A stretch of DNA of 64,000 bases, from the NCBI GenBank assembly GCA_049968235.1, contig JBMFRC010000008.1, positions 79,157 to 143,156 on the forward strand. Direction: 5' to 3'. Made by a program: the position numbers and the translations under genes. This stretch comes from Candidatus Hydrogenedens sp. Its GTDB lineage: Bacteria; Hydrogenedentota; Hydrogenedentia; Hydrogenedentales; Hydrogenedentaceae. The notes beneath the pieces were generated by a model that did not search any database, was not told the DNA's origin, and saw nothing but the letters and a program-made list of their open reading frames with translations. This document shows, piece by piece, positions 1 through 64,000 of the stretch (position 1 is its first letter; the number at the start of each line of letters is the position of its first letter).

Positions 1-726
1 AATCTTGTTGTAATTGAAGATGCCTGTCATGCCTGGGGCGGAGCATGGAAAGGGAAAGGAGCAGGAACATTAGGGCTTGGAGGTGTATTTAGTTTCCAGA
101 TGTCTAAAAATATTACTGCAGGTGAAGGTGGAGCCATTGTTACTGATGATGAAAATTTTGCGGATATATGTCGTTCTATAAGCAATTGTGGTCGCTCAAA
201 AACGGGTCCCTGGTATTATCATGAACGAATTGGGACCAATGTGCGAATGAACGAGTTTACCGCAAATATCCTATTAGCACAGTTATCCCGAGCAGAAAAA
301 CAACTGCAAATTCGAGAAGCAAATGGTACTTATCTTACCCAGGCTTTAATGGATATACCCGGTATTTACCCCCAACCCTTAAGTAATCGCATTACACGAA
401 GGGCATATCATCTTATTTGTATTCGAATCAAAGAGGAAGAGTTTGGTTGTTCTCGAGAATTGTTTGTAAAAGCAGTACATGCGGAAGGATTACCTATAAC
501 ATCAGGTTATCCATATCCGATTTATAAACAGCCTGCATTCCAGAATGCTAACTTTTATGATTATTCACAAACATACTGTCCTATAACAGAAGATTTATGC
601 TATAAGAGTGGTACATGGTTACCCCATCATATTTTACTGGGGAAAGAAAAAGATATGGAAGACATTGTAAAAATTATCCGTAAAGTGCAGAAACATGCTC
701 CGGAATTAAAAAAATTGAATGCTTAA
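1..726 (+). CDS. DegT/DnrJ/EryC1/StrS-family PLP-dependent sugar aminotransferase; 5' end truncated by the window edge
   Basis: The frame is open from base 1 (NLVVIEDACHAWGGAWKGKGAGTLGLGGVFSFQMSKNITAGEGGAIVTDD...). This C-terminal half has the usual DegT family layout and ends at TAA 724-726. Confidence 0.8.
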   Translation, partial: NLVVIEDACHAWGGAWKGKGAGTLGLGGVFSFQMSKNITAGEGGAIVTDDENFADICRSISNCGRSKTGPWYYHERIGTNVRMNEFTANILLAQLSRAEKQLQIREANGTYLTQALMDIPGIYPQPLSNRITRRAYHLICIRIKEEEFGCSRELFVKAVHAEGLPITSGYPYPIYKQPAFQNANFYDYSQTYCPITEDLCYKSGTWLPHHILLGKEKDMEDIVKIIRKVQKHAPELKKLNA

Positions 727-865
727 AATGCCTATCGAACAATTCAGACCTGTCTGATATATTTGACTCGTCAGACTCGTCTGATTTGTTCGACTCATCA
801 TAATTACAAGGAGAGGTCCTATTACGAAGCAATCTTTCTGGATATTATTAATTCTTTTCTTAGGA

Positions 866-3800
866 TTGGGGTTAAGAGTCCTTTACCTTTCCGATGCAAT
901 AAAAAATCCGGATTTTTCAGCACCCCTACACGATGCGGAATTTAAAGATTACTGGGCAAGGGCTATCTTATCCGGTAATTATACACCTCCACGGAATGAA
1001 GGTAATCCATTTATGGAAGGTCATCCCCTTCCCAATCCACCGGGCTATCCCTTATTCCTTGCATTGATTTATTGGTTAACAGAAGGTAGTTATCTCGCCG
1101 TGCGATGGGTTCAAATTTGTATTGGACTTCTTAATATATTCCTTGTGTATCTATTAGGCAAAAACCTCTTTGATTATAAAGCCGGGCTTTTTTCTGCATT
1201 AGGAGTGGCTACCTACTGGGCGTTTGTCCACTATGATATGGAACTTAATCAGGTTACCATCTTTATAACCATAAATTTATTATGTTTCAATTTACTTCTA
1301 CAGGCATATAAAAAAAATAAATTAGGACTACTTTCCTTAGCAGGTCTTATATTCGGGATGGGGGCATGGTTCCGTGGCGAAGTGTTTATTCTCATTTTCC
1401 CGCTAACAATATTTGTTATGTTCCTTTTTTTTCATCCGGGACGGCTAAAAACTGTTTTTTACACAGGATTGTTATTCTTAGTTTCTGCACTACTATCTGT
1501 GCTTCCATTATCTTTATACAATTACTATCTTTGTGGTTCGTTTACTTCAGGCTCACATAATAGCGAATGTAGTATCTCCATCGCTTTTCACCCGGACACA
1601 CCCGAATACGGTTCATATACACCGGAGATGCTTCGATGGCTCAATAAAACGCCTGAGGATACGGTGGAAATATTTGATCTGGACGGAATGACCCTTGGCT
1701 TAGGAAAACAATTAGGATTGGAACGAAGAGCAACTTATAAGGAATGGAAAAATTATCTTATCTCCGGTGCTATACATAATATAAAAACATATCCATGGCT
1801 CAATCTTAAAAAATGCTTAAAACGATTTTTATGGACTTTTTCCCCACAAGAATTGGATGAAAATAAAGTGATTTATTATGAGCGAGAAGTTTCAACAGTA
1901 CTAAAATACTTACCTCGTTTTCCTCTCGCAATGAGTTTATTCACTTTAAGCCTTATTTTACTCGTTATCTCCTTGTCATCAAAAGGGGCTATACCGATAA
2001 AAATAAGCACTTGCTCCTGGAAATTCATATTCGTCTTGTTATTTTTTGTTGCAACAAATATCAGCATTTTTTCGCTTTTGATAGCAGGAAGTCGATATCG
2101 TATATCCCTTCTCCCCTATTTTTTTATTTTTGGTGGTATTGTTTTTTCGTCATTATGGGAAACGGTCTCGAACAAAAGATGGAATTGGGCTACTTTGATT
2201 ATTTTTGGTTTCCTTATTCTTTTTTCGTTAGCCCATGTTCCATTTTTCGATTACCAGCCCAACCGCTCCCGATGGTTAGATGAACGGCGAAAATGTTATC
2301 AGAGAATTGGAAAGATAGCGGAAGGAGTACAATTCTTTGAAAAATGGTTAGAAAAACATTCAGACGCAGATGCTCATTATCACGCGGGGGTCCTTTGTTA
2401 TGAACTCAATGAACTAACAAAGGCAGAAGAACATTTTTATACTTGTCTCAAATTATCACCTGACCATCCATCCGCTCCTTATAATTTAGGTTTGATTTTT
2501 GCAAAAAGAGGTGATTGGGCAAAAGCAGGAAAATATTTTGAGGAAGCCGTAAAAAGAAATCCGAGCAAAGCGGATATGTGGTTCGCATTAGGTTGGGCAA
2601 CTGAAAACAGTGGTGATTTATCTACTGCATTAGAGCATTACACACATGCATTGAATATAAATCCACACCATACTCAGGCATTAAATCATAGTGCCGTAAT
2701 TATGTTTCAAAAAGGGGAAGGAAAAACTGCAAAACAACATCTTGAACAGGCAATTCGCATTGACCCTAACTATGTAGATGCACGATTTAATTTGGGTCAA
2801 ATTCTCTTAGCGGAACGGAAACCTGCAGATGCCTTGAAGCAATTCATGACTGTTAAAGGGAAGTATCAACCGGAACATGAATTATTAAAATGTATAGGAT
2901 TATGTTATGTCCAGATGCTTGATTATAAGGAGGCACTAAATTATCTCTTAAAAGCAAAGGGAATGAACCCCGAGAAATGGGATGCAGAAGATAGTCTTGC
3001 TGTCTGTTACGCAGGATTAGGCATGCGAGAAGAATGTATACGAACAATTGAAATATTAGAGGATAAATTATCTAATTCAATACAGGTTTTTAATTTGGGG
3101 CATGCATGGGAATTACTGGGAGAATGGGATAAAGCAGAAACTTATTATAAAACTGTTATTGAAAAAGATAAAAACAATGCAGATACATACGCAGGATTGG
3201 GAAATATTTCTTTAATTCGTGGGGACAAAAACTCCGCTTACATGTATTTCAAACAGGCATTGGAAATTAACCCACATCAAGTTGGGGCATGGTTCAATTT
3301 AATTTTATCATGGGTAGAAAATCGAGAATGGGAAAAAGCAAAAACACAGTTAATAGAGTTTATAAATTATTATCCCGAACATATAGAGGCATACTATAAT
3401 TTAGGGATTGTAAATGAAGCCTTAGGCAATATTGAGGATGCAAAAAAGTCGTATGAAAAAGTGTTAGAAAAGAAATCAGACCATTCAGGGGCTTTATTCT
3501 CCCGCGCTACTATTGCTTTATCGGAAATGGATTTAGAAAATGCAAAAGAACTATTTGAGAAACTTAAGCCTATTGAACCGTTTAAATCTTTATATCATTT
3601 AGGAATTGTTTATTCATTAAAGGAGGATTGGAACAATGCACATGATTGTTTCTTAAATTCTTTTTTTATAAATCCTCAACCCTTTTATAATGATTATATA
3701 TATGCGTTTAATATCGGTAGAAGTTATGACCATCTTGACTGCTTATATGAGGCGGAGAAATTCTACCGTATTTCTTTTGAATTGAATAATAATTTCGTAG

Positions 3801-4858
3801 ATGCGAAAGATGCCCTCTCTTTTCTTCTTTTTCAACAAGGAAATACAGAAGAAGCATATTTTTTGTTAAATTCTATATTCTTATATCAAAAACCTACGAA
3901 CTGGTCATATTACCACTACTCCCTTGTCTGGGAACACATGAATGAACCCTCAATAGCGTTAAGTTTTGCAGAACAAGCCAATGCGATAATGCCGAATCAG
4001 TCGCCAATCCTTCATCAATTAGGGGGATTATATCGCAAATTGAAAAATTATAATCTCGCCGAACAATATTTAGAGCAGGCAATGACACTTAACCCTCATG
4101 ACGCAACAATTACAAAAACATTAGCCTTTTTACATTCCGACCTTGAGCGGTATAAAGAAGCAAAAGAATTGTTCATAACTTGCACAAATTTGCTTCCTGA
4201 CGACCCGGAGGTGTATGAAGGACTTGCTGATGTCTATATAAAGACCGGCGAATTAAAAAAGGCAGAAGAAAACTATCGCAAAGCATTAGCAATCAAGGAT
4301 ACCCCCACAGTAATTAACAAGTTAGGATTATTACTTGCTGATTTAAATAAAATCTTTGAGAGTGTTGGACTATTGGAAATAGCCGTTAAATACTTTCCGA
4401 ATGATGCCATCACACTTACACGACTTGCTGACTTGAAAGTGATTTTACACTCCGATATAGAAGCAAAAACACTTTATGAACGGGCATTGGCAATAGATAC
4501 TCAAAATTATCTAACTCATAGAAACTATGCAGATTTGTTAGTCCGTTCCGGTGAATATGAACTTGCCGAAAAACATTACAAACTTGCCATAGAACTTCAC
4601 CCCAAAGACCCAGTTGCACAAGCAGGACTGGGATTACTATATGCTCGTATAAATAAATATGAGGAAGCCAAAAAATATTTGATACCTCTGGCACAAGTGA
4701 AGACAGATTTACTTAATGTAAACCAACAACTGACTCAGATATTCCTTTCAGAAAATCAACCTGAAAAAGCCATTAAATACATCAAACGATGTATACTGGC
4801 ACAACCAGACCGAAAAGAATTCCGTGAACTTCTTCAACAGGCTACTCAGATGCGGTAA
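866..4858 (+). CDS. membrane GT-C-fold glycosyltransferase (GT39/PMT_2/ArnT-like) fused to a long TPR-repeat domain, 1330 aa
   Basis: The N-terminal ~480 aa are polytopic membrane protein with ArnT/PMT-like hydrophobic blocks. The remainder is more than 20 TPR-like repeats with recurring A..Y.....LG....G...A motifs. The start is uncertain: the ORF begins at TTG 866 and there is no upstream in-frame ATG before a stop at 782. Confidence 0.7.
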   Translation: MGLRVLYLSDAIKNPDFSAPLHDAEFKDYWARAILSGNYTPPRNEGNPFMEGHPLPNPPGYPLFLALIYWLTEGSYLAVRWVQICIGLLNIFLVYLLGKNLFDYKAGLFSALGVATYWAFVHYDMELNQVTIFITINLLCFNLLLQAYKKNKLGLLSLAGLIFGMGAWFRGEVFILIFPLTIFVMFLFFHPGRLKTVFYTGLLFLVSALLSVLPLSLYNYYLCGSFTSGSHNSECSISIAFHPDTPEYGSYTPEMLRWLNKTPEDTVEIFDLDGMTLGLGKQLGLERRATYKEWKNYLISGAIHNIKTYPWLNLKKCLKRFLWTFSPQELDENKVIYYEREVSTVLKYLPRFPLAMSLFTLSLILLVISLSSKGAIPIKISTCSWKFIFVLLFFVATNISIFSLLIAGSRYRISLLPYFFIFGGIVFSSLWETVSNKRWNWATLIIFGFLILFSLAHVPFFDYQPNRSRWLDERRKCYQRIGKIAEGVQFFEKWLEKHSDADAHYHAGVLCYELNELTKAEEHFYTCLKLSPDHPSAPYNLGLIFAKRGDWAKAGKYFEEAVKRNPSKADMWFALGWATENSGDLSTALEHYTHALNINPHHTQALNHSAVIMFQKGEGKTAKQHLEQAIRIDPNYVDARFNLGQILLAERKPADALKQFMTVKGKYQPEHELLKCIGLCYVQMLDYKEALNYLLKAKGMNPEKWDAEDSLAVCYAGLGMREECIRTIEILEDKLSNSIQVFNLGHAWELLGEWDKAETYYKTVIEKDKNNADTYAGLGNISLIRGDKNSAYMYFKQALEINPHQVGAWFNLILSWVENREWEKAKTQLIEFINYYPEHIEAYYNLGIVNEALGNIEDAKKSYEKVLEKKSDHSGALFSRATIALSEMDLENAKELFEKLKPIEPFKSLYHLGIVYSLKEDWNNAHDCFLNSFFINPQPFYNDYIYAFNIGRSYDHLDCLYEAEKFYRISFELNNNFVDAKDALSFLLFQQGNTEEAYFLLNSIFLYQKPTNWSYYHYSLVWEHMNEPSIALSFAEQANAIMPNQSPILHQLGGLYRKLKNYNLAEQYLEQAMTLNPHDATITKTLAFLHSDLERYKEAKELFITCTNLLPDDPEVYEGLADVYIKTGELKKAEENYRKALAIKDTPTVINKLGLLLADLNKIFESVGLLEIAVKYFPNDAITLTRLADLKVILHSDIEAKTLYERALAIDTQNYLTHRNYADLLVRSGEYELAEKHYKLAIELHPKDPVAQAGLGLLYARINKYEEAKKYLIPLAQVKTDLLNVNQQLTQIFLSENQPEKAIKYIKRCILAQPDRKEFRELLQQATQMR

Positions 4859-6422
4859 CAGTTTTCGGATGGCTTAAAACCCGCTCCAGATAAGGAATCA
4901 GAGTATCCGCCATAATTTTTGCTTTCAGTTTTACCCCTTCCTGACGCATGTGACAAATATCACCGAAATATTTTGTGCCCGCAGGCATATTCTCCGCAAC
5001 CGGAATATAAAGGAGCCCATTATTCTCACAATAATCTCGCAATTGTTGATTAAATCTCTTCATAACATCGGAATATTGCTGAAAAGAGGAATTCGCCCAG
5101 CCCCATTCCTTATCATAATAAAAATCATAATAATCACGTTCCTCCTTGTTTACTTTTTCACGGTAAGGGACACCAATACTGGAAATACACATATCTATAC
5201 CCCTTGACAAAAAAGAATGAAGTATATAATCAATATATCTAAAAATGTATTGATTGATATATTCATCTATCTCTTCTTGCGGATATTGTAAAACTGACCT
5301 TATTTGTCTTCGCATAAATAGAGAGAAAAGTAATGCAATACGTGTTATTACCCGTTTACTATCAAAAGCATGGGAAAATACTTCGTAAACTACATCGTTA
5401 ATTCCTTCATATAAAATCACCATGTCAGGTTGAAAATATAAATAATCCGGTAATTTCGCACAATGCTTCTTTAAAACCATACCAGAAATACCACAATTAA
5501 AGACTTCAATACGATTTTCTCCGAAATGTTTTTTCAATTCTTGCTCTAAGAATTTTGGATAGGTCTCTTGATTAGAAATACCCTCTTCCGTAGTAGACGC
5601 ACCAATACACAGGATGCGGAAAACTCCTTCGGGTTTCGGAACCTTAAAATCTTTATCTCTATAACCAAAATTATTGATTCGAAATGCCATCTCTGTAGAG
5701 TTCCGATGAGGCATATAGGAGAAATAATTTATGTCCCATAAGTCATTCACAGATAACTTTCCTACCCATGGATTGATAGAATCATTTTTCCCTCTATACG
5801 GTAGAGCAAACACATAGAAAGAGTAATTTTCAAGATTTTCGCGTAAAGGGTAGAAAAAAAATTTATATGGTTTTTCCTGCATCGTCTCATGCCATAAAAA
5901 AGCCCTATATGATTGAAACATATCCTTCGGAATTGTCTTTATAATTTCTTGATATATCAACAGATTGTCATTAATCCCAAAAGCCTTATCTGTGGGAGAA
6001 CACGTTATATCAAAACTTTTTTTATTAATGTTGAGTTTGAACTGCTTTATGTCATAAATAGTTCGGAAAGCCTCCTGAAAAGTTTCATCCTCATCAAAAT
6101 AGAAGTTAAAACGATAACTCCACATTTCTAATGGGTCGGGCTCTGGCAGACACCATTCATCGCCAACATATAATTGTTGCAGAGAAAACAAATTTTTCCC
6201 CTCCCCATAATGAACTCCTTCTTCTTTACCCTCGTCCCATTCCTTTATTAACAATTCACCACGACGGATACGAACAAATTTGTTTGTCTTTTCGATATAT
6301 TTCCACCTTAATCGTTCAAATAATTCTAGAGATAAACAGATGACAATAAACCAGAATAAAATGAAAAAACAATAACCCAAGATATAAACAAATCTCTTCG
6401 TTTTTTTGTGCTTCAACTCCAT
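4842..6422 (-). CDS. SGNH/GDSL-family hydrolase-like protein with N-terminal TM anchor
   Basis: Block I FRILCIGASTTEEG, block II NCGISGMV, block III EGINDVVY, block V GDICHMRQEG; the catalytic Ser/Asp/His are present. There is a single N-terminal hydrophobic helix. It is a paralog of 6422..7900. Confidence 0.6.
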   Translation of the reverse strand: MELKHKKTKRFVYILGYCFFILFWFIVICLSLELFERLRWKYIEKTNKFVRIRRGELLIKEWDEGKEEGVHYGEGKNLFSLQQLYVGDEWCLPEPDPLEMWSYRFNFYFDEDETFQEAFRTIYDIKQFKLNINKKSFDITCSPTDKAFGINDNLLIYQEIIKTIPKDMFQSYRAFLWHETMQEKPYKFFFYPLRENLENYSFYVFALPYRGKNDSINPWVGKLSVNDLWDINYFSYMPHRNSTEMAFRINNFGYRDKDFKVPKPEGVFRILCIGASTTEEGISNQETYPKFLEQELKKHFGENRIEVFNCGISGMVLKKHCAKLPDYLYFQPDMVILYEGINDVVYEVFSHAFDSKRVITRIALLFSLFMRRQIRSVLQYPQEEIDEYINQYIFRYIDYILHSFLSRGIDMCISSIGVPYREKVNKEERDYYDFYYDKEWGWANSSFQQYSDVMKRFNQQLRDYCENNGLLYIPVAENMPAGTKYFGDICHMRQEGVKLKAKIMADTLIPYLERVLSHPKTVTASE

Positions 6423-7900
6423 TAACTTTTTCCTGATTGTGCTTTAATATATTTCACCAAATATGGTGTCGCTAATTCTGATTTTTTTCGAATTCCTTGT
6501 AATTTTTGATGACATAAATCATTAAAATAGGATGGGGATTCGTTCTGAAACATTTCATACATCGGGATATATAGAACATTCTCATTATTAAACTTTTTGC
6601 TTAACAGTCTATTATATACATCCAGAACATGGCTATACATACGATAGTTTACGAAATTACCTCCCCACCATCTTTTTGTAACAAACTGGAAATAATCTTT
6701 CTCCTGCCATGTCATCGAGGAATAATTGGGGGCTGGCATACTCATTACTGCAAACAATATACCTTTCTGCTGAAGATAATTGTTTATTTTTTCTATCTGG
6801 CTTAATATATCTTTATTAATATCACTTTGTATTTGTATGTCGTTGGGAAGAAAGAATAGGGGAAAAATATTCCGGCATAAATTTGAATGGATAAGTATTT
6901 TTTTTATTCCGTTCAGATGATTTAACCAGTAAGGCAGTAAAATGTGGGTTATATCATTTGCCCCTTCACAATAGAGAACAAGATTTGGTTCCATCAACAG
7001 ATAATCTGGTAATCTCAGCCATAATTTATGAGCAGAAATGCCCGGTATTCCAGCATTAATCACTTCAATTTTATATTGTTGCTGGAATTGTTCCAATAAA
7101 AGTTTTTCCATGATATTTGGATAGGTTTCTTGCTCTGTAGGACCCTCTTCTGTGGTCGAACCACCGATACATACAATTCGGAACACACCTAATGGTTTAG
7201 GAACTACCACATCCTCATCACGAAATCCAAAATTGTTCGTATGAAATTCATAAGAGTTCAATTGTGCATGTTTCTTATACTCAAAATAAGGTATTTCCCA
7301 GATTCCGTTTCTATCCTTTATATTTCGGGGATAATTATTATTACCTGCTTTATACCAGCATACCATGACCCCACGATTTTTCGTGTCCATTTTATAATAA
7401 ACAAAAAGGTCGGAAATACTTTCCTCACCTTTTGCAAAAGAATGATAATATTTTGAATAAACTTCCTGGCTTTGAATTGGTATTTCCTTCTCTAATATAT
7501 TTATCAGTTCTTCATCAAAGTAATTTTTCGTAGTGGGTTCAGGCAGGTATGTAATTATCTCTTTTTTATCCATATCTTTTACAAGGGTGGTTATTTGATA
7601 AAAAGAAGAAAACAATTGTCTGTCGGTTTCATCCAATTGTAAGAAAAACTTTGCCCGATTGGCATACCATTGAGACATATCAGGAGAGTGAAACTTTTCT
7701 ACAGATTGCAGTGGTTTTTGCGACACAACTTCACTGTGGCTCCATGGAGGTTTATCATTCAAAGAGGAGATGAGAGGATTCTTTTGTATAACAAGATATT
7801 CATATATACGCACTACACATTCAGCAACTGCAATTGCAACAATAATCCAGAGAAAAAAAATCAATATTTTACCGATACTTTTTACGAAATGATATTTCAT
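6422..7900 (-). CDS. SGNH/GDSL-family hydrolase-like protein, a paralog of the previous gene
   Basis: FRIVCIGGSTTEEG, NAGIPGISAH, CEGANDITH, NDLCHQKLQG. There is an N-terminal TM helix. The stop and start abut the neighbouring genes, which suggests operon organisation. Confidence 0.6.
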   Translation of the reverse strand: MKYHFVKSIGKILIFFLWIIVAIAVAECVVRIYEYLVIQKNPLISSLNDKPPWSHSEVVSQKPLQSVEKFHSPDMSQWYANRAKFFLQLDETDRQLFSSFYQITTLVKDMDKKEIITYLPEPTTKNYFDEELINILEKEIPIQSQEVYSKYYHSFAKGEESISDLFVYYKMDTKNRGVMVCWYKAGNNNYPRNIKDRNGIWEIPYFEYKKHAQLNSYEFHTNNFGFRDEDVVVPKPLGVFRIVCIGGSTTEEGPTEQETYPNIMEKLLLEQFQQQYKIEVINAGIPGISAHKLWLRLPDYLLMEPNLVLYCEGANDITHILLPYWLNHLNGIKKILIHSNLCRNIFPLFFLPNDIQIQSDINKDILSQIEKINNYLQQKGILFAVMSMPAPNYSSMTWQEKDYFQFVTKRWWGGNFVNYRMYSHVLDVYNRLLSKKFNNENVLYIPMYEMFQNESPSYFNDLCHQKLQGIRKKSELATPYLVKYIKAQSGKS

Positions 7901-10113
7901 TGAGGTGCCGGGAAGGTTTGCTGAGGGTTATTTTTCAGTCGCTCCAATTCCGTGGCAGGACGAAGGTCTGTGGGGTCAAGTTCTATCGCTTTCTGAAAAT
8001 ATTCAATTGCTTTCTCATGATTTCCTAACCCTAAATATGCCCTACCCATACAGGTATGAGCAAATGAATCATTGGGTAATAATTGAAATGCCTTTTCCAA
8101 CGCTGAAATAGCTGATTCATATTGCCCTCGATTAATGTGAATATCAGCAATATTAATCCAGTTCCATGGGTATTGTTCCGGTTTCAATTCAACAGCCTTT
8201 GTAAACGCTTCGATGGCAAGGTCCCATTCCTGTAATTCTTTATAGGACATTCCAAGATAGGAGTATGCCTGTGCATAACCGGGGTCAAGTTGAATCACAT
8301 GTTTGCAGGTATCAACTGCAGACCAATAATCGTTAACTCGCCAGAATTCCAGAGCCATAGCACATAAATCTTCTAATAAGGCTACCGATTTCTTGTTGTA
8401 CGTTTTCACAGAGTCCTGTAAAGAAAATATCTGGTGGTAAACAACCACTCGCTGAATGCCAGCAAATTCCTCTGCTTTGTAAATAATCCCTTTTTCCTTT
8501 AAATATTTTTCAAAATGATAAAGCGGTGCAGACTCAAAATAATCCCCCTGAACAACAATCCATAATTTTGCATTGGGTCTTCGTACTGGCAACAGTTTTG
8601 TAATCAGAAATTCAGCAATTTCGGCAGTATTCTCAAACTGCGAACCATAACAAACAACATTGGGCACAGGACCTAAATTGTATAGGAAAACACGCTTCCA
8701 TAATTCATTGTTTACAAGGATAATGTCTTCCGCTTTTGCATTATGCTTGATAAATACACCTGCATTCTTCCAATCGGTGTGTTGCGGTTTCCCGAGGATT
8801 AAACTACCCTGGTACAAATACAAAAGTAGAAATGCGGTAAAGAGCAGTCGTTTTACCCATTTCTTACTTTCCACGCTATTAATAGTATAGCCAATAATCA
8901 GATACAGGGCAATCGAACTATGGAGAGTATATCTTGGCATAATACAGGGTCGCCATAAGTGCGAAATAAAGTATAAAAATAAAGGAGGAAATAGCCACCA
9001 GATACAATAGAGCAGGATAAAAGAATTATTTGTTTTTCCAATATTATTCGACTTTAATTCCTTATTATCTTTTTCCCTGAAAAAATAAGTCCAGATAGCC
9101 CCGACAAGGCAAAAGACATATAAAACTGCCATTACCCCCCCTATAAAATATTGCTGTGATACAATAATCCGTGCAGTTTCTTTGCTAAAAAAATGCATCC
9201 AGAAATCGGGTTCCGCACGAAGTTGGTAAGTCCAACCAATACAATCATCGGCAACAAGGTCGCCTATAAATTCACGGAGTGTCGGTATCTTCATCCAGGA
9301 AGAGGTCATATCCGGCGACCAAAAATTAATAGTTAGAATATACAACACAGAAGGTAGTGAAATAAGGAACAGAGGAATAGCCCATTTCATCAGAAAAAGG
9401 ATTTCTTCCCTCAAATAATCTTTATAAAACCACTCATTCGGTCTCCCATTGCGGTATCTCCAGGCACGAATGAGCAATCGGTCTACCAGTAAATATACCC
9501 CCTGAACCATAACAACCAGAGTCGCAAAGGGATGTGTCCAGAGAAGGAGAAATGTGATGATAAGGTAATAGATAAATGTTCTTCGTCTCTGTTCGCGATA
9601 CCAATATATAAAAAAAAGCATGGACAGAATAGATAGGAGGGTGAACAAACTATACATTCGTATCTCCTGTGAAAACTGCCGATGTATAGGCGACAGAGCC
9701 ACGAGAAGACAGGCAATAAGCCCCGTAGAAGCATTAAAACTTATATTTCCTAAAATGTATGTGCTATAAATAACCGTCAATCCAATAAAGACCGAAAGAA
9801 GACGGAGAGAATAATATGATTCATCAATATAGGTATGCCAAAAATATTCAATAGAATAATATAAAGGCATGGTAGCAGGGTCCATAGAGCGATTCTTTAT
9901 CAAGAAATGCAGGATATTCATTGAAGGTTCATAATGAACACCCTGAGCCCAACGCGTAAAATTCGGCGAAGATTCATACTCAGCCAGCGGTTTCAGGTGA
10001 ACAACACTACTAAATTCGTCCCACCATATAGATTCGTAACTTAAACCTACAGAACGATATAAATAACCTGCAAGTAAAATTAAAAATAAATATAGAAATA
10101 CTTTTGAATTCAT
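7897..10113 (-). CDS. membrane GT-C-fold glycosyltransferase (ArnT/PMT-like) with C-terminal TPR repeats, 738 aa
   Basis: The N-terminal ~520 aa are multi-TM with ArnT/PMT-like loops. The C-terminal ~200 aa carry TPR repeats (…YAQAYSYLGMSYKELQEWDLAIEAFTKAVELKP…). Confidence 0.7.
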   Translation of the reverse strand: MNSKVFLYLFLILLAGYLYRSVGLSYESIWWDEFSSVVHLKPLAEYESSPNFTRWAQGVHYEPSMNILHFLIKNRSMDPATMPLYYSIEYFWHTYIDESYYSLRLLSVFIGLTVIYSTYILGNISFNASTGLIACLLVALSPIHRQFSQEIRMYSLFTLLSILSMLFFIYWYREQRRRTFIYYLIITFLLLWTHPFATLVVMVQGVYLLVDRLLIRAWRYRNGRPNEWFYKDYLREEILFLMKWAIPLFLISLPSVLYILTINFWSPDMTSSWMKIPTLREFIGDLVADDCIGWTYQLRAEPDFWMHFFSKETARIIVSQQYFIGGVMAVLYVFCLVGAIWTYFFREKDNKELKSNNIGKTNNSFILLYCIWWLFPPLFLYFISHLWRPCIMPRYTLHSSIALYLIIGYTINSVESKKWVKRLLFTAFLLLYLYQGSLILGKPQHTDWKNAGVFIKHNAKAEDIILVNNELWKRVFLYNLGPVPNVVCYGSQFENTAEIAEFLITKLLPVRRPNAKLWIVVQGDYFESAPLYHFEKYLKEKGIIYKAEEFAGIQRVVVYHQIFSLQDSVKTYNKKSVALLEDLCAMALEFWRVNDYWSAVDTCKHVIQLDPGYAQAYSYLGMSYKELQEWDLAIEAFTKAVELKPEQYPWNWINIADIHINRGQYESAISALEKAFQLLPNDSFAHTCMGRAYLGLGNHEKAIEYFQKAIELDPTDLRPATELERLKNNPQQTFPAPQ

Positions 10114-10249
10114 ACCTAAGTTTTCGTTATCGCTTTATAGCCAAATCTTTTTATACCTCAAATTATTTATAATAACATATCATAATAAGGATTGAATATT
10201 TGATGAACGCATAATAGATGCTTTTTAATTAAACCTATGGAGTACGCCG

Positions 10250-11467
10250 ATGCGATCGTTTTTAAAAAATATATTATTAGCATTAGGGTCAATACTTGTG
10301 GTTCTTATATTGACCATGGTATTGGACCGACTGTTAGGGAACATCCTGCCCAAGCCATTTCCTGAAGGCACACATGATTTAATTTTTCCTCCCTTATCGC
10401 GACAGGAATTCGCCTCAGTTGATTTTAAATATGTGGTAGAAACTAATTCATTAGGGATTCGGGACCGAGAAATACAAAGACCTAAAAGCAGTAATAGTTA
10501 CCGCATCATAGCAGTTGGTGATTCCTATACTTACGGTTGGGGCGTGAATATTGAGGAAACCTGGCTCCGTGGACTGGAACAAAAACTGTTATTGGAGAAC
10601 AAACAGATTGAAACTGTGAATTTAGGCAAACCCGGGACAGGTCCTCCTTTCTATGCAGAAATTACCCGCACTATTGTCCCCTTACTTGAACCCGATTTGA
10701 TACTGGTCGGAATTTTACAGGGAAACGATATTGCTTCTTCAGGAACGGAAGGGTTAGAGCAAATGAGTTCGGGATTGGTCCGCTGGACAAAATTATTTTA
10801 CCCAAACTTTGTCCGTACAGTAGAAATGATGCAATTGACGCGTTCTCTTGAAACGCGGACACAGGAGCGACCCCCAGAAAAAACAACCGCAGAAGACAAC
10901 GCAAAATGGTCTGCCAATACCGCAAAGGATTTTTATGAAAAAATGTCCGCAGAGGAAAAACAAAGATTTGATAATTTCGATGCCGAAGTAAAACAAGCAT
11001 TTTTTGATGGGCTATTAAATCCTTATATGATTGACCTTGCATTGAAGAACAAACACATTTATACACTAACATTAAACCCTGATGACCCATGGATTCAGCA
11101 ATGTATTGGGAATATGGCAAAAGCATTACAAATCATAAAATCGGTAGCAAGTCAAAACGATGCTCAAGTTGCTGTCGTTAGTATCCCGGATGGCCCGTAT
11201 GTGAATGAGGTTGCATGGAAAAATATTCAGCGTGTTGGATTCGATGTAGTTCCAGACATGCTAACTTCCGATGCACCCGATAAAGTTATTCAGATTGCTT
11301 GTGAAAAGGTAGGTATCCCCTGTTATACCGTCTCCTTTGCATTTCGCCAGAGAAAACAAGACCCCAACTTGTTCTTTACACTGGATGGGCATTTGACCGC
11401 TGAAGGACATAAATTATTAGCAGAGACGCTTGCTCCTCAACTACAGAAGTGGCTAACCAAAAAATGA
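10250..11467 (+). CDS. SGNH/GDSL-family hydrolase with N-terminal TM/signal anchor
   Basis: YRIIAVGDSYTYGWGV (GDS block), NLGKPGTG, LQGNDIAS (GxND), DGHLTAEGH (DxxH). It ends at TGA 11465-11467. Confidence 0.6.
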   Translation: MRSFLKNILLALGSILVVLILTMVLDRLLGNILPKPFPEGTHDLIFPPLSRQEFASVDFKYVVETNSLGIRDREIQRPKSSNSYRIIAVGDSYTYGWGVNIEETWLRGLEQKLLLENKQIETVNLGKPGTGPPFYAEITRTIVPLLEPDLILVGILQGNDIASSGTEGLEQMSSGLVRWTKLFYPNFVRTVEMMQLTRSLETRTQERPPEKTTAEDNAKWSANTAKDFYEKMSAEEKQRFDNFDAEVKQAFFDGLLNPYMIDLALKNKHIYTLTLNPDDPWIQQCIGNMAKALQIIKSVASQNDAQVAVVSIPDGPYVNEVAWKNIQRVGFDVVPDMLTSDAPDKVIQIACEKVGIPCYTVSFAFRQRKQDPNLFFTLDGHLTAEGHKLLAETLAPQLQKWLTKK

Positions 11468-12618
11468 ATAAAACAACAATACAAAAAAATATAAGCAAGA
11501 AAAAAATTGTTCTATTTACCTTTTTACCCCTCGCTATCTTACTTTTTAGCCTGGAACTGATAGCACGAATCATAGAGATATGGCTTCCTCCTATGGTGAC
11601 AGATATCGGTTTAGGTTTTACAGAAGATTCCCGATTATTTATCCCTGACCCTTATGACAGCCGATATTTGATAACACATCCCAATAAGACTGTTGCTTTT
11701 CAAAATCAACGATTTCTAAAAAACAAACCATCAGGAACTTTACGCATATTTTTTCTCGGAGGTTCCTCTGTAAATTATGTTAACTACGAATTGCCAAATT
11801 TATCCGAACGATTGGAAGAAACACTTAAACCAAGATACAAAGAAGTCGAGATTATTAATTGTGGGGGACTTTCGTACGGGACACATCGACTTGTATTGAT
11901 TGCTCGTGAGATTGTGAACTATAACCCTGACCTTGTAATGATATATTCCGGACATAATGAATTTGAAGAAATTGAACAATTACATTTAGCACGAGTGCAA
12001 ATAACGAAATTACAACGGGTTTTGTTCTCCTCCGCAATGATGCGATTTATTCGCGACCGAATCGCAACCTACCAGATATCCCAATTGGAAAAAGAGCATA
12101 ATCGCAGAATGTTGGCTCAATCATTACCCGATGCAGGTAAAGGATGGAATCATATTTTCACACCCCAGGAAATTGCAGAACGAATGGAAAAATACAAAAA
12201 TAATCTCAACGAAATTATACAGTTATGTAAAGAGAAAAATATAAAAGTCGTTATTGCAACCGTTCCTTCAAACTATATAAAGCCCAATTTAATAGGGAAA
12301 ACTGCAGAAGAATATGAACAAGTGTTGCAGTTAATTAAAGAAGAGAAATATAAAAAAGCGTATGAATTAGGTAGGAAAATTATTCGTGAAACTTCGCCAC
12401 GACATCAATCTTCCGACCTTGAAAATAACATTGTGCGAGAACTCGCAGAGAAACATCATATTCCTCTGGCTGATGTTTTATCTGCAGTAGAGCGGGCAGA
12501 ACCCCACCACATTCCCGGTGAAACTTTGTTTAATGACCATTGTCACTTAAATCCAGAAGGCAATAGTATTATGATACATACATTTGAGGAAAAAATCTTA
12601 CAGGTATTGGCAGAATAA
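11449..12618 (+). CDS. SGNH/GDSL-family hydrolase-like protein
   Basis: LRIFFLGGSSVNY, NCGGLSYGTHR, YSGHNEFEE, FNDHCHLNPEGN. The true start is probably ATG 11464, which overlaps the upstream TGA as ATGA. Confidence 0.55.
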   Translation: MANQKMNKTTIQKNISKKKIVLFTFLPLAILLFSLELIARIIEIWLPPMVTDIGLGFTEDSRLFIPDPYDSRYLITHPNKTVAFQNQRFLKNKPSGTLRIFFLGGSSVNYVNYELPNLSERLEETLKPRYKEVEIINCGGLSYGTHRLVLIAREIVNYNPDLVMIYSGHNEFEEIEQLHLARVQITKLQRVLFSSAMMRFIRDRIATYQISQLEKEHNRRMLAQSLPDAGKGWNHIFTPQEIAERMEKYKNNLNEIIQLCKEKNIKVVIATVPSNYIKPNLIGKTAEEYEQVLQLIKEEKYKKAYELGRKIIRETSPRHQSSDLENNIVRELAEKHHIPLADVLSAVERAEPHHIPGETLFNDHCHLNPEGNSIMIHTFEEKILQVLAE

Positions 12619-12677
12619 CAAACGATTTTAACCACCATATACTTACAAGCAGAAGTGATTGAATGACAAGAAACTTT

Positions 12678-14684
12678 TTATTGGGGGGTAAGTTTTAATA
12701 AAGCGACACCATGACGGGGAATAGATGTGGAGAAACCTTTTTGGTAAACTCCCAAATCCTTTTGTCTCCATAAATCCCTGACTTTTTGATTTTCTACCAG
12801 TCCCAATTCCTTCCATTGTACGGCTACATTTTGTTCAATCTCATCCAGATTAAACAAACCTATAGCAGTGGAACCATCGAAAAGTGACTTTAACCATATT
12901 TCATAACATTTTTCTTTATTAATAATTATAGGATGTCCTTGAATACCCTTTGAATCCTGATTAATTTCGATAACTTCAGGATTACAGAGCACATTTTTTG
13001 TAAATTCATCCAATCGAGTCATATCTCCACTATAAAAAAGAGGAGAAGCCATAAGACACCATAAAGACATGTAAGAATATTGTTCACTAGGAGTTAGGGG
13101 GCAGGATTTAGGCTCACCCATCACACTGGCATCTCCGCTATAACCGATGAGAATATAATCTGGGTCATTCCATGCACCGGGACCTGCATATTCCCAGTAT
13201 CGAGCGTTTCTGCGTGCGACCTCATGATATTGTAATAACTCAAAACCGAGGTCGCCCGCTGTTCGCCAGCAATTTCCACCCACTTCTTTACCCCATTTCC
13301 AGACCTGTCCCATACCATACTGACACAAGTTAAAGACAATATCGCGGTCTAATTTCTTTAAGATAACTCCCATTTCTCTATAAGGTTTCTTTAGATTCTC
13401 AATTTTTTTTGGGGATAGGATATCTGTATAAGAACACCAGTCATATTTCAAAAAATCGAAACCCCAGTCTGCAAATTGTTTGGCATCTTGTTCCTCATGT
13501 CCATAGGTTCCTGTAAAGCCAGCACAGGTTTTAGGTCCCGGTGAGGTATATATGCCTGCACGAAGCCCTTTAGAATGAATATATGCCGTTAATCCCTTCA
13601 TATCAGGAAAGTATTTGTTGGGTAGAATATTCCCACTATCATCTCGTGCAGGACCGACACGCATCGGGTCACGATGATTTTCTGCATTTGCCCAGCAATC
13701 GTCAATACTTACATACTGGTAACCTACATCTGCCATACCGGATGAAACCATCAGGTCCGCAGATTGTTTCATTATATCCTCCGTAATTCTATCGTAATGT
13801 GTATACCAATGATTCCAGCCCATTGGGGGTGTTAATGCCAGTGTATCTCCAACCACAATATTTAAATAATTCTGGTCGCTACCATATTGGTTTTGTGCCA
13901 CGATTTTAACTGTATAGTTCTTCGGTTCACGACTTATAATAGTCCCATGTATAATTCCATCCGGGTCCACCGTTAATCCTTCAGGTAAACCTTCTAATTG
14001 AAACTGTATAGGTCTTTCTCCTGTACAGGGAATACGGAATATAAAAGGAGAGCCTGGTCGAACACCCGTAACACGCGGGCTATTTATTCTCGGAGAACGA
14101 GCGGGTGTCGGAGTAAGAATATAAGTTTCCTCTTCTGGTTTCATTACAAGTTCTGGTTTTCTCTCTGTCATTATAAAAACCGCTTCTGCTATATCGACAT
14201 GGTCATAAGAAATATCATCATAAGCATCATTAATAGAAATAGTGAAATAGGATATTCCCCGTAAATCAATAGAAACTTTTTCGGGTTCTTCTCCTCCTTT
14301 AAAAGTTCGCGTTGCATATAACAATTTGTTATCACCAAAAAATCGGGCGATTATAGACCCATTCCCTTCTGTTTCATCATCAACTCCTATAATGGCTTCA
14401 AATTTTGATGCATAACCATTGAGTTGAACATAGAAAACCACATTTGCATGTGTGCCAACACCACGATTATATATTGTTCCATGTAATTTTATCGGATTTC
14501 CCTGACAGGATAGATTTTTTTTAGGATGTTCTGCCCAGCCTTGTTTAACAATTTTCAAGTTCAGGTCATCTAAATATGTTATAGCCTCCTCGCAGTAACT
14601 ATTCCATATACAAAAAAACGCAATACAAATTACAGAGATGAATACAAATAGATGGAACTTGAAATTTGATGGAGCAAAAAACAT
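12678..14684 (-). CDS. GH27 alpha-galactosidase with N-terminal NPCBM-type carbohydrate-binding domain; secreted
   Basis: Signal peptide. An NPCBM-like block lies near the N-terminus. GH27 signatures are present: PPMGWNHWY, SIDDCWA, FLKYDWC. Confidence 0.8.
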   Translation of the reverse strand: MFFAPSNFKFHLFVFISVICIAFFCIWNSYCEEAITYLDDLNLKIVKQGWAEHPKKNLSCQGNPIKLHGTIYNRGVGTHANVVFYVQLNGYASKFEAIIGVDDETEGNGSIIARFFGDNKLLYATRTFKGGEEPEKVSIDLRGISYFTISINDAYDDISYDHVDIAEAVFIMTERKPELVMKPEEETYILTPTPARSPRINSPRVTGVRPGSPFIFRIPCTGERPIQFQLEGLPEGLTVDPDGIIHGTIISREPKNYTVKIVAQNQYGSDQNYLNIVVGDTLALTPPMGWNHWYTHYDRITEDIMKQSADLMVSSGMADVGYQYVSIDDCWANAENHRDPMRVGPARDDSGNILPNKYFPDMKGLTAYIHSKGLRAGIYTSPGPKTCAGFTGTYGHEEQDAKQFADWGFDFLKYDWCSYTDILSPKKIENLKKPYREMGVILKKLDRDIVFNLCQYGMGQVWKWGKEVGGNCWRTAGDLGFELLQYHEVARRNARYWEYAGPGAWNDPDYILIGYSGDASVMGEPKSCPLTPSEQYSYMSLWCLMASPLFYSGDMTRLDEFTKNVLCNPEVIEINQDSKGIQGHPIIINKEKCYEIWLKSLFDGSTAIGLFNLDEIEQNVAVQWKELGLVENQKVRDLWRQKDLGVYQKGFSTSIPRHGVALLKLTPQ

Positions 14685-14710
14685 CTAATTTTCCTTTTAT
14701 CTAAAAATAT

Positions 14711-15187
14711 TTATTTCGAATTGTTCTTACATGAAGTTCCTGTATGTCCAAAACCACCGGGTCCACGATTGGATGATGGTAGCGTAGGAACAGGTTCCCA
14801 TTGCACACGTGATACAGGTGCAACAATCATTTGGGCTATACGGTCTCCCCGCTTAATATGGAAAGGTTCCTGTCCCCAGTTTATGAGGATAACACAGATT
14901 TCTCCCCGATAGTCAGAATCAATGGTTCCGGGTGAATTCGGCATGCCAATACCATATTTAATCGATAGACCGCTTCTTGGACGTATTTGTGCTTCATATC
15001 CCGGAGGAAGTGCTATTCTAATACCTGTCGGAATTAATTTCCGCTCCCCCGGCATAAGAACAATTTCTTCTTTTATGACTGCATGGAGGTCCATTCCTGC
15101 TGATTCTTCTGTTTGATACTCGGGCAAAGAAATATCTTCCGTGCCGGGTTCACGATAGATTTTTACCTTAACAATATTCTCTGACAT
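14711..15187 (-). CDS. dut: dUTP diphosphatase
   Basis: [11 protein letters not shown]...ESAGMDLHA...[10 protein letters not shown]...RIAQ: all dUTPase motifs are present. I placed the start at the internal ATG (15185-15187) because the longer ORF would overlap the upstream gene. Confidence 0.85.
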
Positions 15188-15261
15188 AGCAATACTTACT
15201 TTCGTTAAATGATTTTTTAACCGATTAATTTTAACATAAAAATTTTTTTCACATAGAAGTG

Positions 15262-16146
15262 TTAATTTTGTGTGCATTCGGATTCTAATTGAGCAATTCG
15301 GTCTGGATAATCCGATAATATCCAATCCACTTCCGAAAAAATATACTTTTTTATATCCTCAGATTTGTTTACCGTGAATACAAGGATTTGAATCCCCTTT
15401 TCTTTTATTTTTTTCATTTCTTCAGGGGTTATCTTAAAATTTTCTGCCATTTTTTCATTGATGGCTAACATTTGAGCAGGAGGTGTGTAATTTGACCAAT
15501 TCTTACTTCGTAATGCAGACAAAAAACTAAGGGCATCAGAAACTGTAAAACAAGTTTTAATTTGAGGGTATTCTTTTCTTATTTTTTCAATTACTTGTGG
15601 ATGAACCGATGCGAGATAAACTCTGTCCTGCATATTTCGACTGATAATAGGTTCAACAATAGGTGCGAGGTCTTCTGTAAACGGTTTTATTTCAAACAAA
15701 AACATGTGCTCTGGAAATGCTTCCAATACTTCGTTCAGAGTTGGAACCGTAATTCCCTTACCACGAAATGGAAAAGTTTGCCCTCCATCATTAGAAAATC
15801 GGTATCCTGCATCTAACTCTTTAATTTCCTTCAAGGTTTTTTCTTTAACGGGACCCTGCCCATTGGTTGTACGGTCCACAGTAGTATCATGCATAAGAAT
15901 AGCAACATTATCCGCTGTAATCTGAACATCTCCCTCTAACAAAAAATTCCTCCAACAAGAAACCGCTTGCTGATAAGCATAAAGAGTATTTTCAGGTAAT
16001 AAAGCCTTACCCCCACGATGTGCAGCAACTTTTGTTTTACAGAATTTATCCTGTGTAAGTTTTTCATCATTATTCCCAAAAGATACTATCGTATAAATAC
16101 AAAGGAACAAAAGTGTTAAAAATAAAATAAGATGAGTTCTATTCAT
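15262..16146 (-). CDS. glycerophosphodiester phosphodiesterase (GDPD family), secreted
   Basis: Signal peptide, then HRGG...PENTL...E.DV..T.D...V..HD, the GDPD signature. Confidence 0.75.
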
Positions 16147-16254
16147 AATACAAAACCTCGTTTTTGATTATATTGACAAAAAAACCGTAAACTAAGTTTC
16201 ATGATAAAATATATGTATACTAAGTGCAAATAACAAATTGGAAAGGAGTTTACT

Positions 16255-17079
16255 ATGGAACAGTGGTTCAGTAATCAGGTGGTAATTGTTACAGGTGCAG
16301 GAAGAGGGATTGGTTTTTCAACTGCTAAATTGTTCGCTCAATATGGAGCCAGCGTGGTGATTAATGATTATGACGCAAACTGTGCCGATAATGCGGCTTG
16401 CGAACTCAAAAATGCAGGATACAAAGTATTGTCCGTTCCCGGAGATGTAACCGACCCGCAATATCCAGACATGCTAATGAAAAAGACCGTAGAAACTTTT
16501 GGTAAGGTGAATGTAATTGTAAACAATGCGGGGTATACATGGGATGGCATGATACATAAAATGAGTGATAAACAATACATGGCAATGTTAGAAATTCATA
16601 ATGTTGCTCCCTTCCGTATCATACGAGCAGCTTCTCCTTATATGCGTGAAGTAGCCAAGCAAGAAAAAGCAGAAGGTAAAACACCAGAACCGAGAAGTAT
16701 TGTCAATGTTTCTTCTCTTTCTGGCTTACATGGAAATACCGGGCAAGCCAATTATAGCACTGCTAAAAGCGGTATTGTGGGTTTAACAAAGACAGTAGCA
16801 AAGGAATGGGGACCATTTGGTATTCGTTGCAATGCAGTGGCGTTTGGTTTTATCGAGACGCGTTTAACCCAGGACCAGGAAAGTGGTGAACAAATAGAAG
16901 TAGAAGGTGAAAAAGTGCAATTGGGTATTCCATCGCATATGAAAGGAATGATAACCATGCTTATACCGTTAGGAAGACCCGGAACGCCAGACGAAGCAGC
17001 AGGAGCCATCGTTTTTCTTGCATCACCTCTGGCTTCATATATAACAGGTATTTGTCTTGAAGTTACAGGAGGATTATAA
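16255..17079 (+). CDS. short-chain dehydrogenase/reductase (SDR family)
   Basis: TGAGRGIG Rossmann motif, NNAG, and a YxxxK-type catalytic region. It ends 8 nt before the next gene. Confidence 0.85.
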   Translation: MEQWFSNQVVIVTGAGRGIGFSTAKLFAQYGASVVINDYDANCADNAACELKNAGYKVLSVPGDVTDPQYPDMLMKKTVETFGKVNVIVNNAGYTWDGMIHKMSDKQYMAMLEIHNVAPFRIIRAASPYMREVAKQEKAEGKTPEPRSIVNVSSLSGLHGNTGQANYSTAKSGIVGLTKTVAKEWGPFGIRCNAVAFGFIETRLTQDQESGEQIEVEGEKVQLGIPSHMKGMITMLIPLGRPGTPDEAAGAIVFLASPLASYITGICLEVTGGL

Positions 17080-17087
17080 GTTTAATA

Positions 17088-19172
17088 ATGATTCTTCGTG
17101 ACAACATACAACTGGTTCGAACTATTCCTGAACGGTGTCGTATTTGTTACACATGCGTTCGAGAATGTCCTGCTAAGGCTATTCGTGTGGTCCATGGACA
17201 GGCAGAAGTTATCCGTGAACGATGCATCGGTTGTGGAAATTGTGTAAAGGTCTGTAGTCAGCGTGCAAAAGAAATATATAGCCCGATTGAGAATGTTTTG
17301 CAATTATTAAAAGATAACAAACCATGTGTTGCGTTATTAGCACCGAGCTTCCCAGCAGAATTTACAGAGTGTTCTCCACATAAACTATGTTCTATCTTAA
17401 AACGATTTGGCTTTACCTATGTAGTAGAAGTAGGCTCAGGAGCCGACCTCGTTTCACGAGCCTACCGTCAATTATTAGCAGAAAATCCATCGCGTTCCTA
17501 TATTGCCACGACCTGTCCTGCGGTTGTCGCATACATCGAACGATATTTTCCTCAATTAATTCCATTTTTAGCTCCGATAGTATCACCAATGGTGGCTACT
17601 GCAAGAGCAGTCCGACGCATGTATGGAACGAATTTGTCCGTTGTGTTCATTGGTCCATGTATTGCCAAAAAAGGTGAAGCCCAATCCGAAGCATTAAGTG
17701 ATGAAGTAACAGAAGTCCTTACTTTTTCGGAAATGAGACAAATTTTAGATATGCACCTTCCGGAATGGGAACAGATTAATGAAGAACAAAACTTCGACCC
17801 ACCCATTTCCGGTCCGGGAAGCCTATTCCCTATAAGTCGCGGTCTAATACAATCCGCTTCAATTCCTGAAGATTTAACAACAGATAATGTTATTGTTGCG
17901 GAAGGTAGGTCAGATTTTGTAGAAGCAATAAGGGAATTTGACGAAGGACAATGCCGTCCCAATCTTTTGGAGATTTTAGCCTGTGAAGGTTGTATTATGG
18001 GACCCGGCTATTCCCAAAAAGCAACACTATACCGTAGACGAACTTATGTAAGCCAGTATGTTCGTGATAAACTTAAACATATTGATTGGCAGTTATGGCG
18101 GCAACAAATAGCCCTATTAGCACAAATCAACATGTCTCGTAAATATATCCCTTATGCACAACGAACTCCCGAACCTACCCCTTCACAAATCGAAGATATT
18201 ATGCATAATCTGGGTAAATTTAAACCTGAAGATGAATTGAATTGCGGTGCATGCGGTTATGACACTTGCATGGAACATGCTATTGCTATATATCACGGAC
18301 TGGCACAAACAGAAATGTGTCTGCCTTTTACTATTCAACGGTTAAGAGAAACTATCCAGAATCTTGCAGAATCCAATGAAAAACTGGAAAAAACGCAGGA
18401 AACTCTTATGCAAACAGAAAAACTTGCAAGTATTGGACAACTTGCCGCAGGAATTGCTCATGAACTAAACAATCCGTTAGGTGTTGTGCTTATGTATGCA
18501 CATCTTCTCCTGGATGAATATGGAACAGAAGAATCTTTGAAAGAAGATTTAAAGATGATTGCTACCCAGGCAGACCGCTGTAAGCGAATTGTCTCCGGAC
18601 TACTTCATTTTGCAAGACAGAATAAAATCTCGATAGAAACAACAAATATACCCAGGTTGATAGAACATGCATGCAAGCTGGTTATTATTCCATCTAATAT
18701 TCAGTTAAAAATAGCAGACCATATGCGAAATCCAATAGCAGAATTGGATAAAGAACAAATTACGCAGGTACTTACAAATCTAATAACCAATGCAATACAG
18801 GCGATGCCCAATGGTGGAACCTTAACCTTAATTACCGAAGATGCACCTGACGAAATTTATATAACTGTTGAAGATACCGGTACGGGTATCCCTAAGGAAA
18901 ACCTGCCCAAAATATTTGAGCCATTCTTTACCACAAAAGAAATGGGAAAAGGAACCGGAATGGGGCTTGCGATTACTTATGGAATTATAAAGATGCATCG
19001 TGGACAAATTACCGTAGAATCCAATGATAATCCTAAAGATGGACCTACGGGCACCCATTTCTACATTTCATTACCCCGATATGTAAGTTCTATCAATGGG
19101 ATTAAGGAAGTCGACATTAAAGAATGGTTTCACGAAGCAGAAATGATAGAGGATATGTCAAAACCTTCATAA
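17088..19172 (+). CDS. sensor histidine kinase: 2x[4Fe-4S] ferredoxin domain + sensory [FeFe]-hydrogenase-like H-domain + HisKA + HATPase_c
   Basis: [12 protein letters not shown] and [11 protein letters not shown] (two Cx2Cx2Cx3C motifs). H-domain motifs: L1 variant ATTCPAV (single Cys), L2 [11 protein letters not shown]3 [13 protein letters not shown]-terminal CGACGYDTC-x16-C motif (Cx2Cx4Cx16C). HisKA H-box [11 protein letters not shown] box [11 protein letters not shown]1 DTGTGI, G2 GTGMGL. RBS GGAGG upstream. Confidence 0.75.
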
Positions 19173-19195
19173 ATAATTAAGCGAGCAAGTAGTGT

Positions 19196-20362
19196 ATGAA
19201 GCAAGAAGTATTTCGTGTACTGGTTGTTGATGATGAACCCGGCATTCGTATTGGTGTCTCCCGTGTGCTCCAGAACTATTCCATTGAAATGCCAGAAGTA
19301 GAAACAAAAACATTATTTGAAGTAGAAGTTGTAGAAACCGCAGAAGAAGCTATCGAAAAAATTAAAGCAAAGCCTCCCCATATTCTACTGTTAGATAATA
19401 AACTTCCCGGAATGAGTGGGCTTGAAGCACTGGAAAAAATTGTTGCTATGAAACTATTGGAAACTTATACTGTTGTAATAACCGCATATGCCTCAATAGG
19501 AACCGCCGTTAAAGCCACAAAACATGGTGCCTATGATTTCTTACCCAAACCTTTTACTCCAACAGACCTTAAAAATACGATTCATAAAGTAGTAAAACAA
19601 TTAATCGTGGAACGCAAAGCGAGAGAATTAGCCAATGAGAAAAAACGGATTCGGTTTGAATTTATATCATTACTTGCCCATGAACTTAAAGCCCCTATAA
19701 ACGCAGTAGATGGTTATTTAAGAATTATAAAAGATATGAACATTGCGGATAATCCCCAACTCTGTCAGGACCTTGTAGAACGCTGTCTTATTCGAAATGA
19801 ATATATGCGGAAAATGATTAATGACCTATTAGACTTAACAAGAATTGAATCCGGACAAAAGGTAAGGAATATTGAAGAGGTCAATTTAAAAGATATCGCC
19901 CAAATGTCTATCGAAACATCGCAGGTAGAAGCACAAAAACGAAATATTACTATGACCCTTCATGCGGACGGACCAATCATGATAAAAGCAGACCAAAATG
20001 AAATGGAGATTATCCTCAATAATCTGGTGTCCAATGCAGTGAAGTATAACAAAGACAACGGTAAAGTTGATGTCTTTTTATCCCGGGAAGGGGATAAGAT
20101 TATATTACAGGTGAAGGACACCGGTATCGGAATGACTCCCGATGAATGTTCGCGTCTATTTCAGGATTTCGTCCGTATACGGAATAAAAAAACCGAGTCT
20201 ATTTTAGGGAGTGGACTGGGCTTGTCTACAGTAAAAAAATTAGCACAAATCTATGGAGGTGATGTATCTGTCCGTAGTACTCCTGATGAGGGAAGCACCT
20301 TTACTGTTGAATTACACGATTATGAAGAACCTGCGGAAAAACCTTCCATAATGGCAACTTAA
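19196..20362 (+). CDS. hybrid response regulator-histidine kinase (REC + HisKA + HATPase_c)
   Basis: REC: VLVVDDEPG, LLLDNKLPG, LPKPF. HisKA LAHELKAPINAV. HATPase N box NLVSNAVKYN, DTGIGM, and a GSGLGLS-type G box. Confidence 0.8.
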   Translation: MKQEVFRVLVVDDEPGIRIGVSRVLQNYSIEMPEVETKTLFEVEVVETAEEAIEKIKAKPPHILLLDNKLPGMSGLEALEKIVAMKLLETYTVVITAYASIGTAVKATKHGAYDFLPKPFTPTDLKNTIHKVVKQLIVERKARELANEKKRIRFEFISLLAHELKAPINAVDGYLRIIKDMNIADNPQLCQDLVERCLIRNEYMRKMINDLLDLTRIESGQKVRNIEEVNLKDIAQMSIETSQVEAQKRNITMTLHADGPIMIKADQNEMEIILNNLVSNAVKYNKDNGKVDVFLSREGDKIILQVKDTGIGMTPDECSRLFQDFVRIRNKKTESILGSGLGLSTVKKLAQIYGGDVSVRSTPDEGSTFTVELHDYEEPAEKPSIMAT

Positions 20363-21099
20363 TACTTCTCTTTATTCTTTTGTCTTTGAACCAGATTCCT
20401 TATATAAGTAATTTCCGCAGGAGTTAAATACCGCCATTTCCCTGTACGTAAGTTTCCCAGGTTTATACCAGCAAAAGAGATTCTTTTCAGGGAGGTTAGG
20501 GGGAAACCCACTGAATCACACATTCTTTTTACTTCTCGTTTTCTTCCCTCATGAATGGTTAATTGAATGGTGGACGACTTCAAGTTTTGCCGTAAAACTT
20601 TCACTTGAGCAGGACTGGTTTTCCCATCTTCAAGCATAACACCTTGTTCCAACTTTTTTACAGCAATAGTCGTTATAAAACCTTTTACAACCACAATATA
20701 GGTTTTAGGAATTTCATTACTGGGATGTAGCAACTTATTTGCCAGTTCCCCATCATTTGTAAGGAGTAAAGCACCCTCAACATCCAGATCTAACCTTCCG
20801 ACCGGGAATACTCTCACCTTCAGGTTTTTAATAAGGTCAATAACCGTAGGTCTGCCAAATTCATCATTGGTGGTAGTTACATATCCCTTCGGTTTATTGA
20901 GCAAGATATATACTTTTTCGGGGATTTTTAAAGAAACAGGTTTATTATCTAAAAAGACCCTATCCGTTTCAGGATTAATCTTTTGTCCCATAGAAGCGGG
21001 TAAACCGTTTACGGAAATTTTCCCTTCCTGAATAAAACGCTCAATTACCCGTCGTGAACCGATACCACATTCCGCAAGATATTTCTGTAATCTGACCAA
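20359..21099 (-). CDS. rluB: pseudouridine synthase, RsuA/RluB family, with S4 domain
   Basis: RLQKYLAECGIGSRR (S4 domain), LNKPKGYVTT, VGRLDLDVEGALLLTNDGELAN. Confidence 0.8.
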   Translation of the reverse strand: MVRLQKYLAECGIGSRRVIERFIQEGKISVNGLPASMGQKINPETDRVFLDNKPVSLKIPEKVYILLNKPKGYVTTTNDEFGRPTVIDLIKNLKVRVFPVGRLDLDVEGALLLTNDGELANKLLHPSNEIPKTYIVVVKGFITTIAVKKLEQGVMLEDGKTSPAQVKVLRQNLKSSTIQLTIHEGRKREVKRMCDSVGFPLTSLKRISFAGINLGNLRTGKWRYLTPAEITYIRNLVQRQKNKEKY

Positions 21100-21103
21100 G
21101 GGA

Positions 21104-21739
21104 CTACCTGAACTCCTTTAATTCTTCGACATTAGGCAAATCCTGCAAACTATTTAGCCCGAACATAAGCAAGAATTCATCGGTGGTTCTGTAGAGTTTT
21201 GGTCTACCGGGAAGTTCGGATACACCACAAACGCGAATGAGATTGCGTTCCTGAAGTTGTTCAAAAGCGTGTGCAACAGATACTCCACGAATGGCTTCAA
21301 CTTCAACACGAGTAATAGGTTGTTTATAGGCAATAATGGCTAATGTTTCAAGTAATGCAGGAGACATTCGCCGTGTCTTTTTAACTTGCAGGAACTTACG
21401 GATAAACGGCGCAAATAAAGGACGCACAAGTAATTGGTAACCACCAGCAATTTCTTTCAAAATATAAGGTAGATTGCTATCGTTTATCTCTGCTTTAATC
21501 TCTTCCAGCAAAGATTTTACCACTTCCGAATCTATATCCCCGACTATTTCCGCAATACGACTGACACTTAACGGTTTATCACTAACAAAAAGCAGTGCAT
21601 GTATGGCTTGTTTCGTCTGGTCTCGGTCAAGAGAAAAAAGGAGAACTTCCTCCTCGTTCATTTCTTCTTCGGGAAAGGCATTTGCAGGAGAAATGTTATC
21701 TTCAAAAGGGTCATTATCAGCCCTTATTTCCATGTCCAT
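21104..21739 (-). CDS. scpB: segregation and condensation protein B
   Basis: ALLFVSDKPLSVSRIAEIV...GGYQL, a winged-helix ScpB pattern. TAG stop. Confidence 0.8.
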   Translation of the reverse strand: MDMEIRADNDPFEDNISPANAFPEEEMNEEEVLLFSLDRDQTKQAIHALLFVSDKPLSVSRIAEIVGDIDSEVVKSLLEEIKAEINDSNLPYILKEIAGGYQLLVRPLFAPFIRKFLQVKKTRRMSPALLETLAIIAYKQPITRVEVEAIRGVSVAHAFEQLQERNLIRVCGVSELPGRPKLYRTTDEFLLMFGLNSLQDLPNVEELKEFR

Positions 21740-21775
21740 TTTGTTTATTTCTATCCTTAATTTCAGGGGGTTGTA

Positions 21776-22789
21776 TTATAGAGTCCTATCCATGATACCT
21801 ACAAGCGGTTTTATTTCATTCATCAACTTTTCAAATGTTTCCAGTTTCAAAGATTGAGCACCATCCGACAACGCTTCTGCAGGATTGGGATGAACTTCTA
21901 CAATAATACCATCCGCTCCTGCGGATACTGCCGCCCTTGACATTGGAATTACTAAATCCCATCTTCCACTGGCATGACTTGGGTCAATAACAACGGGTAA
22001 ATGGGAGTATTTTTTTACCAGAGGAACAGCCTGAATATCAAGGGTATTCCGTGTTTCTGTTTCAAAGGTTCTAATTCCGCGTTCACACATAATTACATTA
22101 GGATTCCCTTCTGCAATAATATATTCAGCAGACATAAGCCACTCATTAATTGTGGACATCATCCCCCGTTTTAACAATATCGGCTTAGTTAATTTGCCTA
22201 CTGCCCGAAGAAGCCCATAATTCTGCATATTTCGAGCACCTATCTGTATAATATCCGCATAATCTGCTACTACAGGAACCTGTTCCACAGTCATGGCTTC
22301 CGTAACTACGGGCAGGTCATACTTTTCGGAAGCCTCTTTTAACAAACGTAACCCTTCCAGTTCCATACCCTGAAAACTATATGGTGATGTCCGGGGTTTA
22401 TAAGCACCCCCTCGAAGAATATGGGCTCCACATTTCTTTACAAACTCTGCAGTTTGCATAATCTGTTCACGGGACTCTACCGCACAGGGTCCTGCCATAA
22501 TACAGAAAGATTTCGGTCCTATTCGGACTTTGCCAACTTGTATAACACTATCTTCTTTTTTAACTTCGCGACTTGCTAATTTATAAGGTTTTAAGACAGG
22601 CATCACTTTTTCTACATGGGGTAATGCCTCTAATGCTAAAACCCCCTGTAGAATCCGCTCATCACCAATTACTGCTATAACTGTTTTTTCAACACCCTCA
22701 AGAACATGGGGTTTTAGCCCTAATTCTTCGACACGGGTTACAACATAAGATACATCTTCGGGTTTTCTACTTGCCATTACTATAATCAT
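21776..22789 (-). CDS. 3-deoxy-7-phosphoheptulonate (DAHP) synthase, class I-beta, with N-terminal ferredoxin-like regulatory domain
   Basis: An ~85-aa N-terminal domain, then [13 protein letters not shown]...[17 protein letters not shown]...IGARNMQN...DPSHASG, typical of the I-beta AroA/KdsA family. Confidence 0.75.
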
Positions 22790-23052
22790 GACTTGCTTCC
22801 TTCCAACTTGATTAACTAATTTAACTATATCAAATATATTTCCGGGGGTCTATATTTCTGTCCCAATTTGGGATTATATAATACCTTTTTTAAGGTTTAA
22901 TCTTCAATATCCAATTCTATAAAGCACTGTTATTTTCAACCCATTTACTCTTTTATATTTCTCTATTCCTCATAAAAAATACATCTTATAGATGACCTAA
23001 ATGTCAATATTTAAAGGATAACTTCTTTTTCGTGTGTTTATATTTTGTATTA

Positions 23053-25221
23053 TTATTCAGGACGGGTAGGTGTTTCAGCGTGAATACGGACACGGTAAAA
23101 GTGGGCAAGAGCATTAATATAGAGAGCCAGAGTTTCAATGGAGATTCCAGCAGAATTCATATCCGGGTTTGAAGAAGATAAGTCGAGATAAGGAGCATCT
23201 GAATTTTTAGAAGTAGCACGAATTCCAAAAGGGATTACACCTACTAATTTTCTTGAATCTATGCCTGTTTTAACATAAGGATGAGCATAAACAGGTAGAT
23301 TTTTCGATCCTAATCCTTCAATAAAGCAAATCCCATAAGGATTTACCCCCAATACCCAGTTTATATGGTCAAAAAATAATCTCTTTGTTGTATCTTCGGG
23401 TATAAACCGAAATGCCTTCCCTGCTAATTGGGCAATTTGGAGGATATATAAATTATTCCCTTTTACGCCTTCTTCACTTTTTGTGGTTATCCCGAAGAAA
23501 TCCACTTCGGGTTTCCATTTCATTGGGCAAATTCCGAAAGGATTCTGATTTGCTTGTTCCGAATAAAGTTGAATTGCATTTTGCAAAGATTGAACTAATT
23601 CATAAGTTTTATTCTCGTAGGTAAAGGCATCATATCTGGGAATTGCTTCAGATACATTAAGAATATTCTCCGGCACACACGACTGTATAACAGATATGTT
23701 TTTCTCTATATTTTTTATTTCTTCAAGGTAAACAAGAGCAGAGAACAAACCCCAATTTTTCTTCCCCTGTACTATCACAGATTGGGTCAATTTCTCTGCC
23801 TTGTTAATATAAGGGCTTTCAGGGTTTATCTTCGACGATAAATAAGCAACATTCCCGAGAGCAGATATAACAAACTCTTCATCAGATACAGTTTCTTCAA
23901 TGGGTCTTTCGTCTGCTGTATTTAATTGATTATCTGTTTCTTCTTCAGGTTTCCTGATACTATTTTCTGGTTTTGAAAAGATATTGCCCAGTAGTGTACC
24001 ATCCTCTTTGATACGGTGGACAATATATTCAGCACCCCAATCTATCTCTTCACGCAACTTTGAAGCCAGGTCCTTATCCTTTAACAAACGCCACATGCAA
24101 ATATTGTAACTCTCAGCAAGCAGGTTCAAACAAAGAGCAGACTTCGTTTTGCTGTATGTCTCTCCATCATGCCACCCTCCTTTAAGTGAGATACCTTCAA
24201 ATGAATCATCTGCATGACAAAGTTCATGAATACCTTCTATTTTTGTGCCACAACGATGTAATCGAATTCCCTCCAATACTCTCGGAACCGTTTTTCCCCA
24301 GAGAAGGTCTTTGCCGATTAGAAAAGAGGGGCTGTAATACCTTTTTTCTCCAATAATTACCACAATCCGATAATTGCCTTCCTCGTTATAATCCGAAAAA
24401 TCTGCACGACAGAACCATTTTCCCCAGTCCGATTTGTGAATACCAACAATTCGCGACGGCTCACCGAAATGTATTTCTCGTATTTCACGGTCAGAGTCCC
24501 CTAAAAGGTACGAAGTTAGCCCTTCAGGTTTAAAATTTGTCGCAAGAATACATGTTTTGGGATACAGTAGGTCATATCCTACTTGATTAACAAATATATC
24601 AATAGTTTTAGGTTTTTCAATAATACCTGTAAAATTGGCTTCATCCCACCATACCGTCCCTGCCGTATTAAATTCGGTAATTAATCGGAATCGTACTGCA
24701 ATTGTACCCGAAGGGACAAATGTCTCTGATAGCATAAATCGTTTCCATTCAGAACCCGCATTTTCTATTAATCGTAACTCTTTCTTTTCTATAGATTCTT
24801 TGTTATTTAGCCATTCTATAACGACCTTTGATGGGAATGTTCCTCGATAAAAAATGCTACCTGTAATAGATACCATACCTGCGGGAATAGGTATATCTTC
24901 TGTCTTAACACTTACCTCTCCGTTACCTTCAACACGAAGAGAACTTTTACCGGAAAGATAAGTTTCATTATCCAGAGAAATTTTGTTTTCAGTATTGACG
25001 GAAGAACATTTCCAGTTATTTAATAGAGATACTGTATCCGTATCCTTCTCAAAAAGTTCAAAACCTCCATTGTAAACCAGGGGAACCGTTTCCCAGATAA
25101 AATCTTCATTATCATTTATAGGTGATGCGGATTCTCCACAAAGAGCAGGAAAAGCAGAGAATAATAGAGAACCTGCAATAAACAAAAAAAGAATTGATTT
25201 TTTTTCTAAAATCATGTTCAT
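23053..25221 (-). CDS. secreted (alpha/alpha)6 glycoside hydrolase, GH9-like, with N-terminal Ig/CBM-like domains
   Basis: Signal peptide. A CelD_N-like Ig block comes first. GGWHDGE resembles the GH9 GGWYDAGD motif. The C-terminal NWVLGVNPYGICFIEGLG...YAHP is GH9-like. The family assignment is tentative. Confidence 0.45.
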   Translation of the reverse strand: MNMILEKKSILFLFIAGSLLFSAFPALCGESASPINDNEDFIWETVPLVYNGGFELFEKDTDTVSLLNNWKCSSVNTENKISLDNETYLSGKSSLRVEGNGEVSVKTEDIPIPAGMVSITGSIFYRGTFPSKVVIEWLNNKESIEKKELRLIENAGSEWKRFMLSETFVPSGTIAVRFRLITEFNTAGTVWWDEANFTGIIEKPKTIDIFVNQVGYDLLYPKTCILATNFKPEGLTSYLLGDSDREIREIHFGEPSRIVGIHKSDWGKWFCRADFSDYNEEGNYRIVVIIGEKRYYSPSFLIGKDLLWGKTVPRVLEGIRLHRCGTKIEGIHELCHADDSFEGISLKGGWHDGETYSKTKSALCLNLLAESYNICMWRLLKDKDLASKLREEIDWGAEYIVHRIKEDGTLLGNIFSKPENSIRKPEEETDNQLNTADERPIEETVSDEEFVISALGNVAYLSSKINPESPYINKAEKLTQSVIVQGKKNWGLFSALVYLEEIKNIEKNISVIQSCVPENILNVSEAIPRYDAFTYENKTYELVQSLQNAIQLYSEQANQNPFGICPMKWKPEVDFFGITTKSEEGVKGNNLYILQIAQLAGKAFRFIPEDTTKRLFFDHINWVLGVNPYGICFIEGLGSKNLPVYAHPYVKTGIDSRKLVGVIPFGIRATSKNSDAPYLDLSSSNPDMNSAGISIETLALYINALAHFYRVRIHAETPTRPE

Positions 25222-25249
25222 ATATATCTATCCTATATTACTAATTATG

Positions 25250-26020
25250 TTATGTTATCTGAAATGGAGGTTCGTTTTGTATTTCTTGAAAGAGTTCATT
25301 TGCATAATCTTCTTGTTCTTCAGTTCCGGTAATAGCAAACCATAATGCCCCTTCCGCACCACCAACTCCACCACCCCCTATTAATTCTGTATCAGCACCG
25401 GTGAGTAGTTTTATAGCATCTATTTCTGTGAAAACTTCACCCGGAACAGGGAAAAACCGAGGACCATTTCCAGAAGCATGATTTATTTTCAATGCAATTG
25501 TGTCAAGATTTCCAGAAATTCGTTTTTCAAGACCAACAGGGATAATGAGTTTTACCCGACGCCCTATTACCGCTGGTATTGTAACGCCAATAGTTCCACC
25601 TTGAGGATGTGCAACAAAAATTCCAGCCCGTCGATTATTTATATCTAGTGCATTTGCCCCTTTCAGAATAATATCAAATTTAGTTAATTGTTGAGCCACA
25701 TCAAAAAGGTTCTTCCCTCGTTCCCAATTTCCTTTGACAATTACAACATCACCGGGAAAAGTCGATTCATCGGGTAATCTTCCCATTTCTGTTAGTGAAT
25801 AAAATGGAGGTAATGTAATACCCCTGAAAAAGCGTTTTTTCGGAAAGGGTTCATCATACCCTAAATATTTCAATATTTCCTCCGCGATATATCCATTTGT
25901 TGTTCCTGCAACAATAACTATCGTATGAGCATTTATTGCTCTCTGCACTTCCGGATGGCGAACTATTCCCCTTGCTATCAGCCGTTTACATGCAGACACT
26001 GTCAACGCTACTTGCAACAT
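25250..26020 (-). CDS. conserved hypothetical protein (glycine-rich GGGGVGGAEG motif)
   Basis: Clean 256-aa ORF ending in TAA. I do not recognise a family. Confidence 0.3.
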   Translation of the reverse strand: MLQVALTVSACKRLIARGIVRHPEVQRAINAHTIVIVAGTTNGYIAEEILKYLGYDEPFPKKRFFRGITLPPFYSLTEMGRLPDESTFPGDVVIVKGNWERGKNLFDVAQQLTKFDIILKGANALDINNRRAGIFVAHPQGGTIGVTIPAVIGRRVKLIIPVGLEKRISGNLDTIALKINHASGNGPRFFPVPGEVFTEIDAIKLLTGADTELIGGGGVGGAEGALWFAITGTEEQEDYANELFQEIQNEPPFQIT

Positions 26021-26179
26021 AAAAAACTTCTCCTTTTACTAATTTTTTGAAACAGGAATAGGTAGTAGTATATTTTATCCTAATATAAGAGATTATAAAA
26101 GGTAAGCCTCTTACTCCTTAAATTTTAACATTTGTGTAGAAAAAAGAGAAACCACGTTTTCAATGCTTTACTGGTATAA

Positions 26180-27040
<861 letters not shown>

Positions 27041-27382
27041 AATTTAATTGAAAAAGGGTATATCAAAATTGGGGAGTTCTTATATTCCAAAGATGGTAAA
27101 TACATCGCATGTGTTTTAGCAGATGTATCTATTCTTTACGATAACATAGCAGGTTCCATTCATAAGATAAGTGCTAAAATATTAGGAAAAGAAAATAATA
27201 ACGGCTGGACTTATTGGCATGTAAAAAGAGAAAATAAGATAATTTGTATTGACCAATTAAGATATGAATATGAAAAGAAATATCTTACGAGTTCTTTTGA
27301 TTATGGTATTTTTGACTTTGAAAAAGAATCTTCACTAACAGTCAAGGATGAAAGTTTCTTATATGAAAATAATGGAATATAA
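27041..27382 (+). other. in-frame continuation of the methyltransferase after the TGA, 113 codons encoding a CcrM-type C-terminal DNA-binding domain
   Basis: Same frame as 26213..27040 and open to TAA 27380-27382. It encodes …GSIHKISAKILGKENNNGWTYWHVK…, matching CcrM CTD motifs (GSIHKIGA…NGWTYWHF) as I recall them. Confidence 0.6.
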
Positions 27383-28235
27383 CGAATTTAAAATGATATT
27401 AAATAAAAACATATTCGAACGCTCAAAGGCGGACTTGCTTGAAAAAATTGCGAATTCTCCTTCAAGATATATTGGACTTTTTAGACCTACCAAACCAAAA
27501 GGTAAAATTCTTCAAGATATATTACAATCATACGAAATCCGTTTTGGAAATGCATTTGAGGAAGTTTTCGAAAAATATTTAGGATACATGGGATTTGAAA
27601 TACTAAAAAAGGTATATGTTGACAAAAACAAAGGTATTAAAAATATATTGTGCGTAGACCAATGTTTCAGAAAAGAAGAGAAAGTATATTTCCTTGAACA
27701 AAAGGTTAGAGATGACCATGATTCTTCCAAAAAAAGAGGGCAAATAAAAAATTTTGAGGAAAAATTAAATATAATGCTATCAAAATTTTCAGAAAAAGAA
27801 CTCGTTGGTATTTTTTATTTCTTAGACCCTGAAATTGTTAAAAATAAACTCTATTATGAAAATGAATTAGAGACAATGAAAAGGGACTACAATGTAGAAA
27901 CACATTTATTCTATGGTGAAAAATTATTTGAATTTTTAGGCTATCCCAGTGTATGGAACGAAATTCTTAACTACCTTTCCCAATGGAAAAGAGAAATACC
28001 AGACATGCCAGAAATCAATTTTGACATAGACTATGAAAACACTTTCAATGAAATTAAAGATTTAAAACCACTCATTTTTAGGAGTCTACTTACTGACGAT
28101 ACAATATACGATGAAATTATTTGCACATTATTTCCTGATGGGAGAACTTTTAAATTATTAAGACAATATTTTATGCTTAAAAAGGGTTCTATTTACGAAA
28201 GATTAGTTAATTTGATTGACAAACGTATAAAATAA
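27348..28235 (+). CDS. hypothetical protein; candidate cognate type II restriction endonuclease
   Basis: A 295-aa ORF immediately downstream of and overlapping the methyltransferase. It is very AT-rich (roughly 28-30% GC) and Lys/Glu/Asn-rich. I do not recognise the family. Confidence 0.3.
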   Translation: MKVSYMKIMEYNEFKMILNKNIFERSKADLLEKIANSPSRYIGLFRPTKPKGKILQDILQSYEIRFGNAFEEVFEKYLGYMGFEILKKVYVDKNKGIKNILCVDQCFRKEEKVYFLEQKVRDDHDSSKKRGQIKNFEEKLNIMLSKFSEKELVGIFYFLDPEIVKNKLYYENELETMKRDYNVETHLFYGEKLFEFLGYPSVWNEILNYLSQWKREIPDMPEINFDIDYENTFNEIKDLKPLIFRSLLTDDTIYDEIICTLFPDGRTFKLLRQYFMLKKGSIYERLVNLIDKRIK

Positions 28236-28321
28236 ATCCTTTTTATATATTTTTTGTTATATAACAATATTTAATATTAATTCTAACTCGTTTAAATGTA
28301 AAACGAAGAAAGGGATGAATT

Positions 28322-29065
28322 ATGTCAGGTTTGCGTATCACGGTTTGGAATGAAGGTGTTCATGAGAAAATTAGTGAAAAGGTGCAAAAGGTATATCCGA
28401 ACTCTATTGGACAACAAATTGCTCAATATCTGGAAAAACAGTCAGGAATTGAAAGTGTTCGTGTTGTGCAATTGGATGACACGGACCAGGGATTATCTGA
28501 TGAAATTTTGGAAAATACAGATGTAATGACATGGTGGGGACATCTGGCTCATGACAAAGTAACGGAAGAAAATGCAGAAAAAGTACAGAATCGTGTCTTG
28601 AATGGAATGGGGCTGGTTGTTTTACATTCCGGACACATGTCAAAACCATTTCGTCGTCTTATGGGAACGGGATGTATGTTAAAATGGCGAGAATGGAAAG
28701 GCGAAGGAGAACGAGAACGTGTCTGGGTGGTTGACCCTGCACATCCTATTGCAAATGGCATCCCTGAATATATCGAATTAGAACGCTCCGAAATGTATGG
28801 GGAACATTTTGATATACCTCAGCCAGACCAATTGGTCTTTATCAGTTGGTACCAAGGAGGTGAAGTATTTCGTAGTGGTTGTTGTTGGCATCGTGGATTG
28901 GGAAAGGTCTTTTACTTCAGCCCCGGGCATGAAACTTTACCGATTTATTACAATGAGCATATCTTAAAAGTTATTTATAACGGCGTGTTATGGTCTGCAC
29001 CTACAAGACCTGTGAATGGGGTACTTCGTGGGAATTTTGACCCACCTATTGAAAAAATAGGATAA
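28322..29065 (+). CDS. ThuA-like (trehalose-utilisation, class I glutamine amidotransferase-like fold) protein
   Basis: LRITVWNEGVHE…VVLHSGHMSKPF…FYFSPGHETLP; the ThuA signature layout. Confidence 0.7.
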   Translation: MSGLRITVWNEGVHEKISEKVQKVYPNSIGQQIAQYLEKQSGIESVRVVQLDDTDQGLSDEILENTDVMTWWGHLAHDKVTEENAEKVQNRVLNGMGLVVLHSGHMSKPFRRLMGTGCMLKWREWKGEGERERVWVVDPAHPIANGIPEYIELERSEMYGEHFDIPQPDQLVFISWYQGGEVFRSGCCWHRGLGKVFYFSPGHETLPIYYNEHILKVIYNGVLWSAPTRPVNGVLRGNFDPPIEKIG

Positions 29066-29070
29066 ATATT

Positions 29071-30090
29071 ATGAACAAAAAAAGGCAAAATTGTTGGATA
29101 ACTATATTACTATATATAGCCACCATCTGCTTATCTTCCTTTTCCTATGCAGATTCGACCAATCCACCAGGTTCACCCCCATTGTGGAAAAAAGCAGAGA
29201 TTTTCCAGCAAGACATGGAAGAACGGTTTCTGCTGGATGGACAGGCACTCTGTAAATTAATTCTCCCACAAAAGGATAGAGGATTGAGTTATAACATGCC
29301 AGACAATGCCTATATGACAGGTATTTATGTAGGCACTTTGTCCATGAAGTATTCCATAACAAAAAATGAAGAGGATAAAACAAAGTTAATTCTATCAATT
29401 AAAGCCCTAAATTTTCTGTGTCGTGCAAGTGGTATAGAAGGTTTACTTGCTCGAGCAGTTATACCTTCAGATTCACCATGGCAAGATAACGGAATATGGA
29501 GACCTACTCCTGATGGTAAGCATAAATGGCGAGGTGATGTTAGCAGTGACCAGGTGGATGGTGTTATGTTCGGTTTTTCATGGGCATATGAAACTGTTAA
29601 CGATGAATCTGTGCGGAAAGAAATAGCCAGGGATGTAACTGCAATTGTAGAGCATATATTAAGGAACGATTTGAAAATTATAGATGCAGACGGTAAACCT
29701 ACAACATGGGGAAAGTATTTTCCACAATATACAATGATAGAGCCGTTAAATGCTTTATTATGGTTACAAGCATTAAAAGTTGCACATCAAGTTTCCAATG
29801 ATAATAAATATGCTGACCTATATAAAAAGTATGCTATAGAAATGGACTATGCAAAGCGGGCTATTCAGGCAAGAAGAAATCTCGACCCCACACGGAGAGG
29901 TTTTGTTAACCATTCTAATGATGTTCTTTTCTTTTTAGGTATTGAACCTCTTTTACGGTTGGAACAGGACCCACAGATACGAGAATATTACATCCAGTCC
30001 TTAAAACATGCTTGGGAAGGCTCACCTCCCTTCCCGGGATTAAAACCTGAAGCAAACCTGCGTATTCATTTTTATCAGCAAAGTACTTGA
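29071..30090 (+). CDS. secreted hypothetical protein
   Basis: N-terminal signal peptide. Ends in TGA as part of an ATGA overlap with the next ORF. It may be the N-terminal part of a frameshifted longer gene. Confidence 0.4.
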   Translation: MNKKRQNCWITILLYIATICLSSFSYADSTNPPGSPPLWKKAEIFQQDMEERFLLDGQALCKLILPQKDRGLSYNMPDNAYMTGIYVGTLSMKYSITKNEEDKTKLILSIKALNFLCRASGIEGLLARAVIPSDSPWQDNGIWRPTPDGKHKWRGDVSSDQVDGVMFGFSWAYETVNDESVRKEIARDVTAIVEHILRNDLKIIDADGKPTTWGKYFPQYTMIEPLNALLWLQALKVAHQVSNDNKYADLYKKYAIEMDYAKRAIQARRNLDPTRRGFVNHSNDVLFFLGIEPLLRLEQDPQIREYYIQSLKHAWEGSPPFPGLKPEANLRIHFYQQST

Positions 30091-30410
30091 ATGATACATC
30101 TGAAATAGAGAATGCTATTAAAACACTGGAGTGGTTTCCTTTTTCTATTAAATGGAACAAAGATACCCTCGCAAAATATGAGCAACAACATAATATTCGA
30201 TTAATTTGGGACACACAAAGTCCGGAGCCAGAAAAAGGGAAACCAATACCTATTGATAGACGAGAAAATACATGGTCAACATGGGTACAGGACCCATACC
30301 TCTCCCCGGGTGACCCTTTGGAAGATTTCTTTGTGGAATACAATGGACATGACTATCTATTGGGGTATTGGCTGGGTAGACACTACGACTTTATTGATAA
30401 AAATAGGTAA
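30087..30410 (+). CDS. hypothetical protein; possibly the C-terminal continuation of 29071..30090
   Basis: 107 aa. Its frame is open from 30051, 37 nt before the upstream stop. Confidence 0.3.
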   Translation: MNDTSEIENAIKTLEWFPFSIKWNKDTLAKYEQQHNIRLIWDTQSPEPEKGKPIPIDRRENTWSTWVQDPYLSPGDPLEDFFVEYNGHDYLLGYWLGRHYDFIDKNR

Positions 30411-30532
30411 GTAAAATTTCTTCTATCCGGTATTTCAAATAGTTTGTTTCTGTCGTTTATTACTTACAATATACATCAAAAAATATGATACTTATAAAGA
30501 AATACCTATATTAAATTCATCAGGACAGAAAA

Positions 30533-31504
30533 ATGTTTATTTTTTATCTTCTTACTCTATTCATTTATTCCGGCGATTCCTCAGATACACAAAATTCCTT
30601 CCAGCAGTTAGAAAGCAAGTATGCAATTATTTATTATGTGGATACAGAAAGAACGGAAGCGGAAAAAGTGCAACGAGTAATTGAATCCGCATGGATTGAA
30701 TTTAATCACTATCTTCCCATTTCAAATAACAAACCCGTTCAGGTGTGGATTGTCCACACACCGGAGGATTTTTCAAAACTGTCATCCGGGCGTTCTTCTT
30801 TCCTTTACGGAGGTATAGCCCGACCAGGGTCAGGAATAATTGTTGTTAAATCTCCCCGACTAAGAAGTTGGGGTGAAGATTTTGTAGGTACCCTAAGACA
30901 TGAATTGGTACACATATTCTTAAATCGTGCTGGTTTAGATGAACGCATCCCTCTTTGGTTTAATGAAGGGCTTGCAATGTTCCTTGCAAACGAATATTAT
31001 TGGAGTGCTGGAATTCGCATGTCTCATATTGTACTGACAAACCGTCTAATTGATTACAAAGATTTAGACCGCGAATTAATGCTAACTACTTCTCCTGATA
31101 GAACAAGTAGCGCATATATTCAGTCCCTTTCAATGCTTCAATATCTCTATAATAAATTGGGAGAGAAAAAATTCTGGGATATGGTAAGAGGTTGCAAAAA
31201 TAAACGATTTGTCCAGTCATTGGAACAAATCGGAGGATTAAGTTTCGACAATTTCTGGCATGGTTACCGAAGGTCTTTATGGATAGTTACTTTAATGGGG
31301 GCATTAGCCACAGGTTCGATTTTTACACCCATAGCCATAATGGCTATTTTCGTTTTTCTATGGATATGGCGAAGAAATCGAAAAAAAATGAAGGCATGGG
31401 AAGAAGAAGAGGAGGAAGAGGAACGGTTGGGAATACGGACAATCCCATGGGAACACCTTACCCAGGAACCCTATGATTGGGAAATGCGAGACGACGATGA
31501 TTGA
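30533..31504 (+). CDS. peptidase-MA-like (HExxH) protein with C-terminal TM helix and poly-Glu tail
   Basis: RHELVHIFLNR…FNEGLAMF (HExxH + NEG, a Peptidase_MA_2-like pattern). Then a TM helix IFTPIAIMAIFVFLWIW. Then AWEEEEEEEERLG and a DDDD terminus. Confidence 0.4.
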   Translation: MFIFYLLTLFIYSGDSSDTQNSFQQLESKYAIIYYVDTERTEAEKVQRVIESAWIEFNHYLPISNNKPVQVWIVHTPEDFSKLSSGRSSFLYGGIARPGSGIIVVKSPRLRSWGEDFVGTLRHELVHIFLNRAGLDERIPLWFNEGLAMFLANEYYWSAGIRMSHIVLTNRLIDYKDLDRELMLTTSPDRTSSAYIQSLSMLQYLYNKLGEKKFWDMVRGCKNKRFVQSLEQIGGLSFDNFWHGYRRSLWIVTLMGALATGSIFTPIAIMAIFVFLWIWRRNRKKMKAWEEEEEEEERLGIRTIPWEHLTQEPYDWEMRDDDD

Positions 31505-31553
31505 TTTGAATCCAACCTATCCGCCCCGTCTGTCTTGTCCGACTTAGCATACC

Positions 31554-32549
31554 CTAAAGTTGTAAAGGCTCCATTTCTTCAAGAGCAGTACGAATAGCAT
31601 AAATATCTTTTTCATCTAAAACAATAGAACCCGCTTTTGCGTTTTCCTCAATCTGCAATTCGTCTCTTGCACCTACCAATGCAGTAGTAATCCCCGGTTG
31701 ATGTACCGTCCATGCAATAAAAAGTTGTCCAAGCGTAATCCCATATTTTTTTGCAATAGGTTTCACTCTTTCCAACATATTCAGAACTCGACGACGATTT
31801 ACAGGTGAAAACATCGATTTATCCCGACGTAAATCACCATGGGGAAATTCTCTATCCAATGTAACCTTACCGGTAAGCAATCCTTGAGCAATAGGACTAT
31901 ATGCCAGAACAGAAATGTTATTCTCACGACAGAACGGGAGTATTTCCGCTTCAATTTCACGTTCCAATGCATTATATTTGGGCTGATTACTCTCAATCTT
32001 TCCTTTTTTAAGACAGGTTCTCATCATTTCCACAGTAAAATTACTAACCCCGATATATCGTATTTTCCCTTCTTTCTGCAATGAGAGCAGTGCATCCATC
32101 GTATAATCTAACGGGGTCGTTTTATCAGGCCAATGACACTGATATAAATCAATTACATCTACTTTTAATCGACGCAGACTATTTTCACATTCTTTCCGTA
32201 TAGATGCTGGACGAAGGTTTTTATAAACTTTTAGGGATTCCCCATTACGGTCTACGGTATCAAAGAAAAATTCCCCTTCTTCTAAGTCCCATCGCAAACC
32301 ACATTTTGTCGCAACAAAAACTTTATCTCTTCGTCCCTGAATGGCTTCACCTACAATCGTTTCACTATGTCCAAAACCATAGACAGGAGCGGTATCAATG
32401 CAAGTTACACCAAGGTCAATACCTTTCTGGATAGCCCGTTTTGCCTCTTCATCATCCGTCCCCCCCCAAAGCCATCCACCAATTGCCCATGCCCCAAAAG
32501 ATACAACCGGTAATTTCACATTTGTCGTTCCCAGAGTCCTATATTGCAT
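31554..32549 (-). CDS. aldo/keto reductase
   Basis: AKR fold motifs: GAWAIGG, IDTAPVYG, and the catalytic region. Confidence 0.85.
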   Translation of the reverse strand: MQYRTLGTTNVKLPVVSFGAWAIGGWLWGGTDDEEAKRAIQKGIDLGVTCIDTAPVYGFGHSETIVGEAIQGRRDKVFVATKCGLRWDLEEGEFFFDTVDRNGESLKVYKNLRPASIRKECENSLRRLKVDVIDLYQCHWPDKTTPLDYTMDALLSLQKEGKIRYIGVSNFTVEMMRTCLKKGKIESNQPKYNALEREIEAEILPFCRENNISVLAYSPIAQGLLTGKVTLDREFPHGDLRRDKSMFSPVNRRRVLNMLERVKPIAKKYGITLGQLFIAWTVHQPGITTALVGARDELQIEENAKAGSIVLDEKDIYAIRTALEEMEPLQL

Positions 32550-32657
32550 GGTTATGCTCCTTTCATCACATCATTTCATTCTTATTATTTTAACGAATTG
32601 AATAAAAGATTATAAAATATTTTTGTATCAGAAAGGATAAAATCGGTATGATGTTAT

Positions 32658-33107
32658 ATGAAACTCTTTTGTCAGAAAAACTGTCATAAAGGAGAACAAA
32701 AAGTGCGAGATGTACTAATGAGTTTGCCTTTACTTTTTGTAGTTATAACATCATTTTATCTAGCTTTGCGAGCAATTGGTAGCGTATGGGTCAATTACCG
32801 TGTCCGATTGGCTCTGTTAGAACGACTTGAGAATTCTCCCGAACTGCTGGAAGATGTACCACAAATACGGGAATTATTTGAAGATGAGAACAAAGAGATT
32901 ACAAAACGATACCCAATTGACTTTGTTTTTACAGGCGTTTTCCTTGTCATTTTAGGTCTGATTTGTGTTATTTTTGATTTCCTATTAGGTACAGGACAGG
33001 TGGCTGTAGGTGCCTATTGGGGAGGTGTAATTTGTTCCGGGTTGGGATTTATTATCACCCTTTTGGGATTATTCCTACGTTTCCTTTCCACACCCGTAAA
33101 TATATAA
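32658..33107 (+). CDS. small membrane protein, hypothetical
   Basis: Three or four predicted TM helices. No recognisable family. Confidence 0.3.
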   Translation: MKLFCQKNCHKGEQKVRDVLMSLPLLFVVITSFYLALRAIGSVWVNYRVRLALLERLENSPELLEDVPQIRELFEDENKEITKRYPIDFVFTGVFLVILGLICVIFDFLLGTGQVAVGAYWGGVICSGLGFIITLLGLFLRFLSTPVNI

Positions 33108-33220
33108 AATCTTTATTTTGTATAAAATCACATAATTTAGTATATTAATAGCCAGGTGGATGTTTATTATAATAATATTATTTTTATTAGTAAACATTTT
33201 TTCATACGAAAGGAGTTTTT

Positions 33221-34165
33221 ATGTTTGAAATGCGGTATTGGATACTTATTACTCCGATGTTATGTTTCGGATGTGCTACGGGATTTGTTCCGGGAGCTCC
33301 TGAAGGCTGTATCGATGTTATTGCCCATCGTGGAGCCAGTGCCTATGCCCCTGAAAATACATTGGCAGCTTTTAAAAAAGCGATAGAATTAAAAGCAGAC
33401 TGGTTTGAATTGGATGTGCATCTTACCGCCGATGATAAGTTGGTTGTCATCCATGATGATGAATTAAAAAGAGTAACTGGAGTAGAAGGGAAAGTAACTG
33501 AGAAGAAATGGGAAGAGATAAAAGATTTATCTGCAGGTTCATGGTTCTCTCCTGAATATAGAAATGAAAAGTTGCCTTCTTTAGAAGATGCATTAAAAGT
33601 AGCAAAGGGGAAAATTGGTGTATATATTGAAATAAAAAGTAGTGATAATGACAACCCTGTTCTTCCATTAATTATGATGAATATCACCGGTAAGGATAAA
33701 ATGACACCTGAATTGAAAAAACAATTGGAAGATGTGATTTATGGAAGCAAATCACGAAACATTACATTAGCACGCGAAACCGTAAAGACCGTGCGAAAGA
33801 TGAAGATGGAAAAACAGGTAGTATTACAGACCTTTTCTCCTGTGATTTGTTTTACCTTAATTAATGAAGCACCAGATTTGCGAATAGAATTTTTAGGCGA
33901 AGAGTCAGAGGAACACCCGGAGTGGTGGAATTATTATGTCCTGTTTGGAAAATTACTGAATGTGGCAGGAATGAATGTCAATCGAAAACACCTCACAAAA
34001 GAACGGATAGACCAATTCCATGCAAATGGAGCAACTGTGTCAGTATGGACCGTAGATGAAATCGAAGAAATGAAAAAATTTGCAGAATGGGGTGTGGATG
34101 GTATTATTACCAACAAACCTAATGTCGCACTGAAAGTTCTGAAAGAAATGGGTAAAACCAAATAG
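33221..34165 (+). CDS. glycerophosphodiester phosphodiesterase (GDPD), probably a lipoprotein
   Basis: The lipobox-like LCFGC is followed by IAHRGASAYAPENTLAAF…ELDVHLTADDKLVVIHD. Confidence 0.75.
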   Translation: MFEMRYWILITPMLCFGCATGFVPGAPEGCIDVIAHRGASAYAPENTLAAFKKAIELKADWFELDVHLTADDKLVVIHDDELKRVTGVEGKVTEKKWEEIKDLSAGSWFSPEYRNEKLPSLEDALKVAKGKIGVYIEIKSSDNDNPVLPLIMMNITGKDKMTPELKKQLEDVIYGSKSRNITLARETVKTVRKMKMEKQVVLQTFSPVICFTLINEAPDLRIEFLGEESEEHPEWWNYYVLFGKLLNVAGMNVNRKHLTKERIDQFHANGATVSVWTVDEIEEMKKFAEWGVDGIITNKPNVALKVLKEMGKTK

Positions 34166-34244
34166 CGAATAACAATGTCTTCAATTTATTCTTGCCTTAA
34201 GAAAAATATATTTAGATACATCCAATACACAAAGGAACCTTTTT

Positions 34245-35555
34245 ATGTCCATTGAGATAAAACCCTTAGGTCCAGAGTACCGGATCTGGCGATGGAAAAT
34301 ATTGACCACCACATATATTGCTTATATCGGATATTACATGACCCGTAAAATTTTTACAATTTGCAAAACAAGAATTGCAGAAGATTTCGGTTGGGAATTG
34401 GGAGATACTGCATATATCTGGGCTTCTTTTCTTATTGCTTATGCTATAGGACAATTCTTAAATAGTTTTATTGGGAGAAAATGGGGACCTCGTGTAATTT
34501 TGCTTGGAGGATTGGGAATTTCAATTATATGTAATACTATCTTCGGCTTTTCCAATTCGTTCCCAAACTTTATTTTGTTTATGTTTATTAATGGTCTGGC
34601 ACAGGCTTCTGGCTGGCCTGGTTGCATCGGCGGTATTTCAAGGTGGCTTCGCAGTCATGAACGAGGTACCATTATGGGAATATGGACTACAAATCATATT
34701 GTCGCAAATATTATTTATAAGTCTATCGGCGGTTTCCTTTTAGCATCCATGGGATGGCGTTGGTCCTTTTTCGGAATGACCTTTTTAACTTTATTTGTCT
34801 GGGCATTGATTCTAATATGGCAAAAAGACCGTCCCGAAGATGTCGGACTGGCACCTATTATAGATAAAGATGAAGACTACGGTCAGGCAATAAAAGCATC
34901 TCAAGAAGACCATATTTCACTATCCGAATATTTCCGTGTAGCGTTTAATCCATTGATTTTCATTATGGGAATTGCCTATTTTTCTGTAAAGTTTCTCCGC
35001 TATGCTCTGGACTCATGGCTACCTTCCTTCTTGAATATTCAAGGATTACCTGTAGACCAGGCAAGTTATTATTCCATGATTTTTGATATTACGGGTGTTG
35101 TAGGAACTATCTTTGCCGGCTATGTACTTGACCGATGGTTTCGTGGAAATTGGGCAGGTGTCTGCTTTGTTTGTAGTATAGGCACAATTTTGGGGTATAT
35201 TGCAGTACTGTATGCAGGGGTAAATCCTATTATGATTGCTTTCTGTTTCGGAATTGTCGGTTTTATGCTGTATGGTCCAGATAGTTTGTTAACAGGTGCT
35301 GCAGCTGTAGCAGTTGCTGGCGAGGCAAATGCAGTCGCTATTACAGGAATTATTAACGGAATAGGAAGTATCGGACCCGTTATTCAAGAACTGGTTATAG
35401 GCAAGTTTATGAAAACTACTGATTTGCAAGTGGGTATAGACAGAACAAATATGTTAGGACTTATTATGAGCATTGCCCTTGCAGTATCTACTGCAATTTT
35501 GACCTGGTATTTATACCGTATCCATAAAAAAAATAACAAACCTGTGGATAAATAA
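34245..35555 (+). CDS. MFS transporter of the organophosphate:Pi antiporter type (GlpT/UhpT-like)
   Basis: The N-terminus RWKILTTTYIAYIGYYMTRKIF resembles the GlpT [22 protein letters not shown]. There are 12 predicted TM helices. Confidence 0.7.
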   Translation: MSIEIKPLGPEYRIWRWKILTTTYIAYIGYYMTRKIFTICKTRIAEDFGWELGDTAYIWASFLIAYAIGQFLNSFIGRKWGPRVILLGGLGISIICNTIFGFSNSFPNFILFMFINGLAQASGWPGCIGGISRWLRSHERGTIMGIWTTNHIVANIIYKSIGGFLLASMGWRWSFFGMTFLTLFVWALILIWQKDRPEDVGLAPIIDKDEDYGQAIKASQEDHISLSEYFRVAFNPLIFIMGIAYFSVKFLRYALDSWLPSFLNIQGLPVDQASYYSMIFDITGVVGTIFAGYVLDRWFRGNWAGVCFVCSIGTILGYIAVLYAGVNPIMIAFCFGIVGFMLYGPDSLLTGAAAVAVAGEANAVAITGIINGIGSIGPVIQELVIGKFMKTTDLQVGIDRTNMLGLIMSIALAVSTAILTWYLYRIHKKNNKPVDK

Positions 35556-35587
35556 ATTCATAAAAAAGAAATTAAAATATTTTAATT

Positions 35588-36601
35588 ATGCTCTCTTCTG
35601 TTCTAATTTTTGCTCCGAATTGGATTGGTGATGCGGTCATGGCAACACCGTTATTCCGGGTAATAAAGAAACAGTACCCTCACATTTCCTTGAATGTGTT
35701 AGCTAAAAAATACATCTGTGAACTTCTTCAAGGATTGCAGTATATTGATGAATTTATTGCTTTACCCAACAAATCTGTTCAACAGATATTATGTGCCCTA
35801 AAACTGAGAAAAAGACATTATTCTGCTGTGGTAATCTTACCTCATTCCTTCCGTTCTGCTCTTTTATCCTTTATATCAGGAACAAACCTTCGAATAGGCT
35901 ACAACTGTAATTCCCGTCGCTTTTTATTAACCCATCCTGTTCCTTTTCCCGTAGATGAATCAGGAAAGCGAAAAATTCAATATATGACCTACGAATATTT
36001 AAATTTATGTGAAATATTGGAGATTGTTCCGGACAACCAGGGATTGGAATTAGTTGCTCCAGAAAAAGACGAAAGGGAATGGAAAAAAGAATTAGATAAA
36101 CAAGAGATAAAAGGACCTATTATAGGAATAGCACCTGGCTCTTCATTTGGACCGAGTAAACGGTGGAATATAGAACGATTTGCACAGGTTACAGATGAAT
36201 TACAAAAAAAATATAATGCCTTCCCCGTCCTTATTACAGGACCGAACGAACAACCTATTCGCAAGCAATTTCTGAAACATTGTTCCGTAAAAGTTATAAA
36301 CCCGTTTACACAATCGCACAACCTCTCTCGATTAAAAGCAGTAATAAAGAACCTTGACCTATTAATATGTAATGATAGTGGACCGCGTCATATTGCTGTA
36401 GCATTTGGTGTTCCCACAGTATGTATTATGGGACCGACAAAACCCGAATATACAGATAGTCCATGGGAACGAGGTTCTGTTGTTCGGGTTCCAGTAGAAT
36501 GCGGTCCATGTCAATTACCAGAATGTCCTATAGACCATCGTTGTATGAAGTTGATTACTTCTCAAATGGTTTTAGAACAAGTAAGCAAAATTTTGCAATA
36601 G
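35588..36601 (+). CDS. glycosyltransferase family 9 (ADP-heptose:LPS heptosyltransferase-like)
   Basis: LIFAPNWIGDAVMATPLFRVIKK and the C-terminal NDSGPRHIAVAFGVPTV, typical of the RfaF/RfaC family. Confidence 0.75.
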   Translation: MLSSVLIFAPNWIGDAVMATPLFRVIKKQYPHISLNVLAKKYICELLQGLQYIDEFIALPNKSVQQILCALKLRKRHYSAVVILPHSFRSALLSFISGTNLRIGYNCNSRRFLLTHPVPFPVDESGKRKIQYMTYEYLNLCEILEIVPDNQGLELVAPEKDEREWKKELDKQEIKGPIIGIAPGSSFGPSKRWNIERFAQVTDELQKKYNAFPVLITGPNEQPIRKQFLKHCSVKVINPFTQSHNLSRLKAVIKNLDLLICNDSGPRHIAVAFGVPTVCIMGPTKPEYTDSPWERGSVVRVPVECGPCQLPECPIDHRCMKLITSQMVLEQVSKILQ

Positions 36602-36739
36602 GTATCATAATAACCATAGATCCCTTGATTTCCTCTATGGTATTATAAAATGGAAATAATAACCCGTTTTGCAAATAAAAACTTGCTCTTTTGTGCTCAA
36701 TTTGGTAAATTAATCTAATACAAAATAATACCTTTAACT

Positions 36740-37252
36740 ATGAGAGATACAAAGGTGCAAGAACGAAGAAAATTTATACGAAGACAGGCTGATAAAGACC
36801 TACTTCAGCGTTATCAGGCTCTACTTGCGAGAATGCAACAATTAGAAACAATGGCAAGTGCTGAAGAAAGCAGAGAACTTAGACATAAACGACGCAGAAT
36901 AATACGCCACTTATGTCATGTGAGAATAGGTCTACCTATTAGTTTTCAATCCGGTAGAGATGATGTCTGGACAGTAGAACAATTACCCATTAAAGGTAGA
37001 TTACTTGACCTGAGTGCTGAAGGATGTGCAATATTCACCCATCAGAGTTTTGATATAGGACAAAACATCAATTTCGATATTGAAGTAAGTGGAGGGAAAC
37101 ATATCAAAGCAATGGGGTCAGTTCGATGGACAAAACAATTACCGGAAAAAGGAGGCTTTGCCTCCGGTGTCCAATTCCAGAGGATGGGAGAAGATAGCCA
37201 GAAAGTCTTACATTACTTTTTAGATGAATTAGACCGAACAATAGGTTTATAG
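36740..37252 (+). CDS. PilZ-domain (c-di-GMP-binding) protein
   Basis: RRRIIRH (RxxxR) and DLSAEG (DxSxxG). Confidence 0.55.
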   Translation: MRDTKVQERRKFIRRQADKDLLQRYQALLARMQQLETMASAEESRELRHKRRRIIRHLCHVRIGLPISFQSGRDDVWTVEQLPIKGRLLDLSAEGCAIFTHQSFDIGQNINFDIEVSGGKHIKAMGSVRWTKQLPEKGGFASGVQFQRMGEDSQKVLHYFLDELDRTIGL

Positions 37253-37263
37253 GAATTATTTCT

Positions 37264-37539
37264 ATGAGAACAGTGTATGTTGTTACAATGTGGTCCGGCG
37301 GTAGACCTGCCAAAAAATGGAAATCCTTTGAATATCCAAATCTATTACCTCAAGGGACAGGTGTAGAATTTGTTTGCTGTGAGACAAAACTCAAAGTTCA
37401 GGTAATTGGTAGTGTCTCGGTTGAAGAATACGAATCAGGCAAAGAAGACCTTGAAATGGGGCTATATCGTGAACTAAACAATGATAAACCAAATAATAAA
37501 GATATCCATTCTCCAAATAATATCGAACGCTTATTCTAA
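37264..37539 (+). CDS. small hypothetical protein
   Basis: A 91-aa ORF immediately after the PilZ gene. No recognisable family. Confidence 0.25.
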   Translation: MRTVYVVTMWSGGRPAKKWKSFEYPNLLPQGTGVEFVCCETKLKVQVIGSVSVEEYESGKEDLEMGLYRELNNDKPNNKDIHSPNNIERLF

Positions 37540-37593
37540 TCTATTCATGAAAACAACAAACGATTTACCAATAAACAGAAGGAGTATGGCTTT

Positions 37594-39609
37594 ATGAAAA
37601 ATATCCTGTTTCCGTTATTTATTGTCCTAACTTATTGTGCTTCTGCACAAACTCCAAATTGGCATGAAGATAGTTTCTTTGGTATCCACTTTGACCTGCA
37701 TCCGAATGCTCACGACACAGAATTGGGCAAGGAGGTTGATGCAGAACAAATACGCCAATTTTTGATAAAGGTCAAGCCTGATTTTGTGCAATATGACTGT
37801 AAAGGGCATCCGGGCTATACAGGTTATCCCACAAAAATTGGGGCACCCTCTCCAGGAATTGTTAACGATGCTCTTCGTGTTTGGAGAGATGTCACAAAAG
37901 AAATGAATATTCCCCTATCCATTCACTATTCCGGTGTCTGGGATACTCGTGCTATCGAATTAAACCCGGATTGGGGAAGAAAAAAACAGGATGGCTCATT
38001 AGACCCTAACAATACCTGCCGAACCAGCGATTACGACACAAAATTAATGATACCTCAACTTCTGGAAATAATTCAGGAATATGACATTGATGGAATGTGG
38101 ATTGATGGTGAAAACTGGGCAAGTTATCCCTGCTGGTGTGACCGTTGTAAACAAAAATTTACAGAAGCGACAGAAATTAAAGAAATTCCAACGAAAAAAG
38201 ATGACCCCCACTGGGAAGAATGGACAGCATTCCATAGAGACTTATTTACCCGTCATGTCCAGCGGGTCGTTGAAGCAGTGCATCAAGCTAAACCAACTTG
38301 TATGGTATGTAGTAATTGGTTATACACAATGAGGCAACCAGAAGCCATTGTTGCAAATGTAGACTATCTTAGCGGAGATTTTACACCTTCTTTTGGTTCT
38401 CAGGAAGCATGTTATGAAGCCCGTTTCCTCGCATCACGAGGTAAGCCATGGGATTTAATGGCATGGAGTTTTATTCATTCATCCAGTATTGGAAAAGTAA
38501 TGAAAACAGTTCCTCATTTATGCCAGGAACTCTCAGAAGTGCTGGCACAGGGTGGGTCTGTATTTATTTATGATAATCCAAAACGGTCAGGGCGACTGGT
38601 AGATTGGCACACAGACCTCCTGGCAAAGACCGGAGAATTCTGCCGAGAGCGAAAAGAATGGTGTTTTAAGACAAAAACACTTCCTCAGATAGCAGTCCTT
38701 CATAGTGAAACAACATATTATAAAGAGAATGAAGCATTATACGGTAAATATGGAGCAGTTCTTCAGCCCGTAGAAGGAGCAGTAACAATACTACTGGAAA
38801 CAGGATATTCTGTAGATATATTGAACGAAGAAACATTGATAAAAGTTATATCCCAATATGCCGTGGTTGTTATACCTGAACGTTCTACAATCCCCGAATC
38901 AGTATTATCTGTCATAAAAGAATATGTCCAGAAAGGAGGAAAACTAATTCTTTCGGGCTCTTTTCTTGCCGAAAAATATGGAGAATGGTTGGGTATTGAA
39001 CCTGTAGAAGGTAAAATAAAAGGTTGGTTACCCGTTCCCGGAGGAAGTGCGGTTCCTACTGCTGGAGAATATCAAAAAGTTCGTCCAATTACGGCAAGAG
39101 GAATTTTTACTATCTTGAACAATCAAGAACAAGGAAGAGACGAAACAGAATTTCCTCCTGCCACATTAACAAAAAATGGTGAGGGAATTATCTTGGCTAT
39201 CCATGGTCCTTTCTTTAAATACTACGATTCGCATCCTGTTCCTGCTTATCGTCAAATATTATCATTCTGGTTAAATGAATTAGGGACAGAAACCCTAATA
39301 CATCATGAAGGACCATGGTATATAGAATTATCTGCACGACAACGCAATAATCAAATAGTGCTAAACTTCGTTAATCGTGGTGTTGAAGGATATTTAAGCC
39401 CCGAACGACACATGGTTGAAGGAGTTCCGATTGTTCAGGGGATTCGGGTGAATATCCCCAAAATTTGCATTCCCTCAGATAAAAAACCTGTAAGGGCTTA
39501 TATTGCCCCCGCTCAGATTCCTATCAATATCATTGAAGATACGAATCAATATACGATAGTTGTTCCTCAGGTGCATATTTATGATATAGGTGTAATTGAG
39601 TTAGAATAA
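37594..39609 (+). CDS. secreted TIM-barrel glycoside-hydrolase-like protein with a beta-galactosidase-trimerisation-like (GATase1-like) domain
   Basis: Signal peptide. The N-terminal FFGIHFDLH is a GH29/GH42-like start. The C-terminal YAVVVIPERS…GGKLILSG looks like a GATase1-like domain. The family is uncertain. Confidence 0.4.
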   Translation: MKNILFPLFIVLTYCASAQTPNWHEDSFFGIHFDLHPNAHDTELGKEVDAEQIRQFLIKVKPDFVQYDCKGHPGYTGYPTKIGAPSPGIVNDALRVWRDVTKEMNIPLSIHYSGVWDTRAIELNPDWGRKKQDGSLDPNNTCRTSDYDTKLMIPQLLEIIQEYDIDGMWIDGENWASYPCWCDRCKQKFTEATEIKEIPTKKDDPHWEEWTAFHRDLFTRHVQRVVEAVHQAKPTCMVCSNWLYTMRQPEAIVANVDYLSGDFTPSFGSQEACYEARFLASRGKPWDLMAWSFIHSSSIGKVMKTVPHLCQELSEVLAQGGSVFIYDNPKRSGRLVDWHTDLLAKTGEFCRERKEWCFKTKTLPQIAVLHSETTYYKENEALYGKYGAVLQPVEGAVTILLETGYSVDILNEETLIKVISQYAVVVIPERSTIPESVLSVIKEYVQKGGKLILSGSFLAEKYGEWLGIEPVEGKIKGWLPVPGGSAVPTAGEYQKVRPITARGIFTILNNQEQGRDETEFPPATLTKNGEGIILAIHGPFFKYYDSHPVPAYRQILSFWLNELGTETLIHHEGPWYIELSARQRNNQIVLNFVNRGVEGYLSPERHMVEGVPIVQGIRVNIPKICIPSDKKPVRAYIAPAQIPINIIEDTNQYTIVVPQVHIYDIGVIELE

Positions 39610-39650
39610 GATTATAGTTCTTTTTCGTGTAAACAAAAAGGAGATGTCTT

Positions 39651-40196
39651 ATGACGGAACTCAAAATTGGAAATAGTGTTATACAGGTTGTTCAAGGTGA
39701 TATAACCAAAGAAACAACGGATGCTATTGTTAATGCGGCAAACAAATCTCTTTTGGGAGGTGGTGGTGTTGATGGAGCCATTCATCGCGCAGGCGGTCCA
39801 GCCATTTTAGAGGAATGCAAAAAATTAGGTGGTTGCGAAACAGGTGATGCCAAAATAACCACTGGAGGAAGGTTATCTGCTAAATATGTAATTCATACTG
39901 TAGGTCCCGTATACCGTGATGGAAAGCACGGGGAACCAGAACTTTTAAAAAGTTGCTATATTCGTTCTCTGGAAGTGGCGGTTGAAAATAAAATTAAAAC
40001 GGTTGCTTTTCCAGCAATTAGTTGTGGCGTTTATGGATATCCTATACAGGAAGCCAGTAAGATTGCTATTTATGCTGTAAAAGAATTTTTAGAAAAACAT
40101 CCAGACTGTGGCATTAAACTTATACGTTTTGTAATGTTCGGTAATGATACCTACCTCTCCTTCAGTTCTACTCTTCGCGATTTAGGAGGGATGTAA
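39651..40196 (+). CDS. macro-domain protein (O-acetyl-ADP-ribose deacetylase, YmdB-like)
   Basis: [19 protein letters not shown]…[14 protein letters not shown]…[13 protein letters not shown]. Confidence 0.85.
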
Positions 40197-40209
40197 TAAA
40201 AAGTTAAAT

Positions 40210-41289
40210 TTACTTTTTCTGCTTTCGCAATTTTTTCGCAGATTCAAGAATTAGAGTTTCAGTTTCTTCCCAACCGAGACAAGGGTCTGTAATACTGACA
40301 CCATATTCAGGTTCTTTACCAGGAGGCGGAAAAGGCTGATTACCCGCCTTGATATTGCTTTCTAACATAGATCCCAAAAGGAAGGGATTCCCTTCTATGC
40401 GTTGCTGAACCACATCTCGCAAAACATGTGCCTGTAACGGGTATCTTTTGCCACAATTTGCATGACTGCAATCCACTACAATACGAGGAGGAAGCCCTGC
40501 CTTTTGCATCTGCTCAATAGATTCAATAACACTTACAGGGTCGTAATTCGGTCTACCTCTACCACCTCGAAGAATAATATGTGACATAGAATTTCCGGCA
40601 GTTTCAATTACGCACGAGCGTCCATCTTCATCAATACCTAAAAAATGGTGACTTCCTCGAGCAGAAATCATAGCGTCAATGGCAACCTGCAAATTTCCAT
40701 CCGTACTGTTCTTAAAACCGATAGGCATCGAAAAACCACTTGCCATCTCACGGTGCGTTTGAGACTCCGTTGTTCTTGCTCCAATCGAAGCCCAACACAC
40801 AAGGTCAGAAATATATTGAGGGACAATCGGGTCCAATAGTTCTGTTCCTGTCGGCAAACCTATTTCTGCTATGTTTATTAATATCTCACGAGCAAGTTTC
40901 AGTCCTTTTATAATATTATGTGTATTATCTAAATCAGGGTCATATATAAGTCCTTTCCAGCCCAAAGTAGTTCGTGGCTTTTCGAAATAAGTACGCATTA
41001 TGACAAAGCATACATCATTAACCTGTTTTTGAAGTTTTAACAGGCGCTCTGCATAATCCAATGCCACTTCTTTATTGTGTATCGAGCATGGACCTACTAT
41101 AAGAATAAATCGCGAGTCTTCACCTTCCAATATATTTCGAACCACCTCGCGAGAACTGGCTATATGTTCTTTAAGGTTATCTGAAACAGGGTAGATTTCC
41201 TTCATCTCCCGCGGTGAAATCAGCGGAGTAAATGATAAAACATTAATATTTTCAATTGCTTTCAACATCTGCTTTCCCATGAATAACAC
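40210..41289 (-). CDS. aroG: DAHP synthase, class I-alpha (AroG/F/H type)
   Basis: ILIVGPCSIHN…KPRTTLGWKGLIYDP…GARTTESQTHREMASG…VDCSHAN. Confidence 0.85.
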   Translation of the reverse strand: MLFMGKQMLKAIENINVLSFTPLISPREMKEIYPVSDNLKEHIASSREVVRNILEGEDSRFILIVGPCSIHNKEVALDYAERLLKLQKQVNDVCFVIMRTYFEKPRTTLGWKGLIYDPDLDNTHNIIKGLKLAREILINIAEIGLPTGTELLDPIVPQYISDLVCWASIGARTTESQTHREMASGFSMPIGFKNSTDGNLQVAIDAMISARGSHHFLGIDEDGRSCVIETAGNSMSHIILRGGRGRPNYDPVSVIESIEQMQKAGLPPRIVVDCSHANCGKRYPLQAHVLRDVVQQRIEGNPFLLGSMLESNIKAGNQPFPPPGKEPEYGVSITDPCLGWEETETLILESAKKLRKQKK

Positions 41290-41360
41290 TCCATTTGAAC
41301 AATTATTGGAAATGACATAGTATATATTTTATCAAATTATAGGTATATCTTTTTTATTCT

Positions 41361-41861
41361 TTACTCTCTTTCTAAACTATGTTCTATCTGGAGAAGTTTC
41401 TTTTTCCATTCCAAACCTGAGGAAAAACCACCTAAGGAACGGTTAGCGTTTAATACGCGATGGCAGGGAATAATAATTGGGATAGGATTCCTGTGTAAAG
41501 CCTGTCCCACAGCCCTTGCATATTTTGGAGATAAACCCGCTAAGTTTGCAAGTTCCGTATAAGTATATGTTTTTCCCCAGGGTACTTTTCGTAGAGCAGT
41601 CCACACCTTCTGTTGAAATTCTGTTCCACCCGATATGTCCAGAGGAACCTGCTTAAATTGCTCCGGTATCCCTGAAAAATATCTATCAAAAAGCATGGTC
41701 AAAAGCCTGCCCAGCAAAATATTTGGAGTTTCGTGGAGTACATAAGGTTTCGACAAGCCTTCATTAAAAAGTAATAATTTTTGCAATCCTTTGGAAGTAA
41801 TATATCCGTAAATAGTGCCGATACTTTGCTTGTAAACAAAATTAGCGGAAGTTAATAACAC
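41361..41861 (-). CDS. ogt: methylated-DNA--protein-cysteine methyltransferase
   Basis: PCHRVL active-site motif and a helix-turn-wing region. Confidence 0.8.
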   Translation of the reverse strand: MLLTSANFVYKQSIGTIYGYITSKGLQKLLLFNEGLSKPYVLHETPNILLGRLLTMLFDRYFSGIPEQFKQVPLDISGGTEFQQKVWTALRKVPWGKTYTYTELANLAGLSPKYARAVGQALHRNPIPIIIPCHRVLNANRSLGGFSSGLEWKKKLLQIEHSLERE

Positions 41862-41936
41862 CTATTCGTTTCCTTCAATAGTTATAAACATATTACAATA
41901 TATCCAAAATTATACCATGCATAGGAAAACGGCATC

Positions 41937-43397
41937 ATGGTTCCTATAATTCTTTCCACAATAACAGCCCGATATTCTCATTCTGCCTTTGGTTTGCGTT
42001 ATTTGCATGCAAATCTTGGCAAATGGAAAGAACAATCGCAAATAAAAGAATTCCACCTAAAACAATCCCCCTTATTCATTGCCGAAAGCATTTTGCAGGA
42101 TAAACCTAAAATTGTTGGAATAGGTGTTTATATATGGAATGTGCGTGAGATAACAGAGGTGGTTCAGATAATAAAAAAAGTATCTCCTCAAACTACTATT
42201 ATAATTGGTGGACCGGAGGTAAGTTATGAATATGAGGATATGACCATATTTAAAGAAGCCGATTATTTAATATGTGGTGAAGCGGAACATATTTTTCCTC
42301 AATTAGTTAAAATAATTATGTCGGGTCAATTACCCCCCCGAAAAGTATGGGAAGGAACCATTACGGATGTGAATTCTTTATTCCTACCCTATGAGGAATA
42401 CACATATGAAGATATAGCACACCGAATTATTTATGTGGAGAGTTCTCGAGGTTGTCCTTTCCATTGTGAGTTTTGTTTATCAGCAATAAAACCCGGTGTC
42501 CGCTTCTTTGATAGGGTCCAGTTTTTGAACGAAATGGAAAAACTAATACAGCGGGGAGCAAAAAATTTTACTTTTGTTGACCGAACTTTTAATATTCGGG
42601 AAGAACACGCTTTAGAAATTCTTCGATTTTTTTTGAAACATATCAAAGAAGGTATGCGGATTCATTTTGAGATTGTTCCTGATAAATTAAGTGAAAAGAT
42701 ATTGACAGAATTCACAAAGTTTCCAAAAGGAATTTTACATCTGGAAGTAGGTTTGCAGACCGTAAATTTGAAAACACAGGAGTTGATTTCACGACGGCAA
42801 GATTTATCAAAAACTTTTGAAGTTTTACGCTTCTTGAAAGAAAAAACGGGAGCAAAGATACACGCAGACCTTGTTGCAGGTATGCCTGCAGAAACATGGG
42901 ATAGTTTTCGCAAAGGGTTTAACTATCTTATCGAACTGGCTCCTCAGGAAATTCAATTAGGGATATTAAAACGACTACGCGGTGCTCATATTTCAAGACA
43001 TATTAAAGAATATCAAATGGCTTTTGCCCCTTTCCCTCCTTATGAAATATTACAGACAAGCACTCTATCTTTTGAAAAACTACAGAAATTAAAAAGAATG
43101 GCTCGCTATCTCGAACTCTATTATAACCAAGGGAATTTTCCAAACTCCTTAAAATTCTTATGGGAAACAGGGACTACCCCTTTTGATGCCTTTTCTGATT
43201 TCAGTGATTATATTTGGACAAAGACTGGAAAAACACATGAATTGTCTCTTTCCACTCTTGCTCATTTGTTGTTCTCTTATCTCCTTGCTATAAATAAGTT
43301 TCCACCCGATATTATTGAAAAAGCCATCCGTGAAGATTACAACCAAAAGCCAGGAAGAACTGAGAAACTAAATATATCAAAAAAAATCCCCAAATAA
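41937..43397 (+). CDS. B12-binding-domain radical SAM protein
   Basis: An N-terminal B12-binding-like Rossmann domain, then SSRGCPFHCEFC (Cx3Cx2C). Confidence 0.8.
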   Translation: MVPIILSTITARYSHSAFGLRYLHANLGKWKEQSQIKEFHLKQSPLFIAESILQDKPKIVGIGVYIWNVREITEVVQIIKKVSPQTTIIIGGPEVSYEYEDMTIFKEADYLICGEAEHIFPQLVKIIMSGQLPPRKVWEGTITDVNSLFLPYEEYTYEDIAHRIIYVESSRGCPFHCEFCLSAIKPGVRFFDRVQFLNEMEKLIQRGAKNFTFVDRTFNIREEHALEILRFFLKHIKEGMRIHFEIVPDKLSEKILTEFTKFPKGILHLEVGLQTVNLKTQELISRRQDLSKTFEVLRFLKEKTGAKIHADLVAGMPAETWDSFRKGFNYLIELAPQEIQLGILKRLRGAHISRHIKEYQMAFAPFPPYEILQTSTLSFEKLQKLKRMARYLELYYNQGNFPNSLKFLWETGTTPFDAFSDFSDYIWTKTGKTHELSLSTLAHLLFSYLLAINKFPPDIIEKAIREDYNQKPGRTEKLNISKKIPK

Positions 43398-43490
43398 AAT
43401 ACATATTTCTCTATCGATAATAATGTAGAAAAAGAATTCATTTTAAATGTAAAATAACACTGAAAAATATAACGAATAAAGGAGAAATAT

Positions 43491-43994
43491 ATGACAGTTC
43501 CAGAAAGGAAACCCACAGTAAGTGTCATTATGGGAAGTGCATCGGATTGGGATGTTATGTCAGGTGCAACAAAAATATTGAAGGATTTTGGCATTCCCCA
43601 TGAAGCCCGTGTTTTATCCGCACATCGCACCCCCGATATGTTAAGGGAATATGTAAAATTTGCGGAGGAACGCGGTGTAGAAATATTCATTGCAGGTGCT
43701 GGCATGGCTGCCGCTTTACCGGGTGTGGTTGCCTCCTGCACGATATTACCTGTATTAGGGGTTCCGATTCCTTCAGGTGCATTAAACGGATTAGATGCCC
43801 TCTACTCCATCGTGCAGATGCCCCCCGGTATCCCAGTAGGTTGCTTTGCAGTAGGAAAAGCCGGTGCTACCAATGCAGGGCTAATGGCGGTAGCCATCCT
43901 CTCTCAAAAATATCTGGAACTGAAAGAAAAATTAATAGAATATCGCGAAAAGCAGGCAAAGAAGATTTTAGAAACAAATCTTCCTGAGGAGTAA
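43491..43994 (+). CDS. purE: N5-carboxyaminoimidazole ribonucleotide mutase
   Basis: VSVIMGSASDW…SAHRTPD…AGAGMAAALPGVVA. RBS AAAGGAG upstream. Confidence 0.9.
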   Translation: MTVPERKPTVSVIMGSASDWDVMSGATKILKDFGIPHEARVLSAHRTPDMLREYVKFAEERGVEIFIAGAGMAAALPGVVASCTILPVLGVPIPSGALNGLDALYSIVQMPPGIPVGCFAVGKAGATNAGLMAVAILSQKYLELKEKLIEYREKQAKKILETNLPEE

Positions 43995-44020
43995 TTTTTC
44001 TACAAAATAGGAATCGTTTT

Positions 44021-44785
44021 TTGTTATCCACTGTGTTTGTCTTCTGTGCTTTCTTAATTGCAAGTTTTGTGCATGCAACAACAGGTTTTGGTTCTGCTTT
44101 AGTAGGTATGCCTATACTTGTTTTTGCAATTGGATTACAAATCTCCGCTCCCCTTTTGGCATTGTTAGGGCAGATTGTTAATTTAGGTGTGCTCTGGCAG
44201 AACTGGAAGAACCTTGACTGGAAACATGCTCTTCTATTGATTATCCCTTCTATTTTTGGCGTCCCTATTGGTTTACTATTTCTTAAAGGGGGAAACGAAG
44301 CCCTCTTAAATGCCGTGTTAGGAATAATTCTCATAACTTACGGTATCTATTCTTTCTTTTATGATGAAAAAAACGATAGCAGTAAAGGAATGTCAAATAT
44401 ACATTTCCCACATTTTTTTTGGGGAACAATTGCCGGTTTTTGTGCAGGTATATTAGGTGGAGCATACAATGCCAATGGTCCGCCAGTAATTATTTATGCA
44501 AGTATTACTCACAGAGATAAAGGCTCTTTCCGTTCTATATTACAGGCATTTTTCTTTATAAACGGTTTTATTATCATTGCAGGACATGCCTTTGCAGGTC
44601 TGATAACAAAAGAAGTTCTATATTATTCTTTATGGGGCTTACCCGGTCTTATTTTAGGGATGTGTCTGGGTTTCTATGTAGACCGTTTTATTACACCTCA
44701 GAGATTTCGGAAAATCATCATTGCGGGAATAGTTGTTTTGGGAGCAGGATTACTTATCCCCGTTTTTTATCCCTTGCTGTTCTAA
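44021..44785 (+). CDS. TauE/SafE-family sulfite/anion exporter-like membrane protein
   Basis: The ATTGFGSALVGMPIL motif and eight predicted TM helices. Confidence 0.7.
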   Translation: MLSTVFVFCAFLIASFVHATTGFGSALVGMPILVFAIGLQISAPLLALLGQIVNLGVLWQNWKNLDWKHALLLIIPSIFGVPIGLLFLKGGNEALLNAVLGIILITYGIYSFFYDEKNDSSKGMSNIHFPHFFWGTIAGFCAGILGGAYNANGPPVIIYASITHRDKGSFRSILQAFFFINGFIIIAGHAFAGLITKEVLYYSLWGLPGLILGMCLGFYVDRFITPQRFRKIIIAGIVVLGAGLLIPVFYPLLF

Positions 44786-45099
44786 TCCATATGAAATACT
44801 TCGGGGATGGGTATAAAACGAGGCTTACTCCCCTCCGTTTCCATCAGTAGATTTGTTTTTGCCCACCATTCTTTCATTATAGGTTCTTGAGCAATGCGTA
44901 TAAAACAACCCTCCGGGTCTTCTGATTCAAAATAAGCAAACAAATCCAATCCATGACGATATATAGAATAGTTCCGAAATCCGGCTCTTTGATGTGCCTC
45001 CAGTACCTCCTTGCCTATATTTTTATGTAATTGTTCATATTCTTCTAAAACACTTGCATCTTTAAGTCTCATCATAAATGCATATCGAAACATACTCAT
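44782..45099 (-). CDS. rhaM: L-rhamnose mutarotase
   Basis: 105 aa. FRYAFMMRLKD…YSIYRHG…WWAK…EVFHMD aligns with E. coli RhaM (IRKAFVMQV…YAIYLDK…WWKY…EVFYLP). Confidence 0.8.
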   Translation of the reverse strand: MSMFRYAFMMRLKDASVLEEYEQLHKNIGKEVLEAHQRAGFRNYSIYRHGLDLFAYFESEDPEGCFIRIAQEPIMKEWWAKTNLLMETEGSKPRFIPIPEVFHMD

Positions 45100-45187
45100 C
45101 TCCTTCGTTTTACTTTTTTTATATCTTATAAATTTGTATAATTTTATCTGTTCTTTAACTTTAATGTAAACAGAAAAGGTTTGAATA

Positions 45188-46750
45188 ATGTCTATCCTAT
45201 TGATACTTTTATTATTAACTACTGCTTTTTCACAAACAGAAAAAGAAACTCTTATACAAAATGCCTATCTTAATGGACAAGCCCTTCTTTTCTGTAGAAA
45301 TGTTCTCAATGGATGGATGCAATTTGCGGACCCGGATATAGATTTATTCCCGCGAAATTTGAAAGGAGATACTTATTGGAATGCAAAAGATTGTTCTGCT
45401 GATAACTATCCGTTTCTCACTTTAACTGCTTATTTCACAGACCGTTATATATTTGACACACGAATGAAAAATATTCTTAAAAATGAACAAAAATTTTGCA
45501 ACCGTATGGGCTGTCTTCCCGATGATTTTGACCTTATAAAAAAGGATTTCAGACAACCTGAAATGAAACTATCCGAAATTATTTTTGGTGCATCGGAATA
45601 TATTAAGGATGGGCTTTTACCCTTAACAGAATATCTCGGACCAACGGAATGGTCTGAACGAATGATAGGGCTTATGGATGATATTTGGAAAAATGCAAAA
45701 ATAGAAACAGAAGTAGGGTTACTTCCAGATGTTTCCCATGAAGTCGGGGGAGATTTGTTACAAGGGTTATGTCGAATATATTGGTTAACAGGGGATGATA
45801 AATATAAAGAATGGGCATTTAAATTGGGGGATTATTTCCTCCTGTATCATCTGCCAACAGATAGCGAATATTTCCAACTGGATGACCATGGTTGTGAGGT
45901 TTTTGGGGGACTTTCTGAGGCATATCTGCTGTCCGCATATAAAGCCCCTGATAAAAGGGAACAATGGAAAGAACCCATGCATCGGATGATTCAGAAAATA
46001 TTGAAAACAGGAAGGAACAAAGAGGGGCTATTTTTTGAGGCAATCAATCCGAAAGAGGAGAAAGTAATTCGGGATACCCTGACGGATAATTGGGGCTATA
46101 ACTATAATGCTATTGCTACTGTGGGGATTCTGGATAATCAGAAAGAGTATGTACAGGAAGTGCAAAATACTCTGGATAAGTTATGGGATTCACGGGATTA
46201 TCCGTGGGAGAATGACGGGGCGGATGGATTGGCAGATTCGCTGGAAGGTTGCCTCAATTTAATAAATCGATTTCCATCTGTAAATGCGGAACGATGGGCT
46301 GATTATACCGCACAGCGTCTTTTAAAGAAACAAAGACCCTCTGGAATTGTGGAAGGTTGGCATGGAGATGGAAATACGACAAGAACTATGTTAATGTATG
46401 CTTTCTGGAAATCGCAAGGATGCTATGTTCTCCCATGGAACGCAGAAGTATTTGTCGGTTCCACAAAGAATGAAACAAATAAACTACAAATTATAGTAAA
46501 ATCGAATTGGAAATGGAATGGGAAACTAATGTTTGATATACCAAGATATAGAGATTATTTCCATTTCCCTATAGATTATCCACGATTAAATCAATTCCCA
46601 GAATGGTTCACAGTTGATAAGGACAAAGAATACCTCGTTTATATGGAAGAAAAAGATGAAATAAAGATGAAAGGGGAAGAATTGCAAAAAGGATTACCCC
46701 TCGTTCTTGCACCTAATTCTTCCATTCATATTTCAATATCCATTTTATAA
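45188..46750 (+). CDS. secreted hypothetical protein, possibly an (alpha/alpha)6 glycoside hydrolase
   Basis: Signal peptide. No confident family assignment. Confidence 0.35.
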   Translation: MSILLILLLLTTAFSQTEKETLIQNAYLNGQALLFCRNVLNGWMQFADPDIDLFPRNLKGDTYWNAKDCSADNYPFLTLTAYFTDRYIFDTRMKNILKNEQKFCNRMGCLPDDFDLIKKDFRQPEMKLSEIIFGASEYIKDGLLPLTEYLGPTEWSERMIGLMDDIWKNAKIETEVGLLPDVSHEVGGDLLQGLCRIYWLTGDDKYKEWAFKLGDYFLLYHLPTDSEYFQLDDHGCEVFGGLSEAYLLSAYKAPDKREQWKEPMHRMIQKILKTGRNKEGLFFEAINPKEEKVIRDTLTDNWGYNYNAIATVGILDNQKEYVQEVQNTLDKLWDSRDYPWENDGADGLADSLEGCLNLINRFPSVNAERWADYTAQRLLKKQRPSGIVEGWHGDGNTTRTMLMYAFWKSQGCYVLPWNAEVFVGSTKNETNKLQIIVKSNWKWNGKLMFDIPRYRDYFHFPIDYPRLNQFPEWFTVDKDKEYLVYMEEKDEIKMKGEELQKGLPLVLAPNSSIHISISIL

Positions 46751-47545
46751 AATGGCACCCTCCAAATTATTGGATTTCATTTTACGAGCAATATGAACAA
46801 TCAGCACCAATATTAAAAATGCAATAATAATCCCTATACCTTTATATCCGACCTTTGATACGATAGACCAAATGGCACCAAAAGCAGACAAAGCAAAAGA
46901 AATACAAAGTAATATATTCCACAACCACCATTTGGCTCCCCGAGGCAAATCTTCCTTTAATAATTTTTCCTGATTTAACAATAGCCAGAAAGATAGATAT
47001 GCCAGAGGCAATAAGGTCATACAGAATACAGATGTTGGAATAGCAAGCCACATCTGGGCATCTTTCCAGAATAAAACACCAATAAGGCTCAGTGATACCA
47101 TTAACCCTCCGAAGAATTGTGTCCAGCCTCGTAATGGTCGGTTTAAAAGTTCACAAAAACATAGACTATTGATAAGCATTAACATTGTGGATGCTCCCAA
47201 ACCCATTCCCAATACACCGATACCAAAGATATATTGGGCTATTTTAGAACCGGTTAAAGGTTTAAGTGCATCAGAAAGATTAAATGCATCACGACGAACC
47301 ATCATTGCAGACAATTTTCGGTCGGATTCCGGTAAGTTTCTAACTCTTTCTTCTTTTTCCTCATTGGATAAACTATTCCATACCTGTTCACCTATTTCGT
47401 AGATAACTCTTCCCTCCATAAGTTTTTGAAAACTTCCTATTAAATTGGGGGCAGGTTGAATGATATTACCCTTTTCATCTCGTTCACCCAGGAAACCCGG
47501 TGCAGGTTTAGCATGGAACGTGCCGCAGAAGCAATTACTACGCAA
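46745..47545 (-). CDS. polytopic membrane protein; possible C-terminal half of a split NRAMP/APC-fold transporter
   Basis: Five predicted TM helices after a hydrophilic start. It overlaps the upstream ORF by 106 nt in a different frame. Confidence 0.35.
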   Translation of the reverse strand: MRSNCFCGTFHAKPAPGFLGERDEKGNIIQPAPNLIGSFQKLMEGRVIYEIGEQVWNSLSNEEKEERVRNLPESDRKLSAMMVRRDAFNLSDALKPLTGSKIAQYIFGIGVLGMGLGASTMLMLINSLCFCELLNRPLRGWTQFFGGLMVSLSLIGVLFWKDAQMWLAIPTSVFCMTLLPLAYLSFWLLLNQEKLLKEDLPRGAKWWLWNILLCISFALSAFGAIWSIVSKVGYKGIGIIIAFLILVLIVHIARKMKSNNLEGAIL

Positions 47546-48501
47546 CTTGTAGCAAGGATAAATGGAAAAAATAGTCCTGTAGACAGGTCAAATATCGCTA
47601 ATCCACGAAATTCACGGTCCCAACCTTTTCGTAACATAGAATAAGGTAACATAAAAGTCATGTTTATACCCACTGCTGTTGCAGCAGCACTTATCATTAC
47701 ATCGCGTTGTTGAGAGACGATTAGATTTGTCCAGTAAGAACGAAATTTTTCAGGAACCTGTTCAATATAAGGTATCAAGTCTTTAGAGGGATGAAATAGT
47801 AATGAAAAATCCGGAATAAATCCTGCTAAATATTTTTGCCAATGAACCTGTCCTGTTACAGTTAATACGACAACAACACCGAAAAAGCATATAACAACAG
47901 AGCCTACCATTGTTTTGATAATTATTTCGAATATTTTTACACCTTTTCCTCCTACGGTATACATGGTAAGGAATGTTAGATTAATTCCTAACACAATGAG
48001 CCCTGCCATAACCTTACCTGTAAAAGGTTCTACCGTTGGAGGACCAAAAACTTGAGGAAGTAAATTCTGTTGAAAGGAGGCGATGGCAATAGAATATTGA
48101 GGCATAGACCAAACCATGTTTGCCAACATGGAAGCGAACAACCAACTCCAGCCTAATACAGGGCTTACAAACTCATTGATTGTTCGTACCGGTCTTCGTC
48201 CTGTGGATAGTGTTACATACGCAATAGCACTTAACATAATTATTCCAGCAATCATTGCCAGAGGTTGTAACCATAAAAGTCCAAAACCAACTAGTACACC
48301 TAAATACATACTGGATGATAAGGACCCACCTCCTAATGTTATTGCACTCTGAAGCCAACCCGGACCCGAAAGACGGACAAATGTTTTAAATAACTTCCCT
48401 TTCCCTCCTTTGCGGGACTGTATTATCATTTCCCGTTCTCTCTGTATATGGGGTGCGATAGATTTCATTTGCTCTAATACAGGGTCTTTGTATTCCGACA
48501 T
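47440..48501 (-). CDS. NRAMP-like membrane protein (N-terminal TM1-7 region)
   Basis: …GPGWLQSAITLGGG… resembles the NRAMP GPGFL…DPGN region, with DPGN replaced. Seven predicted TM helices. Confidence 0.4.
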   Translation of the reverse strand: MSEYKDPVLEQMKSIAPHIQREREMIIQSRKGGKGKLFKTFVRLSGPGWLQSAITLGGGSLSSSMYLGVLVGFGLLWLQPLAMIAGIIMLSAIAYVTLSTGRRPVRTINEFVSPVLGWSWLFASMLANMVWSMPQYSIAIASFQQNLLPQVFGPPTVEPFTGKVMAGLIVLGINLTFLTMYTVGGKGVKIFEIIIKTMVGSVVICFFGVVVVLTVTGQVHWQKYLAGFIPDFSLLFHPSKDLIPYIEQVPEKFRSYWTNLIVSQQRDVMISAAATAVGINMTFMLPYSMLRKGWDREFRGLAIFDLSTGLFFPFILATSCVVIASAARSMLNLHRVSWVNEMKRVISFNLPPI

Positions 48502-48581
48502 AATATTTCCTTTTCTTTAAAATAAAGGGAATATCTTTTTTAAGGGTGTTCCCTGCATGGTAATTATTAAATTGTATATAA

Positions 48582-49898
48582 TCATCTTATATAATCATTG
48601 AGTATATTTTCCAATAATTCCTGACGACCACTTTGTAGTTTTGGTTCACCATGTTCTTCAGCATATTTTGCTAACTCGATGAAAGATACTTTTTTACTTT
48701 CAATTTTCTTACCTAAATCCTTGTTCCAGCCTGCGTACCGCTGTGCAATGGCGTTTTCGAATACCTTGTCCTTGAGGAGTTTTTCTGCTATTTTAAGCCC
48801 CCGAGCAAAAGCATCCATTGCACCAATATGCGCATAGAATAGGTCTATGGCTTCTATGGATTGACGGCGAACATGAGCATCGAAATTCAAACCACCTGTA
48901 GTAAACCCCCCTGCTTTCAAAATAATATACATTGCCAGAGTTGTATCATATAAGTCTGTTGGGAATTGGTCTGTATCCCAGCCTAATAATAAATCCCCAC
49001 GATTGGCGTCAACGGAACCTAACAAGCCATTTATTGCGGCAAATGCCAATTCATGGTGGAAAGTATGTCCTGCCAGCGTAGCGTGATTGGCTTCAATGTT
49101 CAATTTAAAATGTTCAACGAGTTTGTAATGCTGGAGAAATGCATAACAACTGGCAGAATCAAAATCATATTGATGTTTTGTCGGCTCTTTGGGTTTCGGT
49201 TCGATATAGAATTGTCCTTTAAATCCAATTCTCTTTTTATAATCTACAGCCATTTGTAAAAATAGAGCCAAATGGTCCAATTCACGCTTCATATCTGTAT
49301 TAAGAAGTGTATCATATCCCTCACGTCCACCCCAGAATACATAACCTGCACCATCTAATTCATGGGTTATTTCAAGAGCCTTTTTAACCTTTGCAGAGGC
49401 AAATGCAAATACTTCCGGAGAAGGATTTGTTCCGGCTCCTGCCATAAACCGGGGATGCGAGAAAAGGTTACAGGTGCCCCATAAGAGTTTTACACCCGTA
49501 TTCTTCTGGTATTTCTTTGCAAGTTTAACAATATGGTCTAACCGTTTATTGGTTTCGGATAGTGTATCTGCTTCGGGAGCAATGTCTGTGTCGTGAAAAC
49601 ACCAAAAACCAACACCTAATTTTTGATAAAATTCAAATGCCGCTTCAAGTGTCTGCTCCGCAATTTTCATTTCATCATTCCCACTGCGGAAATTACGAAA
49701 GAGGGTCTGAGAACCGAACATATCGGCTCCTGTTCCACGGAAAGTATGCCAGTAACATACTGCAAAACGGAGATGTTGTGCCATTGTTTTGCCCAGTACC
49801 TTTTCTTTGGGATTATAATACTTAAACGCAAGTGGATTTTTAGAATCGGGACCTTCATAAGCAATGGGTTTCTTTACTTCAGGGAAATATTCAGACAT
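48582..49898 (-). CDS. xylA: xylose isomerase
   Basis: [30 protein letters not shown]…[12 protein letters not shown]… matches the XylA N-terminus. WGGREG and the FHD motif are present. Confidence 0.9.
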
Positions 49899-49999
49899 AA
49901 CTAAAACCTCCTTTGATGGTTATTTTTAAGTCTATACATTATACTTACTCACTATTTTTAATTACATCTTTGTTTACAGATATTCTTTTTATAGAAGTA

Positions 50000-51787
50000 T
50001 TAATGTGGTGCATTCAGGATAAGAACCGTGCGTGGGAAATCATCACTACCCGAACCAGTATCGGGCATAAATTCTAACCAATGTCTTATCGGTTTTTCTC
50101 CGCTGGTATCAAGGTCATTCGCAATAAGCGAAAAAGTCGTTTTACTGCCTGCTTGTAGTTGGATAGGCGTTAGTTCTGAAGGAGGGAAGTGCACCTCATA
50201 AAAGGTATAGGGGGCTTCCCGTATTACTGCAAGATGAACAATATTATTAACGGTTTCTTCCTCACGACCGGGACCTACATAAAGAAAAACTTCGGGACCT
50301 TTGGCTGTTAATGTCAAACTCCATTCCCATTCTCCTAAAAACAGTTCCAGATTATCAGCACACCAGACAATATCACCTGCAAACGGCTGATAAAATTCAT
50401 TATCATAAACTCGAACTGCCATATAAATACCTTCTTCATTCCAGGCACATTGCCAGGACGCTTGCATGTCTTGTGTATTTTGTTCAGGGTCAAAACGGAT
50501 TGGATATAACAACGGATATTCGGGAATATTTACCCATTCCACCAGGTCCCCATCTATAGAAGGCTTATTCTGGATATAAGGAACAGAAATCAAAGGATAA
50601 ATAGGAAATTGAAAATCAAATGAGAGTGTGGAATTATTCTGGTTTACCGAAATTTTTGCTTTGGGAACAGGGTATAATTTTGGAAAACCCGTTTCCTTAT
50701 TTATCTTGATTATAGGTGAAATAGCCTGTTTACCAGCAAGTTGAAATTCATTGCAAGGGAAATATAGATTCCAGGAGGGAGGAATGTCCCAAAATACTTT
50801 TACTACTGCGGATTCGTCCGTTGGATTGTTTATTTGCATTGGAATTTCAATCTGAATAGGACTACCCCAGCCCCACTCAATAGGAGATATCTGGATGGAG
50901 GATTTCCATAAATTACGAAGGTCTATTTTTTCTTTTGAGACAATGTCCGCCGGTTCAATATTTCCCGGTTTAATAACCGACCAGGAAACATTATCTCCAT
51001 TTACATGAACCCATAGATAATGATGAAAACCACCTTCTTCAGGGTCTATACGAATTGGACCTCCACCCCCTCCGGAAATTACATATTGGATATTTCCCCG
51101 TTTGCCCACATTCAGATAGCGATGGTCATGTCCCGCAAATACAAATACACTCGGAAAGGGTTGTAACAGGGATTCAACCACAGACCACCCCGGATGCTTT
51201 GGGTCTACAAAATAAGGTTTATGAAAGAAGAGAAAAAGGTGCTTTTCCTTTACTTTTGCAAGTTCCTTCTTAAGCCATTCTATCTGAATCTCGGAAAAAC
51301 GGTCTACCTGTCCAGGTTCTTCTGTGTCTAAAAATATGAAGCGAGCATTTCCATACGAAAAAGCATAACATACAGGACCTATTCTTTCCTTATATATCTC
51401 TTCGGAATCTTTATCGGATATATCATGATTGCCAGGTGCCGGGAAAAAAGGGAGTTGCAGTTTAGCAATAATATTTTCAAATTCTGTCCACTGCGAATCC
51501 AATCCTTCAACCGCACCTCCTAAAATTAAATCGCCCAGACTTACAACAAACGGGGGGTGTAATATGTTCCATTCCTCTATCATTCGGAAAAAGAGTGGTG
51601 AAAACTCGTGAGGTTCTCCGGGCTGTGTATCTCCAACAACAATAAAATTAAATTGTTCGGGGCATGATGGGGAATTTCCTCGAAGGGATTCAAAAGATTT
51701 TTCAACAATATTCTCTGTATATCCAATAATAGAGAGAAAGAAAAATACGGGAAGAAAAAAAATGCCCAGGATTAATCTACTTAACAT
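50000..51787 (-). CDS. secreted calcineurin-like metallophosphoesterase with C-terminal beta-rich domains
   Basis: Signal peptide. VVGDTQPG, GDLI, GNHD, FFHKP, GHDHRY. Confidence 0.65.
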   Translation of the reverse strand: MLSRLILGIFFLPVFFFLSIIGYTENIVEKSFESLRGNSPSCPEQFNFIVVGDTQPGEPHEFSPLFFRMIEEWNILHPPFVVSLGDLILGGAVEGLDSQWTEFENIIAKLQLPFFPAPGNHDISDKDSEEIYKERIGPVCYAFSYGNARFIFLDTEEPGQVDRFSEIQIEWLKKELAKVKEKHLFLFFHKPYFVDPKHPGWSVVESLLQPFPSVFVFAGHDHRYLNVGKRGNIQYVISGGGGGPIRIDPEEGGFHHYLWVHVNGDNVSWSVIKPGNIEPADIVSKEKIDLRNLWKSSIQISPIEWGWGSPIQIEIPMQINNPTDESAVVKVFWDIPPSWNLYFPCNEFQLAGKQAISPIIKINKETGFPKLYPVPKAKISVNQNNSTLSFDFQFPIYPLISVPYIQNKPSIDGDLVEWVNIPEYPLLYPIRFDPEQNTQDMQASWQCAWNEEGIYMAVRVYDNEFYQPFAGDIVWCADNLELFLGEWEWSLTLTAKGPEVFLYVGPGREEETVNNIVHLAVIREAPYTFYEVHFPPSELTPIQLQAGSKTTFSLIANDLDTSGEKPIRHWLEFMPDTGSGSDDFPRTVLILNAPH

Positions 51788-51933
51788 TTTTTACTCCTTA
51801 CTGTTTGATAATATAAAATTCGTTACTATTTTATAACGAAAAAACTATTAAGGGAAAATTTTATAGTAGATAAATTGTTGTTTTCGCTAACTTACAGAAA
51901 GACTATAAAAAATATATAAGTGCATTAATAAAT

Positions 51934-52983
51934 TTATTGTTTAGAGATAGTCTGCCACACTGTATAAGCTAGTTTTTCAGTTCCATCTGTTTTAATCAAT
52001 CCTATTGTATCATTTTCATTTAAATCGTGAAGCCATGGCCAACCCAGCAAATACAAATTTATTCCTCTATCTTTCGTAAGCCTGTTAACTAATTGAGTAA
52101 TAAATTCTGCTTGTGCTTGTTCACCCCCAAATTCTTTGAGTGAGGTCCATGCAACCTCTGAGAAACCAAATGCTTTCCCGTGCATGTATTCTAAAGCCCT
52201 AAAATAATAATCATCGGGAATTAATGATGGATTTGTAATTCCAAGGGAATAAGGATAACTTGTAAAAACAAGTAAATCCATTTTATCGGGATTGAATAAC
52301 CGAAGTATTTCCAAATCTGCTTCCCTATTCTCCGAAACAATTTCCCGAGCAAAAACACAGAATAGTTTGATCTCTGGAGAAAGTTTTTTTGCATCATCAT
52401 AAATTTCTTCATAGAGGCTTATAAAATAATGGAAGCCATTGGGACCTTCCAGTCCATATTTTTCATACCATCTATTTACTTCATTGCCAACAGAAAGATA
52501 TAATGGTCGAACGGTTTTTATCACATCTAAAACCGCCTTTTTGTATTCGCTCCTCCATGTTACATCGCTTAAACTCGCATTCTCTATTCCAGGTGGAATT
52601 ACAAGAGTTAACCCGCTTCCGAAGAAGGATAGATGAATAATGGGAAACATACCTTTGTTACGAACTAAATCCTGTACAAAAACCTGACCCCATTCTCCTT
52701 TTAAGTCATTTGCAAGGTTATAAAAAGTAGAAGGTTTTCCCCACACAGGAACAAATTCTGAATAGTGGCTTGCTTGTAAATACGCATCTTCAAAAGATTG
52801 CCCCCGGGCGGGAATGGGTAATAATCCCATAAAGAAACCTCGTATAGGAAGTTGATGCATATCTAATGGGACTATTTCGGGCTCATCAGAAATTGGTTTC
52901 TTACAGCCCGTAGGTAAGAAAAATATACAGAAAATTATAATACCGATGAAAATAACTTGTTTCCGTATATTTACTCTGTACAT
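51934..52983 (-). CDS. lipoprotein, clan GH-A TIM-barrel glycoside-hydrolase-like
   Basis: Lipobox LPTGC. VGNEVNRW looks like the NEP acid/base motif. GFSEVAW looks like the nucleophile Glu motif. Confidence 0.45.
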   Translation of the reverse strand: MYRVNIRKQVIFIGIIIFCIFFLPTGCKKPISDEPEIVPLDMHQLPIRGFFMGLLPIPARGQSFEDAYLQASHYSEFVPVWGKPSTFYNLANDLKGEWGQVFVQDLVRNKGMFPIIHLSFFGSGLTLVIPPGIENASLSDVTWRSEYKKAVLDVIKTVRPLYLSVGNEVNRWYEKYGLEGPNGFHYFISLYEEIYDDAKKLSPEIKLFCVFAREIVSENREADLEILRLFNPDKMDLLVFTSYPYSLGITNPSLIPDDYYFRALEYMHGKAFGFSEVAWTSLKEFGGEQAQAEFITQLVNRLTKDRGINLYLLGWPWLHDLNENDTIGLIKTDGTEKLAYTVWQTISKQ

Positions 52984-53120
52984 CTATTTTATCTCAAAAT
53001 ACTTTATATAACATATTATATGATACACAAATATAGTGATTTATTTAATAAGAAACCATAAAACAAATAGAGGAGTAGTCCGGAAACTACTCCTCTATAT
53101 TTATTGAAATGATATAGGGT

Positions 53121-56015
53121 TTAGTTCTTCATAAAATCTGCTACTTTACGCCAACGTAGCAATAACAATCCGGAAACCAATCCTAACGTCAGCATATCTC
53201 CGACATGTGAACTATTTGTGCTACTTCCCGAACCGCACGATACGATGAAACGACGTTTTGCACCTTTGCTGATTACAAGGTTAACCGCACTTCCACGGTC
53301 TACTTGAGAACCGGCGGTTGGGGCTTGACGAATCACTTTACCTTTTGGAACTTTATCACTATATTCCTGAGTAATAGTGCCTACAATCAGACCTGCAGAA
53401 GTAATTAGAGACCTTGCTTCTGCTTCCGTTTTTCCGACCACATCCGGGACAGTAACTTTATTGCTTGGAGTTTCACCTTCACCTTCTATAGTTCCTTCCG
53501 GGCTCCCTTCGGGAGTTCCTTCAACTACACCCTCATGTGCCCCTTCGGGTGTCCCTTCGACTAAACCTTCAGAAGTCCCTTCCGGGGTCCCTTCCACTAC
53601 ACCTTCGGGAGTTCCTTCGGGGGTCCCTTCTCCTTCTGGGGTCGGTTCTTGTTTTAATATTTTCGGTGCTTTCGGGTCATTAAACATAGGAACATGTGCA
53701 TATATATCGTTAATCCGTACTTGTGCCAATACCAAATCCGCATTACCTCCATCACCTTTCATGGTAAACTGGATATTGACCAATACAACACCATCTCCCT
53801 TTGTCCCTATGTTCTCTTCACCTGCAGCACTGATTCTCAAACTACCACTGGAATTGACATCATCATTGTAAACTAATTCTAATCCACTGGCAGAAGAGCC
53901 TAATTCTACACTATCCACCTGGGCTAAATCTTTATCAAAATTAAGCACCATCGCAAAACCGGATATGTTTGCCACATTATCGGCTAATACAGATATAGTT
54001 TTCTGAGTTCCGGGTTCGCCTGTCAATGCTTCACTTAACCAGACATTTACAGATACATCTGATTTCTCTATCTCGGCTAAGATGGCTTCTGCGGATAAAG
54101 AGCCTGCATCGGCTAACCACAAAACATCCTTGAGATATTCATCATAACTCTTCATTAATTCTTTTTGCTTCGGTGGAGTAATATTTTTCCCGGCTAACCA
54201 ACGCTGTATTAAACTGGAGTCTGCACTATCTACCAATCCATCAAGGTTAATATCACCCGATTTCATAATGCATTCATTTCCGGCAACTTTCTTAACCCAG
54301 TAAGATAAGATGTACTGTGCATCTGCTTTCTCTACAACTTTGTTATTATCTGCATCACCATGGATACATCCGCCGGTTACACATAACTGGCCATCTTCCA
54401 ATTCCAAATCCAGAGGTTTTGTTTGAGCATTTATCTCACCTGTATTGGCTACATCATAAAGTCGGACACCATTTCCGGCTCCGTCATCAGGGATAAGATG
54501 TAAAGAACCACATTGTGTATCTTCCAAAGATAGGTTTGGTTTTGCCAGAATATTAAATAATGTTCCTGCTCCATATAAACTTCCACCTTGAACGCCTGCT
54601 GCAGCAATACGAACATTATAGATACCTGCTCCTGTATATATTGCATTCGCTGAAATCATCATACCTACGGTAATACCTGAAGGTGCTACTTCCATATTAT
54701 CCATATCTAAAAGTAAATCGGCAGGAAGTTCTGCATCTATCTGAATTGATGTAGTGGACACATCATAGACCGACCTGGAATTAACCGGAATACGCACTTG
54801 CCACTGTTGTGGGTCTTGCGGATTTCGCTCCCACAAATATAGACTGGGTTCTTTGTAGGCAACATCATCAGGGAAGAATATTGTCAAAAACTGCCCTTTT
54901 ACCTGTTCTGAAGCAGGGGATAGATTTGTATACCTATTCACATCACTAACAGCCTGTATTGCATATTCATAATAAGTAGAAGGTTGAACAGTAGTATCTT
55001 CATATTCCAGCCCTGCAATATAACCTTCATACGGTTGTGCGGAAGGATTATTTAATCTTTCCCAGACAGGATTTCCCACTACACGGCGATATACATTATA
55101 TCCCGCTATATTATATTCTGGATTTGTATCCCAGGCTACGCGAACACTATGCGGTCCACTATAAACACGCGGTTTACTCGGCACCTGTATATTACCAGGT
55201 TCCAATTCCACAAGGACATTTGCACCAGAATTAACAGGTTGGACTGTCTTGGACTTATATTTACGTTTTGTAAAATCTAACCGATAAGGCGGGTTTAATG
55301 TGCCTAAATTAGGGAATGAAAAGCGTCCATTGGCATCGGTAACGACTGGTGCGGTGCTTTGCTTATCTGCAATGCTAATTTCAACAGTAACGCCCGCAAC
55401 GGGTTTTTTGCTAATACTATTGACAACTACTCCTTGAACCGTATTTGTTGTTTCTCCTTCAACAGTTCCTTCTGGCACCCCTTCCGGTGTACCTGTATAT
55501 TCACTCGTAAAATTAAAAGTTTCTGTGTTTGAATATAATTGTCCACCCGTTAAGCGGTACAAAGCCTGCGATTGGATTTGGGCAGGTCCTTGAGCCGAAG
55601 ATGGGATGCTTACATTTATACTTAGCTTGAAAGGGAAAGAGGGTACAAATATCCATCCGAATTCTAATGGATTTATCCCATCTGAAGCAGTACCAACCTG
55701 AGGAGCAATAGGAGGCTGATTTGTTCCTCCCTGATATTGCCATCCCGCAGGGAGCAAACAGGTTAAGCCTAATGCAGTTATCGTCTCCGATGTGTTTTTG
55801 TTAAATGTAATATTTACATTGATTGTGCTACCGGGGACATATTGGTTTTGCCCAACTGCATCCCCAAATACTCCTTGAACAATGCTAACTTCACTTGTCT
55901 GGGCATTTCCTTCTGCAATTATAACTAATGAAAAAAACATTAGTATCAAAGAAATACCTACGCTTTTCCCCCATAAATTGGGGAAAGCACTTGTCTTGAA
56001 AAATTTTTTAGTCAT
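53121..56015 (-). CDS. giant secreted multidomain protein: CarbopepD_reg-like, FN3-like, dockerin-like, TPEG linker, PASTA, C-terminal sorting-like tail
   Basis: Signal peptide. GVTVEI…TDANGRFSF (CarbopepD_reg-like). RVAWDTNPEYNIAGYNVYRR (FN3). GDADNNKVVEKADAQYIL and GDINLDGLVDSADSSLIQRWLAG (two dockerin calcium-binding loops). A TPEG repeat stretch. VPDVVGKTEAEARSLITSAGLIVG…GSAVNLVISKG (PASTA). The tail is RFIVSCGSG-TM-RWRK. Confidence 0.6.
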   Translation of the reverse strand: MTKKFFKTSAFPNLWGKSVGISLILMFFSLVIIAEGNAQTSEVSIVQGVFGDAVGQNQYVPGSTINVNITFNKNTSETITALGLTCLLPAGWQYQGGTNQPPIAPQVGTASDGINPLEFGWIFVPSFPFKLSINVSIPSSAQGPAQIQSQALYRLTGGQLYSNTETFNFTSEYTGTPEGVPEGTVEGETTNTVQGVVVNSISKKPVAGVTVEISIADKQSTAPVVTDANGRFSFPNLGTLNPPYRLDFTKRKYKSKTVQPVNSGANVLVELEPGNIQVPSKPRVYSGPHSVRVAWDTNPEYNIAGYNVYRRVVGNPVWERLNNPSAQPYEGYIAGLEYEDTTVQPSTYYEYAIQAVSDVNRYTNLSPASEQVKGQFLTIFFPDDVAYKEPSLYLWERNPQDPQQWQVRIPVNSRSVYDVSTTSIQIDAELPADLLLDMDNMEVAPSGITVGMMISANAIYTGAGIYNVRIAAAGVQGGSLYGAGTLFNILAKPNLSLEDTQCGSLHLIPDDGAGNGVRLYDVANTGEINAQTKPLDLELEDGQLCVTGGCIHGDADNNKVVEKADAQYILSYWVKKVAGNECIMKSGDINLDGLVDSADSSLIQRWLAGKNITPPKQKELMKSYDEYLKDVLWLADAGSLSAEAILAEIEKSDVSVNVWLSEALTGEPGTQKTISVLADNVANISGFAMVLNFDKDLAQVDSVELGSSASGLELVYNDDVNSSGSLRISAAGEENIGTKGDGVVLVNIQFTMKGDGGNADLVLAQVRINDIYAHVPMFNDPKAPKILKQEPTPEGEGTPEGTPEGVVEGTPEGTSEGLVEGTPEGAHEGVVEGTPEGSPEGTIEGEGETPSNKVTVPDVVGKTEAEARSLITSAGLIVGTITQEYSDKVPKGKVIRQAPTAGSQVDRGSAVNLVISKGAKRRFIVSCGSGSSTNSSHVGDMLTLGLVSGLLLLRWRKVADFMKN
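53470..53650 (-). repeat. in-frame low-complexity tandem repeat encoding (T/S)PEG(V/T)xEG linker units
   Basis: Reiterated cccttc(g/c)gg… units on the + strand. They encode PTPEGEGTPEGTPEGVVEGTPEGTSEGLVEGTPEGAHEGVVEGTPEGSPEGTIEGEGE. Confidence 0.8.
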
Positions 56016-56089
56016 GTCTGTCTCCTTTCGGTTATTTGTTTCTGTGTTTTACATATCTAAACTAATTTTATCATAACTAAAATACATTT

Positions 56090-56098
56090 GTTGTAAAC
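56090..56098 (-). promoter_or_regulatory. candidate extended -10 element (TGTTATAAT on the minus strand) upstream of 53121..56015
   Basis: attataaca on the + strand is TGTTATAAT on the coding strand, about 75 nt upstream of the start codon. No clear -35. Confidence 0.25.
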
Positions 56099-56190
56099 TA
56101 TTATAACAAGAGCAAAAAGAATATAGAGGTATCCTCTTTTATAGCCAGTAGGATGCCTCATTGTTTCATTATAATGCTTCCTCTGTATTT

Positions 56191-58515
56191 TTAGTTAAGA
56201 AATGGGGATTTGATTTTCCGTCCTACGCGAATAAGAAGTAAACCAGAGGTCAAACTAAGCAGGATTATATCTGCTAGGTATGAACTATGGGTGTTATTGA
56301 GACCACAGGATACGATAAATCTGGGTTTTGCTCCTTTGCTTACTACCAGGTTTACAGCAGACCCAGAATTTACCTGTGTTTGAGCGGGAGGATTTTGACT
56401 AATTACTTTGCCTGCAGGGACAGTATCACTATATTCCCGAGTAATAGAGCCTACAACCAGACCTGCAGAAGTAATTAGAGACCTTGCTTCTGCTTCCGTT
56501 TTCCCAACCACATCCGGGACGGTAACTTTACTTAGAGTTTCCCCTTCTGTTGTTCCTTCGGGAGTCCCTTCTGTTGTTCCTTCCTGCGTTCCTTCTGGAG
56601 TCGGTTCCTGCTTCAAAATTTTCGGAGCTTTCGGGTCATTAAATAACGGAACATGGGCATAAACATCGTTAATTCTTACCTGGGCTAACACTAACTCCGC
56701 ATTTCCACCATCATCTTTCATTCTGAAACGAACCTTTAATAATTCAACGCCGTTCCCTTTTACACCTATATTATTTTCACCCGCAGCACTTACTCTGAGA
56801 TTGCCACTATCGTTTACATCAGAGTTATAACTTAGTTGTAACCCTGTTGCAGCATTACCTAACTGAACACTTACTACCTCTGCTAAATCTTTATCGAAAT
56901 TCAACATCATGTTATAACCCGATATATTAGCCACATTATCTGCTAATACAGATATGGTCTTTTCGGTTCCCGCAGTACCTGTTAATACATCACTTAACCA
57001 AACATTAACAGTAACATCTGCTTTCTCTATATCTGCCAAAATTGCTTCTGCGGATAATGACCCCGCATCTGCTAACCATAAAACATCCTGGAGATATTCA
57101 TCATAACTCTTTTCTAATCCTTTAGTTTTGGGTGGTGTTATATCTTTTCCTGCCAACCAGCGTTGAATTAAACTGGAGTCCGCACTATCTACCAGTCTGT
57201 CAAGGTTAATATCACCTGATTTCATGATACATTCATTGCCATTGTTCTTCTTTACCCAATAGTCTAATACATATTGAGCATCTGCTTTCTCTACAATTTT
57301 GTTATTATCTGCATCACCATGGATACATCCACCTGTCACGCAAAGTTCTCCATCTTGTAATTCCAGGTCCAGTGGTCTCGAGATCGAGGTTACATCATAT
57401 AGACGCACTCCATTTCCTGCACCATCATCCGGAATAAGATGTAAAGGACCACATTGTGTCCCTTGAACAGATAAATTAGGGCTCGCAAGAATATTAAATA
57501 ATGTTCCACTTCCATATAAACTACCTGCTTCTACCCCTGCAGCTGCTATGCGAACACTTATCTTATTATTCTGATAGGTTGCATTTGCAGATATTATCAT
57601 ACCCGCTGTTATCCCTGACGGCTGAACATCTATAGTATTCGGGTCTAATAATAATCCAGAAGGTAATTCTGCATCTATTTGCACTGATGTGGCAGATACA
57701 TCATAAACCGATTTCGAGTTTACTGGAATACGCACCTGCAATTGTTGTGGGTTTTGTGGATTTCGCTCCCACAGATATAGACCCGCATCATTATAATTTA
57801 CTTGTTCTGGGAAAAATACCGTTAAGAATTGTCCTTTTACCTGTTCTGAAGCGGAGGATAAACCTGTATAACCGTCAACATCACTAACAGCCTGAATTGC
57901 ATATTCATATAAGGTGGAAGGTTGCACTGTTTTATCTTCATATTCAAGCCCGGCAATATAATTTTCATACGGCTGAGAACTAGGGCTGTTCAATCTTTGC
58001 CACGTTTGCGTTCCTGCTATACGACGATAAACATTATACCCCGCAATATTGTATTCCGGATTAGCGTCCCATCCTACACGAACGCTACGAGGACCACTAT
58101 ATACACGCGGAATCGCTGGTGTTTGAATGTTGCCCGGTTCTAATTCTACCTGAATATTCGCACCAGAATTAACAGGTTGAACGGTTTTGGGCTTATATTT
58201 ACGCTTTGTAAAATCTAACCGATAAGGCGGGTTTAATGTGCCTAAATTAGGGAATGAAAAGCGTCCATTGGCATCGGTAACGACTGGTGCGGTGCTTTGT
58301 TTATCCGCGACACTGATTTCTACTGTGACACCTGCTACAGGTTTTTTACTGATACTATTGATTACCTGTCCTTGAACATTGTTCACAGATTGACCCTCAA
58401 CATGAGCAATAAAAATTGTGCTGGATGTTAACCCTATTAATAATGTAATTATGGCTAATACAAGAACTTTTGTTAAAGATGATTTGACACATAATACACT
58501 TTTAAACATACTCAT
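56191..58515 (-). CDS. paralog of 53121..56015, lacking the first ~190 aa; same CarbopepD_reg/FN3/dockerin/PASTA/C-terminal-tail architecture
   Basis: Long stretches are identical or near-identical to the upstream copy at both protein and nucleotide level. It has its own signal peptide. Confidence 0.6.
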   Translation of the reverse strand: MSMFKSVLCVKSSLTKVLVLAIITLLIGLTSSTIFIAHVEGQSVNNVQGQVINSISKKPVAGVTVEISVADKQSTAPVVTDANGRFSFPNLGTLNPPYRLDFTKRKYKPKTVQPVNSGANIQVELEPGNIQTPAIPRVYSGPRSVRVGWDANPEYNIAGYNVYRRIAGTQTWQRLNSPSSQPYENYIAGLEYEDKTVQPSTLYEYAIQAVSDVDGYTGLSSASEQVKGQFLTVFFPEQVNYNDAGLYLWERNPQNPQQLQVRIPVNSKSVYDVSATSVQIDAELPSGLLLDPNTIDVQPSGITAGMIISANATYQNNKISVRIAAAGVEAGSLYGSGTLFNILASPNLSVQGTQCGPLHLIPDDGAGNGVRLYDVTSISRPLDLELQDGELCVTGGCIHGDADNNKIVEKADAQYVLDYWVKKNNGNECIMKSGDINLDRLVDSADSSLIQRWLAGKDITPPKTKGLEKSYDEYLQDVLWLADAGSLSAEAILADIEKADVTVNVWLSDVLTGTAGTEKTISVLADNVANISGYNMMLNFDKDLAEVVSVQLGNAATGLQLSYNSDVNDSGNLRVSAAGENNIGVKGNGVELLKVRFRMKDDGGNAELVLAQVRINDVYAHVPLFNDPKAPKILKQEPTPEGTQEGTTEGTPEGTTEGETLSKVTVPDVVGKTEAEARSLITSAGLVVGSITREYSDTVPAGKVISQNPPAQTQVNSGSAVNLVVSKGAKPRFIVSCGLNNTHSSYLADIILLSLTSGLLLIRVGRKIKSPFLN
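56540..56630 (-). repeat. shorter TPEG-type linker repeat in the second paralog
   Basis: Encodes PTPEGTQEGTTEGTPEGTTEGE. Confidence 0.75.
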
Positions 58516-58607
58516 TCTCCTTTAATTTTAATTTTAATTTTTTTACCGCTTTTACGATGAGTCCCTCTAATCCCATCGTACTCTCCCATACTAGAGAGGT
58601 CATTTAA

Positions 58608-58616
58608 ATTATAACA
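58608..58616 (-). promoter_or_regulatory. candidate extended -10 element (TGTTATAAT on the minus strand) upstream of 56191..58515
   Basis: The same 9-mer as upstream of the paralog, about 95 nt upstream of the start codon. Confidence 0.25.
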
Positions 58617-58914
58617 CAAATTTCAAAAGTTTGCATAAATTTTTATAATTCTTTATAGATAGTGTTAAAATGTAAGATTTTCTCTCCGAGTAAGAGGCCT
58701 ATTTCAATATAAATCATACAAAATACCATTTCTACATGCTATTTATAGTAAATATATGCTATTTTTTACTGTTATAATGAAACCTTACATCAAATTAAAA
58801 CTCTATTATAAAAAATCTATCTGATTATAGTATTCATTGATATAAATTAATGTGAGATGTAATCGAAGTATTAACTCACTTGTAATTACTTTTCTTTTCT
58901 TGTAATTAAGAATA

Positions 58915-60345
58915 CTATTTTTTAATAGGAATTTTGTATTCTCTCATTTTTCGCCACAGCGTAGAACGCGAGATACCTAATATTCGTGCCGCTTCAGTTT
59001 GGTTATGATTAACTTTTTCCAGCACTTTTTGAATATGGTTTGCCTCTACTTCTGCCAGGGGTAGAAGCCCATTATCCTCTTCATGAGGAAGTGCAAGTAT
59101 CTTAAACCTACCCCGTTGTATATTCTCAGGCAAATCATATACACGGATAATCGGTTCTTCTGCCATAATAACCGCATGGGCAATGATACTTTCCAATTCC
59201 CGGACATTTCCCGGAAATGGATAAGTTCTTAATACAGCAATGGCGGAATTATCAATCCCCTGAATATTTTTTCCAAATTTTTGATTGTACCGTGAAATAA
59301 AATGCTGGATTAAAGTGGGTAATGCATCTATTCGTTCACGCAGAGGAGGAATACGAATTTGAATGACATTTAGTCGATAGAACAAATCATCACGGAATCT
59401 ATGTTTCTCGACCTCCTCCTGTAAATTTTTATTTGTAGCAGACAGAATGCGGACATTTACTTTTTGTATTATATTAGAACCTACAGGGCGAATTTCGCCA
59501 TTTTGTAAAACACGAAGTAGTTTTGCTTGTGTGGATAATGCCATATCGCCGATTTCATCTAAAAAAACCGTTCCTCCATCTGCCTCTGCAAATAGTCCTC
59601 GCTTATCTTTTTCTGCCCCGGTAAAAGCCCCCTGAACATGTCCAAAAAGTTCACTTTCTAATAAATTTTCAGGTAATGCGGCACAATTAATCGCAATAAA
59701 AGGTTTATCACTACGAGAACTAAGCCGATGAAGTATCTGAGCAACGACTTCTTTTCCAACACCGCTTTCACCTAAAATCAGAACCGTACTGTCTGTAGGA
59801 GCTACTTTACGTATAATTTCCACAACACGACGCATCTGAGCATTATTACCGGATAATTCTTCAAATAAGATTTGTTCAAACCCGGCTTCTTGTAATTTTT
59901 CTCTATGATGTTCCAATACAGCCCGATGAACCATTACCGCAATATCCGTAGGGTCACACTTCTTAGGGATATAAAAATATGCCCCCATTCGAATACCTTC
60001 AAGGGCTTGTTCTATTTGTTCCATATTGTAAAGGAGAATTAATTTTACGGAGGGGAACTTCTGCCTAAGAAAGGAAACAAGATTAATATTACCTTTGTAT
60101 TCTATGGATAAATCTAAAAGAATTACATCACATACGGTTCGACGGGAACATGTCAAAATCTGCTCCGTAGAACTGCATAAAATAACAGTATGCCCCGTTC
60201 CTTCGATAAAGCGAGAAACAGTACTGAGGTAATCCATATCAGAGCCAATGATAAATACAGTCCCCTGTTCTCGAGCAAGAGGTGGCTCATTCTGTTCAAA
60301 AAGTTTCAAATTGATAATATCTTTTTTTGTTTTTTTATCGGTCAT
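58915..60345 (-). CDS. sigma-54-dependent response regulator (REC + AAA+ sigma-54 activator + Fis-type HTH)
   Basis: GESGVGKE Walker A, GAFTGA motif, ESELFGH, and a C-terminal HTH. The receiver is atypical: GSD in place of the DD pair, with a phospho-acceptor-like D in VILLDLS. Confidence 0.85.
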   Translation of the reverse strand: MTDKKTKKDIINLKLFEQNEPPLAREQGTVFIIGSDMDYLSTVSRFIEGTGHTVILCSSTEQILTCSRRTVCDVILLDLSIEYKGNINLVSFLRQKFPSVKLILLYNMEQIEQALEGIRMGAYFYIPKKCDPTDIAVMVHRAVLEHHREKLQEAGFEQILFEELSGNNAQMRRVVEIIRKVAPTDSTVLILGESGVGKEVVAQILHRLSSRSDKPFIAINCAALPENLLESELFGHVQGAFTGAEKDKRGLFAEADGGTVFLDEIGDMALSTQAKLLRVLQNGEIRPVGSNIIQKVNVRILSATNKNLQEEVEKHRFRDDLFYRLNVIQIRIPPLRERIDALPTLIQHFISRYNQKFGKNIQGIDNSAIAVLRTYPFPGNVRELESIIAHAVIMAEEPIIRVYDLPENIQRGRFKILALPHEEDNGLLPLAEVEANHIQKVLEKVNHNQTEAARILGISRSTLWRKMREYKIPIKK

Positions 60346-60527
60346 AATTTTCCCATATATTTATTCTTAAAATTAATTGTATCAAAAATAAAGAGGCAGT
60401 TTAAGGATTTATTGTTTATTTTTTATATATACGAACAAAATTTTCGGGAATAGGACTAATCTATACACATCACCTCACATACAAAAAAAAATAGTTTTTC
60501 CTCCCTTTTGATGGTTTAAAATAAGAA

Positions 60528-60581
60528 CGCCACGACAGGCTTCTGTCATGGCGCTATTCTGGATGCTTGCCCTTGCGGGCA
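60528..60581. other. two adjacent GC-rich stem-loops in a divergent intergenic region; possible structured RNA or regulatory element
   Basis: cgccacgacag-gctt-ctgtcatggcg is an 11-bp stem with one C/T (G-U capable) position. ttgccc-ttgc-gggca is a 5-bp GC stem. Both sit in a locally GC-rich patch within an otherwise AT-rich 530-bp spacer. Confidence 0.3.
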
Positions 60582-60878
60582 TTTCTGACTTCCGTGTCTT
60601 TTGCCTCAACCTCCATGTGTCGGCTTCCATTATATATTATCGGCAAAGAAAATATTTTCTTTAATGTACATTTATTCCCAATTTGCGGATATATAAATGG
60701 AAATAATCAAAAAACATTCATAATTTCATTATTGAAACAATAAAATGGTTAAACTCTAATTTTGGAAAGGTATAGTCTATATAACAAAGTTCATAAAAAA
60801 GATACAAAGGGTTTGCCTTTTACAAAGTTTTTTTATTAGACTTTTATTTCCAGGTCAAATAATAACAAGGGGAAGTTT

Positions 60879-61835
60879 ATGAAAATATTAATTACAGGTG
60901 TAGCAGGATTTATTGGTTCCAATCTTGCAGATCGACTTATTGAATGCAAATATGAGGTTATTGGAATTGATGATTTCAGTCCCACTTATGACCCACAGAT
61001 AAAACGAAAATATATAGAAAATGCTTCCCAATCTCCACTGTTTGTAATGTATGAAGCAGATATATGTGATAGAGAGACAATATATGATATTTTTGAAACA
61101 CAAAAGCCGGATGTAGTCGTTCATCTTGCTGCACGAGCAGGAGTTCGTCCCTCTCTTGAAAATCCTGAAGAATATTACCGCATAAACATTATAGGTTCGC
61201 AAAATATACTTGATGCCTGTCGGGATATCCGTCCTTCTCATCTAATATTTGCATCCAGTTCATCGGTATATGGTGGAAGTAAATCCATCCCTTATGCGGA
61301 AGAGGACCCTGTAATGTATCCCATCAGTCCTTATGCAGTAACTAAGCGAACAAATGAACTTCAATCTCATGTTTATAGTTCCATTTATGGACTGAATATA
61401 ACCATGCTTCGTTTTTTTACGGTATACGGCCCACGACAAAGACCTGATATGGGAATACATAAATTTACAAAACAAATTATCGCGGGGAAACCTGTTATTC
61501 TTTTCGGCGACGGAACTTCCGCTCGTGATTATACTTATATTGATGATATACTTGACGGGATTATGAAAAGTATAGAGAGACCGTTCCAGTATGAAATCTT
61601 CAATCTGGGTGAAAGTCGAACAACAAAACTTATTGACCTTATAGAAATCATTTCAAAATGTGTGGGAAAGCCCGCTGAAATAGAATGGCAACCTTATCAG
61701 CCAGGAGATGTAGAAATTACTTATGCAGATATTACCCATGCCCGCACTTTACTCAACTATAAACCTTGTATCCCCGTAGAAGAAGGTATTCAACGATATG
61801 TTCACTGGTTCAAGAAGTTTTATAACATTGATTAG
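60879..61835 (+). CDS. NAD-dependent epimerase/dehydratase, UDP-glucuronate 4-epimerase-like
   Basis: ITGVAGFIGSNL, and RFFTVYGPRQRPDMG, which resembles the RFFTVYGPWGRPDMA hallmark of UDP-GlcA epimerases. Confidence 0.75.
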   Translation: MKILITGVAGFIGSNLADRLIECKYEVIGIDDFSPTYDPQIKRKYIENASQSPLFVMYEADICDRETIYDIFETQKPDVVVHLAARAGVRPSLENPEEYYRINIIGSQNILDACRDIRPSHLIFASSSSVYGGSKSIPYAEEDPVMYPISPYAVTKRTNELQSHVYSSIYGLNITMLRFFTVYGPRQRPDMGIHKFTKQIIAGKPVILFGDGTSARDYTYIDDILDGIMKSIERPFQYEIFNLGESRTTKLIDLIEIISKCVGKPAEIEWQPYQPGDVEITYADITHARTLLNYKPCIPVEEGIQRYVHWFKKFYNID

Positions 61836-63778
<1,943 letters not shown>

Positions 63779-64000
63779 TCACATGATTTTGTGGAAATGT
63801 AATTCAATGGATTAAAAGAAGGCTTAAAAAGAGAAGGATTCTTATCGGAAAATAAAATGATTCTTCCTTAAAACCCTCTTTTAGGGAAATTTCTTCTTCC
63901 GCAACATTAAATACTGTTGTATTGGCAAAATATGTTTAACCTAAATGTAGAACAGGGATTCTGTCTGTATTTTACAATCACAAGCGAGATGCTTGTGTTC

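What the first reader, a model, noticed from the sequence alone, without database searches (positions are those of the whole stretch)
1..12618. Surface-glycan modification cluster: DegT aminotransferase, two GT-C/TPR fusion glycosyltransferases and four tandemly arranged SGNH-hydrolase paralogs
Two large membrane GT-C-fold (ArnT/PMT-like) proteins are each fused to a TPR array, of more than 20 repeats in the 1330-aa protein. They bracket two pairs of SGNH/GDSL proteins (4842-7900 on the minus strand, 10250-12618 on the plus strand). All four SGNH proteins keep the Ser/Gly/Asn/His blocks and most have an N-terminal membrane anchor. A DegT-type amino-sugar aminotransferase lies upstream. TPR-GT-C fusions are thought to use the TPR part to select protein or glycan acceptors. 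Four anchored SGNH enzymes alongside suggest O-acyl (acetyl) modification or de-acylation of a glycan or lipoglycan in the periplasm. The pairs with ~35% identity imply old duplications with sub-functionalisation. The substrate is unknown.
Basis: partly seen in the sequence, partly recalled or inferred. Interest (0 to 1): 0.55.

Follow-up and report, generated by a model that had tools for sequence, protein, structure and literature searches.

The report
Conserved periplasmic glycan-tailoring gene module
In an uncultured Hydrogenedens bacterium, a membrane sugar-transferase fused to a TPR domain is always encoded beside three or four membrane-anchored esterase-like enzymes; the unit is conserved across the phylum, most likely decorates a cell-envelope glycan outside the inner membrane, is built from familiar parts, and its substrate is unknown.

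Summary
The region encodes a truncated DegT aminotransferase, two GT-C/TPR fusions and four anchored SGNH proteins that keep full catalytic blocks.

Corrections:
- Pair identities are 28% and 23%, not about 35%.
- The SGNH genes form two tandem pairs on opposite strands, and only one pair lies between the GT-Cs.
- The larger GT-C probably starts at ATT 821, which restores its first membrane helix.

New findings:
- The window comes from a Candidatus Hydrogenedens MAG.
- A core of SGNH-B (one or two copies), the 738-aa GT-C/TPR, SGNH-A and SGNH-A2 recurs in at least 23 Hydrogenedentota genomes, with translationally coupled genes.
- Neighbouring donor-synthesis genes vary between genomes: DegT plus the giant GT-C, a GT2-GtrA polyprenyl-phosphate-sugar synthase, or UbiA plus a DprE1-like gene.
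- The GT-C model matches ALG12, Pmt4 and ArnT.
- SGNH-A carries the AlgX/AlgJ-type D-x-H-x-T-x-x-G catalytic half. SGNH-B resembles carbohydrate acetylesterases and has a PAS-like N-domain.
- No MBOAT or AT3 acyl translocase is linked, so de-O-acylation is more likely than acetyl transfer.
- Four flagellin genes lie just upstream of the window, but that linkage is not conserved.

Verdict: an uncharacterised variant of known periplasmic glycosylation and tailoring systems. Interest is moderate.

The parts
1..726 (+). C-terminal 241 aa of a DegT/DnrJ/EryC1 PLP aminotransferase (full length 403 aa; the gene starts upstream of the window). An accessory gene of the Hydrogenedens-clade version of the module.
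   Evidence: Pfam PF01041 E 2e-51. No NCBIfam equivalog reached: the best is PseC at 109 bits against a cut-off of 423. The full gene is seen in L003, L005, L088 and L090 next to the giant GT-C.
821..4858 (+). Giant GT-C (PMT_2) glycosyltransferase fused to about 20-24 TPRs. Called as 866-4858 (1330 aa); the probable true start is ATT 821 (1345 aa), which restores TM1. The TPR array lies at about 2291-4684.
   Evidence: PMT_2 56.7 bits plus many TPR families. 20 TPRs detected. The frame is open from 785, AAGGAGAGG lies at 808-816, and the orthologue N-terminus carries TM1. 8-9 hydrophobic helices. It belongs to a different GT-C subfamily from the 738-aa protein (HMM score 35).
4842..6422 (-). 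SGNH-B' (526 aa): N-terminal TM anchor, PAS-like alpha/beta domain (about res 97-250), then an SGNH domain with catalytic Ser276 (5595-5597) and Asp488/His491 (4950-4961).
6422..7900 (-). SGNH-B (492 aa), a paralogue of the 526-aa protein (28% identity) with the same architecture. Translationally coupled on both sides.
   Evidence: BLASTP E 8e-59. Lipase_GDSL_2 32.6 bits. Junctions caATGAaa at 7897-7900 and TAATG at 6422. Many genomes have only one B copy.
7897..10113 (-). Core GT-C glycosyltransferase (738 aa): about 11 TM helices (res 1-440), a periplasmic alpha/beta domain (448-565), and 4 TPRs plus a cap (585-728; DNA 7969-8361 for the four TPRs at residues 585-715). The invariant D32-E33 motif is at 10015-10020.
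10114..10249 (.). AT-rich, 136-bp divergent intergenic region between the GT-C738 operon and the SGNH-A operon. Inferred to be a shared promoter region.
   Evidence: Sequence read. The divergent layout is conserved in all core loci. The consensus promoter scan was uninformative.
10250..11467 (+). SGNH-A (405 aa): N-terminal TM anchor, G90-D91-S92 block I (Ser codon 10523-10525), a roughly 110-aa helical insert, and a C-terminal half with an AlgX/AlgJ-type D379-G-H381-L-T-x-x-G386 motif (11384-11407). The most conserved member of the module.
   Evidence: Lipase_GDSL_2 33.2 bits. Invariants in 54 homologues. Profile against PDB: N-terminal half matches canonical SGNH esterases at 1e-6; C-terminal half matches AlgX at 5e-5 and AlgJ at 6e-3, with the DxH motifs aligned. 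PF16822 in a few homologues. 965 50%-identity clusters at E<=1e-30.
11464..12618 (+). SGNH-A2 (384 aa from ATG 11464; listed as 389 aa from GTG 11449): TM anchor and a GxSS / CGG / HNE / DxCH catalytic set. Translationally coupled to SGNH-A.
   Evidence: Lipase_GDSL_2 37.3 bits. 23% identity to SGNH-A. Motifs at least 95% conserved in 27 orthologues. ATGA overlap. The orthologue is called at 384 aa with a 4-bp overlap in L088.

Best explanation
This is a periplasm-facing tailoring module for an envelope glycan (LPS-like or capsular/exopolysaccharide), conserved across Hydrogenedentota.

Proposed steps:
1. Inferred: a sugar is made in the cytoplasm. In this clade it is an amino sugar made through DegT. 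It is loaded on polyprenyl phosphate by a GT2-GtrA-type synthase, which is encoded next to the module in other genomes but not in this window, and is then flipped.
2. Fold and motif shown, chemistry inferred: the 738-aa GT-C uses its D32-E33 loop at the outer face of the inner membrane to transfer that sugar to the acceptor. The acceptor is held by the periplasmic alpha/beta and 4-TPR domains.
3. Topology, catalytic residues and co-inheritance shown, activity inferred: the three to four SGNH enzymes tethered to the same membrane work on the same substrate. They most likely remove O-acyl groups, or shuffle them, so that the acceptor hydroxyl is freed or the product is matured. SGNH-A/A2 is an AlgJ/AlgX-like pair. 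SGNH-B/B' are carbohydrate-esterase-like enzymes with a PAS-like binding domain.
4. The giant TPR GT-C adds a second, clade-specific decoration.
For: - GT-C fold and DE motif.
- All closest solved relatives use polyprenyl-phosphate- or polyprenyl-diphosphate-linked donors (ALG12, Pmt4, ArnT, PglB).
- The core is conserved with translational coupling in at least 23 genomes.
- Interchangeable donor-synthesis neighbours: GT2+GtrA_DPMS_TM in L004, L006, L018, L019 and L021; UbiA+FAD_binding_4/ALO in L018/L019; DegT+GT-C1345 in the Hydrogenedens clade.
- SGNH-A paralogues elsewhere again sit beside GT2-GtrA, PMT_2 GT-Cs, carbamoyltransferases, GT4 and LptFG.
- All four SGNH proteins are N-in/C-out and catalytically intact.
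- SGNH-A shares the AlgX/AlgJ catalytic half.
- SGNH-B is nearest to carbohydrate acetylesterases.
- No MBOAT or AT3 is linked, which favours hydrolysis.
- L004 carries Wzy_C-TPR, GT4 and heparinase II/III nearby.
- A preprint (10.64898/2026.07.15.738315) reports that GT-Cs commonly depend on partner proteins.
Against: - No biochemical data exist, and the acceptor is unknown.
- The polyprenyl-phosphate-sugar synthase is not in this 64-kb window.
- Flanking genes of the core are otherwise unrelated housekeeping genes rather than a classical O-antigen or EPS cluster.
- The TPR domain resembles peptide-binding 3-TPR modules, and the W-D-E-F motif resembles the PMT 'FDEVHF' motif (from memory). 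Both would fit a protein acceptor.
- The best structural match of SGNH-B is a peptide-cleaving SGNH, CgnD.
Confidence: 0.5

Rival explanations
1. It is a protein O-glycosylation system of the PMT/TMTC type. The GT-C/TPR enzymes glycosylate secreted or envelope proteins recognised by the periplasmic TPRs. The anchored SGNH proteins are partner subunits or editing enzymes.
For: - The architecture of a GT-C followed by extracytoplasmic TPRs equals that of TMTC1-4. Prokaryotic full-length homologues of TMTCs are known but uncharacterised (PMC7801869).
- The DE motif is invariant.
- GT-Cs often need protein partners.
Against: - There is no MIR domain, and no Pfam hit to the TMTC-specific domain.
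- The SGNH partners point to carbohydrate or ester chemistry: an AlgX/AlgJ motif and acetylxylan-esterase-like fold.
- No candidate acceptor protein is conserved in the locus.
Confidence: 0.2
2. It is an Arn-like LPS/lipid A remodelling system. DegT corresponds to ArnB, GT2-GtrA to ArnC, and the GT-Cs to ArnT, adding an amino sugar to lipid A or core. The SGNH enzymes would be inner-membrane LPS O-deacylases or acyl-editing enzymes.
For: - The DegT family includes ArnB.
- GT2+GtrA neighbours occur in other genomes.
- An SGNH-A paralogue follows LptF/LptG in L035, and LptF_LptG appears twice among neighbours.
- The module is phylum-wide, as expected for a core envelope lipid.
Against: - No ArnA or ArnD equivalents are present.
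- DegT scores far below the ArnB model (68.6 against 631 bits).
- ArnT-type enzymes lack TPRs.
- The SGNH proteins are closer to carbohydrate esterases and AlgX than to AOAH.
Confidence: 0.15
3. It is a flagellin glycosylation island. DegT and the TPR glycosyltransferases modify the four flagellins encoded immediately upstream.
For: - Four tandem 271-aa flagellin genes plus FlaG lie just upstream of DegT in this genome (L003) and in a 65%-identity relative (L088).
- The best NCBIfam match of DegT is PseC, of the pseudaminic-acid pathway.
- TPR-bearing flagellin glycosyltransferases are known (general knowledge).
Against: - Flagellin is glycosylated in the cytoplasm before export, whereas GT-C active sites and the SGNH domains face the periplasm.
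- L005 and L090 keep DegT, GT-C1345 and the core without any flagellin gene.
- About 20 other genomes keep the core with no flagellin within 10 kb.
- The PseC score is far below its cut-off (109 against 423 bits).
Confidence: 0.05
4. The SGNH proteins are ordinary membrane-bound lipases or lysophospholipases, functionally unrelated to the neighbouring glycosyltransferases.
For: Sources name homologues 'lysophospholipase L1-like esterase'. The Pfam hit is only the generic Lipase_GDSL_2 family. TesA and lysophospholipase structures appear among weak profile hits.
Against: - Overlapping start and stop codons link them to the GT-C gene.
- The gene order is conserved down to about 40% identity in at least 23 genomes.
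- SGNH-A paralogues are again linked to glycan genes.
- The C-terminal half is homologous to AlgX/AlgJ.
Confidence: 0.08

Closest known systems
Three-component periplasmic glycosylation systems (GtrA/GtrB/GtrC; ArnC/ArnE-F/ArnT; CsbB/YfhO)
   Same: A GT-C enzyme with an acidic motif in its first outer loop. In sister genomes, a GT2 fused to a GtrA_DPMS_TM domain lies directly beside the core.
   Different: Here the GT-C carries a periplasmic alpha/beta domain plus TPRs and is fixed to three or four anchored SGNH genes. The GT2 gene is absent from this window. No such SGNH partners are described for Gtr or Arn systems (literature searches).
TMTC1-4 (eukaryotic GT-C + TPR protein O-mannosyltransferases) and their uncharacterised prokaryotic homologues
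   Different: There is no sequence-level assignment to the TMTC family. The 738-aa protein has only 4 TPRs and an extra alpha/beta domain. The acceptor is unknown, and TMTCs have no SGNH partners.
AlgJ/AlgX (with AlgI/AlgF) alginate O-acetylation machinery, and related PatA/PatB and WssH/WssI systems
   Same: A pair of SGNH-like proteins acts at the periplasmic face, one of them a type-II anchored protein. SGNH-A shares the VVV-x-x-P...VN and D-x-H-x-T-x-x-G segments with AlgX and AlgJ. In alginate, Pel and PGA systems, periplasmic TPR proteins scaffold such enzymes (general knowledge).
   Different: In SGNH-A the catalytic Ser precedes the DxH motif (canonical SGNH order), rather than following it as in AlgX/AlgJ. 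No MBOAT (AlgI/PatA) or AlgF is linked. The partner is a GT-C, not a GT2 synthase.
Carbohydrate esterases of the SGNH fold (CE2/CE3/acetylxylan esterases; the peptidoglycan O-acetylesterase Ape1)
   Different: SGNH-B is membrane-anchored, its N-domain is PAS-like rather than a beta-sandwich CBM, identity is only 15-20%, and it is encoded in an operon with a GT-C.

Membership tests
GT-C fold glycosyltransferases (ArnT/PMT type; Pfam PMT_2, CAZy GT39/GT83-like) | Polytopic membrane domain (11-13 TM helices) structurally superposable on solved GT-Cs | tested here: met
GT-C fold glycosyltransferases (ArnT/PMT type; Pfam PMT_2, CAZy GT39/GT83-like) | Conserved acidic (DE / DxD) motif in the first extracytoplasmic loop | tested here: met
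   D32-E33 are invariant in 62 homologues of the 738-aa protein. The 1345-aa protein has H-D-A-E just after the restored TM1.
GT-C fold glycosyltransferases (ArnT/PMT type; Pfam PMT_2, CAZy GT39/GT83-like) | Family HMM score above the curated threshold | tested here: inconclusive
   1330-aa ORF: PMT_2 56.7 bits against 26.1, met. 738-aa protein: 21.6 bits, below the cut-off, although most of its homologues carry PF13231 and one is named GT39 by NCBI. No CAZy assignment could be run.
GT-C fold glycosyltransferases (ArnT/PMT type; Pfam PMT_2, CAZy GT39/GT83-like) | Use of a polyprenyl-phosphate-linked sugar donor | not testable with these tools
   Only context is available: GT2+GtrA_DPMS_TM or UbiA/DprE1-like genes lie next to the core in other genomes.
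SGNH/GDSL hydrolase superfamily | Blocks I (GxS), II (G), III (GxN) and V (DxxH or DxH) with the Ser/Asp/His triad | tested here: met
   All four proteins keep the blocks. They are invariant in the family alignments: A2 (G274, S276, N309, G311, N342, D488, H491), A4 (G90, D91, S92, N124, G126, D379, H381) and SGNH-A2 (G116, S118, G151, N182, D375, H378).
SGNH/GDSL hydrolase superfamily | Three-layer alpha/beta/alpha SGNH fold | tested here: met
AlgX/AlgJ-type polysaccharide O-acetyltransferases (Pfam PF16822) | D-x-H-W-T-x-x-G catalytic segment | tested here: met
   SGNH-A D379-G-H381-L-T-x-x-G386 aligns to AlgX GDQHWTPYG / GDHHWTPHG and AlgJ TDTHWTPMG. E 4.6e-5 (AlgX) and 6e-3 (AlgJ).
AlgX/AlgJ-type polysaccharide O-acetyltransferases (Pfam PF16822) | Permuted order: the DxH motif precedes the nucleophilic Ser in the sequence | tested here: not met
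   In SGNH-A, Ser92 (GDS) lies about 290 residues before D379/H381. The N-terminal half matches canonical SGNH esterases. The AlgX residue order is taken from general knowledge.
AlgX/AlgJ-type polysaccharide O-acetyltransferases (Pfam PF16822) | Linked membrane acyl translocase (MBOAT AlgI/PatA or an AT3 domain) | tested here: not met
   No MBOAT or Acyl_transf_3 family is shared by two or more of the 94 proteins flanking core loci or the 83 proteins next to SGNH-A paralogues; each scan listed only its 25 most frequent families. The only recurrent polytopic proteins are the GT-Cs and GT2-GtrA. The rest of the genome was not searched.
AlgX/AlgJ-type polysaccharide O-acetyltransferases (Pfam PF16822) | Match to the family HMM | tested here: not met
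   The window protein has no PF16822 hit at E<=0.01. Only 3 of 120 homologues carry it.
Gtr/Arn-like three-component glycosylation system | GT2 polyprenyl-phosphate sugar synthase, a flippase (GtrA-like) and a GT-C encoded together | tested here: inconclusive
   A GT-C is present. No GT2-GtrA is found in the 64-kb window (HMM search), but a GT2+GtrA_DPMS_TM fusion is adjacent to the same core in L004, L006, L018, L019 and L021 and to SGNH-A in L026, L032 and L033.
TMTC-like protein O-mannosyltransferases | GT-C domain followed by extracytoplasmic TPR repeats | tested here: met
   Both proteins have this order. An odd helix count places the C-terminus outside (inferred).
TMTC-like protein O-mannosyltransferases | Sequence membership in the TMTC family and a protein Ser/Thr acceptor | not tested
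   No TMTC-specific Pfam domain appeared among the listed hits; only the best 25 of 37 families were shown for the large protein. Acceptors cannot be tested in silico.
Flagellin glycosylation island | Conserved linkage to flagellin genes and a cytoplasmic glycosyltransferase | tested here: not met
   Flagellins are adjacent only in L003 and L088, and absent in L005, L090 and about 20 other core loci. The transferases are GT-C enzymes with periplasm-facing sites.

The most novel reading that the evidence does not exclude
The core is a new kind of envelope-tailoring machine. A GT-C glycosyltransferase would use its periplasmic TPR domain to dock two pairs of membrane-tethered SGNH enzymes. These would form an acyl relay that works without any MBOAT or AT3 translocase, for example by taking acyl groups from phospholipids or from the lipid-linked donor. 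Glycosylation and O-acylation of a phylum-specific envelope polymer or protein would then be coupled in one complex. SGNH-A would represent the unpermuted ancestor-like form of the AlgX/AlgJ acetyltransferases.
Probability: 0.15. Interest if true: 0.7.

Novelty: new variant of a known kind. Interest (0 to 1): 0.4.

Why it matters
Hydrogenedentota have almost no cultured members, and nothing is known about their envelope.

- A gene unit kept across the phylum, coupling a lipid-linked-sugar transferase to dedicated esterase-like enzymes, is a concrete handle on that envelope.
- It also bears on the large, uncharacterised class of prokaryotic GT-C/TPR fusions, the bacterial counterparts of human TMTC enzymes.
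- The SGNH-A family has about 965 50%-identity clusters and occurs in several phyla. It links canonical SGNH esterases to the permuted AlgX/AlgJ acetyltransferases, and could clarify how those transferases arose.
- It may also show whether periplasmic O-acyl editing can run without an MBOAT partner.

None of this is surprising in kind. Its value is as a defined, testable module.

Tried and rejected
- Foldseek against PDB was swamped by TPR hits.
- Rfam found no RNA family in the window.
- The sigma-70 promoter and terminator scan found fewer sites than shuffled controls and said nothing about operon boundaries. Operon structure instead rests on overlapping start and stop codons.
- Literature searches for SGNH with GT-C, TPR or undecaprenyl found no description of such a module. 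The Hydrogenedentes-glycosyltransferase search gave only ecological papers.
- The flagellin-glycosylation idea raised by L003 was tested against L005, L088 and L090 and rejected as non-conserved.
- A linked acyl translocase (MBOAT/AT3) was looked for in flanks and among polytopic ORFs, and not found.
- A GT2-GtrA gene was looked for in the whole window, and not found.
- NCBIfam gave no equivalog for any of the seven proteins.
- Window ORFs between 40 and 64 kb were not scanned with Pfam.

Full report
**What is there**

- The C-terminal 241 aa of a DegT-family aminotransferase lie at 1-726 (+).
- A 1330-aa PMT_2 GT-C fused to a long TPR array lies at 866-4858 (+).
- Two SGNH genes lie on the minus strand: 4842-6422 (526 aa) and 6422-7900 (492 aa).
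- A 738-aa GT-C/TPR lies at 7897-10113 (-).
- Two SGNH genes lie on the plus strand: 10250-11467 (405 aa) and 11449-12618 (389 aa).

Downstream genes are unrelated: an NPCBM alpha-galactosidase, dUTPase, GDPD and so on. NCBIfam assigns none of the proteins to a named equivalog.

The 526/492 pair is 28% identical (E 8e-59). The 405/389 pair is only 23% identical (E 7e-5).

All four SGNH proteins keep blocks I, II, III and V. All four have one N-terminal hydrophobic helix behind a K/R-rich N-terminus, which predicts an N-in, catalytic-domain-out topology.

Only the first SGNH pair lies between the two GT-Cs. The second pair is transcribed divergently from the 738-aa GT-C.

**Gene-model corrections**

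The 1330-aa ORF begins right at the acidic loop and lacks the first TM helix that its orthologue in L005 has. The frame is open back to 785. It contains no ATG, GTG or TTG, but it does have AAGGAGAGG (808-816) followed by ATT at 821. That start would add 'ITKQSFWILLILFLGLG', the missing TM1, giving a 1345-aa protein.

The fourth SGNH gene most likely starts at ATG 11464, which forms an ATGA overlap with the stop of the 405-aa gene. The L088 orthologue is called the same way.

The junctions caATGAaa (7897-7900) and TAATG (6422) show translational coupling of GT-C738, SGNH-B and SGNH-B'.

**Source and surroundings**

Exact-sequence look-ups place the window in a Candidatus Hydrogenedens MAG, GCA_049969095.1. 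Upstream of window position 1 lie the rest of DegT (403 aa), a DUF1318 gene, FlaG and four tandem 271-aa flagellin genes (L003).

**The conserved unit**

I used context look-ups, a scan of one genome per GTDB species with the SGNH-A alignment, and local HMM mapping of the fetched loci. Together these show a core of [SGNH-B, one or two copies]-[GT-C738], transcribed divergently from [SGNH-A]-[SGNH-A2].

This core occurs in at least 23 species-level Hydrogenedentota genomes, at 40-90% protein identity. What sits beside the core changes between genomes:
- DegT plus the giant GT-C/TPR in the Hydrogenedens clade (L003, L005, L008-L010, L012, L013, L088, L090).
- A GT2 fused to a GtrA_DPMS_TM domain, the architecture of polyprenyl-phosphate-sugar synthases (L004, L006, L018, L019, L021).
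- UbiA plus an FAD_binding_4/ALO (DprE1-like) gene, recalling the decaprenyl-phosphate-arabinose route (L018/L019).
- Another DegT plus an ATP-grasp gene (L030, L048).

Beyond that, the flanks are not conserved. Flagellins accompany the cluster only in L003 and L088. L005 and L090 keep DegT, GT-C1345 and the core without them. I therefore regard the flagellin adjacency as clade-local synteny.

**The GT-Cs**

With a 62-sequence alignment, AF2 models the 738-aa protein at pLDDT 93. The model has about 11 TM helices (1-440), a periplasmic alpha/beta domain (448-565), and four TPRs plus a capping helix (585-728).

The giant protein belongs to a different PMT_2 subfamily (HMM cross-score 35). It has 20 detectable TPRs, with gaps that suggest about 24.

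Prokaryotic GT-C+TPR proteins are noted in the literature as uncharacterised full-length homologues of TMTCs (PMC7801869).

Distant homologues of GT-C738 (about 32% identity) sit in large glycan clusters. These hold DegT, a carbamoyltransferase, GATase/HisF, B12-radical-SAM enzymes, a GT2 and further PMT_2/TPR genes, but no SGNH.

**The SGNH proteins**

*SGNH-B' (526 aa).* It models at pLDDT 88 as a TM anchor, a PAS-like alpha/beta domain (about residues 97-250) and an SGNH domain. PF08448 is recorded for some homologues.
- GxSTTEEG, NxG, ND and DxxH are invariant in 65 homologues.
- The sequence profile hits acetylxylan esterases.

*SGNH-A (405 aa).* It is the best conserved member of the module.
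- Its N-terminal half matches canonical SGNH esterases.
- Its C-terminal 110 residues match AlgX (E 5e-5) and AlgJ.
- The alignment places the invariant D379-G-H381-L-T-x-x-G386 on the AlgX/AlgJ catalytic 'D-x-H-W-T-P-x-G' segment.
- Because Ser92 precedes this motif, SGNH-A has the unpermuted order.

*SGNH-A2.* It keeps GxSS, CGG, HNE and DxCH in 27 orthologues.

*The wider SGNH-A family.* It comprises about 965 50%-identity clusters at E<=1e-30. It extends to Acidobacteriota, Planctomycetota, Verrucomicrobiota and others. There its immediate neighbours are enriched for other GDSL genes (9 of 83), carbamoyltransferases (5), GT2-GtrA, GT4, PMT_2 GT-Cs and LptF/G.

**What is missing**

No MBOAT or AT3 family is shared by two or more of the 94 proteins flanking core loci or the 83 proteins next to SGNH-A paralogues. 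The only recurrent polytopic membrane proteins are the GT-Cs and GT2-GtrA. No GT2-GtrA gene lies in this 64-kb window.

**Most likely mechanism**

- Shown: GT-C fold and catalytic motif; SGNH catalytic sets; predicted outward topology; operon coupling; phylum-wide co-inheritance; alternating donor-synthesis neighbours.
- Inferred, glycosylation: a polyprenyl-phosphate-linked sugar (in this clade an amino sugar made through DegT) is transferred by GT-C738 at the periplasmic face onto an envelope glycan held by its alpha/beta and TPR domains.
- Inferred, acyl editing: the tethered SGNH enzymes edit O-acyl groups on the same substrate. Without a linked acyl translocase, hydrolytic de-O-acylation or transacylation from a periplasmic donor is more likely than AlgI/PatA-style acetylation.
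- Acceptor: I favour a glycan or lipoglycan. The reasons are the AlgX/AlgJ homology, the carbohydrate-esterase-like fold, the carbamoyltransferase, GT4 and Lpt neighbours, and the Wzy_C-TPR and heparinase genes in L004.
- Rivals: a protein acceptor (TMTC/PMT-like, with a peptide-type TPR) and an Arn-like lipid A modification remain serious alternatives. A flagellin-glycosylation role and 'unrelated lipases' are unlikely.

**Comparison with known systems, and novelty**

The parts are all known kinds. The module works like a Gtr/Arn-type three-component glycosylation system joined to AlgJ/AlgX- or Ape/Pat-type O-acyl editing, with a TMTC-like GT-C/TPR architecture.

It is not a member of the AlgX/AlgJ family: the order is not permuted, there is no MBOAT, and the window protein does not hit PF16822. 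It is not a flagellin glycosylation island.

The fixed association of a GT-C/TPR with three or four anchored SGNH paralogues was not found in the searchable literature. I class it as a new variant of a known kind, of moderate interest (0.4). It is a clean, testable module in an uncultured phylum rather than a surprising mechanism.

Noticed in passing
window 785-866: The giant GT-C/TPR gene appears to use a non-canonical ATT start at 821, after AAGGAGAGG at 808-816. Standard gene calls start at TTG 866 and cut off the first transmembrane helix that orthologues possess.
   Followed up: partly
L003 1496-5531 (directly upstream of window position 1): Four tandem 271-aa flagellin genes plus FlaG and a DUF1318 gene precede DegT. 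The same order occurs in L088, but not in L005 or L090.
   Followed up: yes
window 17088-20362: A 694-aa protein fuses 4Fe-4S ferredoxin motifs and an Fe-only-hydrogenase large-subunit domain to HisKA/HATPase. It may be an H2- or redox-sensing histidine kinase. A response-regulator/histidine-kinase hybrid follows it.
   Followed up: no
window 26001-28300: A low-GC stretch (0.298, against about 0.38 elsewhere) holds an N6/N4 DNA methylase (26213-27040) and a 295-aa ORF with no Pfam match (27348-28235). It may be an acquired restriction-modification island.
   Followed up: no
window 12678-14684: A putatively secreted alpha-galactosidase with NPCBM and He_PIG domains lies immediately after the module. 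It is syntenic in L088 but not in more distant genomes, so it is probably not part of the module.
   Followed up: partly
L018 12501-15565; L019 8145-9557: A DprE1-like FAD_binding_4/ALO gene follows SGNH-A2 in both genomes, with a UbiA prenyltransferase-family gene confirmed next to it in L018. This hints at a polyprenyl-phosphate pentofuranose donor route like the mycobacterial DPA pathway.
   Followed up: partly
L062, L074, L075, L077, L078 (genes next to SGNH-A homologues): Outside Hydrogenedentota (Planctomycetota, Acidobacteriota, Verrucomicrobiota), SGNH-A homologues repeatedly neighbour a roughly 600-aa NodU/CmcH-type carbamoyltransferase.
   Followed up: partly
L091 / L092 (whole loci): Distant homologues of the 738-aa GT-C lie in large clusters with LPG_synthase_TM, two B12-radical-SAM enzymes, a carbamoyltransferase, GATase+HisF, a GT2 and two more PMT_2/TPR genes. 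An alpha/beta-hydrolase esterase takes the place of the SGNH genes.
   Followed up: no
window 10250-11467 (SGNH-A residues 180-290): A conserved helical insert of about 110 residues lies between SGNH block III and the AlgX-like half (consensus ...AEDNRRW..NTAK.FL.KM.PE.RARF...LNPYMIDLA...). It has no assigned function and could be a lid or a membrane- or lipid-binding element.
   Followed up: no

Follow-up and report, generated by a model that had tools for sequence, protein, structure and literature searches.

Which signal does a histidine kinase receive when its input module resembles an [FeFe]-hydrogenase, and how would this signal reach the kinase? The question is raised by a gene for a 694-aa protein in the window, i.e. 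the whole stretch of DNA analysed here (64,000 nucleotides, the 64-kb window). This gene is preceded at a distance of 8 nt by an SDR gene and followed after 23 nt by the gene for a 388-aa partner kinase; an identical 694-aa protein is found in the NCBI MAG GCA_049969095.1. The features of the locus, in window coordinates, are as follows:

16255..17079, + strand: SDR (FabG-like short-chain dehydrogenase) gene (adh_short, 2e-50)
17088..19172, + strand: 694-aa sensor kinase gene (ORF call, Pfam)
17118..17264, + strand: N-terminal 2x[4Fe-4S] ferredoxin domain, aa 11-59 (Pfam Fer4 families)
17319..18005, + strand: H-domain (Fe_hyd_lg_C), aa 78-306 (Pfam, Foldseek)
17502..17525, + strand: L1 motif IATTCPAV, aligned to TmHydA SCCPAW
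17652..17681, + strand: L2 motif, placed by phmmer alignment on MPCTAKKFEA of solved [FeFe]-hydrogenases
17970..18008, + strand: L3 motif, aligned on EVMACNYGCVGGGG with a one-residue gap relative to Cx3C hydrogenases
18243..18320, + strand: C-terminal Cx2Cx4Cx16C [4Fe-4S] motif, Cys386, 389, 394 and 411 (PF04060)
18321..18521, + strand: continuous signalling helix, aa 412-478 (AF2 DSSP)
18435..19079, + strand: kinase core, HisKA/DHp (aa 450-511) and HATPase_c (aa 554-664) (Pfam)
19196..20362, + strand: 388-aa partner REC-HisKA-HATPase hybrid kinase gene (ORF call, Pfam)

The domain order described in the earlier note (2x[4Fe-4S] ferredoxin, H-domain, Cx2Cx4Cx16C cluster, HisKA and HATPase_c) was recovered with Pfam, and all motifs quoted there are present in the protein. 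Matches were obtained for Fer4_10 (aa 11-56, 1e-8), Fe_hyd_lg_C (PF02906; aa 78-306, 8e-45, profile positions 1-245 of 245), FeS (PF04060; aa 384-413, 4e-9), HisKA (aa 450-511, 5e-16) and HATPase_c (aa 554-664, 1e-26), and the Pfam E-values of the locus proteins are far beyond chance. In the AF2 model (mean pLDDT 85.7), the best Foldseek matches of the H-domain are DdHydAB, CbA5H, TkHydA, TmHydA and CpI (E 1e-22 to 1e-18), with target-normalised TM scores of 0.5-0.68 against [FeFe]-hydrogenases. All eight cysteines of the ferredoxin domain (Cys17, 20, 23, 27 and Cys46, 49, 52, 56) are invariant in 119/119 homologues, and the four cysteines of the Cx2Cx4Cx16C motif are invariant together with their spacing. 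This motif is a signature of group C/D sensory hydrogenases and was described for HydS (PMC8163306); an H-domain flanked by N-terminal 2x[4Fe-4S] and C-terminal Cx2Cx4Cx16C elements defines the HydS type (PMC8163306, PMC13104023), and the 694-aa protein has this layout, as had been claimed. No Pfam match to a PAS domain was found in the protein, in which a helix and then HisKA stand in its place. A transmembrane segment is absent as well (maximum Kyte-Doolittle(19) value of 1.59, inside the globular H-domain), and the protein is a soluble, cytoplasmic and presumably dimeric sensor kinase.

The placement of L1, L2 and L3 on H-cluster ligand positions was assessed by phmmer alignment to solved [FeFe]-hydrogenases. 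TTCPAV of L1 and the L2 and L3 motifs fall on the ligand motifs of these enzymes and therefore align to H-cluster ligands, in agreement with the original assignment: Cys143 stands where CpI has the [4Fe-4S]H ligand C300, Cys191 corresponds to C355, and Cys299 and Cys302 to C499 and C503, each invariant in 119/119 homologues. A Nar1-like or otherwise unrelated Cys-rich domain is excluded by this ligand alignment and by the hydrogenase fold and profile matches. Across the 119 homologues (52-92% identity), the predicted cluster cysteines are invariant in 16/16 cases and the remaining cysteines vary, except Cys498. Conservation extends to P144 of L1 (119/119) and, in L2, to G189, P190, C191, K194 and E197 (each 119/119), of which Lys194 is the counterpart of CpI K358 and Glu197 that of E361, with Gly189 in place of M353. 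In the [2Fe] pocket, the APS, SPM and GPC-x2-K-x2-E motifs are each found in 119/119 homologues and Phe247 in 114/119. The proton-relay Cys (CpI C299) is indeed lost, being replaced by Thr142 in the 694-aa protein and by Thr or Ser in 116/119 homologues (T82, S34, N3; n=119), and Leu297 replaces M497 (Leu in 112/119). At the positions that mark catalytic group A enzymes (CpI C299, Met353 and Met497), the protein thus has Thr142, Gly189 (119/119) and Leu297, and it reaches 95.8 bits with the NCBIfam group A model, for which the cut-off is 406. These substitutions resemble those of TmHydS and TamHydS, both of which bind an H-cluster (PMC8163306, PMC10055695). Judged by its residues, the sensor half is a complete but non-catalytic-looking hydrogenase module, and would be slow or non-catalytic.

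One feature departs from every characterised H-cluster site, all of which are Cx3C: L3 has a Cx2C spacing (CEGC). This CxGC spacing is invariant in 119/119 homologues, in which the canonical CxxxC does not occur; the HydA proteins encoded in related loci contain CPGGC in L3. That L3 is one residue short had been overlooked in the earlier note. A 2024 Cell survey treated CxxxC as a required filter (PMC11216029).

A continuous helix (aa 412-478) starts right after Cys411, passes through H-box His458 (nt 18459-18461) and runs into DHp helix 1, the second DHp helix of the AF2 model comprising aa 482-510. The distance from Cys411 to His458 is 47 aa in 115/119 homologues and 40 in 4/119, and in distant direct fusions the Cys-to-His distance is 33, 40, 47, 54 or 68, all 47 +/- 7n. 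The length of the linker varies only in steps of seven residues. The kinase core contains N, G1, F and G2 boxes, and 65 sequences show no variation at H458, N564, N568, D596, G598, G600, F610, G620, G622 and G624. The AF2 helix and the invariant kinase boxes uphold the proposed helical connection of the H-domain module to an intact HisKA/HATPase kinase, which by its sequence features is assigned to the class I (HisKA) sensor histidine kinases. This core is similar to that of ZraS/AtoS/NtrB-type class I kinases, with NCBIfam scores for aa 430-665 (AtoS 205 bits, ZraS 177 bits) that all remain below the equivalog cut-offs, and the structure of the ZraS cytoplasmic domain (9jfj) matches it with 33% identity and a TM of 0.74 (Foldseek). 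Unlike these kinases, the 694-aa protein has a wholly different input module and neither a membrane anchor nor a periplasmic domain.

The REC-HisKA-HATPase hybrid reported directly 3' of the sensor gene was recovered by Pfam (Response_reg aa 8-129, HisKA aa 155-220, HATPase_c aa 266-374), with receiver Asp67 (nt 19394-19396) and H-box His162. The sensor kinase is expected to autophosphorylate and to transfer the phosphoryl group to a receiver Asp, for which Asp67 is the candidate acceptor. 'Multistep phosphorelay', the term first applied to this pair, is too loose, as an Hpt domain is absent; the 388-aa partner therefore looks like a receiver-gated second kinase. Among the species-representative loci, an orthologue of the partner is located no more than 1 kb downstream of the sensor in 58/66 cases. 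The partner is 55% identical to its counterpart in a hydrogenase-linked locus (L006), and its divergence parallels that of the sensor (55% vs 54-56% identity). On the other side, the SDR gene is probably co-transcribed with the sensor kinase gene. Here, the 8-nt gap on which the claim was based is real, but the adjacency does not persist beyond very close relatives: it is kept only in those 84-92% identical (L001-L004, L010) and in 1/80 species representatives, and is lineage-specific. Scans of positions 15900-20700 were uninformative, with 13 promoter-like sites where 16 were expected and 7 terminator-like sites where 3.8 were expected, and no site had a convincing position.

The gene neighbourhood was counted in 80 species-representative loci, with denominators that vary by feature. 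In 57/69 loci, hydA lies immediately upstream of the sensor gene in the order hydC-hydB-hydA, with a gap of ~3-140 nt in many loci. All of hydC, hydB and hydA are present in 46/52 loci, Rex in 37/52, and hydE/F/G within 10 kb in 20/47. Two loci adjoin an NAD-linked [NiFe] hydrogenase operon instead, which fits an H2 sensor rather than a subunit of one enzyme. Since the family is usually found inside hydrogenase gene clusters, its most likely signal is hydrogen or a redox state linked to hydrogen; the genomic context in other species supports an H2-related reading, and H2 sensing appears plausible from this comparison. Co-encoding with a group A hydrogenase, seen in most loci of the family, does not extend to the window or to the loci of close relatives, for which neither hydrogenase nor maturase was found within 10 kb or more; window-type loci and two further ones (L037, L058) gave the same result within ~10 kb. 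The 64-kb window contains no homologue of HydA, HydB, HydC, HydE, HydF, HydG or HoxH, nor Rex or a stand-alone receiver, and the absence of maturases noted from the sequence was thereby borne out. Its sole radical-SAM ORF (41937-43397) was rejected as a maturase, as it is of the B12-binding/DUF4080 type.

Contrary to the implied rarity of the fusion, the family is very large and spread across many phyla. The same architecture is found in 120/120 of the closest protein clusters and in 78/80 of the best species-representative loci from >15 phyla, the other two being cut by contig ends. Databases name the family 'signal transduction histidine kinase/iron only hydrogenase large subunit-like protein'; it is uncharacterised though already catalogued, and the window gene is an ordinary member. 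A homologue search for cultured hosts, seeded from a Bacteroidota member, gave only MAG proteins, and Caldithrix abyssi WP_006928132.1 is named as a member from a cultured host by PMC11406978 alone. With the L3 class of relatives (Cx2C vs Cx3C) assigned by alignment, the CxGC clade comprises directly fused outputs (kinase, sigma54 activator, GGDEF), apart from PAS-type HydS. In an NJ tree, 2/100 bootstraps recovered the exact Cx2C split and 58/100 gave one with an F1 of 0.95 or higher. The split is thus only moderately stable, and a single origin of the L3 deletion is therefore suggested only. The 942-955-aa 'sensor' ORFs in two loci (L071, L085) were discarded as fusions, since they are artefacts of the longest-ORF rule that overlap the 3' end of hydA.

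Set beside the observed architecture, ligand conservation, fold, helix continuity, heptad periodicity and gene-cluster association, the reading that we consider somewhat probable is that the 694-aa protein is an H2-responsive, HydS-like sensor kinase with mechanical helix coupling and phosphotransfer to its partner. The steps that we infer concern cofactor content, H2 as the signal, the direction of kinase regulation, the phosphotransfer partner and the final output. The input module would combine the ferredoxin domain as electron relay, an H-domain in which all four H-cluster cysteines are retained along with most of the [2Fe] pocket, and the [4Fe-4S] domain at the C-terminus. When H2 binds or is oxidised at the H-cluster, the H-domain and the C-terminal cluster domain would change in redox state or in conformation. 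Cys411, the last cluster ligand, is proposed to cap a register-locked coiled-coil helix that runs into the DHp helix bearing His458, and because this helix continues into the DHp, the change may be transmitted mechanically and switch kinase or phosphatase activity. Conformational coupling is proposed since H2 does not reduce TamHydS's C-terminal cluster (PMC13104023), so that a simple redox relay is doubtful. The phosphoryl group would then pass to Asp67 of the co-encoded receiver-gated second kinase and, in most other genomes, also to a small stand-alone receiver. Because the family is normally located between hydCBA and hydEFG, its ancestral job may have been the tuning of hydrogen metabolism; in the window lineage, the sensor-partner pair would have moved from a hydrogenase operon to its place behind the SDR gene.

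Several observations count against H2 as the signal. The hydrogenase-cluster association fits a sensor of the ferredoxin/NADH redox state equally well, the Cx2C spacing of L3 is atypical, and the window copy lacks a nearby hydrogenase or maturase. In addition, PMC11406978 did not find the canonical P1-P3 motifs in its Hydrogenedentota group C1 set, which need not include this family. The foremost alternative, which we regard as possible but rather unlikely, is a redox or Fe-S sensor that lacks the [2Fe] subcluster, with just a [4Fe-4S] cluster at the former H-cluster site, and whose four cubane clusters report the reduction state of the ferredoxin/NAD(H) pool or Fe-S integrity; such a protein would be akin to other Fe-S redox sensors and not to an H2 sensor. 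It would account for an L3 unlike all characterised H-cluster sites, the missing proton-relay Cys, the loci (window-type, L037 and L058) that lack hydrogenase and maturase genes within ~10 kb, and the TamHydS C-terminal cluster that does not respond to H2 (PMC13104023); a position next to a bifurcating hydrogenase and Rex would be in keeping with sensing of the Fd/NADH pool too. However, residues that are relevant only to the [2Fe] subsite and its CN/CO ligands (APS, Lys194, Glu197, the SP motif and Phe247) are invariant across >15 phyla, which is hard to explain for an empty pocket. Also opposed to it are the hydEFG genes in the same cluster in 20/47 loci and the H-cluster binding of sensory hydrogenases with comparable second-sphere substitutions (PMC8163306, PMC10055695).

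A further proposal, which we put forward tentatively and consider unlikely as a whole, is that the Cx2C clade with its kinase, sigma54-activator and GGDEF fusions represents a distinct, unrecognised signalling group that surveys based on CxxxC have missed. Its remodelled L3 may hold a non-canonical cofactor (an altered cubane-[2Fe] linkage or the cubane alone), its members might sense something other than or besides H2, and the output would be purely mechanical, via the helix that is locked in register and has a cluster ligand as its anchor.

Both O2 and CO react with H-clusters. A sensor of such an inhibitor or oxidant, serving as a switch to shut down or protect anaerobic hydrogen metabolism, would make use of this reactivity and would agree with the distinct stable O2 product and altered CO affinity of TamHydS (PMC8163306) and with the facultatively anaerobic lifestyle predicted for Hydrogenedentota in PMC11406978, yet it is improbable: no specific sequence feature indicates O2 or CO, the conserved context consists of hydrogenase structural and maturation genes instead of oxidative-stress genes, and a cofactor that is damaged for good is ill suited to a sensor meant to be used repeatedly. 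Least probable of all is a structural or regulatory 'T subunit' of HydABC that acts by protein contact (e.g. gating electron flow) with a secondary or vestigial kinase, as suggested by the tight hydA adjacency and by a gene next to bfuA that is named 'bfuT' and treated as part of the cluster in PMC11406978, given that the catalytic kinase boxes and the phospho-His are all invariant, a dedicated REC-kinase partner is present in 58/66 loci, and the sensor-partner pair persists without an adjacent hydrogenase in the window lineage and beside [NiFe] hydrogenases.

The preferred H2-responsive sensor kinase bears on a broader problem, as physiological evidence for H2 sensing by HydS-type [FeFe] proteins is thin (PMC8924675) and PMC8163306 directly asks how signal transduction is achieved. 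The favoured idea, a redox role of the C-terminal cluster, has recently been weakened (PMC13104023). A sensor welded to a histidine kinase offers a direct quantitative readout, namely autophosphorylation with and without H2, and the 694-aa protein provides a simple structural hypothesis, in which the signalling helix is capped by a cluster ligand. Uncultured phyla of fermentative and syntrophic organisms harbour the family in abundance, usually in bifurcating-hydrogenase clusters, so that it is probably one of the main means of regulating H2 metabolism there; the window gene is less informative because it is detached from hydrogenase genes.

Among known systems, TmHydS (Thermotoga maritima) and the PAS-type group C (M2f) share with the 694-aa protein the 2x[4Fe-4S] domain at the N-terminus, the four ligand cysteines of the H-domain and the C-terminal Cx2Cx4Cx16C motif. 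In both types the proton-relay Cys is lost and CpI M353 is replaced by a small residue, Gly; group A hydrogenases are encoded alongside the PAS-type proteins and, in most loci of the 694-aa family but not in the window, alongside its members. In contrast to the TmHydS type, which has a PAS domain, the 694-aa protein leads from the cluster domain through one helix to HisKA/HATPase; L3 is Cx2C in its family and Cx3C in the sampled PAS-type relatives, CpI C299 is Thr/Ser instead of Ala in TmHydS, and M497 is Leu instead of Ser. H-cluster binding is experimental for TmHydS, whereas it is predicted from sequence for the 694-aa family. TamHydS (Thermoanaerobacter mathranii, group D/M2e, a putative sensor) agrees with the 694-aa protein in its three Fe-S modules, in the Leu at CpI M497 and in having no PAS domain, but differs at M353 (Ser vs Gly); a separate kinase-like ATPase encoded next to it has been proposed as signal carrier (PMC8163306), whereas the kinase is fused in the 694-aa protein.

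The kinase linkage itself, earlier implied to be new, has precedents. HydDB defined in 2016 an [FeFe] group C1 'histidine kinase-linked (putative)' sensory class (PMC5037454), and a 2024 paper on Hydrogenedentota noted kinase domains on group C proteins (PMC11406978). The concept of an [FeFe]-type sensor that signals via a histidine kinase is the same. The Hydrogenedentota group C proteins also match in phylum and in the order hydC-hydB-hydA followed by the sensor, with some copies away from A3 hydrogenases and some beside [NiFe] enzymes (PMC11406978). The HydDB class rests on co-transcription and on the clustering of sequences and makes no use of fusion, unlike the 694-aa sensor, which is fused to a kinase and followed by a second one; C1 or C3 ('BfuT sub-type V with His-kinase domain') are candidate labels for the family. 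New here are the invariance of ligands and pocket, the CxGC L3 clade, the heptad-stepped helix and the gene context of hydCBA and REC-kinase, and no mention of the Cx2C spacing or the heptad-locked linker was found in the accessible portions of PMC5037454 and PMC11406978. A functional analogue is HoxBC-HoxJ ([NiFe] group 2b), in which a low-activity hydrogenase serves as H2 sensor and controls a histidine kinase, and hence hydrogenase expression (PMC8163306, PMC5037454). HoxBC has an unrelated metal site and fold, and its separate sensor and kinase are joined via a PAS-like domain, whereas in the 694-aa protein both are part of one polypeptide joined by a coiled coil.

The sensor kinase is read here, with slightly better than even confidence, as a one-polypeptide sensor of HydS-type hydrogenase origin whose signal, H2 or a redox state coupled to H2, is passed to a second kinase gated by a receiver. 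Its gene is the middle one of three ORFs in the same orientation, which an ORF reading of the window places at the same coordinates and with the same gaps as described in an earlier note.

Genes of the locus (window positions) and Pfam domains of the sensor (residues)
16255-17079 (+): SDR gene, ends 8 nt before the sensor ORF
17088-19172 (+): 694-aa sensor protein, ORF after the 8-nt gap
19196-20362 (+): 388-aa partner, ORF after a 23-nt gap
Sensor aa 11-59: 2x[4Fe-4S] ferredoxin domain
Sensor aa 78-306: Fe_hyd_lg_C H-domain, full length (E = 8e-45)
Sensor aa 384-413: 'FeS' domain PF04060, bearing the Cx2Cx4Cx16C motif
Sensor aa 450-511: HisKA
Sensor aa 554-664: HATPase_c

The partner gene and a convergent pseudouridine-synthase gene overlap at the latter's end, and the Pfam architecture of the partner, Response_reg-HisKA-HATPase_c, is that of the REC-HisKA-HATPase protein previously proposed to follow the sensor. 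Membrane segments were found in neither protein. In phmmer alignments to solved hydrogenases, TTCPAV and the L2 motif find their counterparts (MPCTAKKFEA corresponds to the hydrogenase L2) and the L3 motif falls on EVMACNYGCVGGGG; the earlier assignments of L1, L2 and L3 are therefore correct, except that the L3 spacing had been missed, as two residues and not three separate its cysteines.

The cofactor site was assessed in an alignment of 119 homologues. None of the 16 predicted ligand cysteines varies, whether among the eight of ferredoxin type, the four at H-cluster positions or the four of the C-terminal motif; the C143-C191 spacing of 48 and the C394-C411 spacing of 17 are present in every homologue, and the non-ligand cysteines of the sensor are variable, Cys498 excepted. 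The [2Fe] pocket is closely constrained as well: Ala85-Pro86-Ser87, Ser166-Pro167-Met168, Gly189-Pro190-Cys191, Lys194 and Glu197 occur in 119/119 sequences and Phe247 in 114/119. At the position of the proton-relay residue C299 of CpI, a solved reference hydrogenase, Thr or Ser is found in 116/119, and the M353 and M497 positions carry Gly (119/119) and Leu (112/119), respectively. The same three positions are altered in two sensory hydrogenases that bind the H-cluster, TmHydS and TamHydS (PMC8163306, PMC10055695). An AlphaFold model of the protein (mean pLDDT 85.7, sensor part mostly >90) has as its best structural matches catalytic [FeFe]-hydrogenases over residues 1 to ~430 and, beyond that, the ZraS kinase core. 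Cys498 itself (window 18579-18581, DHp helix 2, 'ADRCKRI') is kept in 117/119 homologues and could serve as a redox input working through its thiol or take part in dimer contact.

The L3 motif is CxGC in all 119 family homologues. An exhaustive search yielded 4978 matches at E <= 1e-3, and the 150 best 50%-identity representatives, with L3 read from the alignment, divide cleanly into Cx3C and Cx2C spacing. About 60 Cx3C representatives fall into a narrow length range of 565-590 aa and are PAS-type HydS by Pfam; about 92 with Cx2C have variable C-terminal extensions, and the 36 sampled among them show HisKA-HATPase, PAS-HisKA-HATPase, sigma54 activator with HTH (13/36) or GGDEF (4/36) outputs. 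In a rough neighbour-joining tree built on the H-domain, one split sets all 92 genuine Cx2C sequences apart from PAS-type HydS and HydA; support for it is no more than moderate (the exact split in 2/100 bootstraps, a split with F1 >= 0.95 in 58/100). Three Cx3C proteins of 755-764 aa (P0195, P0235, P0249), long enough for fused outputs, group with the Cx2C side, which suggests that output-domain fusion is older than the one-residue L3 deletion. The HydA encoded beside family sensors retains CPGGC. Since a 2024 Cell survey demanded CxxxC for acceptance as an [FeFe] hydrogenase (PMC11216029), the Cx2C clade would have been discarded there. It is mainly this spacing, together with the lack of nearby maturases in the window lineage, that keeps the main rival explanation alive, namely an Fe-S or redox sensor without the [2Fe] subsite, which is considered rather unlikely.

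The preferred reading of an H2-linked sensor kinase also draws on the genomic context of the family. The identical protein is present in the NCBI MAG GCA_049969095.1, and its 90% cluster carries the name Candidatus Hydrogenedens/Hydrogenedentes. With just the sensor half (aa 1-437) as query, the 120 best clusters share 52-92% identity and span Hydrogenedentota, Planctomycetota, Verrucomicrobiota, Lentisphaerota and others; 118 of them are ~640-710 aa long with HisKA and HATPase_c, the other two being short entries. A second search seeded with a Bacteroidota member returned 120 further clusters with the same domain set, one truncated entry excepted. Scanning one genome per GTDB species, relatives were found in at least 584 species, and the best 80 of these loci cover more than 15 phyla, 78 being kinase fusions and two ending at a contig edge. 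The H-domain-histidine kinase fusion, whose rarity the earlier note had implied, is common, and source annotations already read 'signal transduction histidine kinase/iron only hydrogenase large subunit-like protein'.

In five sampled long contigs and these best 80 species-representative loci, a stereotyped order recurs: Rex, hydC, hydB, hydA, sensor kinase, small stand-alone receiver and REC-HisKA-HATPase, in many cases with hydE, hydG, an aspartase-like gene and hydF coming next.

Genomic context of family sensors (denominators are loci with enough flank)
hydA directly upstream of the sensor: 57/69 loci
hydC, hydB and hydA all present: 46/52 loci
REC-kinase <=1 kb downstream of the sensor: 58/66 loci
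Stand-alone receiver adjoining: 45/66 loci
hydE, hydF or hydG within 10 kb: 20/47 loci

Two loci, L009 and L071, have the sensor kinase next to an NAD-linked [NiFe] (Hox-type) hydrogenase operon with a Complex1_51K subunit, a Fer2/NADH-G subunit, Oxidored_q6 and HoxH; L071 has a hydCBA cluster besides. The window partner and that of the hydrogenase-linked locus L006 share 55% identity, the same divergence as their sensors, so the sensor-partner pair is orthologous. Six Bacteroidales loci (L055, L070, L077, L080, L081, L082) contain a second sensor-like gene on the minus strand, ~4.7-5 kb upstream of the sensor and divergent from hydC-hydB-hydA, the family member lying downstream of hydA. Both features agree with PMC11406978, which describes two bfuT genes in Bacteroidota and 'BfuT downstream of bfuA, with a His-kinase domain'. 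At L007:19777-21369 (+), just after hydEFG and within a cluster that also includes a family member, lies a different hydrogenase-like regulator. Its N-terminal RsbW-like HATPase_c_2 is followed by two Fer4 units and an H-domain that is degenerate (L2 reads 'TCPSQR' and lacks the Lys, L3 reads CDEGC), and a Cys cluster lies at the C-terminal end; it may be the HATPase_C-bearing 'C1' type whose motifs PMC11406978 could not find.

Regarding coupling to the kinase, the AlphaFold model shows one unbroken helix (residues 412-478) that begins directly after the last cluster ligand, Cys411, and runs through His458. Of the 119 homologues, 115 place His458 47 residues after Cys411 and four place it 40 residues after; the corresponding spacing in distant direct fusions is 33, 40, 47, 54 or 68, with 26/29 lying exact multiples of seven away from 47. 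This heptad quantisation is a prediction of a register-sensitive coiled-coil signalling helix. Together with the rigid spacings and the continuous helix, it leads to the proposal that the C-terminal cluster domain would act as a mechanical lever on DHp, not as a redox relay, which also fits the observation that in TamHydS, H2 leaves the C-terminal cluster unreduced (PMC13104023). Concrete experiments can be built on each of two features, the Cx2C signature of the clade and the helix with its heptad-locked length.

The biochemical literature on sensory hydrogenases covers only PAS-type TmHydS and domain-less TamHydS, and deems both sensory role and signalling route unproven (PMC8163306, PMC13104023, PMC8924675, PMC10055695). 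No characterisation of a kinase-fused member was found in the literature. According to PMC11406978, Hydrogenedentota group C proteins bear HATPase_C or His-kinase domains, and their genes adjoin group A3 bifurcating hydrogenases in many cases, [NiFe] hydrogenases in some and neither type in others; canonical P1-P3 motifs were hard to detect in its C1 set. The fusion itself is not new: HydDB named a putative histidine kinase-linked sensory class in 2016 (PMC5037454), such proteins were noted in Hydrogenedentota in 2024, and databases contain many of them. The sources consulted yielded no prior description of the Cx2C clade signature or of a cluster-ligand-anchored, heptad-locked helix. The sensor gene belongs to a kind already known but uncharacterised.

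At the window locus and in its close relatives L001-L004 and L010, an SDR gene lies upstream of the sensor and no stand-alone receiver is found. Hydrogenase, maturase and Rex genes are absent within at least 10 kb of the sensor in these relatives and from the whole 64-kb window, which bears out the absence of HydEFG noted earlier. The SDR adjacency occurs in 1/80 species representatives and probably has no bearing on what the family does. The window's only radical-SAM gene (41937-43397, +) encodes a B12-binding protein with DUF4080 and is not a homologue of HydE or HydG. Elsewhere in the window, 26001-28000 has a GC content of 0.298 (~0.38 elsewhere) and a DNA-methyltransferase-like ORF (26213-27040), beside which the matching MAG contig has a HinfI-family match; a restriction-modification module was probably acquired here. 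Two DAHP-synthase family genes lie less than 20 kb apart, at 21776-22789 (-), with an N-terminal ferredoxin-like DAHP_snth_FXD domain, and at 40210-41289 (-). Finally, four genes in a row with weak GDSL/SGNH hydrolase matches (4842-11467) and large secreted glycoside-hydrolase-like proteins beside them (12678-14684, 23053-25221, 37594-39609) are consistent with a polysaccharide-degrading lifestyle.

What the first reader, a model, noticed from the sequence alone, without database searches (positions are those of the whole stretch)
27348..28235. Strongly AT-rich ORF downstream of the methyltransferase: candidate cognate restriction endonuclease in a horizontally acquired R-M island
This 295-aa ORF overlaps the end of the MTase read-through frame. 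It is much more AT-rich than the surrounding genes and is rich in K/E/N. I recognise no family, which is common for type II REases. The position and composition suggest an imported GANTC-type R-M pair. If the REase is intact while the MTase is truncated, the combination should be toxic. So one of the two is inactive, or the TGA is read through, or the methylation is supplied elsewhere.
Basis: inference. Interest (0 to 1): 0.5.

Follow-up and report, generated by a model that had tools for sequence, protein, structure and literature searches.

The report
GANTC restriction enzyme gene, broken methylase partner
The AT-rich ORF is an ordinary HpyAIV-family type II restriction endonuclease gene (HpyAIV cuts GANTC) in a two-gene restriction-modification cassette inserted into one Candidatus Hydrogenedens lineage; its partner methyltransferase carries a real premature stop codon while the nuclease gene looks fully intact.

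Summary
ORF 27348-28235 (probable true start 27363, 290 aa) passes NCBIfam's curated cut-off for the HpyAIV family of type II restriction enzymes (240.9 bits against a cut-off of 160). It keeps every family-wide conserved residue (E58, D99, E112-Q-K114) and models as a PD-(D/E)XK nuclease.

In five genomic contexts its homologues sit directly downstream of, and overlap, a 389-391 aa beta-class N6-adenine methyltransferase with a RAMA domain. Five related Hydrogenedens-type genomes have hyp256 next to thuA with nothing between. The pair is therefore a roughly 2.2 kb insertion, and it is the most AT-rich coding DNA in the window.

The methyltransferase stop (TGA, 27038-27040) replaces an invariant Gly codon (GGT or GGA elsewhere). 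It is not an assembly error. A second, non-identical assembly (GCA_049971155.1) has the same TGA plus further damage downstream of it. Its nuclease protein is identical, with five synonymous and no non-synonymous differences.

So the "toxic combination" puzzle is real and remains unresolved. The family is known and already named in public annotation, so interest is low to moderate.

The parts
26076..28255 (.). Inserted two-gene restriction-modification cassette (boundaries approximate, within about 30 nt)
   Evidence: In L006 (Ca. Hydrogenedens terephthalaticus), L007, L008, L009 and L011, hyp256 and thuA are neighbours, separated by roughly 130-200 nt. The window and L001-L004 carry the methyltransferase and nuclease genes between them. 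No terminal repeats or target duplication were found.
26041..26077 (+). Promoter-like segment shared with the empty-site genomes, now upstream of the methyltransferase gene
   Evidence: It is conserved with L006, L007 and L009 in alignment A3. It contains TTGAAA-16-TATATT, a 10/12 match at 26047-26074. A promoter role is inferred only.
26213..27040 (+). Methyltransferase ORF truncated to its catalytic domain (275 aa); beta-class N6-adenine methyltransferase of the CcrM/HinfI/HpyAIV type
   Evidence: PF01555 at 4e-68. NCBIfam CcrM model positions 2-272 of 350 at 458 bits, below the cut-off of 830. PADLOC MTase_II at 2.2e-140. The DPPY and FSGSG motifs are visible in the translation.
27038..27040 (+). 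Premature TGA replacing an invariant Gly codon in the linker (...KPKVSF*NLIEKG...)
   Evidence: It aligns to GGT in L001/L002 and GGA in L029. Glycine is present in L001, L030, L032 and L034. The same TGA is present in the independent assembly L036. TGA is an ordinary stop codon in this window.
27041..27385 (+). Remnant of the methyltransferase C-terminal RAMA domain and tail, in frame behind the TGA; no canonical start codon of its own
   Evidence: PF18755 RAMA at 1.2e-11. CcrM model positions 275-349 at 3.4e-20. No in-frame ATG/GTG/TTG ORF of at least 20 aa. dN/dS against L001 is 0.107. The sister strain L036 has a D-to-Y change at 27092 and a 28-nt deletion at 27323-27350.
27348..27362 (+).
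   Evidence: No homologue has these residues. The ATG at 27348 is removed by the deletion in L036, yet the 290-aa product is retained.
27363..28235 (+). HpyAIV-family type II restriction endonuclease gene (290 aa), intact
   Evidence: NF045832 at 240.9 bits, above the cut-off of 160. There are 1185 homologues, the nearest 88% identical in Ca. Hydrogenedens. All 81 invariant columns of 35 sequences and all 44 columns at least 80% conserved across 92 diverse representatives are kept. The AlphaFold2 model has pLDDT 88. dN/dS against L001 is 0.19.
27534..27536 (+). Codon for E58, a conserved acidic residue in the first long helix (SxEIRFG)
   Evidence: 87% conserved family-wide and invariant in A2. 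A catalytic role is inferred.
27657..27659 (+). Codon for D99, the putative catalytic Asp of the PD-(D/E)XK motif
   Evidence: 96% conserved. It lies at the start of a beta-strand of the model core. A catalytic role is inferred.
27696..27704 (+). Codons for E112-Q113-K114, the putative (D/E)XK of the PD-(D/E)XK motif
   Evidence: E is 96% and K 98% conserved. They sit at the end of strand 107-114 of the model. Fold matches are to PD-(D/E)XK nucleases.

Best explanation
**Identity.** The ORF (most likely 27363-28235, 290 aa) encodes a type IIP restriction endonuclease of the HpyAIV family. It has a PD-(D/E)XK fold with putative catalytic residues E58, D99 and E112-x-K114. By family membership and partner type it should cut unmethylated GANTC, as HinfI and HpyAIV do.

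**Cassette.** It is the second gene of a roughly 2.2 kb methyltransferase-then-nuclease cassette. The methyltransferase is a beta-class m6A enzyme with a C-terminal RAMA DNA-binding domain. The nuclease start overlaps the methyltransferase end, which suggests translational coupling. The cassette was inserted between hyp256 and thuA in one sub-lineage of Candidatus Hydrogenedens.

**State in this strain.** A single G-to-T change (GGA to TGA) truncates the methyltransferase after its catalytic domain. That lesion is real and predates the split of at least two sampled strains. The nuclease reading frame has stayed intact and shows only synonymous change since then.

**How the two coexist (inferred, about 0.35).** The most likely reconciliation is residual protection combined with lowered nuclease output. 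The 275-aa catalytic fragment, and/or rare UGA read-through product, would still methylate GANTC. The premature stop would also uncouple and reduce translation of the nuclease, which has no well-placed Shine-Dalgarno sequence.

Identity of the gene and of the cassette: confidence about 0.93.
For: **Family**
- NF045832 HpyAIV family at E = 1.6e-71, 240.9 bits against a cut-off of 160, near full length.
- PADLOC REase_II at 4.5e-78.
- A 100%-identical partial protein is already named 'HpyAIV family type II restriction enzyme' by NCBI.

**Fold**
- The AlphaFold2 model has pLDDT 88.

**Intactness**
- All conserved columns are kept.
- dN/dS is 0.19 against the L001 orthologue.
- There are five synonymous and no non-synonymous differences against strain L036. 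This has a chance of about 2e-4 if the changes were independent and neutral.

**Linkage**
- In L001-L004, L030/31, L032/33 and L034/35 the homologue follows and overlaps by 11-20 nt a 389-391 aa N6_N4_Mtase+RAMA gene, in four different sets of flanking genes.

**Insertion**
- Five relatives have empty sites.
- The two genes have the lowest GC in the window.

**The TGA is real**
- It aligns to Gly codons elsewhere.
- The identical TGA is in L036, which differs from the window by 12 substitutions and 2 indels over 10.1 kb.
- TGA is a normal stop here.

**Literature**
- hp1351 HpyAIV is an active restriction enzyme (PMC4917963). M.HpyAIV hp1352 methylates GANTC (PMC3936762).
- M.HhaII methylates GANTC without the C-terminal domain (PMC10359602).

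**Start region**
- AAGG abuts the ATG at 27348 and lies 14 nt from the ATG at 27363.
Against: - **Specificity:** No cleavage or methylation data exist for this protein. GANTC is inferred, and related methyltransferases can prefer GAWTC (PMC8919816).
- **The reconciliation step:** CcrM lacking its C-terminal 65 residues is inactive in vitro (bioRxiv 10.1101/293738). A RAMA-less fragment of this enzyme class may therefore not protect.
- **Read-through:** In L036 the region behind the TGA has taken a non-synonymous change and a 28-nt deletion. This argues against selection for a read-through product.
- **The synonymous changes:** The five changes cluster within 26 nt (27410-27435) and may not be independent.
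- **Possible attenuation:** The nuclease carries three lineage-specific substitutions next to E58 (N52D, L53I, H57Y). These are absent from 119 close homologues and could attenuate it.
- **GANTC depletion:** It is only mild (O/E 0.74) and not clearly different from relatives without the cassette (0.87, range 0.53-1.16).
Confidence: 0.85

Rival explanations
1. This is a decaying restriction-modification system. The nuclease was first attenuated or killed by missense changes, which made loss of the methyltransferase harmless. The nuclease ORF only looks intact because too little time has passed.
For: - The window and L036 lineage has N52D, L53I and H57Y clustered beside conserved E58. N is present in 119 of 119 close homologues and H in 115 of 119.
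- In the comparison with L001, 18 changes are window-derived and 12 are L001-derived.
- The methyltransferase remnant is decaying further in L036.
- From established knowledge: in decaying restriction-modification systems the nuclease usually loses function before the methyltransferase.
Against: - Positions 52, 53 and 57 vary across the whole family, and Y57 occurs in 5 of 92 representatives.
- All residues at least 80% conserved family-wide are retained.
- The 18 against 12 split is not significant.
- Since the TGA arose, the nuclease shows five synonymous and no non-synonymous differences and no indel, while the methyltransferase remnant took a non-synonymous change and a deletion.
Confidence: 0.3
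2. The nuclease is active, and protection comes from a second GANTC (CcrM-like or HhaII-like) methyltransferase elsewhere in the genome. That would make the cassette's own methyltransferase dispensable.
For: - It would explain an intact, selected nuclease alongside a truncated partner.
- Orphan and short GANTC methyltransferases are common (one search lists several PADLOC families; PMC10359602).
Against: - There is no methyltransferase paralogue in the 64 kb window (tblastn).
- The rest of the genome was not available, so there is no positive evidence.
Confidence: 0.15
3. The TGA is a sequencing or assembly artefact, and the methyltransferase is really intact.
For: - It is a single-base difference from GGA.
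- The downstream RAMA region shows no excess of lineage-specific change against L001 (6 against 5) and has dN/dS 0.107.
- The window also has a 1-nt deletion splitting the gene at 29071-30410. L036 lacks that deletion, so this assembly may contain some errors or private lesions.
Against: - The same TGA is present in L036 (GCA_049971155.1), a different assembly of a non-identical strain.
- No protein is on record for the methyltransferase region there, as would be expected if it was annotated as a pseudogene.
Confidence: 0.03
4. The ORF is not a restriction enzyme but another PD-(D/E)XK protein (a repair or Holliday-junction-resolvase-like nuclease), as some JGI labels suggest.
For: - JGI automatic names include 'Holliday junction resolvase-like predicted endonuclease'.
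- The local Pfam-A scan gives no significant hit.
Against: - The curated NCBIfam equivalog cut-off is passed by 80 bits.
- The gene is invariably linked to and overlaps a GANTC-type methyltransferase.
- Its distribution is patchy and cassette-like across phyla.
Confidence: 0.02

Closest known systems
HpyAIV / M.HpyAIV of Helicobacter pylori 26695 (hp1351 / hp1352), type IIP, GANTC
   Same: The ORF belongs to the same NCBIfam equivalog family (NF045832, above cut-off). The partner is the same kind of enzyme, a beta-class m6A methyltransferase (PMC3936762). Both are two-gene cassettes.
   Different: The host phylum is different (Hydrogenedentes, from anaerobic digester or bioreactor metagenomes). 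No direct pairwise comparison with hp1351 was made. Here the methyltransferase is truncated by a nonsense codon. Specificity was not tested.
HinfI restriction-modification system (Haemophilus influenzae), G^ANTC
   Same: The presumed recognition sequence is the same. M.HinfI also carries the 83-residue C-terminal (RAMA) domain (PMC10359602). There is weak local similarity of the nuclease to the HinfI family around the catalytic core (residues 103-179, E = 5.6e-6).
   Different: The ORF scores 25.9 bits against a cut-off of 175 for NF045831, so it is not a member of the HinfI family, only a distant relative.
CcrM (Caulobacter), orphan cell-cycle GANTC methyltransferase
   Same: The neighbouring methyltransferase matches the CcrM model end to end: positions 2-272 and, behind the TGA, 275-349. 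It has the same catalytic-domain-plus-RAMA architecture.
   Different: It scores below the CcrM equivalog cut-off (458 + 72 bits against 830). It is paired with a nuclease, so it is not an orphan. It is interrupted by TGA. CcrM lacking its C-terminal 65 residues is inactive in vitro (bioRxiv 10.1101/293738).
M.HhaII-type short GANTC methyltransferases
   Same: The truncated 275-aa product matches a 260-position PADLOC MTase_II profile almost end to end (positions 8-254, E = 3.6e-82). That profile is too short to contain a RAMA domain. M.HhaII methylates GANTC without that domain (PMC10359602).
   Different: The fragment here derives from a RAMA-dependent lineage by a recent nonsense mutation. 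Whether it retains activity is unknown.
N.BspD6I / R.BspD6I, PleI and MlyI group (GAGTC) and other PD-(D/E)XK type II enzymes (PspGI, EcoO109I, FokI cleavage domain)
   Different: Sequence identity is only 9-16%, so the relationship is at fold level only. No solved structure exists for this family.

Membership tests
HpyAIV family type II restriction enzyme (NCBIfam NF045832) | Whole-protein score above the curated equivalog cut-off, with near full-length coverage of the model | tested here: met
   240.9 bits against a cut-off of 160, E = 1.6e-71. Protein residues 9-267 align to model positions 1-265 of 269.
HpyAIV family type II restriction enzyme (NCBIfam NF045832) | Retention of the family's conserved core residues (E58, E66, D99, E112-Q-K114, R116-DDHDS, K123, G126-Q, N130-F, and others) | tested here: met
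   All 81 invariant columns of A2 are kept. All 44 columns at least 80% conserved in 92 diverse 50%-cluster representatives are kept.
HpyAIV family type II restriction enzyme (NCBIfam NF045832) | Genetic linkage to a GANTC-type beta-class N6-adenine methyltransferase | tested here: met
   The window has an N6_N4_Mtase plus RAMA gene immediately upstream and overlapping. The same arrangement occurs in four other contexts.
HpyAIV family type II restriction enzyme (NCBIfam NF045832) | Sequence-specific cleavage of unmethylated GANTC | not testable with these tools
   This needs an in vitro digest or an in vivo toxicity and rescue assay. The window contains 132 GANTC sites, O/E 0.74, which is not decisive.
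PD-(D/E)XK nuclease superfamily | Alpha/beta restriction-endonuclease-like core fold | tested here: met
PD-(D/E)XK nuclease superfamily | D ... (D/E)-x-K catalytic motif on the core strands | tested here: inconclusive
   D99 and E112-Q-K114 are 96-98% conserved and lie on adjacent predicted strands. No residue-level superposition on a solved active site was made, and no mutagenesis was done.
HinfI family type II restriction enzyme (NCBIfam NF045831) | Score above the curated cut-off | tested here: not met
   25.9 bits against a cut-off of 175, a local match only (residues 103-179).
Pfam PF09520 (tagged 'HinfI' in the precomputed tables) | Significant hit to the Pfam model | tested here: inconclusive
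   The precomputed tables list PF09520 for all homologues. The local hmmscan of Pfam-A finds no such hit for the window protein, P0001 or P0010, even at E <= 10.
CcrM (NCBIfam NF050803), for the neighbouring methyltransferase | Score above the equivalog cut-off; uninterrupted catalytic domain plus C-terminal domain; no cognate nuclease | tested here: not met
   458.4 bits (catalytic part) and 72.3 bits (part behind the TGA) against a cut-off of 830. The gene is interrupted by TGA. It is paired with a nuclease gene.
Type II restriction-modification system (functional pair) | Both an active nuclease and a protecting methyltransferase of the same specificity | tested here: inconclusive
   The nuclease gene is intact. 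The methyltransferase is truncated after its catalytic domain by a real nonsense codon. The activity of either product is unknown.

The most novel reading that the evidence does not exclude
A free-living lineage stably keeps an intact, selectively maintained GANTC nuclease together with a CcrM/HinfI-type methyltransferase that has lost its RAMA domain to a nonsense codon. If the 275-aa catalytic fragment alone protects the chromosome in vivo, or if leaky UGA read-through combined with loss of translational coupling resets the methylase-to-nuclease ratio, that would be new. It would show that the 'essential' C-terminal DNA-binding domain of this enzyme class is dispensable for protection. It would also be a natural intermediate between long (HinfI/CcrM-type) and short (HhaII-type) GANTC methyltransferases.
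Probability: 0.15. Interest if true: 0.5.

Novelty: new member of a known kind. Interest (0 to 1): 0.25.

Why it matters
As a gene, this is routine. It is a member of a curated restriction-enzyme family, in a small mobile cassette, and NCBI has already auto-named an identical partial copy.

It has three modest uses:
1. **Specificity prediction.** It gives a concrete prediction (GANTC) for a restriction barrier in Hydrogenedentes, a phylum with no genetic tools.
2. **A dated insertion.** The empty and occupied sites among close relatives give a clean example of restriction-modification cassette gain, loss or exchange at one locus.
3. **A natural experiment.** A nuclease-intact, methyltransferase-truncated state is shared by two strains. 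This bears on whether the RAMA/C-terminal domain of CcrM/HinfI-type methyltransferases is needed for protection in vivo, and on how cells survive methyltransferase loss.

Tried and rejected
- **Pfam-A scan of the ORF and two homologues:** nothing significant, although precomputed tables tag PF09520. The discrepancy is left unexplained.
- **Sequence search of the PDB:** no hit.
- **tblastn against plasmid and phage collections:** no match, so there is no evidence for a plasmid or phage vehicle.
- **Rfam scan of 25800-28500:** only chance-level hits and no recoding element. There are no tRNA genes in the window.
- **Genome-wide TGA reassignment:** rejected. Seven of 42 long ORFs end in TGA, and ORFs of at least 200 aa cover 86% of the window under the standard bacterial genetic code (table 11).
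- **Separate translation of the RAMA piece:** rejected for canonical starts.
- **Terminal inverted or direct repeats, or target-site duplication, around the cassette:** only AT-rich chance matches.
- **Metagenome scan for the same strain with a pattern spanning the TGA:** it found only a 78%-identical homologue, with GGA at that codon.
- **Exact-product look-ups:** the 295-aa ORF and the 275-aa methyltransferase are not on record. The 290-aa version did find L036.
- **GANTC depletion as a test of nuclease activity:** inconclusive.
- **GAGTC site over the methyltransferase ribosome-binding site (26202) as a possible autoregulatory site:** dropped, because it is not conserved in L001.
- **Relative-rate tests for relaxed selection:** no significant excess in the nuclease (18 against 12) or in the RAMA region (6 against 5).

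Full report
**Observation.** A 295-aa ORF runs 27348..28235 on the + strand. It is the most AT-rich ORF of at least 200 aa in the 64 kb window. Its GC is 0.277, against a mean of 0.385 (sd 0.021) for 40 other ORFs (z = -5.1). The upstream methyltransferase gene is second lowest at 0.324. The deficit lies mainly in codon positions 1 and 2 (GC2 0.216), and K/E/N/I/Y/F make up 52% of residues. GC3 (0.241) is close to that of the neighbours (0.23-0.32). The methyltransferase frame read through its TGA (27038-27040) ends at TAA 27383-27385 and so overlaps the ORF start. One correction applies. No homologue has the first five residues, and a sister strain has deleted the first ATG yet keeps the 290-aa product. 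The true start is therefore most likely 27363.

**What the ORF is.** Pfam-A and a sequence search of the PDB give nothing. NCBIfam places the protein in NF045832, the HpyAIV family of type II restriction enzymes, at E = 1.6e-71 and 240.9 bits. That is above the curated cut-off of 160 and covers model positions 1-265 of 269. The HinfI family is only a weak local match (25.9 bits against a cut-off of 175). PADLOC's REase_II model matches at 4.5e-78. The large protein database holds 1185 homologues. The nearest are an 88%-identical protein from another Candidatus Hydrogenedens MAG and a 100%-identical partial protein that NCBI already names 'HpyAIV family type II restriction enzyme'.

**Is the nuclease gene intact?**
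- It keeps all 81 invariant columns of a 35-sequence alignment.
- It keeps all 44 columns that are at least 80% conserved among 92 full-length representatives of 50%-identity clusters. These include E58, E66, D99, E112-Q-K114 and the RDDHDS block.
- dN/dS against the 88% orthologue is 0.19.
- Three lineage-specific substitutions sit next to E58 (N52D, L53I, H57Y). They are absent from 119 close homologues, but those positions vary family-wide and Y57 occurs elsewhere.

I treat those three substitutions as candidates for attenuation, not as evidence of inactivation.

**The neighbour and the cassette.** ORF 26213-27040 is a beta-class N6-adenine methyltransferase (PF01555 at 4e-68; CcrM model positions 2-272). 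Behind its TGA, in frame, lies a RAMA domain (PF18755 at 1.2e-11; CcrM model positions 275-349). Nuclease homologues were examined in four other sets of flanking genes: L001-L004, L030/31, L032/33 and L034/35. In each, the nuclease gene follows and overlaps by 11-20 nt an uninterrupted 389-391 aa N6_N4_Mtase+RAMA gene. The two genes are therefore a conserved unit with overlapping stop and start, an arrangement typical of translational coupling (the coupling itself is inferred).

**Horizontal acquisition.** The window and L001-L004 share the order DAHP synthase, GH9, hyp256, methyltransferase, nuclease, thuA. In Ca. H. terephthalaticus (L006) and four other relatives (L007-L009, L011), hyp256 and thuA are neighbours separated by roughly 130-200 nt. 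Alignment of the junctions puts the insertion at about 26076-28255, just downstream of a conserved promoter-like segment. No terminal repeats, target duplication or mobility gene were found.

Cassette presence does not follow flank similarity. L006 is closer in hyp256 (92% identity) than L001 (89%), yet L006 lacks the cassette. Synonymous divergence between the window and L001 is also lower in the two cassette genes (0.29-0.42) than in the flanks (0.69-1.15). This is compatible with later exchange of the cassette between lineages, which is an inference.

**The premature stop.**
- The TGA aligns to GGT in L001/L002 and GGA in L029. Glycine is present in L001, L030, L032 and L034. The change is therefore a single G-to-T step from GGA.
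- TGA is a normal stop codon in this window.
- No recoding RNA element or tRNA gene is present.
- The RAMA piece has no canonical start of its own.
- An exact-product look-up of the 290-aa nuclease found contig JBMFLO010000054.1 of GCA_049971155.1 (L036). It matches the window at 99.6% over 10.1 kb, with 12 substitutions and 2 indels, and it has the same TGA.

The stop is therefore real and older than the split of these two strains.

**Changes since that split.**

| Region | Differences between the window and L036 |
|---|---|
| Methyltransferase catalytic part | none |
| Region behind the TGA | one non-synonymous change (D to Y, 27092) and a 28-nt slippage-type deletion (27323-27350), both in L036 |
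| Nuclease gene | five changes, all synonymous (27410-27435) |

If independent and neutral, five out of five synonymous has a probability of about 2e-4. However, the five changes are clustered and may not be independent.

**The paradox.** The window alone has 132 GANTC sites, so an active unprotected enzyme would be lethal. Each candidate resolution has evidence on both sides.

(a) Residual methylation by the 275-aa fragment. Short GANTC methyltransferases exist: there is a 260-position PADLOC profile, too short to contain a RAMA domain, and M.HhaII works without that domain (PMC10359602). Against this, CcrM lacking its C-terminal 65 residues is inactive in vitro (bioRxiv 10.1101/293738).

(b) UGA read-through. 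The decay behind the TGA in L036 argues weakly against a selected read-through product.

(c) Reduced nuclease output. The premature stop lies 320 nt upstream of a nuclease start that lacks a well-spaced Shine-Dalgarno sequence. This is inferred.

(d) A silently attenuated nuclease (N52D/L53I/H57Y).

(e) A second methyltransferase elsewhere. None is present in the window, and the rest of the genome was not seen.

I rank (a) to (c) together at about 0.35, (d) at about 0.3 and (e) at about 0.15. An assembly artefact is now about 0.03. GANTC is only mildly under-represented (O/E 0.74). Relatives without the cassette give 0.87, with a range of 0.53-1.16 across small samples. This does not discriminate between the options.

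**Comparison with known systems and verdict.** The ORF is a member of the HpyAIV family. Score, coverage, conserved residues and partner linkage were all tested and met. Cleavage specificity could not be tested. It works like HinfI or HpyAIV. It is not a member of the HinfI family by NCBIfam's cut-off. The partner methyltransferase is of the CcrM/HinfI type but is not a CcrM orthologue. The gene is a new member of a known kind, already auto-annotated in public data. The one point above routine is that the state 'methyltransferase truncated, nuclease intact and apparently still constrained' is shared by two strains.

Noticed in passing
window 29071-30410 (lesion near 30060): The gene two positions downstream of the nuclease gene is split by a 1-nt deletion into a 339-aa ORF and a 107-aa fragment. 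Its orthologues are uninterrupted: 446 aa in L001 and in the near-identical strain L036, and L006/L007 also show no deletion at this site. It is the only other split gene seen in the 64 kb and lies 3 kb from the methyltransferase TGA. It is private to this assembly, so it is either a real strain variant or an error.
   Followed up: partly
L036 4198 (corresponds to window 27323-27350) and L036 3968 (window 27092): The sister strain has a 28-nt deletion between short GAAA(A)G repeats just upstream of the nuclease start. It removes the AAGGA and the 27348 ATG. The strain also has a D-to-Y change in the RAMA remnant. This is further decay of the methyltransferase 3' part, and it may alter nuclease translation initiation.
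   Followed up: partly
window 27410-27435: Five substitutions between the window and L036 fall within 26 nt of the nuclease gene, and all are synonymous. By comparison with L001, three are window-derived and two are L036-derived. There are no differences over the preceding 4 kb (23125-27091). This could be a small recombination patch or a hotspot.
   Followed up: partly
window 21776-29065 against L001: Synonymous divergence is lower in the two cassette genes (0.29-0.42) than in the flanking DAHP synthase, hyp256 and thuA genes (0.69-1.15). The closer relative L006 lacks the cassette. This suggests lateral exchange or loss of the cassette within the genus.
   Followed up: partly
whole window: GCNGC (O/E 0.41) and GTNAC (O/E 0.62) are more strongly avoided than GANTC (0.74). 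This hints at other restriction pressures in this genome.
   Followed up: no
window 25250-26020 (- strand): This 256-aa protein has no Pfam family. It has 51-58% identical homologues in methanogenic archaea, Syntrophaceticus, Smithella and Bathyarchaeota MAGs, so it is a widely shared gene of unknown function in anaerobic-digester organisms.
   Followed up: no
homologue tables against local Pfam scans: The precomputed annotation tags every homologue with PF09520 ('HinfI'). However, hmmscan against the session's Pfam-A copy returns no such hit for the window protein, P0001 or P0010, even at E <= 10. This may be a version or threshold discrepancy in the resources.
   Followed up: partly
L005 (GCA_049969095.1 contig JBMFPN010000585.1) = window 27623-29284: A third assembly of the same strain type is 100% identical but breaks inside the nuclease gene. 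The restriction-modification locus may be hard to assemble there, for example because of population heterogeneity.
   Followed up: no
window 26202-26206: A GAGTC site overlaps the GGAG ribosome-binding site of the methyltransferase gene. It is not conserved in L001 (GAGTT), so it is probably not a regulatory feature.
   Followed up: yes

What the first reader, a model, noticed from the sequence alone, without database searches (positions are those of the whole stretch)
53121..58515. Tandem, partially gene-converted pair of giant secreted proteins combining CarbopepD_reg, FN3, dockerin-like, TPEG-linker and PASTA domains, next to a sigma-54 activator
The two adjacent minus-strand genes are 964 and 774 aa. 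They share long blocks of identical nucleotide sequence, for example 55261-55400 against 58201-58340, which indicates recent duplication or ongoing gene conversion. Both carry a signal peptide and a CarbopepD_reg-like beta-sandwich. Both have an FN3 module (RVAWDTNPEYNIAGYNVYRR) and two dockerin-type calcium-binding loops (GDADNNKVVEKADAQYIL, GDINLDGLVDSADSSLIQRWLAG). Both have a Thr-Pro-Glu-Gly repeat linker and a canonical PASTA domain (VPDVVGKTEAEARSLITSAGLIVG…). PASTA domains are typical of PBPs and Ser/Thr kinases in Gram-positive bacteria. Combining PASTA with a dockerin and a CarbopepD_reg domain in a secreted protein is not an arrangement I recognise. Both promoter regions contain the same TGTTATAAT extended -10 element. 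A sigma-54 enhancer-binding response regulator gene (58915..60345) sits immediately upstream. The first copy has an extra ~190-aa N-terminal region with a second TPEG stretch.
Basis: partly seen in the sequence, partly recalled or inferred. Interest (0 to 1): 0.75.

Follow-up and report, generated by a model that had tools for sequence, protein, structure and literature searches.

The report
Paired cohesin–dockerin envelope proteins, new anchor
Two neighbouring genes of an uncultured Hydrogenedens bacterium encode old paralogous envelope proteins built around a cohesin–dockerin–cohesin core, held by a PASTA domain plus a previously uncatalogued cysteine-containing C-terminal anchor that the same bacteria also attach to unrelated surface proteins.

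Summary
The two minus-strand genes are real: A 53121-56015 (964 aa) and B 56191-58515 (774 aa). They are 72% identical in protein and about 77% in DNA. The source is Candidatus Hydrogenedens, a candidate phylum predicted to be Gram-negative.

PASTA and CarboxypepD_reg pass Pfam thresholds. Dockerin passes only with a family profile. FN3 is supported only at fold level.

- Both proteins end in a conserved tail: KRRFIVSCG, a polar spacer, Asp plus a membrane helix, then basic residues. So they are anchored, not freely secreted.
- The duplication is old. The B→A pair occurs in five assemblies, and orthologues are more similar than paralogues.

Gene conversion is limited to two short tracts specific to this lineage (95 and 45 identical nt). 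The quoted "identical block" is 2 nt out of register.

The tail has no NCBIfam model. It gives about 18 credible hits among 1.84 billion representatives and also ends at least four unrelated architectures. In sister lineages two such units are fused into one ORF.

No σ54 promoter is present. I rate this a new variant of known kinds, of moderate interest.

The parts
53121..56015 (-). Gene A, 964 aa. Order of modules: signal peptide, N-module, TPEG linker, CarboxypepD_reg, FN3-like, cohesin 1, dockerin, helical linker, cohesin 2, TPEG linker, PASTA, C-terminal anchor tail.
   Evidence: ORF; Pfam; local family HMMs.
56191..58515 (-). Gene B, 774 aa. Same architecture as A but without the N-module and first TPEG linker.
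   Evidence: ORF; Pfam; AF2 model with pLDDT 78.5 and pTM 0.68.
55500..55898 (-). A residues ~40-172: an unannotated beta-rich 'N-module', followed by TPEG linker 1 (55446-55499).
   Evidence: No Pfam or PDB sequence match. The same module occurs 3 times in P0043 (E 5e-18 to 3e-15) and once in P0014 (61% identity).
55224..55442 (-). A CarboxypepD_reg domain (residues 192-264). The B counterpart is at 58138-58383.
   Evidence: PF13620: 46.2 bits for A and 48.5 bits for B, against a cutoff of 32.3.
57841..58119 (-). B FN3-like beta-sandwich (residues 133-225). The A counterpart is at ~54903-55181.
   Evidence: Pfam fn3 gives only E 0.17. The AF2 model shows a confident beta-sandwich, and Foldseek hits FN3 tandems.
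57334..57834 (-). B cohesin 1 (residues 228-394), divergent at sequence level. The A counterpart is at 54375-54896.
57130..57333 (-). B type-I-like dockerin (residues 395-462) with two Ca-binding loops and invariant Cys397/Cys429. The A counterpart is at 54171-54374.
   Evidence: The family profile matches solved dockerins at E 9e-9 and covers both repeats. Single-sequence Pfam gives 17.9 bits, below the 22.9 cutoff, and only for A.
56611..57018 (-). B cohesin 2 (residues 500-635), preceded by a two-helix linker (57019-57129). The A counterpart is at 53652-54059.
   Evidence: PF00963: 31.3 bits for B and 27.5 bits for A, against a cutoff of 24.1. The family profile matches solved cohesins at E 6e-7.
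56533..56610 (-). B Thr/Pro/Glu/Gly disordered linker. The A counterpart at 53463-53651 is about 2.5 times longer.
   Evidence: pLDDT below 50 at B residues 637-660. DNA tandem repeats: 24 nt x 2.3 at 56542-56597 and 36 nt x 3.5 at 53505-53630.
56332..56532 (-). B PASTA domain (residues 662-728). The A counterpart is at 53265-53456.
   Evidence: PF03793: 74.1 bits for B and 72.9 bits for A, against a cutoff of 23.2. The AF2 model shows the alpha+beta fold at pLDDT about 90.
56194..56331 (-). B C-terminal anchor or sorting tail: PRFIVSCG, a 10-residue polar spacer, Asp plus a membrane helix (residues 747-767), then R/K. The A counterpart is at 53124-53264.
   Evidence: Alignment A5 has invariant K, C, G and D. 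No NCBIfam model matches. About 18 credible hits among 1.84 billion representatives, all at the C-terminus.
55267..55361 (-). Gene-conversion tract 1, A copy. It is identical to B 58205-58299 (95 nt) and lies in the CarboxypepD_reg domain.
   Evidence: A-B identity here is 0.95-1.00, against 0.79 in L008 and 0.77-0.87 for orthologue pairs.
53388..53432 (-). Gene-conversion tract 2, A copy. It is identical to B 56458-56502 (45 nt) and lies at the start of PASTA.
   Evidence: A-B identity is 0.93 in this genome against 0.69-0.75 in other genomes.
56100..56108 (-). Extended -10-like TGTTATAAT of gene A.
   Evidence: Conserved as TGTTA(C/T)AAT in three of the four orthologous loci and degenerate in L009.
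56114..56159 (-). Intrinsic terminator after gene B: GAGGCATCC ... GGATACCTC followed by a T-run.
   Evidence: The hairpin and T-run are conserved in five orthologous loci. The scan finds the core at 56137-56125.
58516..58616 (-). Gene B promoter-like TGTTATAAT (58608-58616) and a conserved ~90-nt leader with a hairpin.
   Evidence: alignment. One compensatory pair among 3 sequences. No Rfam match.
53067..53098 (-). Strong intrinsic terminator after gene A (14-bp stem plus T-run).
58915..60345 (-). Adjacent NtrC-type σ54 activator (REC, AAA+, HTH_8). It is a neighbour and is not shown to regulate A or B.
   Evidence: Pfam. Adjacency is conserved in L008 but not in the rearranged L009. No -24/-12 element.

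Best explanation
A and B are ancient tandem paralogues. Each has its own promoter, and a terminator lies between them.

Shown:
- Each protein has an N-terminal signal peptide and an ectodomain of CarboxypepD_reg, an FN3-like domain, and a rigid cohesin–dockerin–two-helix–cohesin core.
- A disordered acidic TPEG stalk follows, then one PASTA domain, then a C-terminal anchor: basic-FIVSCG, a polar spacer, Asp plus a membrane helix, and a basic end.
- The cassette '0-3 PASTA + tail' is modular. Hydrogenedens also places it at the end of unrelated passenger proteins.

Inferred:
- PASTA here acts as an anchoring module at the membrane/peptidoglycan interface, not as a kinase or PBP sensor.
- Each protein carries both partners of a cohesin–dockerin pair. 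No other dockerin or cohesin carriers were found nearby. Sister lineages fuse two such units into one polypeptide. The units therefore most likely bind one another, homo- or heterotypically between A, B and their paralogues, and build an envelope-attached multimeric layer or fibril rather than recruiting enzymes.
- The tail may be only a membrane anchor, or it may be cleaved at the Cys motif as in the MYXO-CTERM class. That question is open.
- Short gene-conversion events occasionally homogenise patches of the two genes.
For: - Tail conservation and modularity: invariant C, G and D; no NCBIfam hit; about 18 credible hits in 1.84 billion representatives. The same tail ends P0040 (DUF7948 + Ig-like + CarboxypepD_reg + PASTA), P0043 (Ig-like repeats, no PASTA), L022 (TIG) and L014 (3 PASTA). 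There are 2-4 loci per genome in 5 genomes.
- PASTA is optional and variable within the family, 0 to 3 copies.
- Self-contained units: a local HMM census over 336 kb finds dockerin and cohesin only as one Coh1–Doc–Coh2 unit per family protein.
- Fusion: L024 and L023/P0016 carry continuous two-unit ORFs, and P0014 and P0007 overlap exactly by 19 residues.
- Independent transcription: a conserved terminator and -10 element lie between B and A.
- Old duplication with conversion.
- Diderm host: PMC11406978, a GT9 heptosyltransferase in the window, and MlaDEF in L004.
Against: - No binding data exist, and I could not inspect model coordinates. Whether the dockerin binds a cohesin in cis, in trans, or not at all is unknown.
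- The dockerin/cohesin census covers only 336 kb, and that DNA is biased towards family loci.
- In a diderm, a helix anchored in the inner membrane would leave the whole ectodomain in the periplasm, which is an odd place for a cohesin–dockerin lattice unless the tail is processed and the protein is exported.
- PASTA domains do not always bind peptidoglycan.
- The P0014/P0007 join rests on a 19-residue overlap in a repetitive linker.
Confidence: 0.55

Rival explanations
1. Cis-locked structural stalk. The dockerin binds one of its own flanking cohesins within the same molecule. The Coh–Doc–Coh block is then just a rigid spacer of a monomeric adhesin whose working end is the N-terminal CarboxypepD_reg, FN3-like domain and N-module.
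For: Cohesin 1 runs into the dockerin with no linker (…ELCVTGGCIHGD…), and four invariant Cys residues lie around the junction. The full-length pTM of 0.68 implies confident inter-domain packing. The second dockerin helix (DSADSSLIQRWL) is almost invariant across the family, as expected for a partner that co-evolves in the same chain.
Against: Two cohesins for one dockerin leaves one cohesin free. Fused two-unit genes and 3-4 paralogues per genome fit inter-unit contacts better. I could not inspect the coordinates.
Confidence: 0.2
2. Cellulosome-like anchoring scaffoldin. The cohesins recruit dockerin-bearing hydrolases to the cell surface for polymer degradation.
For: The layout (cohesins, Pro/Thr-rich linkers, a C-terminal wall-anchoring module) resembles anchoring scaffoldins, and the best structural matches are cellulosomal cohesins. 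The neighbourhood holds glycosidase-like genes and a Metallophos + CBM9 gene.
Against: The neighbouring enzymes carry no dockerin. No dockerin occurs outside the family in 336 kb. There is no CBM in A or B. The family's contexts are otherwise housekeeping or envelope genes.
Confidence: 0.1
3. The tail is a true sorting signal of the invariant-Cys class. A dedicated intramembrane protease cleaves it near SCG, the new C-terminus is modified, and the protein is moved to the outer surface.
For: It has the tripartite design, lies at the extreme C-terminus, has an invariant Cys, ends at least five architectures, occurs several times per genome and is lineage-restricted. All of these are hallmarks listed by Haft (bioRxiv 10.1101/2023.06.07.544157). 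For MYXO-CTERM they were verified experimentally (PMC11980579).
Against: No known CTERM HMM matches. A spacer of about 10 residues separates the motif from the helix, unlike the four described Cys signals. No CPBP-like ORF lies next to any tail gene or anywhere in the DNA held. PASTA sits directly before the motif, which fits a permanent inner-membrane-proximal position.
Confidence: 0.3
4. A and B are σ54-dependent targets of the adjacent NtrC-type response regulator.
For: The regulator lies directly upstream on the same strand in the window and in L008.
Against: No GG-N10-GC element lies upstream of B in three loci. The only match upstream of A lies inside the terminator hairpin, occurs in 2 of 5 loci and matches 7-8 of 12 consensus positions. 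Both genes have σ70-type extended -10 elements. The paralogues P0008 and P0011, and L009, lack the regulator.
Confidence: 0.1
5. The tandem copies are an assembly artefact, that is a duplicated contig join.
For: None beyond the presence of repeated sequence.
Against: The copies differ at about 25% of nucleotides. The B→A order recurs in L001, L008, L009 and L011, from independent assemblies, and each copy has its own orthologue.
Confidence: 0.01

Closest known systems
Non-cellulosomal cohesin/dockerin proteins, for example the Archaeoglobus fulgidus cohesin (PDB 2xdh). [quoted passage not shown] 2009).
   Different: Here the order is fixed as cohesin–dockerin–cohesin, with no linker between cohesin 1 and the dockerin. 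The unit is combined with CarboxypepD_reg and an FN3-like domain and is attached to a PASTA + Cys-tail anchor. The host is a Gram-negative candidate phylum.
Cellulosomal anchoring scaffoldins (SdbA, OlpB and ScaB with SLH modules; ScaE with LPXTG). Cited from my own knowledge.
   Same: Cohesins, Pro/Thr-rich linkers and a C-terminal cell-envelope anchoring module.
   Different: The anchor is PASTA plus a new tail rather than SLH or LPXTG. The dockerin is in the same chain. No CBM and no enzyme-borne dockerins were found.
PASTA domains of class B PBPs (PBP2x) and PknB/Stk1-type Ser/Thr kinases.
   Same: A clear PF03793 match, with the best NCBIfam match to the Stk1 PASTA region. The domain sits on the extracytoplasmic side next to a membrane helix.
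   Different: There is no transpeptidase or kinase domain. PASTA precedes a C-terminal helix instead of following an N-terminal one. The host is predicted to be diderm. PASTA copy number varies from 0 to 3 in front of the same tail on unrelated proteins.
[quoted passage not shown]
   Same: Signature motif with an invariant Cys, then a membrane helix, then a basic C-terminus. Present on several unrelated surface proteins per genome and restricted to one lineage.
   Different: No HMM match. The motif is K/R-R-F-I-V/I-S-C-G, followed by a spacer of about 10 polar residues and an invariant Asp at the start of the helix. No cognate protease has been identified.

Membership tests
PASTA (PF03793) | HMM score above the Pfam gathering cutoff | tested here: met
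   72.9 bits (A) and 74.1 bits (B) against a cutoff of 23.2, with full-length 1-64/64 matches.
PASTA (PF03793) | Small alpha+beta fold: one helix packed on a three-stranded sheet | tested here: met
   AF2 model of B residues 662-728 shows strand, helix 674-683, then strands, at pLDDT about 90.
PASTA (PF03793) | Resides in a PBP or a Ser/Thr kinase | tested here: not met
   A and B have no transpeptidase or kinase domain.
PASTA (PF03793) | Binds muropeptide, lipid II or beta-lactam | not testable with these tools
   Needs binding assays.
Cohesin (PF00963) | HMM score above the gathering cutoff | tested here: met
   Cohesin 2 scores 27.5 bits (A) and 31.3 bits (B) against a cutoff of 24.1. Cohesin 1 has no sequence-level hit.
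Cohesin (PF00963) | Nine-stranded jelly-roll cohesin fold | tested here: met
Cohesin (PF00963) | Binds a dockerin | not testable with these tools
   Needs pull-down or ITC, or access to model coordinates or AF-multimer.
Dockerin type I (PF00404) | HMM score above the gathering cutoff | tested here: not met
   A scores 17.9 bits, below the 22.9 cutoff; B has no hit. Some homologues pass, for example P0018 at 36.5 bits.
Dockerin type I (PF00404) | Duplicated Ca-binding loop plus helix, homologous to solved dockerins | tested here: met
   The family profile matches 4fl4_A at E 9e-9 and about 30 further dockerins, spanning profile positions 5-61 of 69. Both loops have D/N at positions 1, 3, 5 and 12 (read from the sequence).
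FN3 (PF00041) | HMM score above the gathering cutoff, or an FN3 fold | tested here: inconclusive
   Pfam gives 12.5 bits, below the 25 cutoff, and only for B. The AF2 model shows a beta-sandwich, and Foldseek aligns FN3 tandems at E about 1e-7, but across several domains.
CarboxypepD_reg (PF13620) | HMM score above the gathering cutoff | tested here: met
   46.2 bits (A) and 48.5 bits (B) against a cutoff of 32.3.
Cellulosome scaffoldin | Enzyme-borne dockerins in the same organism that dock onto the cohesins | tested here: inconclusive
   None found in 336 kb of Hydrogenedens DNA, but no complete genome was surveyed.
Cellulosome scaffoldin | A carbohydrate-binding module in the scaffoldin | tested here: not met
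   A and B have no CBM.
Invariant-Cys tripartite C-terminal sorting signals (MYXO-CTERM class) | Signature motif, membrane helix and basic cluster at the extreme C-terminus | tested here: met
   Alignment A5; AF2 helix at B residues 747-767; all credible hits end within about 10 residues of the C-terminus.
Invariant-Cys tripartite C-terminal sorting signals (MYXO-CTERM class) | Invariant Cys in the motif | tested here: met
   Cys is invariant in 14 of 14 aligned tails and is retained in P0040, P0043 and L011-L022.
Invariant-Cys tripartite C-terminal sorting signals (MYXO-CTERM class) | Present on multiple unrelated proteins per genome | tested here: met
   At least five architectures, and 2-4 loci per genome.
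Invariant-Cys tripartite C-terminal sorting signals (MYXO-CTERM class) | No spacer between the motif and the membrane segment | tested here: not met
   About 10 polar residues lie between CG and the Asp that starts the helix.
Invariant-Cys tripartite C-terminal sorting signals (MYXO-CTERM class) | Recognised by an existing CTERM model in NCBIfam | tested here: not met
   Six tails gave 0 hits at E ≤ 10.
Invariant-Cys tripartite C-terminal sorting signals (MYXO-CTERM class) | A cognate CPBP-family intramembrane protease co-distributed with the signal | not testable with these tools
   None is adjacent or present in the DNA held. Whole-genome phylogenetic profiling is needed.
σ54-dependent gene | A -24 GG / -12 GC promoter upstream | tested here: not met
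Gene conversion between paralogues | Tracts where paralogues in one genome are more alike than orthologues, and synonymous sites are also identical | tested here: met
   In tract 1, A-B identity is 1.00 against 0.79 and 0.76 for orthologues, and third-codon-position identity is 0.97 against a background of about 0.55.

The most novel reading that the evidence does not exclude
[quoted passage not shown] Together with PASTA it forms a cassette that tethers diverse surface proteins to the peptidoglycan or envelope of a Gram-negative bacterium. The cohesin–dockerin–cohesin units of A, B and their paralogues polymerise into a cell-surface lattice that is not a cellulosome.
Probability: 0.3. Interest if true: 0.65.

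Novelty: new variant of a known kind. Interest (0 to 1): 0.5.

Why it matters
Every module here is a known type, so the interest lies in the combination and in the tail.
- **Anchoring role for PASTA:** PASTA is normally treated as a sensor of Gram-positive PBPs and kinases. Here it appears to be a reusable anchoring module in a predicted Gram-negative candidate phylum.
- **Candidate new sorting signal:** the tail would add a candidate to the recently opened class of Cys-containing C-terminal sorting signals. It would also give a handle for finding its processing enzyme.
- **Test case for non-cellulosomal cohesin–dockerin function:** the unit is self-contained and is sometimes duplicated and fused, which makes it a clean system for asking what these pairs do.

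All of this concerns uncultured organisms and is so far purely computational.

Tried and rejected
- **Tail profile, word-indexed search:** it found only two fragments of the same family. The exhaustive search was the one that revealed the other architectures.
- **PASTA-only homology search:** three fragment hits, uninformative.
- **AFDB50 fold search:** the library was not available.
- **Cohesin 1 at sequence level:** the profile matched nothing among PDB sequences. Its hhalign comparison with cohesin 2 gave probability 12.6%. The fold search was needed to identify it.
- **A's N-module:** no Pfam, PDB or cohesin-profile match.
- **Leader RNA:** Rfam found no match on 52900-60900. Support for the leader hairpin is thin, with one compensatory pair among 3 sequences.
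- **σ54 promoter:** scans with up to 2 mismatches and with the GG-N10-GC core found nothing credible.
- **Adjacent sorting enzyme:** none recurs among the neighbours of seven distinct tail-gene contexts. A CPBP motif scan of all the DNA held found none, but that is a crude test.
- **Literature:** no paper combines PASTA with cohesin or dockerin, and none describes these proteins in Hydrogenedentota.
- **Lipobox reading:** 'IVSC' could be read as a lipobox, but the divergent clade has ILFC or VLFC and there is no preceding hydrophobic region, so I rejected it.

Full report
**Observation**

The two minus-strand ORFs exist exactly as described: A at 53121-56015 (964 aa) and B at 56191-58515 (774 aa). 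They align over 758 residues at 72% identity and at about 77% nucleotide identity.

The example of an 'identical block' (55261-55400 against 58201-58340) is 2 nt out of register and matches at only 33 of 140 positions as written. In register there is one exact 95-nt run (A 55267-55361 = B 58205-58299) and one 45-nt run (A 53388-53432 = B 56458-56502).

TGTTATAAT lies 85 and 93 nt upstream of the two start codons. There are three matches in the window against 1.78 expected, and two of them are at these positions on the correct strand. The gene at 58915-60345 encodes REC + σ54-interaction AAA+ + HTH_8.

**Source and family**

A 100%-identical partial protein is annotated as coming from Candidatus Hydrogenedens sp. 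About 30 clusters at 90% identity are related, and every named one is from Hydrogenedentota. The names given are only 'PASTA domain-containing protein', 'carboxypeptidase regulatory-like domain-containing protein', 'PKD domain-containing protein' or 'hypothetical protein'.

The phylum is predicted to be Gram-negative: the Raetz pathway is present in more than 94% of genomes (PMC11406978). Consistent with that, the window has a GT9 heptosyltransferase and a related locus has MlaDEF.

**Domain anatomy**

- **Above Pfam cutoff in both proteins:** PASTA (about 73 bits against 23.2), CarboxypepD_reg (46-48 bits against 32.3) and a cohesin (27.5 and 31.3 bits against 24.1).
- **Below cutoff:** Dockerin_1 scores 17.9 bits against 22.9, and only in A. 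fn3 reaches only E 0.17.
- **Dockerin with a family profile:** the profile matches about 30 solved type-I dockerins, best E 9e-9, across both Ca-binding repeats.
- **C-terminal cohesin with a family profile:** it matches solved cohesins at E 6e-7.
- **Full-length model of B:** the AF2 model, built with 19 homologues, is good (pLDDT 78.5, pTM 0.68). Its best PDB match is a cohesin dyad aligned over about 460 columns.

Each protein is therefore built, in order, from:
1. a signal peptide;
2. in A only, an unannotated N-module plus a TPEG linker;
3. CarboxypepD_reg;
4. an FN3-like sandwich;
5. cohesin 1;
6. a dockerin, joined to cohesin 1 with no linker and flanked by four invariant Cys;
7. a two-helix linker;
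8. cohesin 2;
9. a disordered TPEG linker, encoded by 24- or 36-nt DNA repeats;
10. PASTA;
11. a C-terminal tail.

**The tail**

All full-length family members end with basic-(F/L)-I-(V/I)-S-C-G, then about 10 polar residues, an invariant Asp, a hydrophobic helix and basic residues. The divergent clade has R-(I/V)-L-F-C-G instead.

- Six tails gave no hit to any NCBIfam model at E ≤ 10.
- An exhaustive HMMER search of 1.84 billion representatives found 20 proteins. Two of them are internal-repeat false positives, and the rest carry the match at the extreme C-terminus.
- The same tail ends proteins with quite different passenger regions:
  - P0040, L019 and L020: DUF7948 + 3 Ig-like domains + CarboxypepD_reg + TPEG linker + PASTA.
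  - P0043: 3 copies of the N-module + 6 Ig-like domains, without PASTA.
  - L022: an unknown region + TIG, without PASTA.
  - L014, L013, L021 and L015: 3 PASTA.
- A pattern scan of 185,579 species genomes found 12 loci in five genomes, all Hydrogenedens-type, with 2-4 loci per genome.
- Within the cohesin–dockerin family, PASTA copy number ranges from 0 to 3 in front of the same tail.

The tail thus has the tripartite, modular, lineage-restricted character of C-terminal sorting signals, and it shares an invariant Cys with the MYXO-CTERM class (Haft 2023; Guo et al. 2025). It differs from that class in having a spacer before the helix and in matching none of the existing models. No candidate protease lies next to any tail gene, and none was found in the DNA held.

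**Duplication history**

The B→A order is found in L001, L008, L009 and L011.

- Over the shared core, nucleotide identity is 0.77-0.85 for A against its orthologues and 0.75-0.83 for B against its orthologues.
- A against B is 0.74-0.77 in every genome. The duplication is therefore old and is not an assembly artefact.
- Two tracts are exceptions. In tract 1, A-B identity is 0.95-1.00 here, 0.79 in the closest relative and 0.77-0.87 for orthologue pairs, and synonymous sites are identical too. In tract 2, A-B identity is 0.93 here against 0.69-0.75 elsewhere.
- L001 has different elevated tracts of its own. This is the signature of occasional short gene conversion.

**Fusion evidence**

A's extra N-terminus is a mobile module.

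- In L024 a single ORF runs from a signal peptide through a complete unit and two PASTA domains, straight into that module and a TPEG linker. It leaves the contig with no stop codon.
- The last 19 residues of that ORF equal the first 19 residues of P0007, which continues with a second unit, PASTA and the tail.
- P0016 independently spans cohesin 2, PASTA and the next CarboxypepD_reg–FN3–cohesin 1.
- A rough NJ tree puts A, B, P0008 and P0007 in one clade.

Two units in one chain argue that the units act together.

**Regulation**

- Between B and A, a hairpin plus T-run terminator is conserved in all five loci. The following TGTTA(C/T)AAT is conserved in four of them and is degenerate in L009.
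- B has its own -10 element and a conserved leader of about 90 nt with a small hairpin and no Rfam match.
- No σ54 -24/-12 element lies upstream of B. The only GG-N10-GC upstream of A is inside the terminator arm, and it occurs in 2 of 5 loci.
- The activator is adjacent in the window and in L008. It is absent from the rearranged L009 and from the paralogues' loci.

**Interpretation**

The best reading, at confidence 0.55, has three parts. The proteins are envelope-anchored. Each carries a self-contained cohesin–dockerin–cohesin unit that binds other units. Each is attached by a generic PASTA + Cys-tail cassette.

Dockerins and cohesins occur nowhere else in the 336 kb examined, which argues against a cellulosome-type enzyme scaffold. 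That sample is small and biased, however.

Three points remain open: whether the dockerin binds in cis or in trans, whether the tail is cleaved, and in which envelope compartment the ectodomain sits.

Noticed in passing
window 17088-19172 (+) and 19196-20362 (+): A 694-aa protein combines 4Fe-4S ferredoxin motifs and an [FeFe]-hydrogenase large-subunit domain (E 8e-45) with HisKA + HATPase_c. This looks like a sensory hydrogenase fused to a histidine kinase. A hybrid REC-HisKA-HATPase protein follows it.
   Followed up: no
L024 4432-7456; L023 8501-10536; P0014 and P0007: In sister Hydrogenedens lineages, two cohesin–dockerin–cohesin units are fused into one ORF. The reconstructed protein is about 1,780 aa, and the contigs break inside the repetitive TPEG-coding linker.
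   Followed up: partly
window 58516-58607 (-): The ~90-nt leader of gene B is conserved in the window, L008 and L001. It has a hairpin (TACGATG…CATCGTA here, GATAAG…CTTATC in L001) followed by an invariant AAAAGCGGTAAAA. Rfam has no match.
   Followed up: partly
window ~56040-56095 (-): The 5'UTR of gene A contains a block (AAATGTATTTTAATTATG.TAAAATTAGTTTAGA) that is nearly invariant across five loci. It is far more conserved than the surrounding intergenic DNA.
   Followed up: no
window 46745-47545 (-) and 47440-48501 (-): The Nramp-family transporter is split into two overlapping ORFs in different frames. In L001, L008 and L009 it is a single gene of 582-598 aa. This is a frameshift, a pseudogene or a sequencing error.
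   Followed up: no
L004, L006, L010, L021: Peptidoglycan-remodelling genes lie within a few genes of other PASTA/tail proteins: Amidase_3 + M23 in L004, SLT in L006, YceG/MltG in L010 and Peptidase_M15 in L021. This is suggestive, but it is a post-hoc observation.
   Followed up: no
window 26001-28000; gene 26213-27040 (+): A 2-kb stretch has GC 0.298 against about 0.38 elsewhere. It carries an N6/N4 DNA methylase, and the neighbouring ORFs 25250-26020 and 27348-28235 have no Pfam match. It may be a restriction-modification islet.
   Followed up: no
window 4842-7900 (-) and 10250-12618 (+); 866-4858 (+); 7897-10113 (-): Four GDSL-like lipase paralogues are clustered with two large multi-pass TPR proteins, one of which has a PMT_2 glycosyltransferase domain. 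A PMT-family gene also lies just upstream of the B/A pair in L009. This raises the possibility that the Thr/Pro-rich linkers are O-glycosylated.
   Followed up: no
L008 10001-12293; L009 6786-8657: The B orthologue is frameshifted in L008 (582 + 173 aa). In L009 it is truncated at the N-terminus and the σ54 activator is missing, which indicates a local rearrangement.
   Followed up: partly
L014 (CAZJTZ010000034.1): A contig of a MAG labelled 'uncultured Nitrospirales bacterium' carries a typical Hydrogenedens 3-PASTA + tail gene. Mis-binning or mislabelling is likely.
   Followed up: no
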